Shown: one piece after another, positions 1-64,000 of the stretch | Position numbering within the stretch: position 1 is the stretch's first letter | How the letters are laid out: the number at the start of each line of letters is the position of its first letter | Virus record (IMG/VR): IMGVR_UViG_3300029705_000018 | DNA from: a virus | Taxonomy: Duplodnaviria > Heunggongvirae > Uroviricota > Caudoviricetes | Length of the DNA stretch: 64,000 nucleotides | Direction: 5' to 3' (one strand) | Notes under the pieces: model-generated | What the model was told of the DNA's origin: nothing | The model's input: the letters and a program-made list of their open reading frames with translations, nothing else | Database searches by the model: none | Program-made: the position numbers and the translations under genes

Positions 1-9093: not shown

Positions 9094-9169
9094 GGTGGGC
9101 CAGGGCGGGATTGAACCGCCGACACGTGGATTTTCAGTCCACTGCTACTACCTGCTGAGCTACCGGCCC
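9094..9169 (-). tRNA. tRNA-Phe (anticodon GAA)
   Basis: Reverse complement GGGCCGG TA GCTCAGCAGGTAGTAGC A GTGGA-CTGAAAA-TCCAC G TGTC GGCGGTTCAATCCCGCC CTGGCCC A CCA. Confidence 0.7.
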
Positions 9170-9193
9170 ATATACAAGACACATTGTTTGTTT

Positions 9194-9266
9194 TGCAAAA
9201 TGTTGGACTCGAACCAACGACCTATTGTTTATCAGACAATTGCTCACCCATCTGAGCTAATCTCGC
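9194..9266 (-). tRNA. tRNA-Ile (anticodon GAT), second copy; acceptor has two G.U pairs and no encoded CCA
   Basis: Reverse complement GCGAGAT TA GCTCAGATGGGTGAGC A ATTGT-CTGATAA-ACAAT AGGTC GTTGGTTCGAGTCCAAC ATTTTGC A. Confidence 0.5.
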
Positions 9267-9332
9267 TACAAAGCTATTTGCTGTGAGTGTCTTTATGAAC
9301 ACAAACGAAAGGAGAATCATTATGATTCTGGT

Positions 9333-9403
9333 TGCGTGGGGTCGGACTCGAACCGACAATCTCTAGCTTATGAGGCTAGTGAGTTACCATTTCTCTACCC
9401 CGC
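9333..9403 (-). tRNA. tRNA with anticodon CAT (Met, fMet or Ile2); acceptor has two mismatches
   Basis: Reverse complement GCGGGGT AG AGAAATGGTAACTC A CTAGC-CTCATAA-GCTAG AGATT GTCGGTTCGAGTCCGAC CCCACGC A. Confidence 0.45.
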
Positions 9404-9406
9404 AAT

Positions 9407-9478
9407 GGGTGCAGCCGGAGGATTCGAACCTCGTATCCAGGTTATGAGCCTAGTGTCCTACCATTAGACGACCACTGC
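9407..9478 (-). tRNA. tRNA with anticodon CAT (second of three)
   Basis: Reverse complement GCAGTGG TC GTCT-AATGGTAG-GGAC A CTAGG-CTCATAA-CCTGG ATAC GAGGTTCGAATCCTC CGGCTGC A. There are mismatches in the T and acceptor stems. Confidence 0.4.
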
Positions 9479-9650
9479 AATATCTAAGGGGGAGTTTTTT
9501 CCGGTCGGAGCCCCCACGACCGCACATGAAAGGAAATGAACCGCAAAGTAGCGGGTGGCAAAGCGGAGAATATTTTATCGCAACAGTTTGCAACCCATTT
9601 TGAGAACTTCTCTTTGGCTATCCAGTACCAACGCGTATGACTGGCGCTTC

Positions 9651-9726
9651 TGGTCCCTCGAGCTGGACTCGAACCAGCGACATCCCGGGTATGAACCGAG
9701 TGCTCTACCAGCTGAGCTATCGAGGG
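9651..9726 (-). tRNA. tRNA with anticodon CAT (third; cleanest cloverleaf)
   Basis: Reverse complement CCCTCGA TA GCTCAGCTGGTAGAGC A CTCGG-TTCATAC-CCGGG ATGTC GCTGGTTCGAGTCCAGC TCGAGGG A CCA. Confidence 0.65.
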
Positions 9727-9922
9727 ATATTGACTAGGTACAGTCCTGCGTTTCCTGTTTTAAGCCTGACTAACTATTCTAAGGGGGCAGTCCCTTGAAT
9801 TCCAAAAATCCAGGAGCCTAGTCATCTGGTAAGTAGAGAAACTGTTCTTGAAACCTCATGCATTTTTTACAAGGCTTTCAGTTTTTTATAGTCCGGACTG
9901 GGTTAGCTCAATCCCTCTACAA

Positions 9923-9999
<77 letters not shown>

Positions 10000-10166
10000 A
10001 AATAAATGATGTTGGACAGCTATCCTTTAATATGCTCTTAAGCCCTAGGGTCATATCAACACCCAAAGCAGTTTCACCACCAAAACTTGCTACTTAAAAA
10101 AGCGATTCTTTCGTCTCCTCTTCCACGCCCAGGTTTTCCGCTACGAGGTACTGGGAACATACCTTA

Positions 10167-10242
10167 TGGCAGCTTCGACGGGGATCGAACCCGCGATCTT
10201 CAGTGTGACAGACTGACGAGCACTCCACTGCTCCACGAAGCT
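10167..10242 (-). tRNA. tRNA-Asp (anticodon GTC), second copy with a different body
   Basis: Reverse complement AGCTTCG TG GAGCAGTGGAGTGCTC G TCAGT-CTGTCAC-ACTGA AGATC GCGGGTTCGATCCCCGT CGAAGCT G CCA. Confidence 0.6.
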
Positions 10243-10391
10243 ATATTAGTAAGTTTACTTTGCTTCCTTATATAGCGTTTTCCACTAAGCCACATATCTA
10301 AGGCATCAGTATTGCTCTGCGTATCCCTAGCCGGTGGTAGTTTAACTTACAAATCCATGTTAACGCTTTTACATAAAGCGGCCAAGCCGCA

Positions 10392-10467
10392 TGGTGACCC
10401 CGCCGGGATTCGAACCCGGATTATCGGCGTGAGAGGCCGACCTCCTAAACCGTTAGAGGACGGGGCC
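10392..10467 (-). tRNA. tRNA-Glu (anticodon CTC)
   Basis: Reverse complement GGCCCCG TC CTCTAACGGTTTAGGAGG TCGGC-CTCTCAC-GCCGA TAATC CGGGTTCGAATCCCGG CGGGGTC A CCA. Confidence 0.65.
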
Positions 10468-10742
10468 ATATGTGGCGCCGGTTGCCAGCGCCTTTGGGTG
10501 GACCAGGGTCTTTCGACCAGCCCAGGATTGCAGATGATATTCGCGACTATCATTTTAACGGGCCTGCTCATTTGTTTTTCTCGCCCGGTTGGTTATAGGT
10601 AACACTCTTAAACCACCGCTTTACGTCCCTTACTCGTGCTGCGGCCGCACGCAACCTGTATTTCTTAGCCCAGTTTAGGCAAAGGTTTCGCCCCGGTATT
10701 TCCAGTTTTTTCTGGTTTTCCTTCTCCTGGTGGCTTACCATC

Positions 10743-10819
10743 TGGTGATCCCACGGAGGCTCGAACTCCGATTTCCACCTTGAAAGGGTGGTGTCCTATG
10801 CCGGTTAGACGATGGGACC
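10743..10819 (-). tRNA. tRNA-Glu (anticodon TTC)
   Basis: Reverse complement GGTCCCA TC GTCTAACCGGCATAGGAC A CCACC-CTTTCAA-GGTGG AAATC GGAGTTCGAGCCTCC GTGGGATC A CCA. Confidence 0.7.
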
Positions 10820-11129
10820 ATTATTCTTCATAAAGATAACGAGGGTCTTCCATAGCATCATTCCATCCCTGGATTTCTGCCAGTTCATCAGATTGAATCT
10901 GAGTAGTGAAATCATCAAACATATTTCATTTACCTCTCTTTCTTTATCTTACATAAATATTATAACATATTTTTTTATAAAAATCAAGAAAGATTTTTTA
11001 GTTAGAATTGGCGCTAGCAACCAATATTGACGGCATCTTAGGTACCGACGCATAATGAAGACCATGCATTGAAGCCTACAACTGTTGTACTCGCACCGTT
11101 GTCGCGCCTGGTGTATTCTTGTCGATCCC

Positions 11130-11390
11130 ACCTAGGAACCAGGCTCACCGTGAGCCAATGGTGGATCATATCGGATTCGAACCGATCTGATATCCTGTCT
11201 GCCAGACAGGTGGCCACCCCAAGCAGCCCCATAACCCATATAAAAGTGATTTTCAAGCAACGAGTAAAATCACAACCCCGTTGCGGCCAGTAGAGTTGTC
11301 AGCGGTACTCTGCCCATGGCGCTTCCCCGTAAGTACTAGGTCTTTAACTTATACCCGCAGTGACGGTACCTACTCAAACATCTGCGGTGC
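11130..11390 (-). other. ORF-free structured region with a tRNA 3'-half-like element (T-arm plus CCACCA at ~11161-11200) and no matching 5' half
   Basis: ATCGG-TTCGAAT-CCGAT ATGATCC A CCA on the minus strand. Upstream there is a perfect 7-bp hairpin CCTGTCTGGCAGACAGG but no pairing 5' acceptor strand. The six-frame ORFs here (11038..11256, 11069..11293, 11281..11493) overlap each other and the tRNA-like element, and are probably spurious. Confidence 0.3.
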
Positions 11391-11393
11391 TGG

Positions 11394-11477
11394 TGGGGAT
11401 AGTGGGACTCGAACCCACACGACCTCTCGGCCATCAGATTTTGAGTCTGACACGTCTACCGATTCCATCATATCCCC
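11394..11477 (-). tRNA. tRNA-Leu (anticodon CAA), class II
   Basis: Reverse complement GGGGATA TG ATGGAATCGGTAGACGTG TCAGA-CTCAAAA-TCTGA plus long variable arm TGGCCGAGAGGTCGTGT, GGGTTCGAGTCCC ACTATCCCC A CCA. Confidence 0.65.
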
Positions 11478-11867
11478 ATGTGGCGGATTTTGATCCGAAT
11501 TCCGCGAACTCTCATTCAAGAAAAACGCATTTCAGGGTGTGCACCCCCATCCGCAGCATCACGGGTCCGGTTTCCATTTCTGGCTGAAGCCGATAACAAA
11601 TAAATTACCCTCTATTCTTAGCACCCGATGTGGGCCGTTTGCCTCTCTCGGCGGGCAACCTGCGAAAGTGTTTCTGGTTGACACATAACCTCCCAGTTTC
11701 GTTCAGAAGTTTTAGTTTTAGTCCAAACTTCTAAGCCAACACCCCTGCGAAAAATACTTGTAAATGACCAAACAACTTTAAGCCCAGTTTATAACAGAGT
11801 TATTGTCGTTATCCATAATCATAATAATAACCCCTCACCGGATAACTGGTTATAAAAAAACCGGAGA

Positions 11868-11937
11868 TTTCCCATACTGGATTCGAACCAGTATCACACC
11901 TATTACTTCGTGCGTTCTGCCATTAAACTAATGGGAC
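11868..11937 (-). other. tRNA-like gene with a disrupted anticodon stem (possible pseudogene)
   Basis: Acceptor GTCCCAT/ATGGGAA, D-arm and T-arm (ACTGG-TTCGAAT-CCAGT) fold well. The anticodon region GCACGAAGTAATAGGTGTG cannot form a 5-bp stem. Confidence 0.3.
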
Positions 11938-11952
11938 TTTCATCTACATATG

Positions 11953-12021
11953 TGTTCCTTATGGGACTCGAACCCACATCTCTTGCCCTCAAGCCATTCT
12001 CCCTACTTAAACTAAAGGAAC
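11953..12021 (-). other. tRNA-like gene of 69 nt with a perfect acceptor and T-arm but a 4-bp/4-nt anticodon hairpin (possible pseudogene)
   Basis: Reverse complement GTTCCTT TA ... CTTG-AGGG-CAAG ... GTGGG-TTCGAGT-CCCAT AAGGAAC A. Confidence 0.3.
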
Positions 12022-12023
12022 TA

Positions 12024-12100
12024 TGGTGGACCCAACCGGATTCGAACCGGTAACCCCCTGCTTGCAAGGCAGGCGCTCTCCCAGTTGGAGCTATGAGCCC
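12024..12100 (-). tRNA. tRNA-Ala (anticodon TGC) with the G3.U70 identity pair
   Basis: Reverse complement GGGCTCA TA GCTCCAACTGGGAGAGC G CCTGC-CTTGCAA-GCAGG GGGTT ACCGGTTCGAATCCGGT TGGGTCC A CCA. Confidence 0.75.
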
Positions 12101-12200
12101 AAATATCGCAACTTATTTATGTTCTGATGGAGTTGCCAACCACCCAGACTTTCAATTAGTAGCCGATAATCTAAAAGAACTGCTCGGTTCCACGAGCGTG

Positions 12201-12286
12201 TGGTGAGGATAGAGGGACTCGAACCCGTCACCCCTTGCGGGACCGGAGCCTAAATCCGGCGCGTCTACCAATTCCGCCATATCCCC
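12201..12286 (-). tRNA. tRNA-Leu (anticodon TAG), class II
   Basis: Reverse complement GGGGATA TG GCGGAATTGGTAGACGCG CCGGA-TTTAGGC-TCCGG plus long variable arm TCCCGCAAGGGGTG, ACGGGTTCGAGTCCCTC TATCCTC A CCA. Confidence 0.7.
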
Positions 12287-12456
12287 AAATGAGTGCCCCA
12301 CGAGTTTTATTATACTCTCGACTCTGGGGCCGTAATTGAGAGTGCCATGGCTTATATTTACGAGAAACTACATGGCTGAAACCTCGGTGGTCCATATTTA
12401 GGGAGTACCACAGGCCCGAGTATTATTTTTTGAAAAGGTCTTAATACTTGACCTCT

Positions 12457-12532
12457 TGGCGAACGGTGAGGGACTTGAACCCCCGACAGGTAGGTTAACA
12501 GCCTACTGCTCTACCGACTGAGCTAACCGTCC
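12457..12532 (-). tRNA. tRNA-Asn (anticodon GTT)
   Basis: Reverse complement GGACGGT TA GCTCAGTCGGTAGAGC A GTAGG-CTGTTAA-CCTAC C TGTC GGGGGTTCAAGTCCCTC ACCGTTC G CCA. Confidence 0.7.
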
Positions 12533-12785
12533 ATATGTGTTGTAAGGTGAGAACATGACAGTGAGTCGATATACTATCAGCTATTCTTCCCATTCCGTGA
12601 GAGGTTCTCAAAATACATTTTTCTGCCGATGTTCCTCGCCCCAGGACTTCGCTGATAGACGGCCTGGGCACTTCACAAAGGGATACTCTTTGTATTTCCT
12701 TTACCTTACATATATATTATAACATATTTTTTTTTGAAAATCAAATATGTTATATTTACTTAGCTTCAAGACGGAGTTTTTTCGA

Positions 12786-12816
12786 TCTTACGCTGCTCTA
12801 CCAATCTAAGCTACAC
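12786..12816 (-). other. 5' tRNA fragment (acceptor plus D-arm only; His/Gly-like GGGTGTAGCTTAGATTGGTAGAGC)
   Basis: Matches the first ~25 nt of the tRNAs at 6518..6595 and 6754..6829, but no anticodon arm or T-arm follows. Probably a truncated duplicate. Confidence 0.3.
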
Positions 12817-12874
12817 CCTTCATATCAGGGAACCGAAGTTCCCCTTAGTAGTCACCTACGCCACCTTGCCAGGT

Positions 12875-12915
12875 GAGGGAAGGGTGGTTGGACTCGAACC
12901 AACGACCTGCGGCAC
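12875..12915 (-). other. tRNA 3'-half-like fragment (GTTGG-TTCGAGT-CCAAC plus CACCCTT tail)
   Basis: Canonical T-arm on the minus strand with no complementary 5' acceptor. Confidence 0.25.
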
Positions 12916-13061
12916 CACAAGCTAATCTTTGAATCGCTGTTACCGTCTTTTATGGAAAAGGTTGTGTATGGAGAAAGAAAGTGAACCGTGCATTTCGCTT
13001 TCTTTACCTTACATATATATTATAACATATTTTTTTTTGAAAGTCAAAAAGAATTTTTGAC

Positions 13062-13433
13062 TTAGATTTCAGAGGCTCTTGCCTGAGTCTCTTCCTCTTC
13101 TTCCAAAATAAAGGAATGCTGCTCATATTCCTTAGATTCCAGGAAACTCTCTTCTACGATGCGTTCATTAGCGCCCTCGCCAGTAGTGACCAAACCCTTG
13201 GGGAACTCACCACCGAAGATTTCTTCGGAGAGATCAACCCAGGTGCCATAGGGATAGATAGCCTGGTCCACGTAACCCTCGGACAGCTCGCAGACCTCGT
13301 CGATATCATAAACACCGCCGCAACAGGCGCAGATGATAGTGTCGCCAAAAGCGATACCGGTAATCCAAGAGCCGGGTTCATCAATGTCATGGAACATGAC
13401 CTGAGTAGGAGTATCAAAATGAGGCTTGTTCAT
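13062..13433 (-). CDS. hypothetical acidic protein
   Basis: ORF of 123 aa. Conserved promoter copy at 13455-13515. Confidence 0.5.
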   Translation of the reverse strand: MNKPHFDTPTQVMFHDIDEPGSWITGIAFGDTIICACCGGVYDIDEVCELSEGYVDQAIYPYGTWVDLSEEIFGGEFPKGLVTTGEGANERIVEESFLESKEYEQHSFILEEEEETQARASEI

Positions 13434-13530
13434 AGTATCATTTCCTTTCTCAATCGTCTTTCTTTATCTTACATAAATATTATAACATATTTTTTTATAA
13501 AAATCAAGAAAGATTTTTTATCTAATTTTG

Positions 13531-13605
13531 TGGCAGGGCGACTAGGATTCGAACCTAGATACACAGTTTTGGAGACTGTAGTCCTAGCCGTTGAACGATC
13601 ACCCT
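13531..13605 (-). tRNA. tRNA-Trp (anticodon CCA)
   Basis: Reverse complement AGGGTGA TC GTTCAACGGCTAGGAC T ACAGT-CTCCAAA-ACTGT G TATC TAGGTTCGAATCCTA GTCGCCCT G CCA. Close to a canonical bacterial tRNA-Trp, with G73. Confidence 0.7.
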
Positions 13606-13968
13606 GTATTTCGTGCGGGCGTCCCCGCACTATCCGAGTCTTCAAGATTAGATGGCGTAAATCTCGGCTTCCATCTGAGCCTGCTTGACGAGTTGAGCCC
13701 ACCAAGCATTCATCATCTTCTGGATCTTCTTCATTGAGAAAAACCCCCTTTTTCAATTTTATTTGGGAGGCAATGGGATATCGGCACTACCTCCAAAACT
13801 CAATTTACGAGTTTGATTTTCTCTAAAATATTTTAGATTCATAAGATAATCTCTTATCTTGTATATATATTATAACAAATTTTTTATAAAAAATCAAATT
13901 TGTCACAATTAGCGAAGTAATATTTTTGAAAAGTCTGTGAGATAAATTGGGCGTTTCCGCCCAAAGTA

Positions 13969-14283
13969 TCACAGACCGAGACGCCGCATCAAATCATTGA
14001 CGCGCTCTCTTTCCTCAGTAGTAATTTCTGCTGGCTGGAATGCTCCGGCCGCAACCACTACATTAGGAGCATCATCTTCAAAGTTGAAATCTCCAGTAGT
14101 GGGATTATCAGAAATTGCCACAGGAACCTTAGGACAGGTCAAAGACAGTGCAATTTGAATTCGCTCACCGTTTTCTGTCGCCCACACATACAGTTTTTTG
14201 TCGTAAGTTCCAATGAAATCAGAACCGAACGCTTCTTTTATTTTTTGTTCCACATTATTTTTTGCAATTTGCCCACGAGCCAT
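13969..14283 (-). CDS. hypothetical protein
   Basis: ORF of 104 aa. Promoter copy at ~13845-13900 (which would drive 13469..13756; the real gene there is doubtful). Oriented with its neighbours. Confidence 0.45.
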   Translation of the reverse strand: MARGQIAKNNVEQKIKEAFGSDFIGTYDKKLYVWATENGERIQIALSLTCPKVPVAISDNPTTGDFNFEDDAPNVVVAAGAFQPAEITTEERERVNDLMRRLGL

Positions 14284-14296
14284 ATAAATTCTCCTT

Positions 14297-15019
14297 TTAC
14301 ACTAAAAATGTTTCTCCAAAAATCATTTCATAATTCATATTATCATATTCCCAATATGGAATTCGAACCAATGGAATATTATTTATAATAGCATAATTAT
14401 TTTTTTCTGCATCTGATGCTTGAGTACGAGACAATTTACTACGCTCCCAATTACTTTCATGATAATGTTGTTCACCATCATACTCAACTAGACGAATAAT
14501 TTTATTACTATTATCTAAAATGGCAAAATCAAAGCGTTTTTGACCTAAATTTTCTGGTTTATATTCTCTAATATAAGAAATATGATATTCTTCTAAAATA
14601 TCAATAATTTTTTGTTCACCTTTTGAAATCCTAGAAAAACATCCACAGCTAGTTGTATTACCAGTTCGTAAGTCTGATCCACTAATTGATTTTATATTAC
14701 CACATTCACATTTACAAATCCATTTTATACGACCAAAATTATCCCTTTCTGAGTCCATCTCAAGAACAGTAAGTTTACCGTAAACATTACCTTTTTCATC
14801 TTTAGCTAATGCTTCAAAAACTTTTTCATTTCTCAAGCAACCACAACTTTTCGTTGCTCCATTTTTGAGACTTAAACCAGCAATGGTTTTTATATTACCA
14901 CATTCACATTTACAATCCCAGTATGGTCGTTTATGTCGTTTTGATGCTTCTATATTTTTTGATAAAACAGTAAGTCTATGATAGGTATTACCAACAAGAT
15001 TTTCACCAGTTTTTGGCAT
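14297..15019 (-). CDS. double zinc-ribbon protein with a C-terminal PD-(D/E)XK-like nuclease-type domain (paralog of 18768..19520)
   Basis: Two repeats of the type CKCECGNIK...SCGC. The C-terminus ...RFDFAILDNSNKIIRLVEYDGEQHY... shares the F-DF...IEYDG-QHY motif with the small gene at 53213..53569. Confidence 0.5.
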   Translation of the reverse strand: MPKTGENLVGNTYHRLTVLSKNIEASKRHKRPYWDCKCECGNIKTIAGLSLKNGATKSCGCLRNEKVFEALAKDEKGNVYGKLTVLEMDSERDNFGRIKWICKCECGNIKSISGSDLRTGNTTSCGCFSRISKGEQKIIDILEEYHISYIREYKPENLGQKRFDFAILDNSNKIIRLVEYDGEQHYHESNWERSKLSRTQASDAEKNNYAIINNIPLVRIPYWEYDNMNYEMIFGETFLV

Positions 15020-15094
15020 AAAAATATCACTCTCCTTCTATCTTTTATGATTTTTCAGATAAAAAGATTGAAAATTTTTACCCAGAACTTTTTA

Positions 15095-16516
15095 TCAAAA
15101 ATATTTTTTATTCCTTCCGCCTTCATTCCTATTTTCGTAGCAATGAGGACATAAATATGTTTCAGTTTCTTCACAGTAAATCTTATCTGAGTTGTAATAT
15201 ATGTAATCACACTCTTCGCAGCGGAAACACTCTGTGTCATAACACTGTTGACAGATCAATTCTTCATTATCTCCAGCCACATATGCATCATCCACATACA
15301 TACGACGACCGCAACAAGCGCAATGAGTATAATTTTCATTCTCTTCTACGCCATATGCCAACTCGCAATTATCACATCGCATTGTTTCTGAATTATCTAC
15401 CCAGTCTTTGCCGCAATGTAGACAAGGCACAGAACCGCCCACTACAATGGGCTTTTCAATCAACTTTCTTACACCGCTTCGGCTCAAAGTATTATTGAAA
15501 ATCGCATAATAAGGATAGCGATAACAAGTAGAACGAAGAATGTCATTATAATTACGAGCATATCTGCCTTCTACAACTACCTCTTGGAGTGGAGCTAAGA
15601 ATCCGTTGACGATTACATACTGACAATTTAATGCCCGAGGATTGTCCTCAGGATTAGCATCATGCGGGACATAACTGTCGATATAGTCATCTTTCCAGTT
15701 GAAATACTTATAATAGCCGAATGGATGTTCTTGTTGAATCAGATTATTATAAATATTCAGTACGGTATCAATTCCACTTTTAGAGCTAAATGGATACTGG
15801 CGTCCCGCAAACATGATAGTGCTGTCTTCATGCTCATGAATCAACATACGCCACTTCTTAGAGTTCCACTTTACAGAACCAAAGTTAGGAAGTTCTGCTT
15901 CATCCATGCCTTTGAGATAAACCATAAAGGTAGTGCGGTCAGTCATATAACTCAGATTACCAGCACGATATTCTCCATCGAGGGCATGGCAACTGCGCCA
16001 GTTATATGTGTTCTCGCTACTGGACAGAAAATCCAAAGGATGAACTGAAAAACATAACTTACCCTTGATTTTATTCTCTTGGATAAGCTGGCTCGCTGCG
16101 TCCTGAATATTTCTCAGGGTTATGGGATTATGTTCAAAATACTTAAATGCCTTCAGTAGCTTCATTCCCTTTGGAATGTCACTACCTTCACATACATTTA
16201 CAACTTTATTTTCAAAAAATCCATCCAGATTTTCATCAATAAACTCAGCCAAAACAGGATTATTGAAAGTATCATAAACCTGGGTAGCAAAATCAGCTGC
16301 CCGACATCTCTTTTCCTTTTCATCCAAAGTAAATTCAATGGGTTCCGGCCATTCATAAATCAAACCGCCGAATCTCTCAATAAACTTTTCCTTGGCAAGC
16401 TCCCAGTCGTGGAATAGAGCATCCACCTGGGGATCGGGAATTGATTGAGAATAACGAATTACTTCGCAGAACTGTTCTTTGATTCTGTCGATTTCTCGCA
16501 TATTACCTCCGCACAA
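15095..16516 (-). CDS. large protein of unknown function with C-terminal multi-CxxC zinc-ribbon cluster (paralog A)
   Basis: 473 aa. Shares the blocks KGKLCFSVHPLDFLSSSENTYNWRSC, WRMLIH and GRQYPF with 20122..21717. The last ~110 aa contain at least 8 CxxC pairs. Confidence 0.55.
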   Translation of the reverse strand: MCGGNMREIDRIKEQFCEVIRYSQSIPDPQVDALFHDWELAKEKFIERFGGLIYEWPEPIEFTLDEKEKRCRAADFATQVYDTFNNPVLAEFIDENLDGFFENKVVNVCEGSDIPKGMKLLKAFKYFEHNPITLRNIQDAASQLIQENKIKGKLCFSVHPLDFLSSSENTYNWRSCHALDGEYRAGNLSYMTDRTTFMVYLKGMDEAELPNFGSVKWNSKKWRMLIHEHEDSTIMFAGRQYPFSSKSGIDTVLNIYNNLIQQEHPFGYYKYFNWKDDYIDSYVPHDANPEDNPRALNCQYVIVNGFLAPLQEVVVEGRYARNYNDILRSTCYRYPYYAIFNNTLSRSGVRKLIEKPIVVGGSVPCLHCGKDWVDNSETMRCDNCELAYGVEENENYTHCACCGRRMYVDDAYVAGDNEELICQQCYDTECFRCEECDYIYYNSDKIYCEETETYLCPHCYENRNEGGRNKKYF

Positions 16517-17445
16517 ATCTTACAAATTTTCTTATCTTTGGCGGGGTCCTCAATCTCATATGCCTCGCCGCACAAATCGCACCATTCAACATTACCAACG
16601 ATGCAATCGGGACAGTAGAACTTAGTCTTTCTATCAATGCCGATTACAGGGAATAATTCATATTCACTGTATAACTTTTTACATTTACCGCAATGCTGAC
16701 CATACACTACAGCACTTCTCCACCAACTAGCAGAAGAGAATACCATTTCATCATACTCAAAATCCGGAATCTCAGTTTCACACAACATCTTCTGGACTTT
16801 CGCAATGGTATCATATAATGGAGCAATATGAAGAGTTTCTACTTCACTATGCTCATCTTCATAACCAACAGACAGATTGACACCACAAATATTCCACTGA
16901 GGCATCAAGAAGCTAATGTCAGAGAATGAACCATATGCTTCACAGAAGCCGAAGCTTTCAACGTAGTCATAGAAGTCTTCATTGAAGCACTCGTAAAATA
17001 CACAATCGTTAGTACCATGACGATCTAACTGAATCATATATTTCAGATTGGGAATGGGGCAATCTCTGCTTCCCAATGCAGTTGCTCCTAAACCGCCTTT
17101 CTCTTCATCGGTAGTGAAAATAATGGCTGGCCGCAATCCACTCTGGATAATTTTCAAAATGGCAAAAATACCAGCTCGGTCATCGGCGCCAAGACCCTGT
17201 GGACTCCACAGAACGCCTTTTCGCTGGTCATAATATAAATCAGCTACGGGATTTTTGAACACAGTATCCATATGAGCGACCAGCGCAATTGGAATATCTC
17301 CAATAGCAACGATATAATCTTTCGTAACGATTACTTTCTCATACTTCTCTTTTAGGTATTGTGCCATAGCCTGGTGCAATCCTTTTTGTGTCAACGATAC
17401 TAAGCGTTCAAATAATCTATAATCTTGATTACTTAGGACTCGCAC
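16459..17445 (-). CDS. M42/M20-type metallopeptidase (aminopeptidase-like) fused to a C-terminal zinc ribbon
   Basis: Motifs VAHMDTV, GADDRAGIFAILKI, FTTDEEKGGLGA (metal-ligand pattern of the M42/M28/M20 clan). The C-terminus has CGKCKK...CPDC...CDLC...CKIC. Confidence 0.55.
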   Translation of the reverse strand: MRVLSNQDYRLFERLVSLTQKGLHQAMAQYLKEKYEKVIVTKDYIVAIGDIPIALVAHMDTVFKNPVADLYYDQRKGVLWSPQGLGADDRAGIFAILKIIQSGLRPAIIFTTDEEKGGLGATALGSRDCPIPNLKYMIQLDRHGTNDCVFYECFNEDFYDYVESFGFCEAYGSFSDISFLMPQWNICGVNLSVGYEDEHSEVETLHIAPLYDTIAKVQKMLCETEIPDFEYDEMVFSSASWWRSAVVYGQHCGKCKKLYSEYELFPVIGIDRKTKFYCPDCIVGNVEWCDLCGEAYEIEDPAKDKKICKICAEVICEKSTESKNSSAK

Positions 17446-17490
17446 AAAGTATCCTCCTTCTTTTCTTTATATTATATTATACCATTTTTT

Positions 17491-18294
17491 TTATTTATTG
17501 TCAATTGCGGACTCTTTGATGCGCTCACCGTGGACTTTACGCAACTGATCGGCAAACCGTAGTGCGCTTTCGCACAAATGGCAAGTGCCGGTCTCCATGC
17601 AGCGCTGGCCGCAATTCACACGACGAGGACCAAGATCTTCAACAATGGCACGATTATCCACATTGAAGTTCAATTCGCTCAACAACAAATTCAAATTGCC
17701 AGGCCAAATACCTTTCTGATAAACTTCCAAAAGAACTTCTTCAGTCTTGAGCTTATCATCCTTATTGTAGAACTCCATCACTTCAATGAAATCCTCATAA
17801 TGCTTTACATCTTCTGGACGAATCCAAGGACCGCAGAAGTTCGGAGCATCGGTCATATGGGTCAGATAACTGGGAACAGCCAAGTTAGGAGTGAAACGAA
17901 TCGGAGTCTTAGTGATTTTCTTCACCTGCGCCAACTCAAAGCACAAAGGTGCGCCAAGCACAATGTAACAAGGGTTCATCGCAATGATCCAACGCAACTC
18001 ATAATAAGTTGTGATTGGGAAAGGCCAGAACCATTTGACGCCAGCTTCATCCATTTCCTTTGCCATATGTAAGTTGCTGATAGCTACACAGAATTGTGGG
18101 AACTTCTCCTGATACATCTCCCAGGTCTTTTTCTCGATCGGGGCAATTTGACTGTCAACTTCTAAAATAATTCTTTTATCTGGAATTTGTTCAACAAAAT
18201 CCATAATGCGGTCTCTGTCACGATAGGCGACCCGCACTTCATCAGCCTGCTTTAGAATAGAATAAGGCTGACGACCTGATACACAGTATTTCAC
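17491..18294 (-). CDS. hypothetical protein
   Basis: ORF of 267 aa oriented with its neighbours. Confidence 0.5.
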   Translation of the reverse strand: MKYCVSGRQPYSILKQADEVRVAYRDRDRIMDFVEQIPDKRIILEVDSQIAPIEKKTWEMYQEKFPQFCVAISNLHMAKEMDEAGVKWFWPFPITTYYELRWIIAMNPCYIVLGAPLCFELAQVKKITKTPIRFTPNLAVPSYLTHMTDAPNFCGPWIRPEDVKHYEDFIEVMEFYNKDDKLKTEEVLLEVYQKGIWPGNLNLLLSELNFNVDNRAIVEDLGPRRVNCGQRCMETGTCHLCESALRFADQLRKVHGERIKESAIDNK

Positions 18295-18447
18295 TTATAT
18301 CATCTCCTTTATAATAATTATATCAATTTTTTTCTTCTTTTTCAACTTTTGGAGGAAAAAATTTCTAAGTCGACTTTTCGTTTGGGGCTGTCGGTTCATG
18401 CGCCCAGGGCCGGCCGGAGCAGGCTAATGAAAAAATGGTGGAGGATT

Positions 18448-18738
18448 TTACTCCTCCACCTTCATGTGATAATCCATAGAGCCCCATCCGCCGTTCGCCC
18501 ATCCAGAAGTTAGAGGCTTACAGCAGTATCTGTAAAAAGCTCCCATTGCAGTTCCTCGGCCATGAGAATACTTCATAACCTTTTCATTGTTTACATATAC
18601 GCTACCCCATTCCTTAGGATTCTCTTGGATAACCCTGTCACAGAACTCGGTTAGCATCATCGGAGACGTAACAGAGATATTGTAAGTGGTAGTTGCATCA
18701 CCATTATCTCTGACACGGACGAAATTTACACCTTTCAT
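18448..18738 (-). CDS. hypothetical protein
   Basis: ORF of 96 aa. Confidence 0.4.
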   Translation of the reverse strand: MKGVNFVRVRDNGDATTTYNISVTSPMMLTEFCDRVIQENPKEWGSVYVNNEKVMKYSHGRGTAMGAFYRYCCKPLTSGWANGGWGSMDYHMKVEE

Positions 18739-18767
18739 ATTTCCTCCTTTATATGCGGCCGCCCCGG

Positions 18768-19520
18768 TCAGCCGATTGCTGAACCGGGTTCGCGCAATAA
18801 ATATTTTGATGTTTTAGGTTGAAGCATTTCCAAAGTTATATTATCTAATTCAGTATAAGGAATGCGAATAATTGGAATGCTATGTTGATGACAATATTGA
18901 TTTTTTATTTGATCATGTTCTCTCGTTTTTATAAACTTTTCTTTGTTATCATATACTCCATTACCTTGGATAAAATGTTGTCTACCATCATATTCAATAA
19001 TATAAGAATTATTTACATAAAAATCAAATCTAGCAGGGTTTTTAGTATCCTCGAATACTAAATCACTAAAACGCTTTTCTTGAATAAAAGGAATGTTATT
19101 CTGCTCTAATATTTCTTTTATTTTTCGACTACCTTTTGATTCAACTAAGCACCCACATGATTCTTGATGATGAAGATTGTCAGTCTGAATAATGGCATTT
19201 TCATTACCGCATAAATTACAGCGACAACGCCATTTATGTCTTTCTTGTCCTTTACTTCCCATGATAGACTCTAGTACAGTAAAGTTTCCAATGGTTTGTC
19301 CAACTAAATTTTTTGTAGAAGCTTCACTAGTTCTTATTTTTTGGTAACATCCACAACTTTTAGTTTTTCCATTCCGTAAAGACGCTCCTTTTACTATAGT
19401 CATTTTTCCGCACTTACATTTACATAGCCACTGGGCTCGTCCAGAAGCATCATTCTAGGCTCGGTCTATAACTTCTAAAAATTCATATATATTTCCACGT
19501 TCGTCAATTATTTTTGACAT
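18768..19520 (-). CDS. double zinc-ribbon plus PD-(D/E)XK-like domain protein (paralog of 14297..15019) with an in-frame TAG
   Basis: The six-frame ORF 18768..19403 extends upstream in the same frame through a TAG at 19455-19457 to the ATG at 19518-19520 (AGAAGGAG ribosome-binding site). The extension gives ...VIDRA-(TAG)-NDASGRAQWLCKCKCGKM..., which matches the N-terminal W-CKC-CG repeat of the paralog. Confidence 0.5.
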
Positions 19521-19614
19521 AAAATCAACTCCTTCTAATATATATGAAAAAGAGGGATAGAAATCTATCCCTCTTTGACCAAAATTATGCGACTTTACTG
19601 ACAGTTGTCCGCGA

Positions 19615-20031
19615 TTAGTCTCGAGCAATCAATCGGTAAGCCATAACCTTTCTTGCCTTAGAGCCCGCGCTGGCAGGAATGGTAACCTGAGTCTTTTCAG
19701 CGGTCTCTGCTTCAACCAGCTTGTTCAAGCGATACTGAACCTTGGAAACGGTGGCATCAGCATTGGTTTCCGCAACAGCGGCAGCGATATCAGCGATGAC
19801 CTGGAACTCATCGGTCAGAACAGCCTCGACCTGATCCATCAGAACATCAGCCTCAGCCTTCTTGGCAGCGGCACGCTCCTTAGCCTTAGCGGCCTTGGCG
19901 TCCAGAGAAGCGATCTCCTTTTCACAGAAAGCCACAACAGTGGCGGCGTCGAACTTGCAGGAGCCGGTCTCGAAAGTCTCCTTGATAGCCTCATACATCT
20001 CACGCTTAGTAATCTTTTCCATAGTTTTCAC
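19615..20031 (-). CDS. hypothetical protein
   Basis: 138 aa with an Ala/Lys/Glu-rich helical region. Promoter copy at 20060-20115 and an AAGGTG ribosome-binding site. Confidence 0.5.
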   Translation of the reverse strand: MKTMEKITKREMYEAIKETFETGSCKFDAATVVAFCEKEIASLDAKAAKAKERAAAKKAEADVLMDQVEAVLTDEFQVIADIAAAVAETNADATVSKVQYRLNKLVEAETAEKTQVTIPASAGSKARKVMAYRLIARD

Positions 20032-20121
20032 CTTATACCTTTCAAAATTTTTTTATTTCTTGTGTAAGGATTTCCTTTACCTTACATATATATTATATAA
20101 TATTTTTTTTGAAAAATCAAA

Positions 20122-21717
20122 TTAGAGTTTTTCGATTAGAGCATCCCGCTCTTCTTCCGTAGAAGCATTGCGGATTGCCACCAACAAATCTACGGTTCGA
20201 TAATCCAGGTCAACACCCAGAGCATCTTCGTCAATATTGCGAAGGTCAAACGCAAGACGCTCGATACCGTATTCGTCCTTTACGAGAAGAACCTCGCCAT
20301 ATTCTTTCTTATAGCAACCATGCTGATAGCAGTAGTTACAGATGGAGATATAGTATCTCCAATTATCGAATGTTTCTACTCCTGGCATTTGGATGTAGAT
20401 GTGGCGCATATCAGATTCACTGGTGTGATCATCACAGCACTCACATCTTTCCAACTCATTGTAGTAGCAATACTCACAATAGAGTCTTCCATCTCCGCCA
20501 GTATAGCACTCTCCACCGGACCATTCGCCGCAGTGAGAGCAATAGAAGTAACCATTACAACGGCGGCAACGCACGTCGCAAGGATCAACTTCTTTTGGCT
20601 CAATAACCTCTCCGCATCCAGTGCAGATTGCGGGTCCAGACACGTTGAGATAGAACCGATCATTCTTGGCGAAATACTCAGGTGCCACATAAGCCAAACG
20701 CTGATTATAAATATCATTATACATATAATCCATATTCAGACTTACATAAACCCGGTTACCGCCAAAGACATTATTCTTGAAATTCTCAATCTGGCAAGTC
20801 TCTTCTGCGTAGGGGCCATAAGGCTTACAAGGAGTCATCAGCTCCCGCAACCACTTGATAGTAGTTCCCTGGAGGACGTCGCTGTTATAAGGATATTGGC
20901 GATTACCAAGAATCATTTCCGGAGAAACCACATACAACTGGCGCCAACGCTTGTTGTTCCAGGTATCTCCGTTATATTCCAAAGACATAGGTTCCTTAGC
21001 TTCCACATAGGCGATAACAACGCAGGGAGAGTTCATCATTTCGATGGTTCCCAGTCGATAATCGCCCGGCTCATCCATCCAGCTCATACAGGAACCCCAG
21101 TTAGAAGCATTATCGCTCATGGTCAAAAAGTCCAGAGGATGAATACTCAAACACAGATTACCTCTAATCTGCTTCTGGTTCAGAACCTGGGAGTGAGCCT
21201 GTCGGAAAGCCTCATAGTGCTCAGCGCAGTTAAGAGCTTCGGCAATCTTACCAAGCATCTTACTGGCCTTACAGTTCTGGTTGACCTGCAAGGGGCGACC
21301 AGTCACGGTAAAAATTGCCGGAATGGTAATAGCAGGTCCGTCATAAATATTTTTTACCAGCATCGCGTAGTCATCTACGAAACGCTTCATGTTGTAATAT
21401 TCATCGGTATAGGGAGGAAATACTGTCCTTATACGATTCTTGAATTCATTTCGGAAGAGAGCAGCAACAGGACAGCCATAGCGCAGAGTGTCTTCCATCT
21501 CTTCTTCCATGTCTTCACAAGGCTTATCAAAACAAACAGCCTTTTTGATGATAAAGTTTTCACCAAAAGCCTCGTAGAAAGGCTGTTTAGCAGTATCCCA
21601 ATAACGAAGGAAATAGTTCATTTCCTCACGGGGGAGAGGGCTTCCTCCGCTATAAAGATCCAGGTATTTCCACAGCGTGTCAACATCAACAGTTGGCAAC
21701 TTATCATACAAACTCAT
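20122..21717 (-). CDS. large protein of unknown function with C-terminal zinc-ribbon cluster (paralog B)
   Basis: 531 aa. Shares the blocks RGNLCLSIHPLDFLTMSDNASNWGSC, WRQLYV and GNRQYPY with 15095..16516. The C-terminus has many CxxC pairs. The antisense 518-aa ORF on the plus strand is a shadow ORF. Confidence 0.55.
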   Translation of the reverse strand: MSLYDKLPTVDVDTLWKYLDLYSGGSPLPREEMNYFLRYWDTAKQPFYEAFGENFIIKKAVCFDKPCEDMEEEMEDTLRYGCPVAALFRNEFKNRIRTVFPPYTDEYYNMKRFVDDYAMLVKNIYDGPAITIPAIFTVTGRPLQVNQNCKASKMLGKIAEALNCAEHYEAFRQAHSQVLNQKQIRGNLCLSIHPLDFLTMSDNASNWGSCMSWMDEPGDYRLGTIEMMNSPCVVIAYVEAKEPMSLEYNGDTWNNKRWRQLYVVSPEMILGNRQYPYNSDVLQGTTIKWLRELMTPCKPYGPYAEETCQIENFKNNVFGGNRVYVSLNMDYMYNDIYNQRLAYVAPEYFAKNDRFYLNVSGPAICTGCGEVIEPKEVDPCDVRCRRCNGYFYCSHCGEWSGGECYTGGDGRLYCEYCYYNELERCECCDDHTSESDMRHIYIQMPGVETFDNWRYYISICNYCYQHGCYKKEYGEVLLVKDEYGIERLAFDLRNIDEDALGVDLDYRTVDLLVAIRNASTEEERDALIEKL

Positions 21718-21817
21718 TTGCTTTTTACCTCTTTTTCATATCTTGTATATATATTATACAAAATATTTTATAAAAAATCAAGTAAGCTCCTCTGCTCCAA
21801 GCAGAGGAGCCTTATGA

Positions 21818-22999
21818 TTAGTTATGGTTGCCGCAGTTACCACCGCAGTTGCACTCATGTGCGGGTGCGGGATTGAAGGCGCCCATCATCATGGCCAGAG
21901 CCATGGGATCAACGTTCTCCTTGCCCATCAGACAGTAGAACATCATGGGGTTCATGGTATTCATGCCGCCGTTAGCCATCACCATGAAGGGCAGCAGCTC
22001 CTTCATGTCGTTGTTCTCATCGCCCAGGGCCATCAACATCCACATATTACCAAAGGGGTTCTCGGCAGTTGCCTCACCGCTGAACATACCGCCCAGCAGG
22101 TTGATAACCTTGGTGGCGAAGTGGAAACCGAAGGGGGAACGGGTCAGCATGATCTCCTTGCGCTCACCGACCACAGGGTCGACCGCAAACAGAGCCTTCT
22201 TATCTTCGGAAATGCCCACAACGAACATGGGAACATTCTGGTGGACAATGGTATCGCCGATAGCGATGTCCTTGATAGCGACAGGCATCTTCCAGATGTA
22301 CTTGGCGCCGTCGAAGTTCAGAACGTCAACGTCGACGATCTCATCATTTTTGGCATCGTAGGACACGAAAGTGCCGGTCTTATTCTTGATGGCCAGGCCA
22401 TACATGGACATTCTCACAACAGCGGGATTGACAGGACCGAAATCAAAATTGAAACCCTTCATAGTAGTATTCTCCTTTTTATCTTCTTCGTTTGTATTGA
22501 TTTTACTTTCCAGAGCGGCGACACGCTCTTCAATGTGATTGACGGCGGAAATGTCCGCCTTGGTGTTTAAGCCCATGATTTCCACAGTGGGCTCGGTGTG
22601 GTCGGAAGCAATGATACCGACCTTGGCTTCACTCAAAGCCTTTTTCATGTCTCCTTCAAACGCGCCCCTTATTACTTCGTCGCGCCAGTTGGGGGCAGGG
22701 TAATAGGAGGAGTAGTATCCATCTTCGTATCTTTCCCAGTCCATACAGTAATCATCCATCATAAATTGTCCGAAACTATTGTCGTCGGCCTCAAAGTGAT
22801 GAACCGTATTACCTAGGATAATATCGACACCCCAATTGTCCCACTCAACGAGAACATCCTTGACGGGCTCGGAGGGATGTGTCATTTGTCGCCACATATT
22901 ATATGGCATCTTCTGCAGAACTTTTTCATCGACGAGCTTGGAGAAGTCACCCATGATGATCTGCAGTTCGTGAAAAGTCAATTCATATGACCTTACCAT
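21818..22999 (-). CDS. hypothetical protein with a Met/Gly-rich C-terminus
   Basis: ORF of 393 aa. Promoter copy at ~21725-21780. Confidence 0.5.
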   Translation of the reverse strand: MVRSYELTFHELQIIMGDFSKLVDEKVLQKMPYNMWRQMTHPSEPVKDVLVEWDNWGVDIILGNTVHHFEADDNSFGQFMMDDYCMDWERYEDGYYSSYYPAPNWRDEVIRGAFEGDMKKALSEAKVGIIASDHTEPTVEIMGLNTKADISAVNHIEERVAALESKINTNEEDKKENTTMKGFNFDFGPVNPAVVRMSMYGLAIKNKTGTFVSYDAKNDEIVDVDVLNFDGAKYIWKMPVAIKDIAIGDTIVHQNVPMFVVGISEDKKALFAVDPVVGERKEIMLTRSPFGFHFATKVINLLGGMFSGEATAENPFGNMWMLMALGDENNDMKELLPFMVMANGGMNTMNPMMFYCLMGKENVDPMALAMMMGAFNPAPAHECNCGGNCGNHN

Positions 23000-23283
23000 C
23001 TCTTTGCGACCTCTTTCTCAATATATTCTATCTCTGCATCAGTCAAGCAATCGAGAGAATAACCAAAAATCTGCCGAGCGAGACTACGCTGAACCTCGTA
23101 ATCATTAGGATCAGGGCATGCCGCCAGGGCATTGATATAATCTTCAATCTCTTGCTGATGAAAAGCATACGCAGAAAAAGCGACATTTGTCACTTTGTTA
23201 CGATGATCGGGTGCCCATAAATCATACGGGCAATCATCTCTTACACAGGGGTTATCCCCGCAAGTCCAACTCATACACGCCAC
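22993..23283 (-). CDS. hypothetical protein
   Basis: 96 aa. Start codon overlaps the neighbouring gene, consistent with operon organisation. Confidence 0.4.
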   Translation of the reverse strand: MACMSWTCGDNPCVRDDCPYDLWAPDHRNKVTNVAFSAYAFHQQEIEDYINALAACPDPNDYEVQRSLARQIFGYSLDCLTDAEIEYIEKEVAKRW

Positions 23284-23582
23284 CTCGTCTGACTAGATTC
23301 CCACAGAAGATCAAAGGCTTCTGCATAAGTGTATCCCTCTGGAGCGATAGCAAAACCGCCGACATAGCCAAACAGCCAATCTACCAGAGCATCGTCCAGC
23401 TTTTCAGCGGGGCCGACATAATCGATCAGGCAGAAACCCCGGATATCGTAAGTCTCGGTATGAGGCTTACCCAGCTTTTCCAGAAGGAAGCGGGCATTCT
23501 CAAAGGTCTCGCCCTCTTCAGTGGCGAACATAGAATCATGGTTGTCATCATCCAGGGCCAGAACACGAATTACCTTATCCAT
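23271..23582 (-). CDS. hypothetical protein
   Basis: 103 aa. Confidence 0.4.
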   Translation of the reverse strand: MDKVIRVLALDDDNHDSMFATEEGETFENARFLLEKLGKPHTETYDIRGFCLIDYVGPAEKLDDALVDWLFGYVGGFAIAPEGYTYAEAFDLLWESSQTRWRV

Positions 23583-23592
23583 AATTTCCTCC

Positions 23593-23874
23593 TTAGCGAT
23601 AAAAGTCGGCGGGCTTCAGTCCGTTGCAGAAGTAATCCATCAGATCCAGAGTGTTACTGTAATCACACTCGCCGCACTCGATATCAATATCCAGGCAGGC
23701 GGTAGGAAACTCCTTTTTCAGCTCATTGAATGCATTGCACAGAGTGGCAACCAATTCATTGTAGCGAGCCTCCTTACGAGCATTACGCTCTTTGACGATT
23801 GCGGCTTCCATCTTCTGGAGCTCTTCAAAAGTCAGACCGGAAAAATCGTATTCCATAGTATCAATTCCTTTCAA
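23593..23874 (-). CDS. hypothetical protein
   Basis: 93 aa. Confidence 0.4.
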   Translation of the reverse strand: MKGIDTMEYDFSGLTFEELQKMEAAIVKERNARKEARYNELVATLCNAFNELKKEFPTACLDIDIECGECDYSNTLDLMDYFCNGLKPADFYR

Positions 23875-24100
23875 AGTGAGTACAAGGTGGATTCACGCAC
23901 CACCTCTTGAATTCTCGCGGCTAACCTCCCTAATTTCTGTGGCGCTACGGTTGCCTTAGCGCGGGGACGATGCCCCAGGGTTTTCACCCCTCTACAGCTC
24001 ATTACAGCGTGTAGTAGGCCGGGTTTTGAAGTTTTTCCTTACTTGTAAGGTTTTCTTCCTTTACCTTACATATATATTATATCATATTTTTTTTGAAAAA

Positions 24101-25267
24101 TCAATTAGCGACCGTATTGCTGCGAATATGGCTTGCTGCGACGGCCGCAGCATCCCTCAGTTCAACATACATCTTCCGCAGGTTGTTGTATTCCTCTTCA
24201 TTTGCCTTGAGCTGGCGCTGCAGGATATCGACATCAGATTCCAGTCGACGAGTCTGGTCTTCCCAATACTCGGCATTGGCATGGTTGCTGGCAGACTGCT
24301 CATATAGAGCATCGTAAGAGTTCTTCATTCTCTTGGCTTCTTCCTCAGCCGCCAGAGCTTCATGATGGAACTGCTTTGCCAGGTCGACATTGTCAGAAGC
24401 GATGCGCTTCCAACGCTCTACCTCTTCCTGCAGGCTCTGAATTACGGCTTCGTAATTGATGATGGTGCTCTTCTGATCATTGGCCACCTGAGCCCACTCT
24501 TCATTCTTATTTCGCAGCCACTCAACCTGCTTTTCCAGTTCGTCGATTCGACAGTCACGCTCCATCAGTTCCAGATGCAGGTCTTCGGCTTCGGTTCGAG
24601 CAGTGTCTCGTTCATTGCGAGCATTCACCACCATATCAGCCAGTTCGGAAGTGGCGCGGACGGCGATGTCATTGGTCTTATCCTTCTCAGCCATGCGAGC
24701 GCGCAGACGCTCATTTTCAGCGATGGTGATATTCCGATCAGTCTTCAGCTCCTGGATTTCAGTAGCCATCTCGGCAATGGTGCGGTTGGCTTCATCAACT
24801 TCCTGACCCAGGTCTTCACGGAACTCCTGCAGATTGGCGATGGTTTGCTTAGCAGTATCCAGCTCATATGCAGCATCTTCAGCTCGCTTTTCCGCACGGT
24901 CAACCTGCATCCGCAGACCACGGTTTTCGCGCTGAAGCTCTTCAATCTGCTTGTGGAGCATATCCCAGCCCATCTCACGCAGAGTTGCGTTCTTCTTGGC
25001 GATTACCAGAGCATCTTCTGCATCCTTGCGAGTGGTTTCACTGGCCTCGATCTGGTCATTCAGCTCCTGAATCAGAGCTGCTTGCTGATCTCGTTTGGTA
25101 ATCAGGTCCAGAATCTTGCCCTGATCTTCAGCGTGCCAGCCTCTATACAGAGCCAGGTCATGGCGCATATCTTCCATTTCTTTCAGCATGGAAGAATACT
25201 TGTCAGCGGTCAGCATCACAGTAGGCTTCTTAAAATTTACTTTTACCTTCATTGAGTGTTCCTCCAT
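24101..25267 (-). CDS. coiled-coil protein (SMC/myosin-tail-like heptad repeats)
   Basis: 388 aa, almost entirely E/K/R/L/Q-rich heptads. Promoter copy at 25285-25335. Confidence 0.55.
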   Translation of the reverse strand: MEEHSMKVKVNFKKPTVMLTADKYSSMLKEMEDMRHDLALYRGWHAEDQGKILDLITKRDQQAALIQELNDQIEASETTRKDAEDALVIAKKNATLREMGWDMLHKQIEELQRENRGLRMQVDRAEKRAEDAAYELDTAKQTIANLQEFREDLGQEVDEANRTIAEMATEIQELKTDRNITIAENERLRARMAEKDKTNDIAVRATSELADMVVNARNERDTARTEAEDLHLELMERDCRIDELEKQVEWLRNKNEEWAQVANDQKSTIINYEAVIQSLQEEVERWKRIASDNVDLAKQFHHEALAAEEEAKRMKNSYDALYEQSASNHANAEYWEDQTRRLESDVDILQRQLKANEEEYNNLRKMYVELRDAAAVAASHIRSNTVAN

Positions 25268-25381
25268 AACTTTGTTTCATTTCTCTCTCAACCTTACATA
25301 TATATTATATCATATTTTTTTATAAAAATCAAAAAAGCCTCTCTGCGCTAGGAGGCTTCTTATTATAACGATAATCAGATA

Positions 25382-25765
25382 TTATTCTTTCTTTCCGATT
25401 AGCTCTTCACGCACACCATATTCCAGCAGACGAACTGCTCGTTTATGTGCTGCAATAAGCTCGTCCGCAGGCCTGCCACTCAGATCTTCCACAATCTGAC
25501 GCAGGATAGCATTTTCGCTCTTGGCTTCGATCGCGGCGTTCATGAACTTATTACTTTCCGCGGTAATGCGGAGAGCCGCAGCTTCTTTTTCTCGATGAAT
25601 CATATTCTGATCATCCAGCTGCTTCTGGAGTTCTTTATTCTTTTTATCGGACTCCAGCCAGCTGTGGCGGTAATGAGAAACGTCCTGTTCAGCTTCATCC
25701 AGATCACAGACATATTGGGCAATTTCTCGCTCATGACGAGCCTTGGTCATAAAAAACATATTCAC
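25382..25765 (-). CDS. coiled-coil protein
   Basis: 127 aa. Confidence 0.45.
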   Translation of the reverse strand: MNMFFMTKARHEREIAQYVCDLDEAEQDVSHYRHSWLESDKKNKELQKQLDDQNMIHREKEAAALRITAESNKFMNAAIEAKSENAILRQIVEDLSGRPADELIAAHKRAVRLLEYGVREELIGKKE

Positions 25766-25771
25766 TCCTCC

Positions 25772-26200
25772 TTACAGATGATCCAGCTCTTCCAGATACT
25801 CGGCCTCAGAGATTTCTACAATCTCACAGCCGCACTCCTGGTAGTACATTTCTTCATACTCTTCTTCGTCTTCGTAGCCGAAGGTTTCATAGTCAGCCGG
25901 GTCGAACCATTCGGCAGCGCAGTCAGCCATCAGATCGTCGGGTAAGCCGGAAGCGAGAACCTCATGTTCGCTCTCACCCTTGGCGACCGCAGTCAGCTCC
26001 TCACCACAGTAAGGAGTATAAGCACGTAAACGGAAATACTTCATTTTCTTTTCCTCCTTCTTAGGAGCCCACATAGCTTGGACTGCCTTTTCAATAGCTT
26101 CTTTCATTTCTTCAGAGAGGGGAGGTTTTCCCATTCCCACAATAATCACAGGCCCATGAAAACTCATTCCTCTACCTCCACGATAAAGTCCAGGCCGCAA
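25772..26200 (-). CDS. hypothetical acidic protein
   Basis: 142 aa. Confidence 0.45.
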   Translation of the reverse strand: MRPGLYRGGRGMSFHGPVIIVGMGKPPLSEEMKEAIEKAVQAMWAPKKEEKKMKYFRLRAYTPYCGEELTAVAKGESEHEVLASGLPDDLMADCAAEWFDPADYETFGYEDEEEYEEMYYQECGCEIVEISEAEYLEELDHL

Positions 26201-26445
26201 TCATCACACCAGAACTCAGCTTCATTGCCGAAGCCACTCAGCAGGATACAGGTCTTGCCGCACTCGGGACAGTTGGCATAGGGCGGATATTGGCGCACTT
26301 CACCCAGGTCCTGAATATGGATACTGTCCAACAGGAAACCCCAGTCCTGCAAGAAACTCAGAAGTTCTTGCTGACCTTTATCCAGGTCCATGGTGACTTC
26401 GCGTTCACCATCTTCATTGTAAAACCCGAAGCATCTCTTAGCCAT
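26164..26445 (-). CDS. small zinc-ribbon protein
   Basis: 93 aa with CPECGK...CDDCG. Promoter copy at 26465-26515. Confidence 0.45.
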   Translation of the reverse strand: MAKRCFGFYNEDGEREVTMDLDKGQQELLSFLQDWGFLLDSIHIQDLGEVRQYPPYANCPECGKTCILLSGFGNEAEFWCDDCGLDFIVEVEE

Positions 26446-26552
26446 AACTTTTACCAGCCCTTTCCTCTCTCTTTATCTTACATAAATATTATATCATATT
26501 TTTTTATAAAAATCAAAAAACCTCCTGTGAACCAGGAGGTTTGATAATTGTG

Positions 26553-26738
26553 TTATTTGATTGATCCAATCGTGATGGCGGTCGCGCAACCAAGAGGGCA
26601 AAGGATAATGCACAGGATCATAACATCCCAAGCACATTCCAACAGAGCAATGAAAATGCCTATGCCGCAAACGCAGGCTATTACAATGCTTAGAATGAAG
26701 ATGAAATTGAGAATCAGACGGGCAAAGAATTCTTTCAT
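26553..26738 (-). CDS. small two-helix membrane protein
   Basis: 61 aa, hydrophobic. Confidence 0.4.
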   Translation of the reverse strand: MKEFFARLILNFIFILSIVIACVCGIGIFIALLECAWDVMILCIILCPLGCATAITIGSIK

Positions 26739-26786
26739 TAGTTGATTTTCCTTTCTTATTTTTGTATAATTTATTTAGAAAAGAAA

Positions 26787-27158
26787 TCAATCGCAGAAGC
26801 AATCTGCGTCGTCATCATCATATATGCCATCTTCATCTTCTTCATCAAGGAGGACACCATCATGAACGGGAATTACCTTATAAGTAATCCAACCTTCGAC
26901 TTCTTCAGTCATGCGATCATCAACATCCTCGGGATCAACCTGTTCGATGTCGCCATCATACAGTTCATCAGCAATTTCCTGGCGCATGGAATCCCAGGTA
27001 TAAAGGCCATGATAGCCGCCATAGGATTCATACTCTTCCATTGCCAGTTCACGAGCATACTGCTCAGCGTCAGCATGATCAATGAACTCATCGGTGCAAT
27101 GATAGTGAGCACCGCCAAAACCACCGGACAAACCGGCATAAATCTTAAACTTGGGCAT
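26787..27158 (-). CDS. hypothetical acidic protein
   Basis: 123 aa, very Asp/Glu-rich. Confidence 0.45.
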   Translation of the reverse strand: MPKFKIYAGLSGGFGGAHYHCTDEFIDHADAEQYARELAMEEYESYGGYHGLYTWDSMRQEIADELYDGDIEQVDPEDVDDRMTEEVEGWITYKVIPVHDGVLLDEEDEDGIYDDDDADCFCD

Positions 27159-27519
27159 ATCTTACATCCTCTCCGACTACAGGGCAGTCACGCCGCACAC
27201 ATTCCACGACTACCTTAGGCCATGTGTCTAATTCAGAACCGTCTTCAAATGCGATGGTCCAAACGGGACATTCACCGCACCACTGGCAAGGGCGCACAGT
27301 GCGGGCGGCAATGCGCTCGATAGTATGGACCGCCGCATAATTACCAGCAAAACCAATGCCAGCCATCGCCGCAGTTAGTTCGCTCTTGGGCTTATCGTTG
27401 AACGCTTTTTTCCATTCTTCAGAGCCGATGCATTTGATCATCTGCTCCATGAACTCATCTCGATAAACGAGAACCTTATCCTTCTCCATAGAAGTTATCT
27501 CCATGCAGAGTGAAGTCAA
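27145..27519 (-). CDS. hypothetical protein
   Basis: 124 aa, with CQWCGEC. Confidence 0.4.
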   Translation of the reverse strand: MTSLCMEITSMEKDKVLVYRDEFMEQMIKCIGSEEWKKAFNDKPKSELTAAMAGIGFAGNYAAVHTIERIAARTVRPCQWCGECPVWTIAFEDGSELDTWPKVVVECVRRDCPVVGEDVRYAQV

Positions 27520-27907
27520 TGGTATTCAGCTTGGCAATATCCTCCGCAGGATAGAACCAACCATTCCACTTGCTTTCGGAGGCCGCAATCACTTTTTCGT
27601 AGGCTTCGTTATAAGTATTGACCTTGTCGTAATAGTCGTATCGCACATATTCATTATCAGAATATACAACGGTATTGTAATACAGCATCAGGTCGTCATA
27701 ACGAACAGTCAGATAATTCAGGTCGCTCTTGGCCGCGGCGTTCAGGGCGATGCAGAAGATAGCAAAGATGATTGCGACAACCAATGCACCACTGACGATA
27801 CCCTTAGCGAGCTTAGTGGGATGAAGCCAAATAGAGATGGCTGCGACAGTCATTACTACGATTGCGCCCAGTAGAATAAAAAAAGGAATCATATTCAATC
27901 TCTCCAA
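27476..27907 (-). CDS. membrane protein
   Basis: 143 aa. N-terminal transmembrane helix and a second hydrophobic segment. Confidence 0.4.
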   Translation of the reverse strand: MERLNMIPFFILLGAIVVMTVAAISIWLHPTKLAKGIVSGALVVAIIFAIFCIALNAAAKSDLNYLTVRYDDLMLYYNTVVYSDNEYVRYDYYDKVNTYNEAYEKVIAASESKWNGWFYPAEDIAKLNTIDFTLHGDNFYGEG

Positions 27908-28368
27908 TTCGTTTTTTGATTTTTACAACCGCAACCTTCTTGTTTGCGGCAGAATGTATTTGTATCCAGACCATCTTCATTGAAGCACTCGCACTTGGCG
28001 CAGGTTGCCATGACTCGCTTCGGATTCATGATCTGTGTCTGCATAATCATATTGCCTTGTCGCACTTCATGCATGATGAATGGTGGCTCTTGGCAGGTAT
28101 GATCGGTCTGGAAGTAGCAAACATTTGCGCGGGTGCAGGTTTCGCATGGGGTTGCGCTGAGACAGTTGCGGCAAATGATATGAGTATTGCCATCTTGATC
28201 GTAATCAATGATTGGCTGGCTCATGATGATGTTGCCGCAAAGAGCGCATTTAGTTATCGTGGTTGAGAAGATGGGGCATCCCGGTGTTTCGACCGGCATT
28301 TCTCGTCCAAAGACAGGACACTTCCCGTCTTGAAGCGCCTTATAGGCGCACTCGCCGCAAATTTTCAT
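27895..28368 (-). CDS. Cys-rich hypothetical protein
   Basis: 157 aa with more than 20 Cys. Confidence 0.45.
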   Translation of the reverse strand: MKICGECAYKALQDGKCPVFGREMPVETPGCPIFSTTITKCALCGNIIMSQPIIDYDQDGNTHIICRNCLSATPCETCTRANVCYFQTDHTCQEPPFIMHEVRQGNMIMQTQIMNPKRVMATCAKCECFNEDGLDTNTFCRKQEGCGCKNQKTNWRD

Positions 28369-28586
28369 GCTGTCAACATCTCCTTGAAAAATTCCATCTT
28401 ATCATCGGGGATCTCAAAGTAGGAATCGAATGCTTGAATATCAATGCGCACTGACCCGGGAAATTCATCTTCAATTTCATGGCAGGCTTCAGCAATAGAA
28501 TTTGCAAAAGTGAAGCCATTATAGTGTTTTATAACATCTGTCTCGTAGAAATATACTGTATAGAGAATCGCGTATGCCTTGCCCAT
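28365..28586 (-). CDS. hypothetical protein
   Basis: 73 aa. Confidence 0.35.
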   Translation of the reverse strand: MGKAYAILYTVYFYETDVIKHYNGFTFANSIAEACHEIEDEFPGSVRIDIQAFDSYFEIPDDKMEFFKEMLTA

Positions 28587-28789
28587 TACTTTACACCATT
28601 CTTTCTGATAGACTCTTCCATCAAATCCATCAAGCGATTGAAATAAATGGAAGCCATAGTTTCATCGTCAGCCTGATACTTGTTGGTGCTGTCGTCCAGC
28701 CAGGTGATAACGATCTTGTCGCCATCAAGACCAATGTCTTTGATGTTTTTGACATTGATACCCCAGTTCTTATTTACTCTTGCAATCAT
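28586..28789 (-). CDS. hypothetical protein
   Basis: 67 aa. Confidence 0.35.
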   Translation of the reverse strand: MIARVNKNWGINVKNIKDIGLDGDKIVITWLDDSTNKYQADDETMASIYFNRLMDLMEESIRKNGVK

Positions 28790-28792
28790 TGG

Positions 28793-29227
28793 TTATACCT
28801 CCTTCCGGCATACTCCGTAGATGTCTACGGGTTCGTTGTCATAGTCGCAGAGGAAACAATTCAGAATCTCATCGTAGAAACAATGAGCACAGAGTTCACA
28901 ACTGCGCTGGTCGTCGGGGATTTTGAGGATACAATCCCGACGAATAATCTTGGCGAGAGCAGGATCTTGCTTCTTTACATCACTCCAACGCTCCCAGTGA
29001 TACTCGGGGTTGTCGGTGATGTCGCCGGTAATATCGTAAATGCGGCCTTCGATTTCAGTTGCGAAGTGATTGGCCACCTGGTCATACATGATGGGGCAGT
29101 GGAGCGATCCGAAGCGATGCCGCAGAATAACTGTGAAGTGAAAGCACATTCCATTGGAAAATGCATTTTCTGCGCCCAAGTCTCGGAACTGCTTGATGAA
29201 ATCGAGGATCAGTTCTTGTTTAGTCAT
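28793..29227 (-). CDS. hypothetical protein
   Basis: 144 aa. Confidence 0.45.
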   Translation of the reverse strand: MTKQELILDFIKQFRDLGAENAFSNGMCFHFTVILRHRFGSLHCPIMYDQVANHFATEIEGRIYDITGDITDNPEYHWERWSDVKKQDPALAKIIRRDCILKIPDDQRSCELCAHCFYDEILNCFLCDYDNEPVDIYGVCRKEV

Positions 29228-29232
29228 AACGA

Positions 29233-29484
29233 TTACCTCCGCTGAATACCGGTTTTGAGGATGGGTAAAGAAGGAGAACGATGGAGAACCCAGTATGCTT
29301 CATCCAGTTTCCCTTGGTTTTCCTTAGCAGTGCCGGTGATAGGATAAGTAATGCTCTGGCCTTTGTATTCGATACTGACGACGGCATACTCGGGATTGAT
29401 AGCTTCACAGATTTCAATGGATTCAATGAAGTCCATGTTGAAATCCCGTCCCGCAATACGAATGAAATTACGATAACGATTCAT
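29233..29484 (-). CDS. hypothetical protein
   Basis: 83 aa. Confidence 0.35.
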   Translation of the reverse strand: MNRYRNFIRIAGRDFNMDFIESIEICEAINPEYAVVSIEYKGQSITYPITGTAKENQGKLDEAYWVLHRSPSLPILKTGIQRR

Positions 29485-29485
29485 A

Positions 29486-29755
29486 TTAGAAACCTCCTGC
29501 GAAATTCAAACAGATGTGATGAAGGTGACGATTTTCGATCCAAGCGAAAGATACGGATGCGCCGGAATTATCGGGGTAGGGATCAACGATCTCATTCCAC
29601 TGGAAGAGAGGATCTTCATATTCCAAATTTTCAAAGTATTCTTCAACGACATGAAGGGCGTCTTTGGTATATTCTTTGGAAGACACAAGATGGTCTACCT
29701 GCTCGCAGATGTTATATACTTCATCTTCAATAACAGACGGGGTGAAGCCTACCAT
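29486..29755 (-). CDS. hypothetical protein
   Basis: 89 aa. First gene downstream of the promoter copy at 29870-29920. Confidence 0.4.
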   Translation of the reverse strand: MVGFTPSVIEDEVYNICEQVDHLVSSKEYTKDALHVVEEYFENLEYEDPLFQWNEIVDPYPDNSGASVSFAWIENRHLHHICLNFAGGF

Positions 29756-29944
29756 AATTCTTTTACCTCCTGGCGTATTATTCAGTCTTACTCAGTAAGA
29801 TTTTGTATTACGCTCGGTACACGGAATTTTACTTTTCTGACGGAGCGCATTACCTTTTCTTTTACTATCTTTTCCTTTACTTTACATATATATTATATCA
29901 TAAAATTTTTACAAAATCAATTAAGATACAATTAATTAGAATAT

Positions 29945-29995
29945 AAATGTAATACGTTGTAATACAGTGTAGGACAACGTAATACAATTTTTCTT
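29945..29995. promoter_or_regulatory. direct-repeat operator-like element (TGTAATAC x3 plus a degenerate copy) in a divergent promoter region
   Basis: aaatGTAATACgttGTAATACagtGTAGGACaacGTAATACaa lies between the leftward early promoter copy and the rightward ribbon-helix-helix gene. Confidence 0.45.
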
Positions 29996-30029
29996 TCCTA
30001 ATTTTCAATAATCATACGGAGGTGATTAT

Positions 30030-30167
30030 ATGACCGTTATTACTGTAAGACTTGATGATATTGAAAAGCAATTATTACAGCAATATGCAGAAGATGAAGA
30101 TCTATCTGTGTCATAGATTATAAGACGTCTAATAAAAGAATTTTTAGACGAGAAAGTTAGAAACTAA
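30030..30167 (+). CDS. ribbon-helix-helix (CopG/Arc/MetJ-type) DNA-binding protein with an in-frame TAG
   Basis: ACGGAGGTG ribosome-binding site then ATG. The product MTVITVRLDDIEKQLLQQYAEDEDLSVS-(TAG)-IIRRLIKEFLDEKVRN has the classic beta-strand plus two-helix RHH pattern. TAG at 30114-30116. Confidence 0.55.
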
Positions 30168-30182
30168 AAAGGAGCTTGTGAA

Positions 30183-30362
30183 ATGCCAAATTCAAAAGTA
30201 AAAATTGTATACTCTTTAAGAATCCATATTGGTTTACAACAATTAGGATTTTCTTATATAACAGAAATGAAGAATCCCAAGAATCCGCATCTGAATTGTT
30301 GGGTGTATCAAGAGACTCCCGCACTTCTGAAAGCGTTTGACTCCTTGGTAAAGGAGGGGTAA
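30183..30362 (+). CDS. hypothetical small protein
   Basis: 59 aa. AAAGGAG ribosome-binding site. Confidence 0.35.
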   Translation: MPNSKVKIVYSLRIHIGLQQLGFSYITEMKNPKNPHLNCWVYQETPALLKAFDSLVKEG

Positions 30363-30751
30363 TGATGAGCGCTATTGAAACATTTGTGGTTCACAAAGAA
30401 TGGTTAGATAGTATTGCTGGATTACCCTGTGAGACTCAGGATAGAATCATTGCGGAGTTCGTTCGATATGGCTGTGGACTGGACCCTGCGCACCCTGAGG
30501 ACGCAATCGCGCAGTCTTTTGTGAATATTTTGAAAAATAGAATTGATTATAGTAAGGATCAATATGCAAAGAAAGTTGCAATGGGAAAAACTGCTGGGGC
30601 TAAGAAGAAAATTGATGACAGACAAATTTATGAGTTGGCGCAAGAAGGAAAAACTGCAACTGAAATTGCAACAATTTTGAATATATCTAAATCTTCTGTT
30701 GACCACAGTGATGGTTGGAGAAAGAGAAGAGAAAACGAATTTGTATTTTGA
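30362..30751 (+). CDS. DNA-binding protein with C-terminal helix-turn-helix
   Basis: 129 aa. The C-terminal IYELAQEGKTATEIATILNISKSSV is a typical HTH (sigma region-4 / LuxR-like). Confidence 0.5.
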   Translation: MMSAIETFVVHKEWLDSIAGLPCETQDRIIAEFVRYGCGLDPAHPEDAIAQSFVNILKNRIDYSKDQYAKKVAMGKTAGAKKKIDDRQIYELAQEGKTATEIATILNISKSSVDHSDGWRKRRENEFVF

Positions 30752-30754
30752 TTT

Positions 30755-30925
30755 GCAAAATTTGTTGCAAAGTTGCAAAAATTGTAACAATATATTCGTG
30801 CAAAGTTTGCATTTTGCATTGCATTGTACAAATCTAACTTATAACTTACAAATGCAACAATTTTGCAAATTGAATTGCAATTTTGCAACTTAATTTTTGC
30901 AATAAATTGCAAAAATTTTAGGGGA
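30755..30925. repeat. TTGCAA(A) iteron array (about 14 copies in 170 bp)
   Basis: aTTTGCAAAatttgTTGCAAAgTTGCAAAAatTGTAACaa...GTGCAAAgTTTGCATTTTGCATTGCATTGTACAAA...ACAAATGCAACAATTTTGCAAATTGAATTGCAATTTTGCAAC...TTTTTGCAATAAATTGCAAAAA, followed by a GGGGACCCCTCCGGGGATCCCC hairpin. Confidence 0.6.
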
Positions 30926-30964
30926 CCCCTCCGGGGATCCCCATCATAAAGGAGATAATGGAGA

Positions 30965-31192
30965 ATGATATATCAAAGACCGAAAGGTAATGTAAGATTT
31001 GCTTATGGTAGATTTGATGATTTACCATATGGAGCCGAAGAAGTAAAGATATTTATGGTACCTGGGGATCCAGTATTATATGTAGTACCAATTGGAGATA
31101 TTCCATATGCGTATGAGAAAAATGAACCAGAAATTCCAATGTCAGATAGGCAGTGTGAGGAGTTATTGGATTATTTTAGAGAGTACGTATAA
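30965..31192 (+). CDS. hypothetical protein
   Basis: 75 aa. AAAGGAGA ribosome-binding site. Confidence 0.45.
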   Translation: MIYQRPKGNVRFAYGRFDDLPYGAEEVKIFMVPGDPVLYVVPIGDIPYAYEKNEPEIPMSDRQCEELLDYFREYV

Positions 31193-31502
31193 TCTTTATT
31201 TGATTTTATAAAAAAATATTGTTATAATTATTATAGTATAAAAGAAAAGGTGGAAAAGGTTATATGATGCTTGTAGATGAAGGTTATCTTCATGACAATA
31301 CTATCGTGCGCATCGGGGAAGAGATGGGAATCTTTAGAAAACCCGATGAAAGCAAAGTAGAATATGTCATGAGGGTCATTCAAGAACTTCAATTCAAAAA
31401 GCCCTAAGTAGGGGTATTCAAAAAATGAATTGAAAAAATGAAATGAAAACCGAGGAACAAAATAAAAAATGAAATGAAAATCCGATTGAAAGGAAAAGTA
31501 AA

Positions 31503-31958
31503 ATGGTTTTTAGCTATAATAATTTAATGTCTGCCGCAAAGTCTGGTCAGAGACTTGGTAAGTGGAAGGATTTGCCGGTCTTTTCTTGTGATAGAATGGG
31601 ACTGGCGCAAAAAGGCAATGGTGCTTATTATGTCGTCTATGATGATGACAATGCTTTCGTGAAGAAGAGCGGTTCTATGTGGTTCAGATTTGGTTATCTG
31701 GATAAGGAAGGCTCTGTTCATGAGGACACTAAGCGAGAATATTTCCCCATCCGCACAGAGAAGGACAAGGAAGTCTTCTATTATAATGAGAAGAAAGCTA
31801 CAGTGGAGTTTGCGCCTGTACCGACCGTACATACTACTGCTTCTTCTGGAACTACGACTGCGGATGTGAAACTGGAGATTGACGTTGAGGGAACCTTGAA
31901 GAAGGCGAGGGAAATGACTATTGAAGATTTGCTCGCAGGATTCAACTACGGACTCTAA
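31503..31958 (+). CDS. hypothetical protein
   Basis: 151 aa. Confidence 0.5.
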   Translation: MVFSYNNLMSAAKSGQRLGKWKDLPVFSCDRMGLAQKGNGAYYVVYDDDNAFVKKSGSMWFRFGYLDKEGSVHEDTKREYFPIRTEKDKEVFYYNEKKATVEFAPVPTVHTTASSGTTTADVKLEIDVEGTLKKAREMTIEDLLAGFNYGL

Positions 31959-32049
31959 GTGGACTCGCTTCTGGAATAAAGTATTTCCGATCGTTGAGTG
32001 GTTAGAAGATTTGGGGGAGCTTATTGTGCTCTTGGATGATATATTTGAT

Positions 32050-32080
32050 TAAGGAGGACTTCGGTCCTCCTTTTTTTGTT
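32050..32080 (+). terminator. rho-independent terminator
   Basis: AGGAGGAC-TTCG-GTCCTCCT followed by TTTTTTT. Confidence 0.7.
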
Positions 32081-32099
32081 GCTTTTGGAAGAGAATTGT

Positions 32100-33075
32100 G
32101 AGATTGTTCTGGCCGATCGGCCCCTGGACTATCCGATCGCTTTTCCTCGTCACCGTTACCGTTGGGGCATAAAAAAATCCACCCTCATTTTCAGAGGGTG
32201 GGTTCTAAAATTATCTTAGCGTAGCTCTTCTCTTGGTAGTTGTAGCTTAGTCAGAAATCATCTTATGAGAATTTCTTCACAACGAGAATCTTACTTCATA
32301 ATTTGAGCCAAAAATTCCTTTAGAGCTTCATCATCGCTCTTGGCGTGAATGGTGGCGGAACGCTTCTTAGGATTTAGACCAACCAGCTTATCCTCGGGGA
32401 TAGCATCGATTGCGGTCTTCAGTTCCTTCATTGCGCCCATCAGGGCGAAAGTCTGATCCAGGGCCTCAACCAGAGTGTCCAGGTCATCGTCAGTGATTTC
32501 CATCTCATCCATGGCGGTGTTGCCAGTCAGATCAGCGTAATCACGGAACAGGTCGACCATCTTCAGACCCAGATCCTTTTTCTTTGCGGCCAGCTCCACC
32601 TTGGCGACACGCTCTGCCTCGGCCTTACGGGCGGCCTCCTGCTCAGCACAGAAGTCAGACATTGCGGCGTTCATGGCATCTGCCATGGCCTGACCAATTG
32701 CATTGATATCCTGACCATTGCGCAACTGGTCCAGGAAATAGTTCTTATCATAAACCATTGGTATATACCTCACATTTCTTATTTATTGTACTTATATTAT
32801 ATCAAAAAATTTTATAAAAATCAAATCCGATCGGCGCTTTCTGCGTTCTCCGAACGCAGATTGGATTTTTTATAAAAAAAATGTTATAATAAAAAAAAAG
32901 AACATTTTTACCGATCGGGACTTTCAATTCAATGTTTCGCCATATGAGAATTCCCGATCGGCCCTCCGGGGTGGGGTGCTAGATTTCGGGAGAACGGGGC
33001 ATATGCGGAAGTCGCTAGAAGTAGCAGAAAAATTCCATATGGGGTATACCGATCGGAAAATCGGGCCCTGACCTC
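32100..33075. repeat. cluster of six CCGATCG(G) palindromes in ORF-poor DNA
   Basis: Copies at ~32108, 32137, 32825, 32914, 32956 and 33050, often followed by GGCCC. A minus-strand TTGACA-N17-TATAAT promoter at ~33115-33150 reads into the 32880-33110 ORF-free stretch. Confidence 0.5.
32291..32773 (-). CDS. hypothetical helical protein
   Basis: 160 aa. Promoter copy at 32775-32830. Confidence 0.5.
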   Translation of the reverse strand: MRYIPMVYDKNYFLDQLRNGQDINAIGQAMADAMNAAMSDFCAEQEAARKAEAERVAKVELAAKKKDLGLKMVDLFRDYADLTGNTAMDEMEITDDDLDTLVEALDQTFALMGAMKELKTAIDAIPEDKLVGLNPKKRSATIHAKSDDEALKEFLAQIMK

Positions 33076-33182
33076 CGTTCAGGGCCCGTTGAACCACACC
33101 CTTATTATACCACAAGTCGAGGTATTTGTCAACCCCTAAATCAAAAAAAAATCGACTGATTTCTCAGTCGATTTCTAAACAG

Positions 33183-33341
33183 CCATCCCAATGGAAGTGC
33201 GCCGTCACATGGAGGCTTGCACCGCACTCGGGGCAGATTGTGTAGGAAGTGCCGGTGACAAAATCGCCGTTGTCTTCCAGATCGTCGAACTCGTCCACAT
33301 CAAAGGACGCACCGCAGTAAGGACATTCACCCATTTTTCAT
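33183..33341 (-). CDS. small zinc-ribbon protein (52 aa)
   Basis: MGECPYCGASFDVDEFDDLEDNGDFVTGTSYTICPECGASLHVTAHFHWDGCL. Confidence 0.4.
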
Positions 33342-33347
33342 ACCTCC

Positions 33348-33536
33348 TTAGCAATCATAGGTGTAGCAACCTTCGTAGGGGTCGAAGCCGAAGTCATCGT
33401 CAATGTCTTCGGGTTCGTAGTCATCGTCGTACTCACAGGGGGCGGGAGTGCCATCATCGGGATAGTGGCAACGGGGGTATTCTTCGTCCTCGTCCTTCCA
33501 GTAGTAACCGCAATTAGAATCAGCACAGGTAGCCAT
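33348..33536 (-). CDS. small Cys-rich acidic protein
   Basis: 62 aa. Confidence 0.4.
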   Translation of the reverse strand: MATCADSNCGYYWKDEDEEYPRCHYPDDGTPAPCEYDDDYEPEDIDDDFGFDPYEGCYTYDC

Positions 33537-33574
33537 TTTGTTTTCCTCCTTGTTTGATTTTCTTTATTATACCA

Positions 33575-33612
33575 TGTCGGGGGGCATTTGTCAAGCCCCC
33601 CGACAACTTTTT
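33575..33612 (-). promoter_or_regulatory. terminator hairpin with the next gene's -35 box in its loop (class-2 promoter, one of about 20)
   Basis: On the minus strand reads GTCGGGGGGC-TTGACAAAT-GCCCCCCGAC then ATGGTATAAT, i.e. TTGACA-N17-TATAAT with the -35 in the loop of the upstream gene's terminator. Confidence 0.55.
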
Positions 33613-33613
33613 T

Positions 33614-34228
33614 TTAGAAAGGCAGTTCGTCTGCCAGTCCGGCAACCTCATTCCATTCCTCGACAATCGCAGGAATATCGATGAAAGGACGGCTTGCCAT
33701 GTAGTCCGCCATGTGGACACATCTGTCCACATTGGTAAAGGGTCTGTCCTCTTTCTCGGTAGACCACTGACCCATGTGAGCGCAGACAGCGTTCAGAAGC
33801 AGAAAATGGGGTTCGCCGTAACCAGTGACCAGACAGTAATCACGGAAAGCAGTCGCCGCATTTCTGGCGTGATTCTTGTACTCGGCCTTGTCGAAACCAT
33901 CCAGACCATACTTGACAGTATCGTGAATGATACAGGCGACAATGACGAAATCCTTGTATTCTTCCTTCATGTATGCGTAAGAACTCATGCGGAGCAGTTC
34001 TTCGGCGAACATGACAACCGCCTTGGTGTGGCGAACCAGACCGCCAACGCCCTGGGACATCTTGGGGTGATACTTGCCAGAACTGGAAGCACCGTCTGTC
34101 CAGAAGTAGTCGGGAACTCGGTCGATCAGGTATCCCTTGACCGCCATGCGGAGATCCTCGTCCAGGATGAGGGACAGTTCCCTCTCAAAAAGCTTGATGT
34201 TCTTCATGGGTATCAATTCCTCTCTCAT
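33614..34228 (-). CDS. HD-domain phosphohydrolase
   Basis: GKYHP...VRHTKAVV...IVACIIHDTVKYG...D: the H...HD...D metal-binding signature. Confidence 0.6.
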   Translation of the reverse strand: MREELIPMKNIKLFERELSLILDEDLRMAVKGYLIDRVPDYFWTDGASSSGKYHPKMSQGVGGLVRHTKAVVMFAEELLRMSSYAYMKEEYKDFVIVACIIHDTVKYGLDGFDKAEYKNHARNAATAFRDYCLVTGYGEPHFLLLNAVCAHMGQWSTEKEDRPFTNVDRCVHMADYMASRPFIDIPAIVEEWNEVAGLADELPF

Positions 34229-34254
34229 TTGATGTACTCATTATAGCATAGGAT

Positions 34255-34446
34255 TTAGAGTTTGTCAAGTACTTTTTTAGAAAATTCTGTGTATTCAATA
34301 CACATTTTCAAAGTATCTTTTTCAACTGTCACACGCACAGAACTAACAAGGGGATTTTGTATCATCAGTTCGCCGGCCATTTTCTTGACCTCTGAATAGG
34401 GGATACCCTTACCAATTTCAATTCTAGCCATTGTTTTTCCCTCCAT
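34255..34446 (-). CDS. hypothetical protein
   Basis: 63 aa. Confidence 0.35.
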   Translation of the reverse strand: MEGKTMARIEIGKGIPYSEVKKMAGELMIQNPLVSSVRVTVEKDTLKMCIEYTEFSKKVLDKL

Positions 34447-34832
34447 GGTTCTGGGTTACCCCAGAACCACAAAATTTTTGCCGTAGTGGTCGTGAACGCC
34501 TTCTTCTACATTGTAGGTGATGGACAGTTCATCCATGTAAATGACCTTGGAATCACCAAAACCGAGTTCTTCCATGGTCTGAAGCTGGCGGAGCAGTTCA
34601 CTAACAGTAATGCACTTTTTATTCATGGGGGTTACCTCCTCTTGATTTATAATACAATTATACCACCGATTCCGGGAAAATCAAGTTGGAGTATTGCACA
34701 AAAAATGCGCCCCAAAAATTGTTGGAGTTGGTTATTTTGCCGAAAAACCGGCCCGCGCGCACGTAAAGGGCCGGCCGAAATTTGTGCAAATTGCACAAAA
34801 ACGAAGAAAAACCGGGATTTTTCCCGGTTTTT

Positions 34833-35201
34833 CTAACTTTTTGCCTTTCTTTTTGCGATTAAAGTCAATTCGTAGGCATTTTCACCAATTTTGAAGCTAA
34901 TTTGACGAGTTTTGTTGGTGATTTCCACTGAAACGTAGCCTTTTTCCGCTAAAAAGTGGGCGATTTCCGCAATTACAGCCTCTTTTTCCGGATTTTCGGT
35001 GGGTTTTCGTGCGGATTTGGTGGTTTTTGGCGATTTTGTGTCCGCATTAGCGTTTTTCATAGCCAGTTTGTGTGCTTCTGGACTCAAATCAAAGTCCATT
35101 TGCTCTCCCCTGTCGATGCATTTATCATCGGCAAGAATGGCTTCGGCTTCGCTTCTGGAACACTTGAGAGAACGCATGATGCGTTCGATTTGGCTATCCA
35201 T
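34833..35201 (-). CDS. hypothetical protein (cassette copy 1, gene a; paralog of 37891..38247)
   Basis: 122 aa. Shares the N-terminal I-K/R-L-M-K/R-S-L...S-R-E/S-E-A...D-E/D-D-K-R/C-I-D-R-G-E with its paralog. Confidence 0.5.
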   Translation of the reverse strand: MDSQIERIMRSLKCSRSEAEAILADDKCIDRGEQMDFDLSPEAHKLAMKNANADTKSPKTTKSARKPTENPEKEAVIAEIAHFLAEKGYVSVEITNKTRQISFKIGENAYELTLIAKRKAKS

Positions 35202-35300
35202 GGTGGTTGCCCCCTTTCCTTACTTAGTATAGCACATTTGGGGGGATTTGTCAAGAGGAAAGTTTGGGGGAGAATTTCTCCCCCTCTCCCCTCTCTCTGG

Positions 35301-35693
35301 TTAGACCAGAGAGAAGAAAGCCTTTCTCTTGTCCTCGGTTCTCTTGACCTGGCCTGCATCAACCATCTGGCGAACCAGAGCGGACATTCTCTGGTTGGTC
35401 ATGGTGTCAGGCAGGTTGGGAACCTTTTTCAGCAGTTCGGACACGGTGAACAGCTGATTGGGATTGGCTTCCATCACAGCCAGAACACCGGCCTTGATGG
35501 TTGCGTTGGCTTCCTGCTGAGCGGTGGGCTTCTTCTCAGCGGAGTTCTTCTTGGCCAGCAGTTCCTGCTCGTGGGCGATGAACTCAGCCAGCATGGGGTT
35601 GTTGGCGACTTCGGGGATGTTCGCAATCATAGCGAACTTCTGAGCCTTGGTCAGCTTGGTGGATGCGGAAGCGGAAGAAGTAGTGTTAGCCAT
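35301..35693 (-). CDS. hypothetical protein (cassette copy 1, gene b; paralog of 38327..38704)
   Basis: 130 aa. The MANTTSS...LTKAQKFA...DTMTNQRMSALVRQMVDAGQV block is near-identical in the paralog. Confidence 0.5.
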   Translation of the reverse strand: MANTTSSASASTKLTKAQKFAMIANIPEVANNPMLAEFIAHEQELLAKKNSAEKKPTAQQEANATIKAGVLAVMEANPNQLFTVSELLKKVPNLPDTMTNQRMSALVRQMVDAGQVKRTEDKRKAFFSLV

Positions 35694-36051
35694 AGTATCA
35701 ATTCCTTTCGGTTTTAGCGACTTGAACCTGTCGATGATTTATTCTGTAAGAGGTGTTCCTCTTTACATTCTTATTATAGCACATTCGGCTCGGTTTGTCA
35801 AGAACTTTTTTTCTTTTTTTTTCTTGACCTTGGAGGGTTGCCCCTCTCTTTTTGTACCCTCATTGTATCACATCTTGGGCGGTTTGTCAAGAGGTTTTTT
35901 CAACTTTTTTTTTCGCTCGGCTCGCTCTGTCCTGCGTTGTTGCCTGTCCCTCACTGACAAGGGTATTATACCATAGCCAGAAGCGGATTGCAATAGGCAA
36001 AGTATACAAAATCGGGAGAAATAATTTGTGCATTTTTTTCGCATTTTCCTC

Positions 36052-36175
36052 TTGACAAATTGCTGGGGGTATGGTATAATGGAAATTCTGCCCGGGCACA
36101 CTCGCGCCCGGGCCGCCGAAATGTCAATTGGTAATTTTGCACAAAAAAGTGAGGGTTGCCCCTCACTCATTTTTG
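36052..36175 (+). ncRNA. small-RNA-like mini transcription unit (consensus promoter, GC hairpin, terminator)
   Basis: TTGACA at 36052-36057, 17-nt spacer, TATAAT at 36075-36080. Then GCCCGGGCACACTCGCGCCCGGGC hairpin, CCGCCGAAATGTCAATTGGTAATTTTGCACAAAAAAG, and an AGTGAGGGTTGCCCCTCACT-CATTTTTG terminator. No ORF. Confidence 0.45.
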
Positions 36176-36604
36176 AATGACCGTTTCCAGATTGATTCCG
36201 GCGCTGACTTCTTCCCAGTTCTCCACATTGTCAACATGGACAACCTTGTGACAGCCATTGACCATCATCAGAGAATAGGTTGCGTTCTCATAACCGCACA
36301 GAACCTGGACAACCTCTTTGCCGATTGCCATGCCGAAGCCGGCTTCCCATGCCGTACCAGAGTCGGAATACATACCGAAGTTGAGAACCATGACCACATC
36401 ACAGTCATGGATGGCTTCAATGTCCATTTCAAAGACACGCTTTGCCCAGTCAGAGTTCGGCAAGTCCCATGCGTTGGGAACTTCATGCTCCTGGGGTACA
36501 TGAACCGGATAACCTGCGGAGCGCAGACGAGAGATGGTTTCCTTGTAGACTACCAATTCAGTAGCATTGAAGAACGGCGAAGCCAGATAGATTTTCTTTT
36601 TCAT
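36167..36604 (-). CDS. nucleoside 2-deoxyribosyltransferase-like protein (NDT/Rcl family)
   Basis: MKKKIYLASPFF...DSGTAWEAGFGMAIGKEVV matches the YLAGPFF and SGTAFEIG signature motifs. Start taken at the ATG with a GGAAAGGAAC ribosome-binding site (the six-frame track begins further upstream). Confidence 0.6.
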   Translation of the reverse strand: MKKKIYLASPFFNATELVVYKETISRLRSAGYPVHVPQEHEVPNAWDLPNSDWAKRVFEMDIEAIHDCDVVMVLNFGMYSDSGTAWEAGFGMAIGKEVVQVLCGYENATYSLMMVNGCHKVVHVDNVENWEEVSAGINLETVIQK

Positions 36605-36660
36605 AGTGTTCAGTTCCTTTCCTTTTTGTATTCTCATTATACCATGAGAAAAGGCTTTTG

Positions 36661-37005
36661 TCAAGCCTTTTCTACTCGGTAGAAGAAAAATTTATTGACA
36701 ATTCTTTTTGCCTTTTTGTCGTGGCAAAAATAAATACTTCCGAACAGATGTGTGGAATCGTCCATCAATTTGAGATTTTGAATTGCTTCCAATTTCACAG
36801 GCTTGCTTACATTGCGGAAGAGTTTCCAGAAGAAAACGAATGGGAAAAGCAGGATTTCCAGAATAATTTCCAGAATACCAGTGATGAGCAGATAGGGAAG
36901 CTGGATGAAGTTCATCCATCTCTGGCCCCACAGTTCTTCGTGAATGAAAGACAGGATAATGTATCCGGCAAGAATACCTAATAAGAAATTCAACATTTTA
37001 CACAC
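36661..37005 (-). CDS. membrane protein
   Basis: 114 aa, several hydrophobic helices. Confidence 0.4.
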   Translation of the reverse strand: MCKMLNFLLGILAGYIILSFIHEELWGQRWMNFIQLPYLLITGILEIILEILLFPFVFFWKLFRNVSKPVKLEAIQNLKLMDDSTHLFGSIYFCHDKKAKRIVNKFFFYRVEKA

Positions 37006-37060
37006 CTCATTTGTTTTTCTTTATTATAGCATGAATTGGGGGTTTTGTCAACCCCCAATT

Positions 37061-37387
37061 TTACGGAAGTTCATCGGGATAGCAGAAGCATTCCCATGCG
37101 ATACTCTCCCAAGTTTCCATACACTTGGAAGTGTTGCACAGCCAGATCGTGACAAAGAAAGTATTGACAACAGGCAGACCAATCATCAAAGCGCACTGGA
37201 TGAGACTGATGAAAGTCTTTGCCCAGTTCGTAGGCTGTTTGACCCTGACCATGCCCTTGGCCTTGCACTCCTTAAAAGTGGGAATCATAGCCAGACTGGC
37301 GAACACGAACAGATACAGGAAAGCCAGAATTGCGCTTGCGACATAGACCCAGAAGAAAATTTCTAACATAACATTTACCTCACTCAT
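37061..37387 (-). CDS. membrane protein
   Basis: 108 aa. Confidence 0.4.
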   Translation of the reverse strand: MSEVNVMLEIFFWVYVASAILAFLYLFVFASLAMIPTFKECKAKGMVRVKQPTNWAKTFISLIQCALMIGLPVVNTFFVTIWLCNTSKCMETWESIAWECFCYPDELP

Positions 37388-37441
37388 TTAATTTTCTTTA
37401 TTATAACATAGGTTTGCGAATTTGTCAAGAGTTATTTTGTA

Positions 37442-37654
37442 TCAAAGGGACATTTTCTGTCCCCAGATACAACGCTCAAAGGCAGGCTTGTAGACATTGT
37501 TCCAAATGAACTCCATCTCGTTGTAAGCTTCTCTGTCCTCCACAATCATTGCGTAGAACTGAACTGCTCCGAACGCCTGATGAATCCACAGTTCTTTGCC
37601 GTCCTTCTGGCACTGAGCCAAAAGCCAATCGATGTGCTGTTTCAGTTTATCCAT
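37442..37654 (-). CDS. hypothetical protein
   Basis: Start taken at MDKLKQ with a CAAGGAGGTAATC ribosome-binding site. Its own TTGACA-N17-TATAAT promoter is at ~37690-37725. A GC-hairpin module with a further upstream promoter lies at 37745-37830. Confidence 0.45.
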   Translation of the reverse strand: MDKLKQHIDWLLAQCQKDGKELWIHQAFGAVQFYAMIVEDREAYNEMEFIWNNVYKPAFERCIWGQKMSL

Positions 37655-37890
37655 GGTGATTACCTCCTTGATTTGTACCCTAATTATAGCATAGGTTTCG
37701 GGATTTGTCAAGGGGTTTTGCAAAAATAATTTTTGCAAGAAAAATTGCTGAAATAGGGGGTTAGTAGCGAAATGCCGGGCGCCACACTCGTCAGCGCCCG
37801 GCCATTATACCACATTCTTTTGAAAATGTCAAGCATTATTTTTTCGTCAAAATGCACAAAAAATCTGTCCGCGCTGGGCGGACAGATTTC

Positions 37891-38247
37891 TCAGGAGCGG
37901 GGACACGCAAGGGTGACTTTGTACTTCGTGCCGTTGTGGGTGAACAGGAACTCACGCTCGGCATTGGTGACATTGAACTCGGTGATTCCCAGTCCATTCA
38001 GACCTTCCATCATTGCGGAACACAGCTCTGCCTTTTCCGGCTTGGCTTTCTTCTCTCTTTTGGTGGTGGTCTGCTTGCGGTCTGCCTGTCGTGCTTTCTT
38101 TGCGCCCGCTTCCAGTTCGGGGTCAAGCTCAAACAACTTTTCGCCCCTGTCGATTCGCTTGTCTTCGTCCATCAGTTCGATGGCTTCCTCACGGCTGATG
38201 TTCAGCGACTTCATCAGCTTCTGGATTTTCTCTTCCATCGGGGTCAT
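37891..38247 (-). CDS. hypothetical protein (cassette copy 2, gene a)
   Basis: 118 aa paralog of 34833..35201. Confidence 0.5.
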   Translation of the reverse strand: MTPMEEKIQKLMKSLNISREEAIELMDEDKRIDRGEKLFELDPELEAGAKKARQADRKQTTTKREKKAKPEKAELCSAMMEGLNGLGITEFNVTNAEREFLFTHNGTKYKVTLACPRS

Positions 38248-38326
38248 CTCCTTTCTGTACTAAGTATAGCACAGATTGCTGGATTTGTCAAGGGGAAATT
38301 TTGGGGGAGTTTCCTCCCCCATCGGG

Positions 38327-38704
38327 TTACGCAATGGCGAAGAACGCCTTGCGCTTGTCCTCGGAGCGGACAACCTGACCCGCATCGACCATCTGACGGA
38401 CGAGTGCGCTCATGCGCTGATTGGTCATGGTGTCGGGCAGACCGGGCACTTCCTTGAGCAGTTCGGACACGGTGCGCTTCTTGCCGTCAGCCAGAACCTC
38501 CAGAACGGCGGTCTTGATTACGGCATTTGCCTCCTGCTGGGCAGTGGGCTTCTTGTCGGCGGAGTTCTTCTTTGCCAGAAGCTCAACTTCGTGGGCGATG
38601 AACTCGGACAGCATGGGGTCAGCCTTGACGGCGGGCAGTTCAGCCAGAATGGCGAACTTCTGAGCCTTGGTCAGACGAGCGGAAGAAGAAGTAGTGTTAG
38701 CCAT
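38327..38704 (-). CDS. hypothetical protein (cassette copy 2, gene b)
   Basis: Paralog of 35301..35693. Start taken at MANTTSS (ATG 38702-38704) with a GGAGA ribosome-binding site. Confidence 0.5.
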   Translation of the reverse strand: MANTTSSSARLTKAQKFAILAELPAVKADPMLSEFIAHEVELLAKKNSADKKPTAQQEANAVIKTAVLEVLADGKKRTVSELLKEVPGLPDTMTNQRMSALVRQMVDAGQVVRSEDKRKAFFAIA

Positions 38705-39374
38705 AGTATCGATCTCCAATCTTGCGGTAGGTCGCAACCCAAATTTGATTTATCTGTAAGAGGTGTTCCTCTTTACATTCTTATTGTATCACATCTTGAG
38801 CCAGTTGTCAAGAGGTTTTTTGAATTTTTTTTTGGCTTTCACTCCACCTAGTCCCTAATACAGCCTCGGGATTGGTTCACATTTATATTCCGCACAACGG
38901 AGCGACCGTGCGGTCGAGGACTTTGTCGTCATGGTCTGACACGACTCTCGTGGGTCTTGTCTCAACGACTTCTGCCATGCTTCCCTCTTTTGTACCCTTA
39001 TTATAACACATCTTGGGGAGTTTGTCAAGAGGTTTTTTTTCAGATTTCCTTCTGTTCGGTCATCTTGTGGTCACTTGCTCCGCAAGCCCTACCGCCTCCG
39101 ACCACGGCTAACCTCTTGACTTCTCTTACATTGTATCACAACTTGGGGGATTTGTCAAGGGGTTTCTTGAAGTTTCTTCAAGAAAGTTGCGTGCCGGAAG
39201 GTTGGGTCGTACACAGCCTCTGCCAACAGTTCGACGCCTAGCGTGGGTTTCCCAACTCCCGAGGCGTTCCCTCCCCTTGACACCAATACTATACCACATC
39301 TGCCCCCAGATTGCAATTGGCAAAATACACAAAATCGGGAAAAATAATTATTTATTATTTGTGCAATTTTCCTC

Positions 39375-39470
39375 TTGACAAATTGGCTGGCGGTGTGGTA
39401 TAATAAAATTTCGGCGCCCATCAACCGTGGGCGCCGCGCCGAAAAAGCCACCCCAAAAATGGGGTGGCTT
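39375..39470 (+). ncRNA. small-RNA-like mini transcription unit
   Basis: TTGACA at 39375-39380 and TATAAT at 39399-39404. Then TTTCGGCGCCCATCAACCGTGGGCGCCGCGCCGAAA hairpin with a 3-nt bulge, then AAAAAGCCACCCCAAAAATGGGGTGGCTTT. The same hairpin is the terminator of the minus gene 39476..39904. Confidence 0.4.
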
Positions 39471-39475
39471 TCGTA

Positions 39476-39904
39476 TCAGCTGGGCAGACCTCCGCCCATA
39501 ACCTGAATCACCTTCAAAACCATGTCCTCGGCTGACATACACTCTTCGGGTTCCTCGGGGGGCAGGAGTTCGGCTTTCTGCTGTTCGGCCAGGGCGGACA
39601 TGACCTCGAAAATGTTGGGGATGATTTCTCGCTCGACCTCGAGTTCGGGTTCGGGGATGGGTTCCTCGTCCTGTTCCCAGAGGTGCTTCATCAGCACCCC
39701 CAGAATCATCAGAGAGAACTCGTCCGTGGCGAACTGGTCGGGGTGGTTCACCAGAGCCAGAACCTCGCCGGTGTAGCCGTCGCACACATGGGCATGATTG
39801 CCGTTCGTGTCAGCTCTCAGCAGTTCCAGGATTGCGATTTCGGGGTCGTCAGTCTTGACAGTGACCTCAGCGTCGGAGTAAAAAACAGAGATTACATACT
39901 TCAT
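39476..39904 (-). CDS. hypothetical acidic protein
   Basis: 142 aa. Confidence 0.45.
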   Translation of the reverse strand: MKYVISVFYSDAEVTVKTDDPEIAILELLRADTNGNHAHVCDGYTGEVLALVNHPDQFATDEFSLMILGVLMKHLWEQDEEPIPEPELEVEREIIPNIFEVMSALAEQQKAELLPPEEPEECMSAEDMVLKVIQVMGGGLPS

Positions 39905-40003
39905 AGGTATCAGTTCCTTTCCTTTGTTGTACCAACATTATAACATGGATTAGTTGGTTTGTCAAGAGGTTTTTGAAAAATTTTTTTTAGGGGATGGGGC
40001 GGA

Positions 40004-40684
40004 TTACTCCGCCCACTTGGGGAAACACTTGTTGTATTCCTTGCCCTTGGCATCCCAGCAATGCACATTCTTGGTGAACTTCTTGTGTGTCCGCAGACAG
40101 CGGACAAAAATCTGCATTTCAATCATGGCATCAGCCAGAGCCGTGTGTTCCTCGATGAAGTCGGGGTCGTTAGTGATGAACGCATACACGGCTTCCGCAG
40201 TGGTCGCACAAGTGTTCTTGCTTCTGGACTGGAAGCCATTTGCACGGCAAAACTTGGCATAGCCTTTCTGGTGGCAGATGGTCTGGGTTGCCATCAACCA
40301 AAGGTCGATGAACTCGAACTCCTCAGCCAACGCACGGCAGGCAGTTTTGGTAAGGTCGAAAGCGGAATTGTAAGCACAGATGTACTTGACGCCGTAGAAG
40401 TGGCACAGATTGGAAACAATGCTGACTGCCTCGGCTTCGGTAGTCACCGCAGACATTTCACCGCTTGCCAGTCTCTTGGCATAGATGGGGAAGTTCTTCT
40501 TGGCATAGTCATCGTTGCGGATTTCCTCATAGTGTTCCATCACCAGAAGATTGGTGGTTGCGAAGATGTTACCCTCTCTGTCATGGATGGTACAGCCGAC
40601 ATTGTACATTCCGGAGGGAGTGGAAGCACCGCCTACAGTCTCGGTGTCCAGAGTACAGAAAATTGTCTTATTCATTGGTATCAA
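40004..40684 (-). CDS. DEDDh-type 3'-5' exonuclease (DnaQ/RNase T superfamily)
   Basis: Exo I FCTLDTETVG, Exo II YNSAFD, Exo III HTALADA. Confidence 0.65.
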   Translation of the reverse strand: MIPMNKTIFCTLDTETVGGASTPSGMYNVGCTIHDREGNIFATTNLLVMEHYEEIRNDDYAKKNFPIYAKRLASGEMSAVTTEAEAVSIVSNLCHFYGVKYICAYNSAFDLTKTACRALAEEFEFIDLWLMATQTICHQKGYAKFCRANGFQSRSKNTCATTAEAVYAFITNDPDFIEEHTALADAMIEMQIFVRCLRTHKKFTKNVHCWDAKGKEYNKCFPKWAE

Positions 40685-40743
40685 TTCCTTTCCTTTGATG
40701 AACTTATTGTATCACAAAATAGCCGGTTTGTCAAGGGATTTTT

Positions 40744-41193
40744 TTAGAATCCCTGACACATTTTTTCCAGCTTCGCCCAGTTGACGGAGAAGACATTGCG
40801 GAAACCCTCAAACTCCATCTCGGCGTAGTCCATGAAGTTCCGCAGTTCAGAGTAGCAGGGCAGATGGCCATCGAACCGCAGACCGAACTCACGAGCCAGC
40901 TTCTTGCACCACAGTTCATCCAACTGGTCTTCGGTGAACTTCTCGTGGGTCTTGGGGTTGATAACCACACGGACTTCCTTGTGGTAGGTAGTCTTCTCAG
41001 TGCGGACGACCTGCACCAGACCATACTCCCGGGCAGTTTCCAGACAGACGGAAGCGGAATAGGGATAGCGACCATCGGAGAAGCGGTCACGAACCTCATT
41101 GAACTGCTTCTTGGTGAACTCAACAGGCAGAGCCTTGAAGGTTTCACGAGTCTTGGGAGCCAGTGCCATCATAGAAGAGAAATTGTGTGCCAT
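40744..41193 (-). CDS. hypothetical protein
   Basis: 149 aa. Confidence 0.45.
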   Translation of the reverse strand: MAHNFSSMMALAPKTRETFKALPVEFTKKQFNEVRDRFSDGRYPYSASVCLETAREYGLVQVVRTEKTTYHKEVRVVINPKTHEKFTEDQLDELWCKKLAREFGLRFDGHLPCYSELRNFMDYAEMEFEGFRNVFSVNWAKLEKMCQGF

Positions 41194-41654
41194 AATATTT
41201 TACCTCATTTCATTTATTTGGTGGGGCTTACCATCGTTTCCCTCACCTTGTATTTGTATTATAGCATAGATTGTTTGGTTTGTCAAGAGGTTTTCTCAAA
41301 AAATTCCGGACTTTTTTGATTATCTCCGATACTTCTTGCCTCAAAAGACCTGTTTTAGATTGTTGCCCCAGCTCATTCCTTGTACCCTCGGGCAAGGACT
41401 ATGTCAGTCCGCAACTTCTCTCTTTCCGCTTTCTCTTGGCGATTTTCTCCGTCGAGGTTCCCCTCTTGACACAGTCATTGTACCACAGATTTTGGGATTT
41501 GTCAACTCGTTAAAATACACAAATAATCGCCGAAAATAAATGCCTAGGTTGGTTATTGTGCCAAATTCGGCGCGCCTGGACCGTGGGCGCGCCGCCGAAC
41601 TTTTGTGCAAAATGACGAAAAATCCCTTTCCATTTCTGGAAAGGGATTCCAAAA

Positions 41655-42026
41655 TCAAATCACATTGAAAAGGACAATCTTTTCGGGAATGTCCTTCCAC
41701 TCGTTCCGACCGACCTGGATGCGGAGGGTGCGTCCGGTGATGAACTCAGTGCGCTGGACTGCGCCGACCTTGACCAGCTTCCGCACATTCTGAGAAATCA
41801 GCTGAACAGTGGGAGCATGATACTCGGGGTTGTACTTCTCCATCGGGTAGCCGTAAGACTCCCATCTCTTTCTGCCGACTACCTCGGCAATCTGTGTGGC
41901 AGTAGCACCGCACTCGCCGAAACCAGATAAGGCGCTCAGAATGTCGGACAGGTACTTGTATCTTTTTCGGTTCTCACGGGTAGAACACTCAGCGACAGCA
42001 ACATGGGCAAGATTAGGATTATTCAT
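41655..42026 (-). CDS. hypothetical protein
   Basis: 123 aa. Terminator GGAATCCCTTTCCAGAAATGGAAAGGGATTTTT lies directly downstream. Confidence 0.45.
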   Translation of the reverse strand: MNNPNLAHVAVAECSTRENRKRYKYLSDILSALSGFGECGATATQIAEVVGRKRWESYGYPMEKYNPEYHAPTVQLISQNVRKLVKVGAVQRTEFITGRTLRIQVGRNEWKDIPEKIVLFNVI

Positions 42027-42101
42027 AGTATCAATTCCTTTCAGTTCTCTTTTGTTGTAATTATTGTATCATAGGTTTTCGGATTTGTCAAGAGGAAATT
42101 C

Positions 42102-42542
42102 TCAGATTTCTCTGAGAATTTCCATGATGTTCTGTACATCGTGGGGGATGCCAGTCCATCCAGTTCTGTTCCGTTCCTCATCATCGAACAGAATGTCGAG
42201 AGGGGTTCGGCAGAACATTTCCTTAGGAGTGCCATAGGGAACGATGTTGATTTCATCCCAATGGACGGAGGGCAGATGTTCCGCAAGCCAGACCTTTTTG
42301 ACTTCGGTAACTCTTGCGTTGTACTCTTTGCTTCCGCTCTTGGAAGTCCAGGAGATAACGGAGAGCCGATAGCCTTGCTTCTGGAGTGCGTTCAGCTTGC
42401 GAGCCAGAGCGGAGAGGTTCAGCAGAGGTTTTGCGATTGCGTAGGGAGTGGTATCTTCAGCTTCCAGATAGGGGAGCCAGTTCTTGACACCGTAGAGGTC
42501 AGCGATTGTGCCGTCCATGTCGAAGTTAATTGTAACAGTCAT
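42102..42542 (-). CDS. HAD-superfamily 5'(3')-deoxyribonucleotidase-like protein
   Basis: N-terminal INFDMDGTIADL (HAD motif I, DxDGT). Size ~150 aa is typical of phage/NT5C-type nucleotidases. Confidence 0.55.
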   Translation of the reverse strand: MTVTINFDMDGTIADLYGVKNWLPYLEAEDTTPYAIAKPLLNLSALARKLNALQKQGYRLSVISWTSKSGSKEYNARVTEVKKVWLAEHLPSVHWDEINIVPYGTPKEMFCRTPLDILFDDEERNRTGWTGIPHDVQNIMEILREI

Positions 42543-42592
42543 TTGATTCAGTTCCTTTCCTTTTTTGTACCTTAATTATAACACGGAATACC

Positions 42593-42793
42593 TCATTTGT
42601 CAAGAGGTATTCCAACAATTTTTCTGATTTCTTCATCTTTTTTGTAGTGTGTGAAAGACTTGTCAAAGCAACATTCCACGATCCACAAATCATCTCCGGT
42701 GGAGTAGTTCACGACTTTCCACATTGTACCATGTTCGGGGAACACCAGACCGCACCGCACATGAGTCAGGGATCTACATTTAATTTTATCCAT
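42593..42793 (-). CDS. hypothetical protein
   Basis: 66 aa. Confidence 0.35.
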   Translation of the reverse strand: MDKIKCRSLTHVRCGLVFPEHGTMWKVVNYSTGDDLWIVECCFDKSFTHYKKDEEIRKIVGIPLDK

Positions 42794-42848
42794 TTATCTC
42801 ACCTCTTGATTATTGTATCATAGTTTGGAGATTTTGTCAAGCCCTTTT

Positions 42849-43410
42849 TTAGTAGGGCTTGGCAACTCTCTTTGCTTCCTTGGGGTCAATCAGAACACCA
42901 ACAAAGCGGTCATTCAGCTGATAGGCTTCTTCATACTTGCCGATGAAATAAGCACGCATCCGACTTTCACAGGCGATTGTGGCGGAGAGGTTGTGGCAGG
43001 GTTCGCACATTACAACTTCAAGCCGAACTTTTGCACCTGCCAACTTTTCATACTCGGCGACTTCCTGCTGAAATCTTTCCTGCGGTTGTTCGCTTGTACC
43101 AATCTTGCTTGCGTACAGCAGACCAGATTCCACAAAGTACACATGGAGCAGATAGCAAGCAGAGCCGAACACTTCCCGCACCTTCCAATCAATGTAATGC
43201 TTGGTGTGGTTGGTTCTACCTCTTCCGCACTTAAAAGCGACCTTGTCTTTTTCCTTGACGGTGAACCGCTTCATCCATGCTTCATACTGATTTGCCTTGT
43301 AAGCGGTCAGAACTGCTTTCCATGCCTTCTGGATGTGTCCTGCGGACAAGCCTGCGTTCTTACGGCGATTGTATTCTTTTACCAGACCCTCAAAAATAAC
43401 CTCATTCATT
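42849..43410 (-). CDS. hypothetical protein
   Basis: Start taken at MNEVIFEGL with a GGAAAGAGGAAC ribosome-binding site. Confidence 0.4.
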
Positions 43411-43528
43411 TTGTGTTCCTCTTTCCGGGTTGCCCCTTGATTTATAAGCCTAGTATACACTATAAATCACGATTTGTCAAGCATTATTTTGGGATTTTTC
43501 AAAAAAAGTTTTTTGTGCAAATTGCCTA

Positions 43529-43625
43529 TTGACAAATTGGCTGGGCTGTGGTATAATGGAAATAACGCGCCGGCTGGGTCGTGGGCGGCGCGCCGAAAAA
43601 TAAAGTGAGAATTTCTTCTCACTTT
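43529..43625 (+). ncRNA. small-RNA-like mini transcription unit
   Basis: TTTTGTGCAAATTGCC, then TTGACA at 43529-43534, 17-nt spacer, TATAAT at 43552-43557. Then AACGCGCCGGCTGGGTCGTGGGCGGCGCGCC hairpin, GAAAAATAA, and AAGTGAGAATTTCTTCTCACTTT terminator. Confidence 0.45.
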
Positions 43626-43857
43626 ACAGCTTGGTTCCAGAAGGTGACCGGAAAATCATTTCAGTTTTCTTGTATGTGATTTCTGCGGTGGCTCCGCAAC
43701 CACATTTGAATTTGCGATACAGCTGATGGGAAGTTTCTCCCTCGTAAACTACCTTGAACTGTGCGGTGCTTCCGCAATTAGGACATCTCTCAACCATTAT
43801 TATCATTTCCTTTCCTTTTGTTGTACTTATTATACCATGTAATTGGGGATTTGTCAA
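43624..43857 (-). CDS. small zinc-ribbon protein
   Basis: 77 aa with CPNCGS...CGCG. Confidence 0.4.
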   Translation of the reverse strand: MTNPQLHGIISTTKGKEMIIMVERCPNCGSTAQFKVVYEGETSHQLYRKFKCGCGATAEITYKKTEMIFRSPSGTKL

Positions 43858-44180
43858 TCCCCAATTTCACAACATTCGTAAGTATTTTGCGGGATGATGC
43901 AGTCCATCACATCAAACTTCTGTGCGTTGCCATGAATGAGATAGACATGAGCATTGGGAAACTCCCTCTGAATGTCTTCCAGATAATTGTAGAAGCCATT
44001 ACACAGTTGTTCAAACCGTTCCTGTCTTTCGTCAATGCGTTCCTCGCACATCTGAGCGAGTGCCCGCAACTGTTCTTTGTTCATGTTTTTGACATTGTCG
44101 CAGAGGTCTGCGAATCTAACTGGATTCAACATGGTATCATTCTCCTTTCTTGAACTTCTGGCGATTGTATCGCTTGCCAC
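43854..44180 (-). CDS. hypothetical protein
   Basis: 108 aa. Confidence 0.4.
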   Translation of the reverse strand: MASDTIARSSRKENDTMLNPVRFADLCDNVKNMNKEQLRALAQMCEERIDERQERFEQLCNGFYNYLEDIQREFPNAHVYLIHGNAQKFDVMDCIIPQNTYECCEIGD

Positions 44181-44361
44181 TTTCTACCTTGCTTCCTCTC
44201 TTGCGGAAGTTCAGCCACTGCTGAAGTTCTTCGCCCTCTTTCTTGAATACTCGGCGATCCAGTTCCTTTTTCTTCTTTGCCATTGTTGTCAACTCCTTTG
44301 TTTTTCTATAAATATTATAACATACTTTTTATTTATTGTCAAGGGGAATTTTTCATTCCCC

Positions 44362-44676
44362 TTACATTCTCAGCAGAAACGCATACTTTTCATTGTTCTT
44401 GCGGACTCTGTTCTTCAATGCCACAGGCATCTTTTCATTGTAGTAGAAGGAAGAAACCTGAGCCATCGTTCCCATGTATCCGGTGATGAGGGTATCATCC
44501 TTGACTACCAAAATGATTCCGGTATCAGTCAGCTTTCTGGTTGCGTATTCGCCATGCCGGTAGCTTGTCTGTTCTCTGATGATTTCATTGAATCCCAGAT
44601 GTTGGATGCAAGCGGTGAGTCTGTCAATCCGTTCTTCCTTAGCGTGGTAGGTCATTTCAAATCTCATAGTAGCCAT
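44362..44676 (-). CDS. hypothetical protein
   Basis: 104 aa. Confidence 0.4.
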   Translation of the reverse strand: MATMRFEMTYHAKEERIDRLTACIQHLGFNEIIREQTSYRHGEYATRKLTDTGIILVVKDDTLITGYMGTMAQVSSFYYNEKMPVALKNRVRKNNEKYAFLLRM

Positions 44677-45009
44677 TGTTTTTATCTCCTTTTGTTTTCC
44701 TTTTTTGTACCTTTATTATAACATGAGTTTCGGGATTTGTCAAGGGGTTTTTTATTTATTTTTCAAAACCCCATCAGACAGAACAGAATCATAACAACCA
44801 GACCTGTGAGGGTCAGACCCAAGGCCGCAAGGAAGTTTTCAAACATTTGCTTGTAATTCTTGCGATTGTCCACAGGACACCAGTCTGCGTAATAGATGTT
44901 CCGGCAGATGCGGAAGCGGATGTATTTGAACAGTTTCTTCATGGCTCTTGGCTCCTCTCTTTTGTTGTCTTCATTATAACACAAAAGAGGCTTGTTGTCA
45001 AGCCCCTTT

Positions 45010-45345
45010 TTAGAAAATTCTAATAATTTCATCGTCGTAAATGTCATTTGTACCCATGTCATCAAACTCAATCCAGACCTGCTGCCCCAGTTCGAAGGAT
45101 TCTCCCTCTTCCAGTTCCCAGACCCAGACCTCGCCAGAAGCATCCTCAAAAGCAACAGCCTCTGCATTGACTTCGCACACAGTAGCACTTACTTCATTAG
45201 CATCACTGTAGAGACAGTCTACGAGCATCCATCCGCACACCATAGCCAGAGCCAGCATTCCTACGCACAGTACTTTTCTAATCATTGTCATTATCTCCTT
45301 CGTTGTTTGTACCTGTATTGTATCATGAATTATGGGATTTGTCAA
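45010..45345 (-). CDS. putative secreted protein or lipoprotein (signal-peptide-like N-terminus; true start probably the internal MTMIRK)
   Basis: The hydrophobic stretch VLCVGMLALAMVCGW comes after an internal Met. A TTGACA-N17-TACAAT promoter lies upstream on the minus strand. Confidence 0.4.
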   Translation of the reverse strand: MTNPIIHDTIQVQTTKEIMTMIRKVLCVGMLALAMVCGWMLVDCLYSDANEVSATVCEVNAEAVAFEDASGEVWVWELEEGESFELGQQVWIEFDDMGTNDIYDDEIIRIF

Positions 45346-45449
45346 TCGTCAAAATACACAAAAGAATTGCGTTTTTTATTTGCTGAGTTGTGCATTTCGC
45401 CGAAGTCTAGGCAGGTGGCGGTCGTGTGCGGAGACAAGTAAAGGTCTGC

Positions 45450-45668
45450 TTATTTGCAGACCTTCATGATTAGTCTCTCATAGCTTAGTCCTGCCACAGC
45501 ACACAGAGACCGCAGGTTCTCTTTGACGTACAGCTTCTCTGCATAGGCAAGTGTGCCCTTCGGCTTGTCCATCATGCGCATGATGTAGTTGTACTGATAG
45601 GTCTCGCGCAGGCTAGGCTTGCGCTCTGTGATGATGTCGAGCATCTTGTTGATGGCTGTCTTGTTCAT
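45450..45668 (-). CDS. hypothetical protein
   Basis: 72 aa. Terminator AAAGGTCTGCTTATTTGCAGACCTT lies downstream. Confidence 0.4.
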   Translation of the reverse strand: MNKTAINKMLDIITERKPSLRETYQYNYIMRMMDKPKGTLAYAEKLYVKENLRSLCAVAGLSYERLIMKVCK

Positions 45669-46022
45669 TGTGTGTGCCTCCTTTACTTGATGGTGATGGT
45701 GGTGTGCTTGGTGTACTTGCTAGTCTTTACATCTACGATGGTATCCTGGTAGGCTCTGTTGCTGATGCTGTGGAACTCTACGGTGGTGTTCTTGTCTTCT
45801 ACCTTGTTCAGCAGAGCGATCAGTTCAGCGACGGTCATGGTGTTCTTCATAGTGTGTATCTCCTTTACTCTTGGGTTGTGTCCCTCTCTCTTTGTGTCTT
45901 TATTATAACATTACAGGAGTTATTTGTCAAGCTTTTTTTTATTATTTTACACACTTTTTTTTCTACAGCCTAGCCCTACGGGCCAGTTAGGGAGCCTGTG
46001 GGTCGTGGTCGGTGGCTACTCC

Positions 46023-46394
46023 TTACAGAGTAGCCATTACCTTAGCAAGCTCTTCAGTACTCATGCTCTTGTAGTGTTCCATGATAGCCTTGAGCATCTT
46101 GTTGCGCTTAGTCTCTTCTTCTCTCTCTGTGTTGCGCTGTGCTCTGTACTCGTCACGCTCAGCCTCTGTGTCGAACCACGTGTACTGTCCGTAGAGGTAG
46201 CCAACCTTCTTGCCCTGTGCGGTGTAGATGTTGATGATGCCTTTGTTGTTGTTGATGTACATGACCTCGGACCAACCACCTTCGTTGTGGATGTCATAGA
46301 TGTTACGCTTGGGGATGTTGTGGGCTTCGATGTAGTCCTTGGTGTAGAGCTTCTGTCCGTTGATGTGGTACAGTTCGTTTACGTTGTGCATCAT
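46023..46394 (-). CDS. hypothetical protein
   Basis: 123 aa. Confidence 0.45.
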   Translation of the reverse strand: MMHNVNELYHINGQKLYTKDYIEAHNIPKRNIYDIHNEGGWSEVMYINNNKGIINIYTAQGKKVGYLYGQYTWFDTEAERDEYRAQRNTEREEETKRNKMLKAIMEHYKSMSTEELAKVMATL

Positions 46395-46832
46395 AGTGAT
46401 TATCTCCTTTACTTTGTGAGGTGTGTTCCTCTGTTTTTTGTAGCTTTATTATAACACACGGGTGAGAGTTTGTCAAGGGGTTTTAGGAAATTTTTTTATT
46501 ATTTTTTTTCTTTGGAATGTGGCAAAATTTTCTCGAACCTCTCAAGATAACGCAAAATCGGCTCTGCGCGCACGTCGCCGAGCCGAGCAATTAGGGGGTG
46601 CTTTGTAGGGGGTGGGTATCTGTCATGTGTCAGAGAGTTTAGAGACATGGACAATAGACTCTGTATTTTCTGCCGGATGAAAAACCGGGGGTGTATTTCG
46701 GGAAAAACTTTTTTTTCGATAGGCCAAAACTTTTGCGCTGGGCAATACAATCTTGAAATCAATTTTCAATTTCGGAATACGATTCTGGGATAAAAAAAAG
46801 GAGAACGGTATTTTACCATTCTCCTCAAATTT

Positions 46833-47336
46833 TTACTGGCGCGCAAATGTGACTGCCGTCGCACTGGTTGGGTCGGCGCAATTGCTTGTAACATATGTAA
46901 TTGTATCGTTCATAACGCTCCAATTAGCCTCTGTGTTTCCCAAGATTCGTCTCAATACTTCCTCGTCCAATGTTACACTGAAGGAGTCCCCTGGCATCGC
47001 GTAGGCAGAGGCCGCCGCAAGCGTCTCTTCTTCTCTTGGATCTTCAAAGACAGTATTCATTCTGGCAAAATAGTGCCAAACATATCCATATCTATCTTCG
47101 CAAGTTCCAATGTAGTCGCAATCCATCCAAACCTCGTCCGGTAAATCCCAACCGGTACCCCAGGCCACAATATCCCAACTTCTCTTGGCGTGGCGATTAT
47201 TGCCATCCAAATCTACAACACCCCAGACCGTTGGTAAATTATCCTGGAGTCCTACATGCAGCCAATCAATAACATGGTCATTGATAGTCACAACTTCGCC
47301 ATCTCTTGGCAGTCTATACTTATAAATTTTCTGCAT
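46833..47336 (-). CDS. hypothetical protein
   Basis: 167 aa. Confidence 0.45.
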   Translation of the reverse strand: MQKIYKYRLPRDGEVVTINDHVIDWLHVGLQDNLPTVWGVVDLDGNNRHAKRSWDIVAWGTGWDLPDEVWMDCDYIGTCEDRYGYVWHYFARMNTVFEDPREEETLAAASAYAMPGDSFSVTLDEEVLRRILGNTEANWSVMNDTITYVTSNCADPTSATAVTFARQ

Positions 47337-47574
47337 TTTGCTTTTCCCTTTCAGCCTCAGTTGCTTCTTTATCCAATCTTACACATAAAAACCAGCTATT
47401 GTCAATAAAAGCAGTAAAATATTCTACTCTATCGCCAATTTCAATTTGGAACTTATTTCTCAAATGCGCCGGGATGATAATTCGACCAGAACCGTCAACC
47501 TTGTAATTCATGTTCTCAGGAATCAACTGAACACCATTAATCCATCCGCTTTGTGGCATTGGTACAACCTCCAT
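47320..47574 (-). CDS. AbrB/MazE/SpoVT-type swapped-hairpin DNA-binding protein
   Basis: KVDGSGRIIIPAHLRNKFQIEIGDRVEY matches the AbrB-family beta-barrel motif. Confidence 0.5.
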   Translation of the reverse strand: MEVVPMPQSGWINGVQLIPENMNYKVDGSGRIIIPAHLRNKFQIEIGDRVEYFTAFIDNSWFLCVRLDKEATEAEREKQNAENL

Positions 47575-47848
47575 TCTTATAGAAAATACACATCATGCTA
47601 CAGTTTCCATCGCCTGTTTCGCACGGACTGTAACCATATTGTTCTATTAGATCCAGAATGTGCGGACAGCGCTCCACAAACATCCGGAAGTAATCATATC
47701 CATACATATCTAAAATGCGGCGAGCCTTATAAAAATCTCGTTCTCGTCTGTAATCCTCGGTCATTGGATACCATGCGGCCGACATACGCTCACGAGATCC
47801 TTCCCACATTTCTTCCACTTCTAATAAAATACTTACCCACTTATCCAT
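47537..47848 (-). CDS. hypothetical protein
   Basis: 103 aa. Confidence 0.4.
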   Translation of the reverse strand: MDKWVSILLEVEEMWEGSRERMSAAWYPMTEDYRRERDFYKARRILDMYGYDYFRMFVERCPHILDLIEQYGYSPCETGDGNCSMMCIFYKNGGCTNATKRMD

Positions 47849-48620
47849 CCTTAAGCTCCTTAGCTTTCACAACATTTTCCAAGAGAGCCAATCGTGTCAA
47901 TAAACCAACACCTCCGGGGACTGGAGTTACATTGCGCCCCTCGGTATTGTAACAATCTCCAACTAGCTTTCCATCTACAAAATTTATGCCCACATCGACA
48001 ACTGGAACATGAATTGGATAACAATTCAAAAATCCCGGTTTGCCGACGGCGCTTACAATCAAATCACTACTATACAAATGATTTGACAATTTGGAATGAC
48101 TATGACACAAGGTGACCGTTGCGTCCCTATCAGTCATCATTTTTGCGAGAGGCTTACCGACAATATCACTTCTGCCGATAATCATGACTTCTTTACCTTC
48201 AAAATTGAAACCACAATAATCCAAATAATTCATAATTCCAAGAGGAGTTGCGGGTTGGAATAAACTATCACATCTAAATCCATCCACATCTTTTTCTCTG
48301 GGGATTGCGGCCTGCGCGACCTTGACGCGGATATGGGGCGGGAGTGGTAGTTGCACTATGACGCCGTCATAAAATTCAACCATATGCTCTAATTGGTCAT
48401 CTAATTCAAATTCAGTGGTTTCTGTGGGATAAAAATAAGTGTGTGCGGTGATGCCGATTTCATCACAATCTTTCATCTTATTTCTAATATAACGATTTGA
48501 TGCTTCATTCTCACCAACTTGGACAATTGCTAGGGTGGGAGGAAATTCCATTTTAGAAACTTTTTCCTTCAACTCTTGTTTGCGTTCATTTACATAACTC
48601 TTAATATCCTTTAGCTCCAT
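47841..48620 (-). CDS. folD: bifunctional 5,10-methylene-tetrahydrofolate dehydrogenase/cyclohydrolase
   Basis: LAIVQVGENEASNRYIRNK...GVIVQLPLP...DVDGF...ATPLGIMNYL...GKEVMIIGRSDIVGKPLAKMM...VTLCHSHS...VVDVGIN...VTPVPGGVGLLT. These FolD motifs lie along the full length of the 259-aa protein. Confidence 0.8.
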   Translation of the reverse strand: MELKDIKSYVNERKQELKEKVSKMEFPPTLAIVQVGENEASNRYIRNKMKDCDEIGITAHTYFYPTETTEFELDDQLEHMVEFYDGVIVQLPLPPHIRVKVAQAAIPREKDVDGFRCDSLFQPATPLGIMNYLDYCGFNFEGKEVMIIGRSDIVGKPLAKMMTDRDATVTLCHSHSKLSNHLYSSDLIVSAVGKPGFLNCYPIHVPVVDVGINFVDGKLVGDCYNTEGRNVTPVPGGVGLLTRLALLENVVKAKELKDG

Positions 48621-48825
48621 CGTCGCTCCATCCTTCCGGTAAAAAACAATCTAAAAGTGCCTCAAGCACATTTGCGGCCGCGAATATTGGGCCACCAATA
48701 ATGAAAATCAATCCTACTGCCAATCTATCACCTTCCGATAAATCTTTACACAAAGGTGCATATTCAATCATTGCCAGGAGCGACATAACAGCCCATAAAA
48801 TGGTAATCACTATCGTTTGTGCCAT
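48601..48825 (-). CDS. small two-transmembrane membrane protein (possible holin-like, speculative)
   Basis: 74 aa. Two hydrophobic helices and an acidic C-terminus. Located at the early/late boundary. A second ~50-aa membrane ORF (48828..48978) overlaps upstream. Confidence 0.3.
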   Translation of the reverse strand: MAQTIVITILWAVMSLLAMIEYAPLCKDLSEGDRLAVGLIFIIGGPIFAAANVLEALLDCFLPEGWSDDGAKGY

Positions 48826-49106
48826 ATATATCCTTCCTTCGGAGTATACTCAGAAGTTACACTAAGATTATCGTAGGTATTTTTTGGCACTCTTGAAGTC
48901 CAAAAATAAAAAGCCGTTGCGGCGACCGTTATAAACATCCATAAGATTATTGTAATCTCCACTCTTACACTCCTTTTATTATTTTCTTATAATTATTATA
49001 TCAAAAAATTTTTTCTTTGTCAAGTTTCTTGTCCGAGGTCAAAACCTGTTTATCAAAAAATATTCTCTTTCATAAATAAAAAGTGTCAAAATTTTTCCGG
49101 AAAAAC

Positions 49107-49135
49107 TTGACAATGAAAAATTTTTCTGGTATAAT
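49107..49135 (+). promoter_or_regulatory. consensus sigma-70-type promoter in front of the late module
   Basis: TTGACA at 49107-49112, 17-nt spacer, TATAAT at 49130-49135. GGAGG ribosome-binding site and ATG at 49166. Confidence 0.55.
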
Positions 49136-49165
49136 AATATCAATGAGACTGGAGGTAAGATAATC

Positions 49166-50218
49166 ATGTTGAAATTAGATTATACTTTAGAATCTCCAGA
49201 AGAGAGAAGAGAATTGGTTGAAAAAATTCTAGCTGAAACCCCTAATCCCTCAGAGGCGTATCTAGAAACTTTAGCTGATTATCTAGTTCTCTGTATGGAG
49301 AAACAAGAGAAAAAGGAGCGCAAACTATTAACTGATAACCGTATGGCTACAGTCAATAAGCGAGAAACTTCTTATGAAGGTCTTGTTTCCCAGCTAGAGA
49401 ATGGCGAAGACGGCATTTATAATATGATAACTAATAATAAGAATACGATTTTCCAGCCAAAAGTAATGATAACTAAACAAGATGTAGAAGAAATACCCGG
49501 TATGTAGCAATTGCGCGACGCCATCAAAATGTGGGAAACAAAATTAAAGAGTGCCTCCGGGCGAGAAGCATTTATTATTAAGAGTACAATTATTGAATTG
49601 CGAAAAGATCAATATGTTTTGAAGAACGCTTATCGTAAACCAATTGTACCAACTAAAATCACTCGTTCAAGACACGATATTCCTTTAGATGATGATTTCT
49701 GGTTTGATGACGAAGGCTATATTGTTCCAGAGGGTGTTTCTTTATGTAATCCAAAAGTAGTCTCAGCAATTCTTTGTAACTACTCCTTATGTAAACAAGA
49801 AAGTTGGGGAGAGTTTGAAAAAGATTTATGGTACTTGATGGATGACTTTGACAGAGTTGCGGATGCTGCTTTGAAAAATTATCCATTGTATGAACGAATT
49901 GTTGAGTATAAAATTGATGGATTACAAAATATTGATATTCAAGAAAAAATCCAAATGGAGTTTGGGATCAAGCATAGTTTGGAATATATCTCAAGTTTAT
50001 GGCGTAATAAAATTCCAAAGATCATTGCGTCCGAGGCGGAAGATAGACTCTTAAATTGGTACTTCATGAATGAAATGAAGGGCAAATACAAAAAGTGCAG
50101 TCGTTGCGGGCAAGTCAAATTAGCTCACAATAAATACTTTAGTAAAAATAAGACAAGCCGAGATGGTTTTTATAGCATTTGCAAATGCTGTAGAAATGCG
50201 AAGGCCAAAAGCGTGTAA
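49166..50218 (+). CDS. hypothetical protein with an in-frame TAG at 49508-49510
   Basis: ORFs 49166..49507 and 49511..50218 are in the same frame, separated only by a TAG. A C-terminal CSRCG...CKCC zinc ribbon is present. Confidence 0.5.
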
Positions 50219-50262
50219 TTCCTCGCTGCTATTTTCATATTTTGTAAAGGAGGAATTTATAT

Positions 50263-51462
50263 ATGGCCCAAGAATCTTATTACTGTGAAAAATGTAATAG
50301 AACAATGGCGGCCGACCAGTTCTACGGTACTAATAATTTAGAAAAATATCCTGATGGTAAATTGCGCATTTGTAAGAAATGTATGACAATGCACGTAGAC
50401 AATTTCAATCCGGATACTTATTTATGGATTTTACAAGAATGCGATGTTCCATATATTCCAGAAGAATGGAATAAATTATTGGCATCATATGGTAAAGACC
50501 GCAGTAAACTGACTGGTCTGTCAATTATTGGTAGATATCTATCAAAAATGAAATTGAAGCAATTCCGAGATTATCGCTGGGAACACACCGAGCATCTTCA
50601 AGAAGTTGCGAATAAGAAAATTGAAGAGACGATGAAGCGTCAAGGATATGACGCAGTTGAAATCGCTCAAGCTGTCGCTCAGGCGACTGTCCCCGTCCCG
50701 CAGGGCATCATCGAACAACCAAAGTATGAAGAACCTAATCCATTCTTGGCATCTGGTGAAGAAGATTATTTTTCAGAGCAAAATGGTGGTCAAGATGACT
50801 TTGTTGATGATTTGACTGAAGAGGATAAAACCTATTTGCGTTTGAAATGGGGAAAAACTTATAAACCCGAAGAATGGGTTCGATTAGAACAGCTATATGA
50901 AGAAATGATGGCATCATATGATATTCAAGGTGCCGGACACATCGATACACTAAAATTGGTATGTAAGACATCTCTAAAGGCGAATCAATTAATCGACATT
51001 GGCGATATTGAAGGCTTCCAAAAGATGAGCAAAGTTTATGATAGTTTGATGAAGTCTGGTAAGTTCACCGCACAACAGAATAAAGCTGAAAGTGGTGACT
51101 TCGTTGATTCAATTGGCGAACTAATTGAAATGTGCGAAAAACAAGGATATATTGAAAGATATTATATTGAATCTCCAAAAGATAGAGTTGATATGACAAT
51201 TGCGGATATGCAGAGATATACTAAAACTCTGGTTGAAGAAGAAACCAATTTGTCAATCATGGTTGAAAAGGCTCTACGTGATATTGAGAAAGAAGATAAG
51301 GCTGAAGCTGAAAATACTGAAGATACAATTATCGATGATATTGATTTGAGTCTTGAGGATTTGGAAAAGACCTTGAAAGATCAAGATTATGTGGATTTCC
51401 AAGACTTCTTAGATGAAGAAGCTGAAGCTGACTCTGATTACTTGAATCGAGGTAGACGGTAA
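50263..51462 (+). CDS. hypothetical protein (N-terminal zinc ribbon CEKCN...CKKC; position suggests small terminase or DNA-packaging accessory)
   Basis: 399 aa with an acidic C-terminus. Immediately precedes the putative terminase large subunit. Confidence 0.4.
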   Translation: MAQESYYCEKCNRTMAADQFYGTNNLEKYPDGKLRICKKCMTMHVDNFNPDTYLWILQECDVPYIPEEWNKLLASYGKDRSKLTGLSIIGRYLSKMKLKQFRDYRWEHTEHLQEVANKKIEETMKRQGYDAVEIAQAVAQATVPVPQGIIEQPKYEEPNPFLASGEEDYFSEQNGGQDDFVDDLTEEDKTYLRLKWGKTYKPEEWVRLEQLYEEMMASYDIQGAGHIDTLKLVCKTSLKANQLIDIGDIEGFQKMSKVYDSLMKSGKFTAQQNKAESGDFVDSIGELIEMCEKQGYIERYYIESPKDRVDMTIADMQRYTKTLVEEETNLSIMVEKALRDIEKEDKAEAENTEDTIIDDIDLSLEDLEKTLKDQDYVDFQDFLDEEAEADSDYLNRGRR

Positions 51463-53201
51463 TGGCTTTACAAGATTTACTTGATTTATCAACATCCCGG
51501 AGAAAGATTGGTCTTTCTCCGGAACGTGTTGAGGCTGTTATGCCTACAATACGAAAGTACATAGCCTTTTGGAGAGAATATCCTGATTTATTCGTTGACT
51601 TTATGGTACGTGGAACTAGTACCGAAGTAAAAGATGGAGAATTCTGTTTTTATTTCTATCAAAGAGTTTTCCTTCGTTGCGTTATGAGATATTAGTATGT
51701 GTATGCGGTTTTTCCTCGTGCATATTCTAAATCTTTCTTGACTGTTATGGCATTGATGTGCCGTTGTATTTTATATCCCAATGCTCACTTGTTTGTCACT
51801 TCTGGTGGTAAGGAGCAGGGTGCTTCTATTCTACAAAGTAAAGTAGAAGAAATTTGTAAATTGATTCCCAGCTTTGAAAGAGAAATTGACTGGGGACGAG
51901 GTAAGACTTTAACTGGTAAAGATAAAGTCCGATATGTATTTAAGAATGGTTCTGTTCTGGATAACCTTGCGGCCCGTGAATCTACGCGTGGTCAGCGTCG
52001 TCATGGCGGCGTAATGGAGGAATGTGTTGGTATTGATGACCAAATCCTTCGCGAAGTTATTATCCCTGTTATGGCTATCTCTCGTCGTGCGAAAGATGGT
52101 ACTACTAATGAAAAAGAACCTTTGAATAAATCTCAGATTTATATTACAACTGCTGGATATAAAGGAACTTATCCATATGATAGATTGATTGGTTTCTTGG
52201 TTCGTATGGTCACTCAGCCCGATCGCTGTATTGTGCTTGGTGGTACTTGGAGAACGCCAGTGGCAATGGGATTACAGAGTAAAACATTCATTACCGACCA
52301 GAAGAATGAAGGTACTTATAATGAAGCCTCTTTCGAGCGTGAGTATGAGTCTAAGTGGTCTGGTACTGTTGAAGATGCATTCTTCAATGGAGAACATTTT
52401 ACTCGTAATAGAAAATTATTACAACCTGAATATGAACATTCCGGAAGGTCTGCGGCCGGCGCTTATTATGTGCTATCAGTCGACGTAGGTCGTAAGGGAT
52501 GTGATTCTGTTGTTTGTGTATTCAAGGTGACGCCGCAGGCGCAAGGCCCTGCTATCAAGTCTTTGGTAAATATTTATACAATGGCTGATGAACACTTTGA
52601 AGATCAAGCAATTAAGCTGAAAAAACTGTTCTATAAGTATAAAGCTAGAACTCTCGTAATCGACGGTAATGGTGTTGGTTTGGGTCTAATTGATTATATG
52701 ATTAAATCTTAGAATGATGAAAATGGAGACTTCTATCCTGACTTTGGCGTTCAAAACGACGATGAAGGTTATTATAAAAAGTATAGAACAGCTAATACTG
52801 AATATGATGCTATGTATATTATCAAGGCAAATGCGCCAATCAATACAGAGTGTCACGCAAACGCACAAAGCCAACTTGCGGCCGGTAAGGTAAAATTCTT
52901 GATTGATGAAAGAACAGCAAGAGAAAAATTACTGGGAACCGCAAAAGGTTAGAAAATGAAGCCTGAGGAAAGGGCAGAATACCTTCAACCATTTACCCTA
53001 ACTTCCATATTGAAAGAGGAAATGATGAATTTGCGTGAAGAAAATGAAGGCATAAATATCATTTTGAAACAAGCAAATCGTGGAATTAGGAAGGATAAGT
53101 TTTCTGCGTTTGAATATGGTTTGTATTATATAAAACAAGAAGAAGATAAAAAGAAGAAGAAAAAGAGATTTAACGCTGCTGATTGGGCGTTTTATAATTA
53201 A
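51462..53201 (+). CDS. putative terminase large subunit with three in-frame TAG codons
   Basis: ORFs 51462..51695, 51699..52712 and 52956..53201 are in one frame, joined through TAGs at 51696, 52713 and 52950. The C-terminal half has RNaseH-like nuclease motifs (YVLSVDVGRKGCDSVVCVF, LVIDGNGVGLGLID). The gene is followed by an endonuclease-like insert and the portal gene. Confidence 0.55.
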
Positions 53202-53212
53202 GGAGGGTTGAC

Positions 53213-53569
53213 ATGAGAGCATCTCGCGGTGAGATTAAGATTGAAGAAATCTTAAAAGAAGCTGAGCTTACTTTTAAGATGGAATATATCTTCCCTGACT
53301 TAAAGAGCCCCAATGGTCGCCCTTTAAGATTTGATTTTGTCGTTTTTGATGATGATGGTAAAATTGATTTTATTATTGAATATCAAGGAAAACAGCACTA
53401 TGAACCAAGTGCGAAGTTCGGTGGTAAAAAAGGATTTTATCAACAGCAATACAATGATAATCAAAAGCGACGCTTTTGTGCTTTACATGATTTTCGTTTA
53501 ATTGAAATACCATATACAGATGAAAACTTGATCTCTTATGACTATATCATGAAATTAGCAGGATATTAA
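53213..53569 (+). CDS. small PD-(D/E)XK-like endonuclease-domain protein (possible free-standing homing endonuclease)
   Basis: RFDFVVFDDDGKIDFIIEYQGKQHY, the same motif as the C-termini of 14297..15019 and 18768..19520. Sits between the terminase and portal genes, a classic homing-endonuclease location. Confidence 0.4.
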   Translation: MRASRGEIKIEEILKEAELTFKMEYIFPDLKSPNGRPLRFDFVVFDDDGKIDFIIEYQGKQHYEPSAKFGGKKGFYQQQYNDNQKRRFCALHDFRLIEIPYTDENLISYDYIMKLAGY

Positions 53570-53583
53570 AAGGAGGTGGAGTT

Positions 53584-55182
53584 TTGGATAAGTTAACTAG
53601 ACAAGAAGAAATTCGTGCCAAAGGTTTTGACATGGGTGGAACTACCTATGGTAAAATTAAAATTGGAACTAAAACACTTGAAGATGCCGTTTTGAATTTA
53701 GGTTCAATTCAAAAGGAAACTAGAAACATCATCAATAAAGGCGTTATTTATCGTGCGCTTGCGGATAATGATGTTGAGAAGTTAAGAGAGATTTCTAATT
53801 ACTTCTATAAGACCAGCGGTATCTATCAAAGAGTATGTAATTATTTCGCTACTATGTATCGTTATGATTGGTATGTTGTTCCAGAAGTATACGATGAAAG
53901 TATCAAAGAAGAAAAGATTGTTGGAGATTTCCATAAGGTCTTGAACTTCTTAGATAATTCATATGTCAAAAAAGTTTGCGGTGATATGGCTCTTGGCGTT
54001 ATCAAGAATGGCGCTTATTATGGATATATCGTTCCCACCTCAAAAGGAATTATTATTCAAGAGTTGCCTGTAAATTATTGCCGTTCTCGTTTTAGTTTGA
54101 ATAATTTACCAACTGTTGAGTTCAATATGAAGTTTTTTGATGTTATGTTCCCAGATACTGGATACAGAATGAAAGTATTGAATTTGTTCCCAGAAGAGTT
54201 CAAGAAGGGATATGCTGCTTACAAGAGTGGTAAGTTACTTCCTGAAAGTCCATGGGATAGAGATAGTGGTTGGTATTTGTTGGACCCAGAGAAAACCGTG
54301 AAATTTAGTTTTAGTAATGGTGGATTCGGCGGTGTCGATTTACCATTATTTATCAATGCGATTCCTCTTATTTTGGATTTGGATGCGGCTCAGGATTTGG
54401 ATCGTAGAAAGCAAATGCAAAAGTTATTGAAAATTGTAGTTCAGAAACTCCCATTAGATAAAAATGGTGATTTGATTTTTGACGTCGATGAAGCAAGAGA
54501 TATTCATAATAATGCTGTTTAGATGTTGAAGCGTGCGGTTGGTGTTGACGTATTGACTACTTTCGCTGATATTGAAAGTATTGATATGTCTGATAAGAAT
54601 ACTACTACTACTCAAGATGACTTGATGAAAGTTGAGCGTAGTGTATATAATGCTTTTGGTGTTCCGCAAAGTTTATTTAACTCTGATAGTAATTTAGCAA
54701 TGAATTTATCTGTGCTAAATGATGAAGGTGCGGTCCGCACCTTGTTGCTACAATTTGGTGTTTTCTTTGATAGACTAACACAGAATTTTGGTGCGAATAA
54801 AAAGAAATACAATTTTAGATTCTATATGCTTGAGACTACTCAGTATAACTACAAAGAGTTGTCTAAGATGTATAAAGAATGTGTTCAGTTAGGATATTCT
54901 AAGATGTTGCCTCAAATTGCTTTAGGCCATTCTCAGAGTGCTATCTTGAATACTGCTTACTTTGAAAATGAAGTTTTACATTTGAGTGAAGTTATGATTC
55001 CTCCGCTGATGTCTTCTACTATGAATATGCAAGACTTAAAGGGCAATTCTAATCAAACTCAAACTAACAAAACTCAAACTAAATCAGGAGGATAGTCTTC
55101 TGAGAAGTCTGCGGGCCGACCGGAGAAACCAGACAATCAAAAGAGCGATAAGACTATCCAAAATAAAGAATCTATGAGCTAA
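53584..55182 (+). CDS. putative portal protein with two in-frame TAG codons
   Basis: ORFs 53584..54522 and 54523..55095 are contiguous in frame through a TAG at 54520. The frame continues through a TAG at 55093 to a TAA at 55180. About 530 aa, directly downstream of the terminase large subunit. Confidence 0.5.
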
Positions 55183-55193
55183 GGAGGAGCAAG

Positions 55194-56720
55194 ATGCATA
55201 CAAGTATTAAGTTAGATACACCTGTTGAGTTTATCAACATTACTCCTCTCAATCCTTTGATTTCTAAATGTCAGATTAAGGTGTGCTACGTAAGCGATGA
55301 ACCAAATCGTAACCGTAGTATCATCACCAAAGAAGTTGCAAAGCAAATGGCTAATTCATTGCCAGGATGCCCTATCGTTGGTTTTTATAATGAAGATAAG
55401 GGCGACTTTGAGGAGCACAATCGTATCATTGATATTTCCAATGGAAAGTTCGAGATCAAGGATACTACTCGCCCATACGGTTTCGTTGATTTGAGTGCGA
55501 AAGTTTGGTTCCAAAAGTTCTTGGATGATGGAATGACTGAGCGAGAGTATATGATGACTGAGGGCTGGTTATGGACCGGCCAATATCCAGAGTGCCGCAG
55601 AATCCTGGCACATGGAAATAATCAATCCATGGAATTGGATGAAGGTACATTAGATGCTCATTGGTCAAAAGATGGTAATGGAGATCCCAAATTCTTTATT
55701 ATCAATGAAGCAATTATTTCAAAACTTTGTACTCTTGGTGAAAGTAATGAACCCTGCTTCGAGGGTGCCAACATTACTGCACCTACCATTCAATTCGCTT
55801 TTGAAGATGGCTTTAAAGAGCAACTATTCTCTATGATGAACGAATTGAAAGAATATTTGAATAAAGGAGGAGAAAAAGTGTTTACTAGATATGCTGTTGA
55901 AATCGGTGACGCTTTATGGACCGCTCTTTATAGTCGCGTTGAAGATGCTTACGTTATTGAGAGCGTATGTGAAGATGGTGAGCAGAAGTTCGCTGTTGTT
56001 ACTGCCGATGATAAGTATTACCGTTTAGATTTCTCCATCGCTGAAGACGGCGTAATTGAGTTCGCTGCTGAACCTGTTTTGATGGAAGAGTATACTCCAT
56101 CTGAAGAGCCTCAGTTTGATCCTGTCGCTGTTGATGAATATGCCAAGTCTAAGAAGGCCGCCAAGAAGGATGAAGATGATGACGAGCCTGAAAAGAAAGA
56201 TGGCGAAGGCGAGGAAGAAAAGTGCCCTAAGTGCGGCAAGCCTAAGTCTGAGTGTGAATGCGAAGACGAAGATGACGACGATAAAAAGAAAAAGGGCAAG
56301 AAAGAAAAATACAATCTTGATGAAATTCAAGAATATGTAGAGCTAAGCTCCAAATATTCTGACTTGGAGACTAATTATAATGCTGCTCAGGAAAAAATCG
56401 CTGACCTAGAAGCTCAGATTGGTGAGTTGACTGCATTTAAGAAGTCCATTGAAAAGGCAGAAAAAGAGAAAATGATTGACAGTTTCTATATGCTGTCTGA
56501 TGATGACAAGAAGGATGTTATTGAGAACATCGATACTTATTCTCTGGATGATATTGAAGCTAAGCTATCAATTATTTGTGTTCGCAACAAGGTCAGTTTC
56601 AACCTTGATGATGATAAGAACAATGGCGTAACCACCTATAATTTGGATGGTGGAGTTCCTGCGGACGAGACTGTTCCCGCTTGGATTAAAGCCTTGCGTT
56701 CTGTTGCGAGTGAAATGTAA
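55194..56720 (+). CDS. putative prohead protease/scaffolding protein
   Basis: 508 aa. N-terminal globular domain, then a long acidic/Lys-rich coiled-coil region with an embedded CPKCGK...CEC. Sits between the portal and major capsid genes. Confidence 0.35.
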   Translation: MHTSIKLDTPVEFINITPLNPLISKCQIKVCYVSDEPNRNRSIITKEVAKQMANSLPGCPIVGFYNEDKGDFEEHNRIIDISNGKFEIKDTTRPYGFVDLSAKVWFQKFLDDGMTEREYMMTEGWLWTGQYPECRRILAHGNNQSMELDEGTLDAHWSKDGNGDPKFFIINEAIISKLCTLGESNEPCFEGANITAPTIQFAFEDGFKEQLFSMMNELKEYLNKGGEKVFTRYAVEIGDALWTALYSRVEDAYVIESVCEDGEQKFAVVTADDKYYRLDFSIAEDGVIEFAAEPVLMEEYTPSEEPQFDPVAVDEYAKSKKAAKKDEDDDEPEKKDGEGEEEKCPKCGKPKSECECEDEDDDDKKKKGKKEKYNLDEIQEYVELSSKYSDLETNYNAAQEKIADLEAQIGELTAFKKSIEKAEKEKMIDSFYMLSDDDKKDVIENIDTYSLDDIEAKLSIICVRNKVSFNLDDDKNNGVTTYNLDGGVPADETVPAWIKALRSVASEM

Positions 56721-56747
56721 TAAAAACTAATAAGGAGGAAAATAGAA

Positions 56748-57566
56748 ATGCTTAGAGAATTATTGAAGAAGCATATTAAGTCTCAGGCAGAGTTCGTAGA
56801 AGTCGGCTACGGTCAGGTTGAACCCAACCACCTAAGCGCTCAGAGAACTGCTCAGATTTATGCTCAGTTGCCTGCTGATCCTGCTATTAAGGTTCTAGAG
56901 CAGGGACAGTTTGTTAAGTATGACTATGCAGCTGGCCTTGTAAACTTTACTGGTGCAGGCGAGTGGATGCTTGTTTATAACGAAATCAAGTTGTATCGTG
57001 AGCATCAGTTAGATTGCGAGTTCGCAATGTTAAAAGACAATTATCAGGCTCGTGTTTATAGCCCATTGGATCACACCAAGCCTGAGGAGATGTACGGTCC
57101 TACCCGTTTCATGAACGGCGTAAGAGAGCGTTATAATCCTACTACCGGCGCTTTCGAGCAGTTGGATGAAATCAAGAATCCTGAGACTGGCGAAGTTGCT
57201 GATTACAGCGTTATTTCTAGCGTACATGACTACTATGAGATGAACGACATCAACAATCCTGAAATCGAGGGAGACGCTCGTAAGAGATTGTTCATGAAGT
57301 TGCGTGATTACCAGGAGAAGATGATGCCCGCAGGTACTACTATGGTTCCTCGTGTATTCAAGACTAATGTTGGTGACCACTACACTACCAACCTAATCCA
57401 TGCTGAACCCGGCTCTTTGAAGGAGTTCGATCTATTGGCTCCTCGTGCTGCCGATGGTATCTTAGAGCCTGTTGCTGATGCTTCTGGCGATATGGTATGG
57501 CAGGTTGCTAAGGTTTACACTATGCCTGACCACCAGCCTGGTGTCAAGGTTATTAGAATTAAGTAA
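56748..57566 (+). CDS. hypothetical structural protein
   Basis: 272 aa. AAGGAGG ribosome-binding site. Confidence 0.4.
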   Translation: MLRELLKKHIKSQAEFVEVGYGQVEPNHLSAQRTAQIYAQLPADPAIKVLEQGQFVKYDYAAGLVNFTGAGEWMLVYNEIKLYREHQLDCEFAMLKDNYQARVYSPLDHTKPEEMYGPTRFMNGVRERYNPTTGAFEQLDEIKNPETGEVADYSVISSVHDYYEMNDINNPEIEGDARKRLFMKLRDYQEKMMPAGTTMVPRVFKTNVGDHYTTNLIHAEPGSLKEFDLLAPRAADGILEPVADASGDMVWQVAKVYTMPDHQPGVKVIRIK

Positions 57567-57585
57567 TTGAAAGGAGAGAAGTATA

Positions 57586-58725
57586 ATGGCTTTAGATAAG
57601 AAAAATTTAGTACAGCTGGCAAAGACTGTAGCAAAAGCTGACCCTTCTGCTCCTGTTTCTTACAGCTTCAATGGCGAAAGTTTTAACTATGAGACTCTAA
57701 ATGAGACTCTACGCCGTGAATTCAATGAGATTGCTGGTACTTACGCTTTGTATCGTGAGAACAAGCACCTGATCTTCGCAGTTATCGAAGAGACTATGGA
57801 CGAGGTTCTGCCTAAGAAGGTTGAGCAGGCTTATATGCAGTTTGCTGAGACCAAGCAGTTCGCTCAGGGCGACAAGCCTATTTTCCGTCGTAAGAGAGAC
57901 GTTCGTCAGCGCGCTAAGCAGTTCGTAACTCGCGTTGGTCTAGCAGGTATTTACGAAGTCTTCAAGCTAGGTCCTAGTGAAGAAGAGAGCTTCGAAGTCC
58001 GCACTAGCGCCATCGGTGGAGCTGCTCAGATCGGCTTCGAAGAGTTCTTGGATGGACGTGTTGACTTCGCTGAAGTAACTAATATCGTCATGGAAGGCAT
58101 GAACGAGTTGATCATGAAGGAAGTTGGTCATGCACTAGCTGCTTCTATCAATCAGTTGCCTCCTGCTAATATCGCTGTTGTTAATGGTTTCGACGAGCAG
58201 GAATTCGATCGCTTGTTGGTTATCGCTTCTGCTTACGGTGAGCCTACCATTTACTGCACTTACGAGTTTGCCGTAAAGATGGTTCCTACCGAGGGTTGGA
58301 GATACACTGAGTCCATGAAGCAGCAGTTGTGGGATACTGGTCACTTGGCTACTTACAAGGGACGTAAGGTTGTTATTCTACCCCAGGGCTTAGAGGATGA
58401 GACCAATATGCGCAAGGTAATCAATCCTGGTTACTGCTACATCATCCCCGCTGGTGCTGACACCAAGCCTGTGAAGATTGCTTTCGAGGGTAATACCATT
58501 GTTGACGAGTTCAATAACTATGACCGTTCTCGTGATATTCACGTCTATAAGAAGGTCGGCGTTCTAGCTATGTTGGCTAACAACATCTGCGCTTACGCTG
58601 ATGCTAGCTTGTTGGGTCAGATGGATATTGCTGGCTCTGTTTGGGATAGCACTGCTTATGTAAGTGAAGTTAAGGCTTATGCTGAGTCCACTTACAATCC
58701 TAACTACGAGTTCCCAAAGGTTTAA
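57586..58725 (+). CDS. putative major capsid protein
   Basis: 379 aa. Strong GGAGAG ribosome-binding site. Followed by the strongest terminator in the window. Downstream of the scaffold/protease gene. Confidence 0.45.
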   Translation: MALDKKNLVQLAKTVAKADPSAPVSYSFNGESFNYETLNETLRREFNEIAGTYALYRENKHLIFAVIEETMDEVLPKKVEQAYMQFAETKQFAQGDKPIFRRKRDVRQRAKQFVTRVGLAGIYEVFKLGPSEEESFEVRTSAIGGAAQIGFEEFLDGRVDFAEVTNIVMEGMNELIMKEVGHALAASINQLPPANIAVVNGFDEQEFDRLLVIASAYGEPTIYCTYEFAVKMVPTEGWRYTESMKQQLWDTGHLATYKGRKVVILPQGLEDETNMRKVINPGYCYIIPAGADTKPVKIAFEGNTIVDEFNNYDRSRDIHVYKKVGVLAMLANNICAYADASLLGQMDIAGSVWDSTAYVSEVKAYAESTYNPNYEFPKV

Positions 58726-58749
58726 TTTAATATAAAATAATTAGTTTAG

Positions 58750-58790
58750 AGGGGGAAGAGGGGATATCCCCACTTCCCCCTATTTTTTAT
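58750..58790 (+). terminator. rho-independent terminator
   Basis: GGGGGAAGAGGGGATATCCCCACTTCCCCC followed by TATTTTTT. Confidence 0.7.
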
Positions 58791-58813
58791 TATGAGAAAA
58801 AGGAGATAATACA

Positions 58814-59398
58814 ATGGCTATTTTTAATGTAAAGAACAGAGGTGCTAGTTGGGTCACCTATAAGATTCCAGAAGACGGAATCCGCAGAAGTTTTGCTCCC
58901 GGCGAAGTAAAGAAAGTTAGCGATGTTGAATTGGAAAAGCTAACTTATCAGCCTGGTGGTATGGTTATTCTTTCCCAGTTCCTTCAGATTCAAGACGAAG
59001 TTGCTCTAAGAAATTTGAATATTCGTACTGAGCCTGAGTATCATATGAGCGAAGCAGATGTTGCTGCTTTGATTAGAACTGGTTCTTTAGATGCTTTCTT
59101 AGATGCTCTTGATTTTGCTCCAGCTGGAGTTATTGATTTGATCAAGAAGTTGAGCTTGGAAATTCCTCTAATGGATTTGGGTAAGAGAAAGGCTTTGAAA
59201 GATAAGACTGGTCTTGATGTCGATGCTGCTCTAAAGAACAGAGAAGCTGAGAAGGAAGACGAGAATGGTGGAAATACCATCCTAAAGCAGACTGAGCGTA
59301 GAGTGAAGACTGAGGAAGTCGCTCCTGGTCGTCGTACCACTACTCCTAAGTACAATATTATTAAGACAGAGCCAGCAGCTGATAAAGCTACTGAATAA
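58814..59398 (+). CDS. hypothetical structural protein
   Basis: 194 aa. Confidence 0.4.
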   Translation: MAIFNVKNRGASWVTYKIPEDGIRRSFAPGEVKKVSDVELEKLTYQPGGMVILSQFLQIQDEVALRNLNIRTEPEYHMSEADVAALIRTGSLDAFLDALDFAPAGVIDLIKKLSLEIPLMDLGKRKALKDKTGLDVDAALKNREAEKEDENGGNTILKQTERRVKTEEVAPGRRTTTPKYNIIKTEPAADKATE

Positions 59399-59420
59399 TA
59401 AAATATAAGGAGGCAATTAT

Positions 59421-59999
59421 ATGACATTATTTTCGTCTGTCTATAATCGCTTTCTTGGACAAGTTACCGATGACCTCTATCTAGAGCTCACTCCAGAAGA
59501 TACATTAAGAGATTTACAAAATCTTTTGCTTAATGCAATTCCGGGTTTTGAATTTCCTAGACAAAATCTTTATGATTATACTCTTAATTTGACAGAAAAG
59601 CTGGAAAGTGATGTAACCCCTGATGAATTTATTTTAGGTACTATCTGGGGTAATTTAGATGGAGAATTATTAGAAACTCCTAAAGTCCTAGTAGATAATT
59701 CACATTTTAATGTTGAACTTACTGCTGAGGAAATTAATATCTTGGCGCTTTTAATGAAACAAGGTTGGGTTCAGCGTCAAGTAACTTCAATTGAAAATAC
59801 TCGTATGAAATATAGTGGAAGCGATTTTAAAATGACTTCTCAAGCTAATCATTTATCTAAGTTATTAGCTTTGTTAGAAGAGAGTCGAAGAGATTCTTTC
59901 CATATGCAAAGACTATATAAGCGTCGTAAATTTACGGCCGATGGTAAATATGCCTCCAACTGGGGCAGTTTAATGGAGACTAGTGCTCTTGATTACTAA
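59421..59999 (+). CDS. hypothetical structural protein
   Basis: 192 aa. Confidence 0.4.
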   Translation: MTLFSSVYNRFLGQVTDDLYLELTPEDTLRDLQNLLLNAIPGFEFPRQNLYDYTLNLTEKLESDVTPDEFILGTIWGNLDGELLETPKVLVDNSHFNVELTAEEINILALLMKQGWVQRQVTSIENTRMKYSGSDFKMTSQANHLSKLLALLEESRRDSFHMQRLYKRRKFTADGKYASNWGSLMETSALDY

Positions 60000-60210
60000 G
60001 TATGGTTTTGAATTTCGTGTGTATGATATTGAAGTAAATGTTCGTCGCTTAACCAACCAATTATGGAAGCTAATTCCAATGCGCGAACACGAAGAAGATT
60101 GGCTGAAACAATTAGATACAGTAACTATTGAGATTGCGGGACTGAATGAAATTTTTACAGGCCCGCAATTTTTACAGATGTTATGTAAATTAGAGGGATT
60201 AAAGACCTAG
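59983..60210 (+). CDS. hypothetical protein (GTG start)
   Basis: 75 aa, overlapping the upstream stop codon. Confidence 0.3.
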   Translation: MLLITKYGFEFRVYDIEVNVRRLTNQLWKLIPMREHEEDWLKQLDTVTIEIAGLNEIFTGPQFLQMLCKLEGLKT

Positions 60211-60277
60211 GAAACAGAATTTGAGCTATATCGCAAAACTGTGTTTGAATGCATTAGTTTATTGTAGGAGCTAAACC

Positions 60278-61324
60278 ATGGCATCAGGTTATGATTTAAG
60301 TAGTCAAATCCCTTTTAGATTGATGAAAGGCCGATTAGGAGTTTATGATAAAAGAAAGTTTGATCCAAAGAAGAGTGGGGTTGATGGAGTTCTTCATCAA
60401 TCAGCTCGTATGGGACAAGCTGGCGGTAATCTATAGCAAGAGCGAATGATTAAAGATAAACGTCGTTCTTTAGACCATGCGGTTTGGTATTCTTATCAAG
60501 GTGCAAAAGTTATTCCTGTAGATGCGAGCGATCGGACGCCGATCCGCGCACTTATCAATCCGAATAAGTTGAAAATGGATTATGATGATAAAATTATTTC
60601 AGTGGGCTATGAATATAACTTTGCTCCTGGAACGGTTTTTGAGTGGGTTGGTACAGGAACTTATTGGATTGTACAATTACAAGATTTAACTGAATTAGCT
60701 TATTTTCGTGGAGATATAAGAAGATGCCGTTATGAAATTGCTTGGGAAGATGAAAACGGTAAGCATAAAACTTATGCGGCTGTTAGAGGTCCCGTTGAAA
60801 CGAAAATCAATTATATTCAAAAGCATGGAATAAGTGTTGATACTCCTAATCTTTCGCTGAATCTTTATTTACCATTAAATGAAGATACAAAAAATTATTT
60901 CAAACGTTATTCTAAATTTTATTTGTAGAATGATGATACTTGTTGGCGTGTTGAAGCTCTTGATTGGATTTCTACTCCTGGTATTTTAGAGATTGCCGCA
61001 GTTGAATATTATGCAAATGAATTTGAAGATGATGTTGAAAATGGTGTTGTAGATGGATTAATTGAAGAAATTCCAGATCCAAATGTAGCTGGTGGTAAGA
61101 TTATTGGTGATACCTTCATTAAAATTAGACAACCTGCTGTGTTTAAATTTGATGGTAATATTGGAGCAGTCTGGGAAGTGGATAAAAAATATCCTGTGAC
61201 CTTAGATATTGATAAAGATGATCCTCGTATAGTAGTAGTTACCTGGGAAGGATCATTCAGCGGTTAGTTTGAATTGAGATATTCAAAATATAGTAAGACT
61301 ATTGTAGTAGAATCTCTATTTTAA
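60278..61324 (+). CDS. hypothetical tail-region protein with three in-frame TAG codons
   Basis: ATG at 60278 (GGAG ribosome-binding site). The six-frame ORF 60446..60928 is in the same frame. TAGs at 60434, 60926 and 61265. The frame ends at TAA 61322-61324. Invisible to a standard-code ORF scan. Confidence 0.45.
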
Positions 61325-61350
61325 GAACTAAGAGTAAAAGGAGTGTTTAT

Positions 61351-61941
61351 ATGAAAATTGAAACTTATACATATCCTAAGTCTAGTTTTTTAGCTTTAGA
61401 AAAGGATATGGGTATTATTGTTTAGATGATTATGAAAAATGATCGTTTAAAGAAAATGCTTTATTACACAACCAAGGATTGTTTAGATAGACCAAAACTA
61501 ACTAAAATGTAGACCAATAGTTTATTTGGAGAGCAAATAAAAATTGTTCCAAAATTATATATAGATCATTCTGTATTAAATTATATTATCGTTAGTTTTG
61601 ATAATTTTGTACCAAATCGTACTAATCCAGAATTTAGAGATAATATTATTGAATTTGATATTATTTGTCATTATGATCAATGGCATATGAAAGATTTTGA
61701 ATTGCGTCCATATAAAATTGCAGCAGAATTAGATTCTATGTTTAGTGAATAGCATTTAACTGGCATTGGTAAATTAGAATTTAATGGTGCTAATCAAATT
61801 TTACTTACCGATGAATATGCTGGTTTATGTATTACTTTTAGAGCAATCCATGGAGAAGAAGATAAAAAATTTATGCCGAATCCAATGGATGAAGAGGCAT
61901 TTATTGAGAACTTTAATGCAATTTTTAATGAGGATAAATAA
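61351..61941 (+). CDS. hypothetical protein with three in-frame TAG codons
   Basis: AAAGGAG ribosome-binding site and ATG at 61351. About 196 codons read continuously once TAG is treated as sense. No standard-code ORF exists here. Confidence 0.4.
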
Positions 61942-61943
61942 TT

Positions 61944-62669
61944 ATGGATACTAGATTAGCTCTAATGTGTGGAGCTGATTATCCAGTTCCAGAATTATAG
62001 ATTACAGTTCATTAGCCTCAAATAAAAGAAATTGCATATATTGGGGAGACAGATTTTTTCTCAGGAGTTCAATGTTTGTGTTTGAATAAATCTATGTTTG
62101 TAAAGGACGAAAGTGATTTACTCAATACGAGCAACTTTTAGATATTTATGACGATAATGTCAGAAAAAGAAGCGGCAGATAAAAAAAGAGCTGTTTAGCA
62201 AGTTTGTTCTTTGTTTTTTCCAAAACATAGATTGCTGATGACACCACGCTCTGTGCTATTAAGTGATGGCTCAGCAAATATTCAAATTGATGAAACTAAC
62301 TTTGAATTTTTACAAAATGCTATATCAACTATTTGCTGTTTAAAAACTGGCCCTATGGATCAGACAACTTTCAATCCCGCAGATGCTAAAGCGAGAGAGA
62401 TCGCTGAAAAACTTATGCGAGGACGTTAGAGAGTTGCGGCTCAAAAGGGCGAAACTAACACAAGTATATTTAGCCAATATCTTTCAATCATTACTGTAGG
62501 ACTACATTCAATGTCTCTACAAGACGCGACTGAATTGACCATGTTCCAATTATACGATTTAGTTGAAAGATATATGCTATATATTAATTGGGATATGGAT
62601 ATTCGGTCTCGGTTGGCTGGCGCAAAGCCGGATTCTTAGCCGGATAACTGGATGAAAAATATCCACTAA
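61944..62669 (+). CDS. hypothetical protein with six in-frame TAG codons
   Basis: ATG at 61944 overlaps the upstream stop. The six-frame ORF 62211..62429 is in the same frame. 241 codons up to TAA at 62667. Confidence 0.4.
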
Positions 62670-62692
62670 TATTTTTAAGGAGGATACTACCT

Positions 62693-63745
62693 ATGAAATT
62701 TGGCGTTCGCGAAATTTGTGATGTCGTTCTAAAGGCAAAGGCCGCTCAGAAGGTTGGTAATAAAGTCTTCTATAAGAATGAGCCTGTTATTTATTTCGAC
62801 ACTTTGAAGACTTCCAGCATGGAAGGTACTGCTACTACTTCTTACGCACAGGGCGGTCGTGGTAACTCTCGTCTAATCGCTTGGGAAGGTGAGAGAACTG
62901 TTACTTTCACTATGGAAGATGCATTGATCTCTCCCGCTGGCTTCATGATTCTATCTGGTGCTGGCTTGGTTGAGGCTACTTCTAAGAACACTCTAAAGGT
63001 TCACACTACTGAGCAGACTAATAAGGTTAGAGTTGAAGGTACTGAAGTTCAGATTGTTTTGACTCAAAAGCCTTACGTTGGTAAAATGAATGCTGATGGT
63101 GCTTTAGTTGGTGCTCATGAAGATTTAATTTATGTTATGAAGTTAGATAATGGCGAAGTTGCTACTGAACCATATATTCCTGATCACAATGCTGTTACCG
63201 CTGTTGTCTTTGATGAAGAGAGCGATTGGTATGCACCTATGGCTGATGGTACTTCTGAAGACGAGGCCGATGGTTGGATGATTGTATTGAATGGTGCCGC
63301 TGTCACTGGCGCAAGACCTTCTCGTGAAGCTAACCCTGGTTTTGATGAAGTAAATGTATTTGCTAACGAAGATGTCGTATTGGTCGACTATTATGTTGAA
63401 CACGCATCTGCCGCACAGCAGATTGAGATTACTCCCGACAAGTTCGGTGGTAACTACTACTTAGAGGCTTCTACTCTATTCCGTGATACTAACGGTGTTG
63501 ATATGCCTGCTGAGTTCATCATTCCTAACTGCAAGATTCAGTCTAACTTCACTTTCACCATGGCTTCTTCTGGTGATCCATCTACTTTCACCTTCACCAT
63601 GGACGCATTCCCAGACTACACTCGCTTCGATCCTACTAAGAAGGTTCTAGCTGCTATCCAGATCATCCAGACTGGTAACGCTGCTGAAGTCGGAGCACGT
63701 ACTCGTACTTCTCACGATCCTGCTCACGAGAAGTATTTGATGTAA
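62693..63745 (+). CDS. putative major tail protein (tube or sheath)
   Basis: 350 aa. AAGGAGG ribosome-binding site. Ser/Thr/Gly-rich beta-type composition. Followed by a strong terminator. Confidence 0.35.
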   Translation: MKFGVREICDVVLKAKAAQKVGNKVFYKNEPVIYFDTLKTSSMEGTATTSYAQGGRGNSRLIAWEGERTVTFTMEDALISPAGFMILSGAGLVEATSKNTLKVHTTEQTNKVRVEGTEVQIVLTQKPYVGKMNADGALVGAHEDLIYVMKLDNGEVATEPYIPDHNAVTAVVFDEESDWYAPMADGTSEDEADGWMIVLNGAAVTGARPSREANPGFDEVNVFANEDVVLVDYYVEHASAAQQIEITPDKFGGNYYLEASTLFRDTNGVDMPAEFIIPNCKIQSNFTFTMASSGDPSTFTFTMDAFPDYTRFDPTKKVLAAIQIIQTGNAAEVGARTRTSHDPAHEKYLM

Positions 63746-63765
63746 TTTACAATTAAATAACTTTT

Positions 63766-63805
63766 TAGGGGAGAGATAAGAAATTATCTCTCCCCTTTTT
63801 TGTTT
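63766..63805 (+). terminator. rho-independent terminator
   Basis: GGGGAGAGATAAGAAATTATCTCTCCCC followed by TTTTTTG. Confidence 0.7.
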
Positions 63806-63829
63806 TATCCGGAGAGAAAGGAGAAAATA

Positions 63830-64000
63830 ATGGGTATTGGTAGTGAATTTGCTAGAAGAAATATTATTGAAGGATATGCCGATAAAAATCCTTTTTGGGA
63901 CCCTTATAGCGGAACTCCATAGTATTCTTTATTAAACCAAGTTTCAGTGCCAGATAACACTGCAATTAGAAACTATTAGATTGCAAAAATTCGTGAATGT
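63830..64000 (+). CDS. hypothetical protein (5' part; continues beyond the window) with in-frame TAGs
   Basis: AAAGGAGAAAATAATG start. The frame reads MGIGSEFARRNIIEGYADKNPFWDPYSGTP-(TAG)-YSLLNQVSVPDNTAIRNY-(TAG)-IAKI... Confidence 0.35.

What the first reader, a model, noticed from the sequence alone, without database searches (positions are those of the whole stretch)
34690..45450. Dispersed family of about 7 mini transcription units: promoter, GC-clamp hairpin, CCGAAAnTTTTGTGCAAAAT, terminator
Copies lie at ~34700, 36000, 37745 (inverted), 39320, 41500, 43495 and 45340. Each has:
- a GC-rich bulged hairpin, either GCCCGGGC-ACACTCG-CGCCCGGGC or CGGCGCGCC-TGGACCGTGG-GCGCGCCG;
- the motif GCCGAA(A)(T/C)TTTTGTGCAAAAT;
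- a strong stem-loop terminator;
- upstream, a conserved CAAAATACACAAAAtcggGaAAAATAA box and often TTTGTGCA(A/T)TT.
Three copies (36052, 39375, 43529) are preceded on the plus strand by textbook TTGACA-N17/18-TATAAT promoters that would give 70-90-nt non-coding RNAs convergent with the minus-strand genes. One copy (37745-37830) is in the opposite orientation with its own promoter. 34786-34804 is the perfect palindrome TTTGTGCAAATTGCACAAA. These look like a family of phage small-RNA genes and/or operator-bearing regulatory modules.
Basis: seen in the sequence. Interest (0 to 1): 0.75.

Follow-up and report, generated by a model that had tools for sequence, protein, structure and literature searches.

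The report
Antisense-promoter hairpin cassettes between phage early operons
The repeats are real: they are conserved boundary cassettes between early operons of a large gut Clostridia phage, each built on a GC-rich hairpin with a perfect promoter aimed backwards into it, a layout shared by a whole group of related phages and not described before.

Summary
A covariance model trained only on related phages finds six solid copies in the window, all on the + strand: 34715-34778, 36047-36119, 37740-37805, 39370-39442, 41522-41598 and 43524-43596. The copy at 45340 and an extra one at 46547-46589 are degenerate.

Related 90-200 kb human-gut phage contigs, phAss-1 and Clostridia MAG contigs carry the same cassette 4-7 times per early region. 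The full form reads: upstream operon terminator, T-rich upstream box, sense promoter P1, 24-29-nt GC hairpin, antisense promoter Panti. P1 and Panti face each other, with 37 bp between their -10 hexamers. A downstream promoter P2 follows.

Hairpin stems covary strongly: 95% of cells are paired and 8 of 8 pairs show changes on both sides. The "inverted" copy is not inverted; it keeps P1 and has lost Panti.

Three window copies keep only Panti. They should give 62-90-nt two-hairpin antisense RNAs that end at the upstream gene's terminator.

The most likely role is cis-acting antisense transcription at operon boundaries (insulation or interference, as at B. subtilis helD), and the cassettes also act as recombination joints like T4 PeSLs. 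A trans-acting sRNA is not excluded. No transcript data exist.

The parts
34715..34780 (+). C1: cassette with a decayed antisense promoter arm (AAAATTGTTG at 34715-34724), hairpin 34748-34774 (CCGGCCC/GGGCCGG) and flanking GCCGAAA on both sides. It has no working promoter on either side.
   Evidence: Model R1 scores it 20.7 bits on the + strand. It is a paralogue of C3 (34624-34776 matches 37652-37803).
34781..34834 (.). Palindrome TTTGTGCAAATTGCACAAA (34781-34799), made of two opposed upstream boxes, followed by the bidirectional terminator of gene 34833-35201 (34805-34834).
35965..35993 (-). P2-type sense promoter (TTGCAA-17-TATAAT). It lies back to back with Panti of C2.
   Evidence: read from the sequence; homologous boxes in relatives.
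36025..36080 (+). C2 upstream box TTTGTGCA (36025-36032) and antisense promoter Panti (TTGACA 36052-36057, TGGTATAAT ending at 36080).
   Evidence: model R1 scores 57.7 bits.
36087..36176 (+). Predicted C2 antisense RNA of about 90 nt. It has a 5' hairpin at 36090-36113 and GCCGAAA at 36115-36121 (the P1 discriminator relic). TGTCAA at 36122-36127 is the relic -35 of P1, and its upstream box lies at 36131-36145. The terminator hairpin at 36148-36167 overlaps the stop codon of gene 36167-36604.
   Evidence: Fold of -39 kcal/mol, z -4.43.
37740..37802 (+). C3: decayed Panti arm (AAAAATTGCTG at 37740-37750) and hairpin 37774-37802 with loop ACACTCG. Both lie in the same orientation as in C2.
   Evidence: Model R1 scores 28.2 bits on the + strand.
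37804..37893 (-). C3 sense promoter P1 (TTGACA 37832-37827, TATAAT 37809-37804), only 1 nt from the hairpin. Its upstream box lies at 37846-37864, next to the terminator of gene 37891-38247 (37857-37893).
   Evidence: model R1 scores 26.6 bits on the - strand.
39288..39316 (-). P2-type sense promoter (TTGCAA-17-TATAGT) with upstream box CAAAATACACAAAATCGGGAAAAATAA at 39321-39347.
   Evidence: paralogous to 35947-36121.
39358..39404 (+). C4 upstream box TTTGTGCA (39358-39365) and Panti (39375-39404, 18-nt spacer).
   Evidence: model R1 scores 49.5 bits.
39411..39476 (+). Predicted C4 antisense RNA of about 62-66 nt: hairpin 39412-39436, linker CGCCGAAAAA, and terminator hairpin 39447-39468 that abuts the stop of gene 39476-39904.
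   Evidence: Fold of -42.6 kcal/mol, z -7.09.
41522..41650 (+). C5: decayed Panti arm, hairpin 41568-41594 (CGGCGCGCC/GGCGCGCCG), GCCGAAC, an upstream box in + orientation at 41601-41613, and the terminator of gene 41655-42026 (41619-41650). It has no working promoter.
   Evidence: Model R1 scores 34.7 bits; (I12).
41477..41505 (-). P2 sense promoter downstream of C5, with upstream box AAAATACACAAATAATCGCCGAAAATAAA.
43512..43557 (+). C6 upstream box (43512-43519) and Panti (43529-43557).
   Evidence: model R1 scores 77 bits.
43564..43630 (+). Predicted C6 antisense RNA of about 62-67 nt: hairpin 43566-43592, linker CCGAAAAAT, and terminator hairpin of about 43601-43625 that overlaps the stop of gene 43624-43857.
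   Evidence: Fold of -30 kcal/mol, z -4.12.
45317..45452 (.). C7: degenerate boundary. It holds a P2 promoter (45345-45317, - strand) with upstream box CAAAATACACAAAAG, GCCGAAG, a decayed hairpin region with the GGTCGTG loop motif, and the terminator of gene 45450-45668.
   Evidence: Sequence; model R1 does not find it.
46547..46589 (+). C8: degenerate extra copy. Hairpin CGGCTC-TGCGCGCACGTCGCC-GAGCCG (46559-46585), with a loop like that of C1.
   Evidence: Model R1 scores 9.3 bits, E 1.2; sequence.

Best explanation
Shown:
- The repeats are operon-boundary regulatory cassettes of the phage's early (host RNA polymerase, sigma-A type) region.
- Their core is a 24-29-nt GC-rich hairpin placed just after the terminator of one early operon and before the promoter (P2) of the next.
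- In the full form seen in relatives, two perfect consensus promoters are butted against the hairpin and face each other.
  - Panti is the antisense promoter. Its spacer is conserved. Its -10 lies 7-8 nt from the stem, so its RNA would begin at the foot of the hairpin.
  - P1 is the sense promoter. Its -10 lies 2-6 nt from the stem, so its start would lie inside the stem.
- In this window the cassettes are half-forms. C2, C4 and C6 keep Panti only, C3 keeps P1 only, and C1 and C5 keep the hairpin only.

Inferred:
- Panti fires strongly early in infection. It makes short antisense RNAs of 62-90 nt here, capped by a stable 5' hairpin, that run back into the upstream gene's bidirectional terminator.
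- The act of antisense transcription and the polymerase parked on Panti matter more than the RNA sequence. They oppose read-through from the upstream operon. Where P1 is present they compete with it: the two starts are only about 25 bp apart, so occupancy is mutually exclusive.
- This would make each boundary an insulator or switch, in the manner of the convergent-promoter control of B. subtilis helD.
- The 5' hairpin would protect the RNA ends from 5' exonuclease.

Shown by comparison: because the cassettes are repeated, they also serve as joints for recombination, duplication and swapping of early operons, like PeSLs of T4-type phages.
For: Family and conservation:
- Homologous cassettes occur in 9 or more IMG/VR gut contigs, in phAss-1 and in Clostridia/Lachnospiraceae MAG contigs.
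- I collected 53 unique cassettes: 30 with both promoters, 9 with Panti only and 14 with P1 only.
- There are 104 model hits in 310 kb of related loci.

Hairpin under selection:
- 95.8% and 95.0% of cells are paired.
- 7 of 8 and 8 of 8 pairs show changes on both sides.
- Slid controls pair at no more than 46%.

Geometry:
- The distance from the Panti -10 to the stem is 7-8 nt in 30 of 38 cassettes.
- The distance from the P1 -10 to the stem is 2-6 nt.
- The gap between the two -10 hexamers is 37 bp in 19 of 29 cassettes.

Panti is independent of P1: the window keeps three 12/12 Panti copies although P1 is gone.

The RNA body is not conserved: between hairpin and terminator lies either the P1 promoter in antisense or a short A-rich linker.

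Position: every copy lies between a terminator and the next sense promoter. In L035-L037 the hairpin directly follows the upstream stop codon.

Mechanistic precedent: at helD a strong antisense promoter gives an antisense RNA of about 90 nt that ends at terminators, the distal one belonging to the upstream gene. It represses a slow-escaping sense promoter (PMC12802891).

Recombination joints:
- Collinearity of L009 and L008 ends at the hairpin.
- The same Panti arm is joined to different hairpins and P1 arms, and the reverse also occurs.
- Panti is present or absent between phages that are 97% identical.
- In the window, the operon bounded by C1 and C2 is duplicated as the one bounded by C3 and C4.
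Against: - There are no transcript data of any kind. Promoter activity, start sites and termination are all predicted.
- Insulating co-directional early operons that each carry their own promoter has no obvious benefit.
- P1 reads through Panti and P2, which fits an insulator poorly.
- The hairpin stays perfect where neither promoter survives (C1, C5) and folds equally well on both strands. It therefore has some role that this model does not need.
- The hairpin loop keeps an orientation-specific CG(T) at a fixed place. This hints at sequence-specific recognition by something unidentified.
- The spacing between starts is about 25 bp, against 39 bp at helD. A deletion to about 22 bp abolished that regulation.
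- Only about 60% of Panti copies are followed by a U-rich terminator within 200 nt.
Confidence: 0.45

Rival explanations
1. Multi-copy trans-acting small RNA or decoy. The product that matters is the abundant 5'-triphosphate GC hairpin RNA with its conserved loop. It would bind or titrate a host or phage protein, for example a nuclease or a defence or CRISPR-type hairpin-binding protein. Alternatively it would pair by loop-loop kissing with the complementary 5' hairpin of P1 transcripts, as IS10 RNA-OUT pairs with RNA-IN or plasmid copy-control RNAs pair with their targets.
For: - The promoters are perfect and the RNAs have a compact two-hairpin shape.
- The Panti-only form with its own terminator recurs in three unrelated contigs: the window, L018 (5 copies) and L024.
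- The hairpin length is held at about 27 nt, and an invariant CG(T) lies at loop positions 15-17 while the stems change.
- The C2 RNA loop ACACUCG is complementary to the loop of the C3 P1 leader.
Against: - There is no conserved single-stranded seed.
- The stems differ between copies of one genome, and the loops fall into several types.
- The hairpin is kept where no promoter reads it.
- There is no strand bias in folding energy or in G-U pairs.
- Nothing matches in Rfam.
- The 3' flank, which a CRISPR-repeat mimic would need conserved, varies.
- The P1 leader overlap does not cover a ribosome-binding site.
Confidence: 0.2
2. Antitermination leader, like a nut or put site. The hairpin at the 5' end of Panti (or P1) transcripts would load a phage factor onto RNA polymerase. 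Later in infection these transcripts would then ignore the terminators. The + strand transcripts would run antisense through the early genes, shutting them off, and on towards the + strand late genes at 49 kb.
For: - The hairpin lies at a fixed distance from the start site.
- The Panti spacer and the AAAATTGCTG motif are conserved even where the -35 is lost, which suggests a bound factor.
- Many antisense-direction terminators are weak.
- Panti points towards the late gene block.
Against: - The hairpin sequences differ among copies, unlike boxB.
- No candidate factor was found: Pfam and PHROG searches of the early proteins gave nothing.
- The late block has its own consensus promoter at 49107.
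- The AAAATTGCTG motif is absent from the late region.
Confidence: 0.1
3. The cassettes are mainly an evolutionary device or by-product. They would be repeated promoter-terminator joints that persist because they mediate recombination and operon shuffling. The antisense promoter would have no regulatory role of its own.
For: - Recombination breakpoints and mosaic arms meet at the hairpin.
- Panti is present in some close relatives and absent in others.
- An operon bounded by cassettes is duplicated in the window.
- PeSLs provide the precedent (PMC2839356, PMC4122927).
Against: - A non-functional antisense promoter would not stay at 12/12 consensus with a conserved spacer, an upstream box and an exact distance to the hairpin across diverged phages.
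- Compensatory changes show selection on pairing, which recombination alone does not require.
Confidence: 0.12
4. DNA-level element. The hairpin or palindrome would be a cruciform or protein-binding site, for example a replication origin, a nuclease or recombinase target, or a polymerase trap. The flanking promoters would serve to open the DNA.
For: - Both strands fold equally well.
- The hairpin is kept without promoters (C1, C5).
- The cassette orientation relative to the genome is fixed.
Against: - Stems of 7-9 bp with 8-13-nt loops extrude poorly from duplex DNA.
- The stem sequences covary freely, so there is no fixed protein site.
- Four to eight copies per early region is many for an origin.
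- Convergent transcription would overwind the site rather than open it.
Confidence: 0.06

Closest known systems
[quoted passage not shown]
   Same: - It works in a Firmicute with sigma-A promoters that face each other in an intergenic region.
- The antisense promoter is the stronger one. It makes an antisense RNA of about 90 nt that stops at terminators, the distal one being the upstream gene's terminator read backwards.
- The effect is transcriptional interference in cis, not RNA pairing.
   Different: - The predicted starts here are about 25 bp apart against 39 bp, so the two polymerases should exclude each other.
- A covarying GC hairpin fills the gap between the promoters.
- The cassette is repeated 4-8 times in a phage early region.
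- A third promoter (P2) follows.
- In this window the two promoters no longer occur at the same copy.
- There is no sequence homology, and the inducing signal is unknown.
PeSLs, promoter-early stem-loop cassettes of T4-type phages (Arbiol 2010, PMC2839356; Comeau 2014, PMC4122927)
   Same: - They are repeated composite stem-loop plus early host-type promoter motifs between small early genes.
- They act as points of recombination, indels and module swapping between related phages.
   Different: - The phage lineage and host differ (a large Clostridia phage related to phAss-1).
- The stem-loop here is a second hairpin beyond the canonical terminator.
- The cassette carries an antisense promoter and often a face-to-face pair, which PeSLs do not.
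IS10 pIN/pOUT (RNA-IN/RNA-OUT) and coliphage 186 pR/pL face-to-face promoters (from my own knowledge, not checked here)
   Same: The promoters face each other at close range and their transcripts overlap at the 5' ends. In IS10 the antisense partner is a stable hairpin RNA.
   Different: - In IS10 the overlap covers the ribosome-binding site; here it covers only the hairpin, about 170 nt upstream of the gene.
- Those are single-copy switches, not dispersed families.
Lambda OOP RNA (from my own knowledge, not checked here)
   Same: It is a short constitutive antisense RNA that runs into the 3' end of an upstream, convergently read early gene and ends at a terminator.
   Different: - OOP overlaps coding sequence and acts through RNase III.
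- It is single copy and has no 5' GC hairpin or partner promoter.

Membership tests
Any Rfam family | A match to a curated covariance model at its gathering score | tested here: not met
   There is no hit in 34-46 kb at the gathering score. With relaxed thresholds only sub-threshold chance-level hits appear: PyrG leader 37 bits against a cut-off of 65, BSnc120 29 against 114.
PeSL-type composite promoter/stem-loop cassette | A repeated intergenic motif that joins a stem-loop to an early host-type promoter, lying among small early genes | tested here: met
   There are six or more copies between small minus-strand genes, each next to consensus promoters.
PeSL-type composite promoter/stem-loop cassette | Breakpoints of indels and gene swaps between related phages fall at the motif | tested here: met
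   - Collinearity of L009 and L008 ends at the hairpin.
- Cassette arms are mosaic.
- Panti shows an indel between close relatives.
- The window holds a duplication bounded by cassettes.
- Not every breakpoint lies at a cassette.
PeSL-type composite promoter/stem-loop cassette | Homology to the T4-type PeSL sequences, or residence in a T4-like genome | not tested
   The sequences were not compared. The phage is related to phAss-1 and to large Bacillus siphoviruses, not to T4. Any likeness is therefore one of kind, not of descent.
helD-type dual convergent promoter switch | A sense and an antisense sigma-A promoter face each other upstream of a gene | tested here: inconclusive
   This is met in 30 unique cassettes of relatives. 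It is not met at any single copy in the window: C2, C4 and C6 have the antisense promoter only, and C3 the sense promoter only.
helD-type dual convergent promoter switch | Spacing of about 39 bp between starts, so that both polymerases can bind. Shortening by 17 bp abolishes control. | tested here: not met
   The two -10 hexamers are 37 bp apart, which puts the predicted starts about 25 bp apart. Compare.
helD-type dual convergent promoter switch | The antisense promoter is stronger or escapes faster. Mutating it de-represses the sense promoter. | not testable with these tools
   There is only sequence-level support. Panti has an A/T-rich start region (GGAAATTT), while P1 has a G/C-rich discriminator and start region.
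Base-pairing trans sRNA | A conserved single-stranded seed region and a defined terminator | tested here: not met
   The segment between hairpin and terminator is either the antisense of P1 or a variable A-rich linker. A terminator-like end is present in only 22 of 37 copies.
CRISPR-repeat mimic (solitary repeat unit / anti-CRISPR RNA; from my own knowledge) | Promoter plus a hairpin and flank that match the repeat of a host CRISPR array, including the conserved 3' handle | not tested
   The host and its arrays are unknown. The stems and 3' flanks vary among copies, which argues against a single repeat being mimicked.

The most novel reading that the evidence does not exclude
The cassettes are a phage-borne family of face-to-face dual-promoter switches that read the state of the host RNA polymerase pool. 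Panti is fast and A/T-starting. P1 is slow and G/C-starting. The two compete for one site. As polymerase is inhibited, modified or depleted during takeover, or as GTP falls, the balance would flip at every operon boundary at once. That would time the shut-off or switch of early operons without a dedicated repressor. Alternatively, the hairpin RNAs made from both strands would be a new class of multi-copy decoy.
Probability: 0.2. Interest if true: 0.8.

Novelty: new variant of a known kind. Interest (0 to 1): 0.6.

Why it matters
Large uncultured gut Clostridia phages of the phAss-1 type, which reassign the TAG stop codon in late genes, have no described regulatory logic. This cassette gives a concrete, repeated and conserved control element of their early programme, and it can be searched for with a covariance model.

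If the face-to-face promoters act as an interference switch, helD-type convergent-promoter control, shown only this year in B. subtilis, would extend to phage development. It would also offer compact parts (insulator, antisense unit, 5' stabiliser hairpin) for engineering in Firmicutes.

The cassettes also mark where early operons are exchanged between phages. That helps to read mosaic phage genomes.

Tried and rejected
- **Rfam.** Scans at gathering and relaxed thresholds found no family for the units.
- **Megablast against 50,697 phage records.** The 12-kb region gave no match. Only a distant search with a consensus cassette found phAss-1.
- **Strand-of-action test.** Folding energies and G-U counts of 36 unique hairpins on both strands show no asymmetry: -17.0 against -17.2 kcal/mol, and 14 against 17 G-U pairs. 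I could not tell an RNA of one strand from the other, or from DNA.
- **Spo0A-box idea for GCCGAAA/TGNCGAA.** The box is not enriched, 43 found against 33 expected. Dropped.
- **AAAATTGCTG as a middle or late promoter element.** It is absent from the late region. Dropped.
- **Is the upstream terminator specially bidirectional where Panti is present?** The A-tract counts do not differ clearly between classes, 2.3-3.3. Inconclusive.
- **Search for a regulator among early proteins.** Pfam, PHROGs and PDB sequence searches gave nothing useful for the winged-helix-like paralogues.
- **The hairpin as a simple intrinsic terminator.** The tail in the sense direction is AAAUUUCC where Panti is present. 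It is a proper U-tract (UUUUCGGC) only where Panti is lost. The tail in the antisense direction is not U-rich. I considered this only a partial explanation.
- **CRISPR-repeat mimic and type III antitoxin mimic.** Both were considered from memory and set aside, because the stems and flanks vary.

Full report
**Setting.** The window comes from a large phage.
- It carries a ROOL RNA, 31 tRNA genes and a DUF3800-XI motif on the minus strand at 1-14 kb.
- Structural and terminase genes lie on the plus strand from 49 kb.
- Between 33 and 46.5 kb lies a run of small minus-strand genes. Nearly every one has its own perfect TTGACA-17-TGnTATAAT promoter. One search counts 32 such promoters on the minus strand. 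One search finds 53 promoter-like sites against 15.5 expected.
- This is an early, host-polymerase-driven region of the kind known from SPO1-like host-takeover modules.
- The nearest annotated relative is phage phAss-1 from human gut, in the 'code 15 clade'. The paper on that phage says nothing about promoters or repeats. MAG contigs with the same cassette are binned as Clostridia or Lachnospiraceae.

- The only perfect plus-strand promoters in the early region are at 36052, 39375 and 43529. They share their spacer, so they are copies of one another.
- Each is followed 8-9 nt later by a hairpin with an all-G/C stem.
- To avoid circularity I built a covariance model from 13 cassettes of other phages only and scanned the window with filters off. 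It finds, all on the plus strand:
  - 43524-43596 (77 bits)
  - 36047-36119 (57.7 bits)
  - 39370-39442 (49.5 bits)
  - 41522-41598 (34.7 bits)
  - 37740-37805 (28.2 bits)
  - 34715-34778 (20.7 bits)
- The copy at 45340 is not found. It keeps only the upstream box and a decayed hairpin.
- There is an extra decayed copy at 46547-46589.

**What relatives show.**
- A scan of viral contigs for the shared promoter spacer and a second scan brought in early regions of 90-200 kb gut phage contigs. A scan of genomes brought in Clostridia MAG contigs.
- All carry the same cassette several times. Locus L008 (14.8 kb), for example, has four hits above 75 bits and three weaker ones.
- The full cassette, read in the direction of the genes, has these parts in order:
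  1. the terminator of the upstream operon;
  2. a T-rich box, TTTTTGTGCATTTTGCCTA;
  3. a consensus sense promoter, P1;
  4. the GC hairpin;
  5. a consensus promoter on the other strand, Panti, pointing back at the hairpin, with its own box;
  6. about 30 nt of spacer;
  7. a longer box, TCCCGAAATTTGTGCA;
  8. the promoter P2 of the next gene.
- P1 and Panti thus face each other, with 37 bp between their -10 hexamers in 19 of 29 cases.
- The Panti -10 lies 7-8 nt from the stem in 30 of 38 cases, behind an A/T-rich GGAAATT(T).
- The P1 -10 lies only 2-6 nt from the stem, behind G/C. The predicted Panti start is therefore at the foot of the hairpin and the P1 start is inside its 5' arm.
- Among 53 unique cassettes, 30 have both promoters, 9 have Panti only and 14 have P1 only.

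- GCCGAAA is the reverse complement of P1's discriminator (TATAAT-TTCGGC-hairpin).
- In C2 it is fused to TGTCAA, the relic -35 of a P1 that has lost its spacer and -10. The TTTTGCACAAAA beyond it is P1's upstream box.
- The CAAAATACACAAAATCGGGAAAAATAA box is the upstream element of the minus-strand P2 promoters at 35993 and 39316.
- The TTTGTG[CT]A box always lies 9 nt upstream of a -35 and follows the promoter's orientation. It behaves as a promoter upstream element. The palindrome in C1 is two such boxes head to head.
- The 'inverted' copy at 37745-37830 is not inverted. Its AAAATTGCTG motif lies 33 nt before the hairpin and its loop ACACTCG is in the same plus orientation as in C2. It simply retains P1 (37832-37804, minus strand) and has a mutated Panti.
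- C1 and C5 retain recognisable but dead Panti arms and no P1.

**The hairpin is under selection for pairing.**
- In 18 hairpins of 27 nt, 95.8% of cells pair and 7 of 8 pairs show changes on both sides.
- In 90 distinct model hits, 95.0% of cells pair and 8 of 8 pairs show changes on both sides. Registers slid by 1-3 columns pair at no more than 43%.
- The first set was chosen for having a stem and the second was aligned to the model, so the paired percentage leans high. The diversity of pair types is not affected by that.
- Independently, all 24 unique Panti promoters found by promoter sequence alone are followed by a hairpin.
- The loop keeps an invariant CG, usually CGT(G), at positions 15-17 on the antisense strand while the stems change.
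- Folding energy and G-U pairs show no preference for either strand.

**What the window copies would make.**
- From the usual start 7 nt after the -10, C2, C4 and C6 would give RNAs of about 90, 62-66 and 62-67 nt.
- Each has the GC hairpin at the very 5' end, a short A-rich linker, and the terminator hairpin of the upstream minus-strand gene read backwards.
- The folds have z-scores of -4.4, -7.1 and -4.1.
- These terminators are first of all the terminators of the minus-strand genes. They abut or overlap the stop codons at 36167, 39476 and 43624. In the antisense direction their U-tracts are moderate.
- Among relatives, only 22 of 37 Panti copies meet a U-rich terminator within 200 nt. In L035-L037 the hairpin follows the upstream stop codon directly, with no other terminator.

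**Evolutionary behaviour.**
- Collinearity between L009 and L008 (97% identical over 8.5 kb) ends exactly at a cassette hairpin.
- The same Panti arm (45 of 45 identical) is joined to different hairpins and unrelated P1 arms, and the reverse also occurs.
- One cassette has a full Panti in L009 but a 30-nt shorter version without a -35 in L008 and L019.
- In the window, the block 34624-36121 (C1 to C2) is paralogous to 37652-39444 (C3 to C4) at 65-73% identity. A whole operon bounded by cassettes was therefore duplicated.
- This is the behaviour described for PeSLs of T4-type phages.

**Mechanism.**
- Shown: the architecture, its conservation, the covariation and the recombination pattern.
- Inferred: activity of the promoters, start sites, termination and any effect.
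- I favour a cis-acting role of antisense transcription for four reasons.
  1. Nothing in the RNA body is conserved.
  2. Panti stays perfect even without P1.
  3. The unit always lies at an operon boundary.
  4. A closely similar arrangement has just been shown to work by transcriptional interference in a Firmicute. At B. subtilis helD a strong antisense promoter makes an antisense RNA of about 90 nt that ends at terminators, the distal one being the upstream gene's terminator. It keeps a slow-escaping sense promoter off.
- The contrast between the A/T-rich start of Panti and the G/C-rich discriminator of P1 would give the two promoters different kinetics, as at helD.
- The differences from helD are real. 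The predicted starts are about 25 bp apart rather than 39, which in helD's case abolished control. There is also a hairpin, and a third promoter follows.
- The 5' hairpin would also make the RNAs resistant to 5' exonuclease, as known for 5' stabilisers in B. subtilis (from my own knowledge).

**What this model leaves unexplained.**
- The hairpin is kept where no promoter reads it.
- The loop motif is conserved.
- The AAAATTGCTG motif is conserved even in dead Panti arms.
- It is unclear why co-directional early operons need insulating.

These gaps keep the rivals alive: a trans-acting hairpin decoy or kissing antisense RNA, a nut-like antitermination leader, a purely recombinational role, and a DNA-level site.

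**Comparison and novelty.**
- No Rfam family matches. The phAss-1 paper does not mention the elements. Full-text searches found nothing equivalent.
- The parts are all of known kinds: consensus promoters, a terminator-like hairpin, an antisense RNA and a recombination cassette. The combination is not described: a covarying hairpin clamped between face-to-face consensus promoters, repeated at every early operon boundary across a group of gut phages.
- I rate it a new variant of a known kind. It is of moderate to good interest, mainly because it is conserved, easy to test and tied to an almost unstudied phage group.

Noticed in passing
window 49076-64000 (+ strand), e.g. 51438-53201: The late genes look TAG-recoded. 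Reading TAG as a sense codon lengthens the terminase large subunit from 338 to 587 aa (in-frame TAGs at 51693, 52710 and 52950). PHROG matches then span the TAGs (phrog_24618 residues 354-579 cover profile positions 2-230 of 230). Several other late ORFs also lengthen (53542-55182, 60275-61324). This fits the kinship with phAss-1 of the 'code 15 clade'. No tRNA with a CUA anticodon is among the 31 tRNAs at 1-14.5 kb.
   Followed up: partly
window 2984-3609 (-), 1033-13605 (-), 10489-10524 (-): There is a ROOL RNA (323 bits), an array of 31 tRNA genes, and a DUF3800-XI RNA motif among the tRNAs.
   Followed up: no
window 33100-46480 (- strand): About 30 perfect or near-perfect TTGACA-17-TGnTATAAT promoters lie here, roughly one per small gene, most followed by the same strong ribosome-binding stretch (AAAGGAAAGGAACTGA...). 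It is an unusually dense array of early promoters.
   Followed up: partly
window 38740-39316 and 35700-35993 (- strand): There are trains of consensus promoters (39316, 39158, 39028 and 38811; 35993, 35890 and 35801). Each is followed by 100-190 nt, some of it G/C-rich, with no convincing ORF before the paralogous genes at 38704 and 35693. A roughly 33-codon ORF after 39000 is the only exception. These stretches may be further non-coding RNAs or stacked leaders.
   Followed up: no
window 34624-36121 and 37652-39444: This is a paralogous duplication of a whole early operon: a 122/118-aa gene, a 130-aa winged-helix-like gene, and the promoter train. It is bounded by cassette hairpins and is 65-73% identical. 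Homologues of the 130-aa protein (C-terminal EDKRKAFF) recur next to cassettes in the relatives.
   Followed up: partly
window 32770-33100: This ORF-less stretch lies downstream of promoter 33132-33104. It holds four CCGATCGG palindromes and a GC hairpin at 33062-33088, which gives a partial hit of the cassette model at 15.8 bits.
   Followed up: no
window 48995-49135: A back-to-back pair of perfect promoters, 49023-48995 (-) and 49107-49135 (+), both with A/T-only spacers, lies at the divide between the leftward genes and the rightward genes (the block that holds terminase and the structural genes).
   Followed up: no
L008:9459-9564, L019:6243-6349, L018:6307 and 8748; window C1, C3, C5: Cassettes with 'dead' Panti arms share the same derived features across different phages. 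The -35 is lost, AAAATTGCTGA is kept, and GGAAATTT is replaced by (T)GCCGAAA(A). This gives a proper U-tract after the hairpin in the sense direction. It looks like a second functional state rather than random decay.
   Followed up: partly

What the first reader, a model, noticed from the sequence alone, without database searches (positions are those of the whole stretch)
49166..64000. TAG is read as a sense codon (most likely Gln) and is concentrated in late genes
The putative terminase large subunit, portal and four tail-region genes stay open only if TAG is translated. There are 3, 2, 3, 3, 6 and at least 2 in-frame TAGs respectively, and a standard-code ORF scan leaves 60.2-62.7 kb almost empty. 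Independent support comes from homology:
- In the papain-like peptidase (225..1013) the single in-frame TAG (888-890) falls exactly on the conserved oxyanion-hole Gln that precedes the catalytic Cys.
- In the GT2 glycosyltransferase (7781..8803), reading through the TAG restores the canonical IIPVYN...VIIVDDCS N-terminus.
TAA and TGA still terminate genes. This matches the stop-codon recoding (genetic code 15) described for some gut phages.
Basis: partly seen in the sequence, partly recalled or inferred. Interest (0 to 1): 0.85.

Follow-up and report, generated by a model that had tools for sequence, protein, structure and literature searches.

The report
Amber codon read as glutamine in phage
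This stretch of a roughly 200-kb gut phage genome reads the stop codon TAG as glutamine in many virion-assembly genes, using a suppressor tRNA encoded just outside the window; this is a real but already described trick of gut phages.

Summary
On the + strand, 49166-64000 is a gapless gene array only if TAG is sense: ORF coverage of 60.2-62.7 kb rises from 20% to 95%, while TGA- or TAA-sense gives no gain.

TAG means Gln. Across 80 related loci (362 alignment columns, 2326 TAGs), TAG's substitution partners match those of Gln. In the C1 peptidase it sits on the oxyanion-hole Gln, which is CAA/CAG in all 8 diverged orthologues.

A tRNA(CUA) lies 1.07 kb beyond the window's left edge, in a 203-kb contig identical to window 1-14926.

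Three refinements:
- TAG tracks codon-usage class more closely than position. It occurs in 12 of 22 genes with GC3 below 0.35 and 1 of 61 above.
- The probable major capsid gene and three other TAG-free virion-module genes (presumed abundant) lack TAG, and the three testable ones do so family-wide.
- One early gene (34833-35201, - strand) uses TAG as a true stop, so the codon has two meanings in this genome.

This is code 15 recoding, as published for gut phages. It is a new member of a known kind, of low to moderate interest.

The parts
49166..50218 (+). First gene of the + module. PHROG annotates it as a sigma factor (fold not verified). C-terminal zinc ribbon. One in-frame TAG at 49505.
   Evidence: phrog_5767 E=1.7e-51 over aa 32-345, spanning the TAG at aa 114. 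In 61 homologues the TAG aligns with N/K/A/R/Q sense codons. 90% of family members carry at least one TAG in this gene. The AF2 model was low confidence.
49107..49135 (+). Perfect sigma-A-type promoter (TTGACA-17-TGgTATAAT), 31 nt upstream of the first + strand gene. Its divergent partner lies at 49023-48995 on the - strand.
   Evidence: Both score 12/12 with an extended -10. No other consensus promoter inside 49.2-64 kb rises above the shuffle level.
51462..53201 (+). Terminase large subunit, 579 aa, with 3 in-frame TAGs (51693, 52710, 52950).
   Evidence: A 579-aa protein identical to the TAG=Q translation is already in the public collection. TAG 52710 aligns with CAA 60 / CAG 4 / TAG 7 in 71 relatives. 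Enterococcus phage H1 and Geobacillus virus E3 TerL align without stops across all three sites.
53632..55182 (+). Portal protein, 516 aa, with 2 in-frame TAGs (54520, 55093).
   Evidence: phrog_2739 portal, E=1.8e-83, over aa 42-514, spanning both TAGs. Relatives carry TAG/CAA/GAA/CAG at aa 297.
56748..59398 (+). Three TAG-free head genes, including the probable major capsid protein (57586-58725). They use CAG almost exclusively for Gln and have raised GC3.
   Evidence: Window counts are TAG 0, CAA 1, CAG 31. Family-wide TAG per 1000 codons is 0.69, 0.24 and 0.84, against 9-27 in neighbouring genes. 57586-58725 matches annotated major capsid proteins of Bacillus phages Kirov and Thrax (about 25% identity, 80% coverage). 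It also gives a weak HK97 capsid NCBIfam hint.
59989..60294 (+). Conserved small gene (~101 aa, start uncertain, ends TGA) with 2 in-frame TAGs (60208, 60265).
   Evidence: 74 blastp hits at 62-82% identity in related loci, including the standard-code relative L044. TAG 60208 aligns with CAA in 25 of 54. TAG 60265 aligns with TAG 32 / CAG 3 / CAA 3.
60278..61324 (+). Virion-module gene of unknown function with 3 in-frame TAGs (60434, 60926, 61265).
   Evidence: phrog_31155. TAG 60434 aligns with CAA 30 / CAG 9 / TAG 8 in 47 relatives.
61351..61941 (+). Virion structural protein gene with 3 in-frame TAGs (61423, 61510, 61750).
   Evidence: phrog_6123 over aa 6-166, spanning all three TAGs. Codon table.
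61944..62669 (+). Gene of unknown function with 6 in-frame TAGs (61998, 62013, 62139, 62196, 62427, 62637). It has the highest TAG density in the family.
   Evidence: phrog_4051 over aa 1-240 of 241. TAG 62013 aligns with TAG 35 / CAA 11. Family density is 26.9 TAG per 1000 codons.
62693..63796 (+). TAG-free virion structural gene (possibly the major tail protein), followed by a strong intrinsic terminator at 63767-63796.
   Evidence: phrog_2729, E=4.8e-55. Gln codons are TAG 0, CAA 1, CAG 9. The terminator has a 13-bp stem and a T-run.
63830..64000 (+). ORF running off the window, with 2 in-frame TAGs (63920, 63977).
   Evidence: Not checked against homologues, because the flanks of the related loci end before it.
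225..1013 (-). Papain-family (C1) peptidase with TAG at 888-890 (aa 42).
   Evidence: Pfam Peptidase_C1 over aa 36-220. The motif KNqGAVGSC aligns with KNQGQCGSC of cathepsin K, so the TAG sits on oxyanion-hole Gln19, six residues before catalytic Cys25. All 8 diverged orthologues have CAA or CAG there.
2050..2457 (-). PD-(D/E)XK nuclease gene with TAG at 2086-2088 (aa 124 of 135).
   Evidence: phrog_5018 covers aa 8-131, which passes the TAG. Pfam PDDEXK_5 covers aa 7-124. Being near the C-terminus, this is the least certain sense TAG.
7781..8803 (-). GT2 glycosyltransferase with TAG at 8717-8719 (aa 29).
   Evidence: Pfam Glycos_transf_2 covers aa 5-165 against model positions 1-155, spanning the TAG. 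It is called as 340 aa on long contigs.
18768..19520 (-). Zinc-ribbon plus DUF2726-type nuclease (homing-endonuclease-like) gene with TAG at 19455-19457 (aa 22). GC3 is 0.19, against 0.50 for its neighbours.
   Evidence: The N-terminal motif GN.Y..L.VI.RA.N...GRA.W.C.C.CG is conserved across the TAG in 71 homologues, which have E/D/G/K there. GC3.
30030..30167 (+). Ribbon-helix-helix protein (45 aa) with TAG at 30114-30116 (aa 29). GC3 is 0.20.
   Evidence: With TAG=Q it matches DUF6290 (39.7 bits) and RHH_1 (30.2 bits) above their cut-offs, over aa 1-41.
34795..35201 (-). Early gene (122 aa, 34833-35201) whose TAG at 34833-35 is a genuine stop, followed directly by a hairpin-plus-T-run terminator.
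   Evidence: Homologues L085-L087 end at the same residue with TAA. The motif CCGGGAAAAATCCCGGTTTTT follows the TAG. The read-through extension scores as non-coding (-18.5) and holds the next promoter at 34684. A standard-code pipeline calls the gene as 122 aa.
1033..13605 (-). Array of 31 tRNA genes, with no CUA anticodon inside the window. In the identical contig L082 the array continues leftwards to at least 39 tRNAs. The amber suppressor tRNA(CUA) there lies 1074-1148 nt beyond window position 1.
   Evidence: ARAGORN results. L082 is 100% identical to window 1-14926. The suppressor has U1, G73 and G10, like the two phage tRNA-Gln genes, plus a U1-U72 mismatch. A sigma-A-type promoter lies about 155 nt upstream of it.
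33104..49023 (-). Block of small TAG-free genes, each preceded by a consensus promoter of the form TTGACAAA-N-TGnTATAAT. I infer this is the early region.
   Evidence: 22 such promoters in this block. The whole window has 43 promoter matches against 0.78 expected from shuffles. Zero sense TAGs.

Best explanation
The window comes from a roughly 200-kb gut phage related to large siphophages of Bacillota. It uses genetic code 15 for part of its genome.

Shown:
- UAG inside about 14 genes of the window is a sense codon that stands for glutamine.
- An amber-suppressor tRNA(CUA) is encoded in the phage's own tRNA array, 1.07 kb beyond the window's left edge and behind a host-type promoter.
- TAG-bearing genes are the AT-rich, CAA-preferring ones. 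These are terminase, portal, the genes between the head genes and the 62693-63745 structural gene, a sigma-like gene, and accessory genes in the tRNA array.
- The GC3-rich, CAG-preferring genes are TAG-free. These are the small promoter-dense minus-strand genes, the probable major capsid gene and three other virion-module genes.
- One of the minus-strand genes uses TAG as its real stop.

Inferred:
- On entry, host ribosomes read the standard code and can make the TAG-free early proteins.
- Host RNA polymerase transcribes the tRNA array.
- A host enzyme charges the suppressor with Gln (GlnRS, or GluRS plus GatCAB).
- The suppressor then competes with release factor 1.
- Only then can full-length terminase, portal and neck proteins be made.
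- The presumed most abundant virion proteins avoid TAG because suppression is less efficient than ordinary decoding.
- TAG codons accumulate by C-to-T change of CAG in weakly expressed genes under AT-biased mutation.
For: ORF structure:
- Only TAG-sense restores a gapless gene array.

Homology across the TAGs:
- PHROG and Pfam matches span them.
- Cultured standard-code phages align through them without stops.

Amino-acid identity:
- In codon alignments of 14 late genes from up to 76 relatives each, there are 362 columns and 2326 TAGs.
- TAG's partner distribution is nearly that of Gln. The KL divergence is 0.017, against at least 0.29 for any other residue.
- The top partner codon is CAA. Tyr codons, one mutation away from TAG, make up only 1.6%.
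- The TAG in the C1 peptidase falls on the invariant oxyanion-hole Gln.

Suppressor tRNA:
- tRNA(CUA) is present in a 100%-identical 202,962-bp contig.
- It has a canonical cloverleaf.
- It shares U1 plus G73 only with the two phage tRNA-Gln genes, out of 39 tRNAs.
- A promoter lies upstream of it.

Distribution:
- Late versus early, Fisher p = 2e-7.
- GC3 class, Mann-Whitney p = 3e-7.
- The three head genes avoid TAG family-wide.

Dual meaning:
- TAG acts as a stop, followed by a terminator, in the early gene 34833-35201.

Literature:
- The same phenomenon, residue and late-gene bias are published.
Against: There is no protein-level or expression data. 'Early' and 'late' are inferred from strand, gene content and promoter pattern only.

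The + module itself starts with a perfect host-type promoter, so its transcription may not be late.

TAG tracks GC3 class at least as well as it tracks module. Mutation pressure plus relaxed selection could produce that pattern without any regulatory role.

The suppressor is not inside the window. It shows no close similarity to the phage's tRNA-Gln genes (59% identity).

No release factor or aminoacyl-tRNA synthetase gene was seen in the parts examined.

The major capsid and sigma-factor assignments rest on annotation-level similarity. Both structure models were low confidence.
Confidence: 0.92

Rival explanations
1. The recoding is real, but it is a neutral by-product and not a timing device. 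Once a suppressor tRNA is present, CAG-to-TAG changes are tolerated. They accumulate in AT-drifting, weakly expressed genes. Suppression is on throughout infection.
For: TAG presence follows GC3 class: 12 of 22 genes below 0.35 against 1 of 61 above.

The two TAG-bearing genes in the 'early' block are its most AT-rich ones.

The TAG-free virion-module genes, presumed abundant, lack TAG and prefer CAG.

The suppressor and the + module both sit behind host-type promoters.

The family shows no +4 context bias after TAG.
Against: Fifty-nine of 61 genes in the 13.0-48.7 kb block have no sense TAG, including the AT-rich gene 14297-15019 (GC3 0.12).

One early gene keeps TAG as a stop. That is only safe if suppression is low when the gene is expressed.

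The published clades show the same bias towards structural and lysis genes.
Confidence: 0.3
2. TAG is read as an amino acid other than glutamine. Candidates are pyrrolysine (ARAGORN's label for the tRNA), Glu, Lys or Tyr.
For: ARAGORN labels the CUA tRNA 'Pyl'.

At variable sites TAG also aligns with E, K and N.
Against: The 'Pyl' label reflects the anticodon only. The tRNA folds as an ordinary cloverleaf.

TAG's substitution profile matches Gln far better than any other residue.

At the invariant sites the partners are CAA and CAG only. These sites are the peptidase oxyanion Gln, TerL aa 417 and g60278 aa 53.

No pyl genes were seen in the regions examined.
Confidence: 0.03
3. The TAGs are real stops. 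The genes would then be pseudogenes, assembly errors, or split genes expressed as separate fragments.
For: Under the standard code some pipelines do call fragments. Examples are the peptidase as 38 + 192 aa on a short contig and PHROG families that cover only TerL fragments.
Against: Only TAG interrupts these frames, never TAA or TGA.

The same TAG positions recur in hundreds of independent contigs and interchange with CAA/CAG.

Catalytic and structural motifs lie on both sides of the TAGs.

A dedicated suppressor tRNA is present.
Confidence: 0.01

Closest known systems
TAG-to-Gln (genetic code 15) recoded gut phages: Lak, crAss-like, and the Jade, Sapphire and Agate clades (Borges et al., bioRxiv 10.1101/2021.08.26.457843; Yutin et al. 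2021, PMC7886860; proteomic proof in Peters et al. 2022, PMC9523058)
   Same: In-frame TAG aligns with Gln. A phage-encoded tRNA(CUA) is present. Only part of the genes are recoded, with a bias towards virion and packaging genes. Close standard-code relatives exist in the same clade; 13 related loci have no TAG at all in the late genes recovered from them. TAG stops are depleted. Genome size is about 200 kb and the host is probably Bacillota, as reported for Jade and Sapphire.
   Different: Membership of a named gemstone clade could not be tested. In this lineage the probable major capsid gene and its neighbours are TAG-free, whereas MCP was used as a marker of recoding in crAss-like phages. 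No RF2 or synthetase gene was seen in the parts examined.
phAss-1 / proposed Phassvirus group (Babkin et al. 2023, PMC10607447; GenBank OQ749652, NCBI 'Caudoviricetes code 15 clade')
   Same: It is the closest annotated relative: TerL and the probable capsid protein are both about 46% identical. It is a human-gut phage with TAG in TerL, portal and tail genes, encodes suppressor tRNA-CTA, and has no dedicated synthetase. Its relatives include Enterococcus phage EF1-like large siphophages.
   Different: phAss-1 is about 136 kb with three suppressor tRNAs. This phage is about 203 kb, has at least 39 tRNAs and one suppressor in the part seen. There is no nucleotide-level similarity.
supE-type amber suppressor tRNA-Gln of E. 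coli (my own knowledge)
   Same: A CUA anticodon that keeps U35, together with U1, G2:C71, G10 and G73. These fit the Gln identity set as I recall it for E. coli GlnRS.
   Different: It is not a recent point mutant of either phage tRNA-Gln (59% identity). It has a U1-U72 mismatch and C3:G70. The charging enzyme in the unknown host is not known.
TGA-to-Trp (code 4) recoded phages such as Agate, Jade and some crAss-like phages
   Same: The same logic applies: a stop codon is reassigned in late genes through a phage suppressor tRNA.
   Different: Here TGA remains a stop (18 of 59 genes called in 13.0-48.7 kb, and gene 59989-60294). Reading TGA as sense gives no gain in ORF coverage.

Membership tests
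Genetic code 15 (TAG=Gln) recoded phage | In-frame TAG inside conserved genes whose homologues are uninterrupted | tested here: met
   22 TAGs in 9 late genes plus 5 elsewhere. PHROG and Pfam matches and standard-code phage TerL span them.
Genetic code 15 (TAG=Gln) recoded phage | TAG aligns with glutamine and not with another residue or a gap | tested here: met
   KL divergence to the Gln partner profile is 0.017, against at least 0.29 for other residues, over 362 columns. The invariant catalytic-site Gln of the C1 peptidase is a TAG.
Genetic code 15 (TAG=Gln) recoded phage | TAA and TGA are kept as stops, and only TAG-sense raises coding density | tested here: met
   Coverage is 19.6% rising to 94.8% for TAG-sense only. 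Stop usage is about TAA 60, TGA 19, TAG 1.
Genetic code 15 (TAG=Gln) recoded phage | Phage-encoded suppressor tRNA with a CUA anticodon (frequent but not universal in published sets) | tested here: met
   It is absent from the window. It is present 1.07 kb beyond the window edge in the 100%-identical contig L082, and also in L081 and L088.
Genetic code 15 (TAG=Gln) recoded phage | Recoded codon enriched in structural, packaging and lysis genes, with early genes compatible with the standard code | tested here: met
   Fisher p = 2e-7. The caveat is that the major virion protein genes are TAG-free. No lysis genes were identified in the window.
Genetic code 15 (TAG=Gln) recoded phage | Gln incorporated at UAG in the protein (mass spectrometry) | not testable with these tools
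   This needs metaproteomics of the kind in PMC9523058.
Genetic code 15 (TAG=Gln) recoded phage | The host uses the standard code | not testable with these tools
   The host is unknown. Indirect support comes from one early gene ending in TAG with a terminator, and from relatives that infect Enterococcus, Bacillus and Geobacillus.
Named clades Jade, Sapphire or Agate (Borges et al.) | Placement in the published terminase tree | not tested
Genome size (about 203 kb) and the Bacillota-type relatives are compatible with Jade or Sapphire.
Pyrrolysine decoding system | tRNA-Pyl architecture and pylS/pylBCD genes | tested here: not met
   The tRNA(CUA) folds as a canonical cloverleaf. No pyl genes appear in the gene calls examined. 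The substitution profile is that of Gln.

The most novel reading that the evidence does not exclude
The phage may run two translation regimes from one genome.

The first is a host-adapted gene set. It is GC3-rich, uses CAG and has no sense TAG. It comprises the early genes plus the presumed most abundant virion proteins.

The second is an AT-rich gene set. It uses CAA and TAG and depends on the phage's own array of at least 39 tRNAs, including the suppressor.

UAG would then be a stop early and Gln later. The sigma-like first gene of the virion module sits behind a host-type promoter but needs UAG suppression, so it could act as a translational gate for late transcription.
Probability: 0.3. 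Interest if true: 0.5.

Novelty: new member of a known kind. Interest (0 to 1): 0.27.

Why it matters
For annotation, this genome must be translated with table 15, but not blindly. A standard-code call fragments terminase, portal and at least seven other virion-module genes. A uniform table-15 call would add 61 spurious residues to the early gene 34833-35201.

For biology, the window gives a clean, internally controlled example of the published model of a code switch during infection:
- A real TAG stop sits in an early gene.
- TAG means Gln in assembly genes.
- The suppressor tRNA sits behind a host-type promoter.
- The probable major capsid gene and its two neighbours avoid TAG family-wide.

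None of this changes what is known about stop-codon recoding. It adds detail that could guide experiments once a host is found.

Tried and rejected
- **Nucleotide search.** A megablast of the late module against GenBank phages found nothing. Only protein-level relatives exist.
- **Peptidase look-up.** I used a TAG-free neighbouring gene instead.
- **Origin of the suppressor.** Its best match within the array is 70% identity to a tRNA-Met and 59% to the tRNA-Gln genes, which is uninformative. A blastn against GenBank phages gave no match. An exact-match scan of IMG/VR found a single contig.
- **Suppressor versus TAG use across relatives.** I tried to correlate the two through peptidase-linked loci. 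Those orthologues are not next to tRNA arrays, apart from one array without a CUA tRNA.
- **Structure models.** The probable capsid protein gave pLDDT 48.8 and the sigma-like protein 53.0. Both are too poor for fold searches and were not used. Profile searches of the PDB gave only noise.
- **Termination context.** In the window the base after TAG is G in only 1 of 22 cases. Family-wide, the +4 distribution equals that of CAG codons, so there is no general rule.
- **Other candidate TAG-terminated genes.** 34833-35201 is the only ORF ending in TAG that has a positive coding score and does not overlap a called gene.
- **Apparent in-frame TAGs that are not real.** TAG 48651 lies upstream of the FolD start. 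TAG 13154 is in a frame overlapping a better-supported gene.
- **Possible hidden suppressors.** Two extra Rfam tRNA hits (11868-11937, 11953-12021) have abnormal anticodon loops and look degenerate.

Full report
**What the window is**

The window has 42% GC and three parts:
- 1-13.6 kb: an array of 31 tRNA genes on the minus strand, with a few accessory genes.
- 13-48.7 kb: a block of about 60 mostly small minus-strand genes.
- From 49166: a tightly packed plus-strand module with terminase, portal and virion genes.

GC skew changes sign with the coding strand.

The terminase, translated with TAG as Q, is identical to a 579-aa protein already in the public protein collection. That protein occurs on contigs of 200-275 kb. 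So some pipelines already translate this genome with table 15.

One such contig is ENA ERZ27248370 k141_2695036 (202,962 bp, locus L082). It is 100% identical to window 1-14926.

There is no nucleotide-level match in GenBank phages. Protein-level relatives are:
- the code-15 phage phAss-1 (TerL 46% identical);
- large siphophages of Enterococcus, Geobacillus and Bacillus.

**Check of the observation**

I add three TAGs:
- one in the first gene of the module (49505);
It has 74 homologous hits, including a standard-code relative.

The total is 22 in-frame TAGs in 9 plus-strand genes.

Reading TAG as sense raises coverage of 60.2-62.7 kb by long ORFs from 19.6% to 94.8%. For the whole module the rise is from 76.9% to 95.8%. 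Reading TGA or TAA as sense gives essentially no gain. This is not a chance effect of removing any one stop codon.

**Is TAG a sense codon, and which residue?**

I fetched 80 related loci from IMG/VR (TerL 58-97% identical) and built codon alignments for 14 late genes.

At conserved positions the window's TAGs align with CAA, CAG or TAG:
- TerL aa 417: CAA 60, CAG 4, TAG 7.
- g60278 aa 53: CAA 30, CAG 9, TAG 8.
- g61944 aa 24: TAG 35, CAA 11.

Across the family, 362 alignment columns hold 2326 TAG codons. The distribution of residues that share a column with TAG is almost identical to that of Gln. The Kullback-Leibler divergence is 0.017, and the next best residue (Lys) gives 0.29. Tyr codons, one mutation away from TAG, account for only 1.6%.

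Independent functional evidence comes from the papain-family peptidase (225-1013, minus strand):
- Its single TAG is residue 42 of KN-q-GAVGSC.
- That motif aligns with KNQGQCGSC of cathepsin K, so the TAG sits on the oxyanion-hole Gln six residues before the catalytic Cys.
- All eight diverged phage orthologues have CAA or CAG there.

Other TAGs lie inside family matches that pass the curated cut-offs:
- GT2 glycosyltransferase;
- PD-(D/E)XK nuclease;
- a ribbon-helix-helix protein, which matches only if read through;
- a zinc-ribbon/nuclease gene whose N-terminal motif is conserved across the TAG in 71 homologues.

Terminases of the cultured standard-code phages Enterococcus phage H1 and Geobacillus virus E3 align across all three TerL TAG positions without a stop.

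**The suppressor tRNA**

None of the 31 tRNAs in the window has a CUA anticodon. In the identical contig the array continues beyond the window's left edge to at least 39 tRNAs. A tRNA with anticodon CUA lies 1074-1148 nt outside the window. It is also present in L081 and in an IMG/VR contig.

ARAGORN labels this tRNA 'Pyl' because of the anticodon. It nevertheless folds as an ordinary cloverleaf with a U1-U72 mismatch.

Among the 39 tRNAs, only this one and the two tRNA-Gln genes combine U1 with discriminator G73. It also has G2:C71 and G10. These fit the glutamine identity set as I recall it from E. coli, which is my own knowledge and was not tested here.

The suppressor is not a recent derivative of either tRNA-Gln (59% identity).

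**Where TAG is and is not**

| Region | TAG | CAA + CAG codons | Total codons |
|---|---|---|---|
| Plus-strand virion module (49.1-64 kb) | 22 | 169 | 4799 |
| Minus-strand block (13-48.7 kb) | 2 | 265 | 8753 |
| Accessory genes in the tRNA array | 3 | 34 | 983 |

The difference between the first two rows gives Fisher p = 2e-7.

The pattern is finer than 'late genes'. Four virion-module genes have no TAG and use CAG 40 times against CAA twice:
- the probable major capsid gene 57586-58725;
- its neighbours 56748-57566 and 58814-59398;
- the structural gene 62693-63745.

The other late genes use CAA 96, CAG 31 and TAG 22.

This holds across the family:

| Gene | TAG per 1000 codons |
|---|---|
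| 56748-57566 | 0.69 |
| 57586-58725 (probable capsid) | 0.24 |
| 58814-59398 | 0.84 |
| Terminase, portal and the neck-region genes (59421 to 61944) | 9-27 |

The capsid assignment rests on two things. One is matches to annotated major capsid proteins of Bacillus phages (about 25% identity). The other is a weak HK97-capsid hint. The structure model was too poor to use.

Over all genes in the window:

| GC3 of gene | Genes with TAG | Genes in class |
|---|---|---|
| below 0.35 | 12 | 22 |
| 0.35 and above | 1 | 61 |

Mann-Whitney p = 3e-7.

The two TAG-bearing genes inside the 'early' block are among its most AT-rich (GC3 0.19 and 0.20, against a block mean of 0.50).

Thirteen related loci have no TAG at all in the late genes recovered from them. 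Standard-code and recoded members therefore coexist in the clade, as published for other clades.

**TAG is also still a stop**

The minus-strand gene 34833-35201 (122 aa) ends ...LIAKRKAKS-TAG. The evidence that this TAG is a real stop is:
- Its three homologues end at the same residue with TAA.
- A hairpin with a T-run (CCGGGAAAAATCCCGGTTTTT) follows at once.
- The 61-codon read-through extension scores as non-coding.
- That extension contains the promoter of the next gene.
- A standard-code pipeline calls the gene as 122 aa.

It is the only such case in the window. Stop usage is about TAA 60, TGA 19 and TAG 1. TAG stops are therefore strongly depleted but not abolished.

**Temporal inference**

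The window holds 43 matches to a strict sigma-A-type promoter pattern, against 0.78 expected from shuffles. Thirty-eight are on the minus strand. They come in two flavours:
- TTGACAAA, a GC-rich spacer, then TGnTATAAT. One precedes nearly every small gene at 33-49 kb.
- TTGATTTTT, an A/T-only spacer, then TGnTATAAT. These lie in the tRNA array and the 13-33 kb block. One sits about 155 nt upstream of the suppressor tRNA in L082.

Inside the virion module there is nothing above background. The exception is one perfect promoter at 49107, 31 nt before the sigma-like first gene. That gene carries a TAG here and in 90% of relatives.

A strong terminator follows the TAG-free structural gene at 63767-63796.

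These features fit a host-polymerase-driven early programme that includes the suppressor tRNA. They are sequence patterns and not expression data.

**Mechanism**

Shown: UAG is a Gln sense codon in about 14 genes of this window. A cognate phage tRNA exists next to the window. TAG use is partitioned by gene class. TAG remains a stop in one early gene.

Inferred:
- The suppressor is charged by a host enzyme.
- It competes with RF1.
- TAG-bearing assembly proteins become translatable only once it has accumulated.
- The presumed most abundant virion proteins avoid TAG because suppression is costly.
- TAG arises from CAG by C-to-T change under AT pressure.

The main open alternative is that the distribution is a neutral by-product of mutation bias and expression level, not a timing device. 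I give that about 0.3.

**Comparison with what is known**

All the elements below are published:
- TAG=Gln by terminase alignment, suppressor tRNAs in a third of genomes, bias towards structural and lysis genes, standard-code sister genomes, TAG-stop depletion, and clades of 150-210 kb.
- Recoding in parts of the genome holding putative late genes in crAss-like phages.
- The phAss-1 group, which is the nearest annotated relative.

NCBI taxonomy already has a 'Caudoviricetes code 15 clade'.

What may be specific to this lineage is the TAG-free capsid block, the tight link to GC3 class, and a documented dual use of TAG within one genome. These are refinements and not a new kind of system.

**Verdict**

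It is a new member of a known kind. Interest is about 0.27.

Noticed in passing
window 2984-3609 (- strand): A full-length ROOL RNA (Rfam RF03087, 323 bits, model 1-574 of 574) sits inside the tRNA array. It explains the ORF-free gap at 2458-4093. From my own knowledge, ROOL is a large structured RNA of unknown function, often found near tRNAs in phages. Its position in the same array as an amber suppressor may be worth a look.
   Followed up: no
window 1170-49135, mostly - strand (e.g. 13507, 37051, 46476, 49023; + strand 49107): There are 43 near-perfect sigma-A-type promoters with an extended -10, against 0.78 expected. They fall into two sequence classes: a GC-rich spacer at 33-49 kb and an A/T-only spacer at 1-33 kb. 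The 56-64-nt direct repeats in the tRNA region (two copies are 100% identical, at 10937-11000 and 13457-13520) are these promoters.
   Followed up: partly
window 53213-53569 (+), 14297-15019 (-), 18768-19520 (-): Three paralogous homing-endonuclease-like genes with a DUF2726-type nuclease domain. One is wedged between terminase and portal. In relatives L047 and L048 the terminase match is stretched by 0.3-0.9 kb. In Enterococcus phages EF1 and EF5 the terminase is split by an HNH gene. The terminase locus therefore looks like a hotspot for mobile insertions.
   Followed up: no
window 11868-11937 and 11953-12021 (- strand); 10489-10524 (- strand): Two tRNA-like elements pass the Rfam tRNA threshold but have abnormal anticodon loops (10 nt and 4 nt), and ARAGORN does not call them. 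They are probably decayed tRNA genes. A DUF3800-XI RNA motif match lies nearby.
   Followed up: partly
window, the 22 late-module TAG codons: In the window the base after an in-frame TAG is G only once in 22 cases, where about a third would be expected. Across the family the +4 base distribution after TAG equals that after CAG. This may be chance or specific to the lineage.
   Followed up: partly
L081 16161-18662 versus L082 (same position, just past the suppressor tRNA): Two contigs that are otherwise about 100% identical differ directly downstream of the suppressor tRNA. L081 carries an 833-aa gene with major-vault-protein shoulder domain hits. L082 carries further tRNAs (Leu, Gly, Lys, Lys, Met, Cys). 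The end of the tRNA array is therefore variable.
   Followed up: no
window 30030-30751 (+ strand): The TAG-containing RHH gene (DUF6290) is followed by a DUF6291/HTH gene. Both are in a short + strand island inside the minus-strand block. This looks like a small regulatory cassette, and one member needs amber suppression.
   Followed up: no
window 47841-48620, 33614-34147, 36167-36637 (- strand): Auxiliary metabolic genes in the early block: FolD-like methylenetetrahydrofolate dehydrogenase/cyclohydrolase, an HD-domain phosphohydrolase, and (from the gene call on L169) a nucleoside 2-deoxyribosyltransferase. Together they suggest nucleotide-pool remodelling.
   Followed up: no
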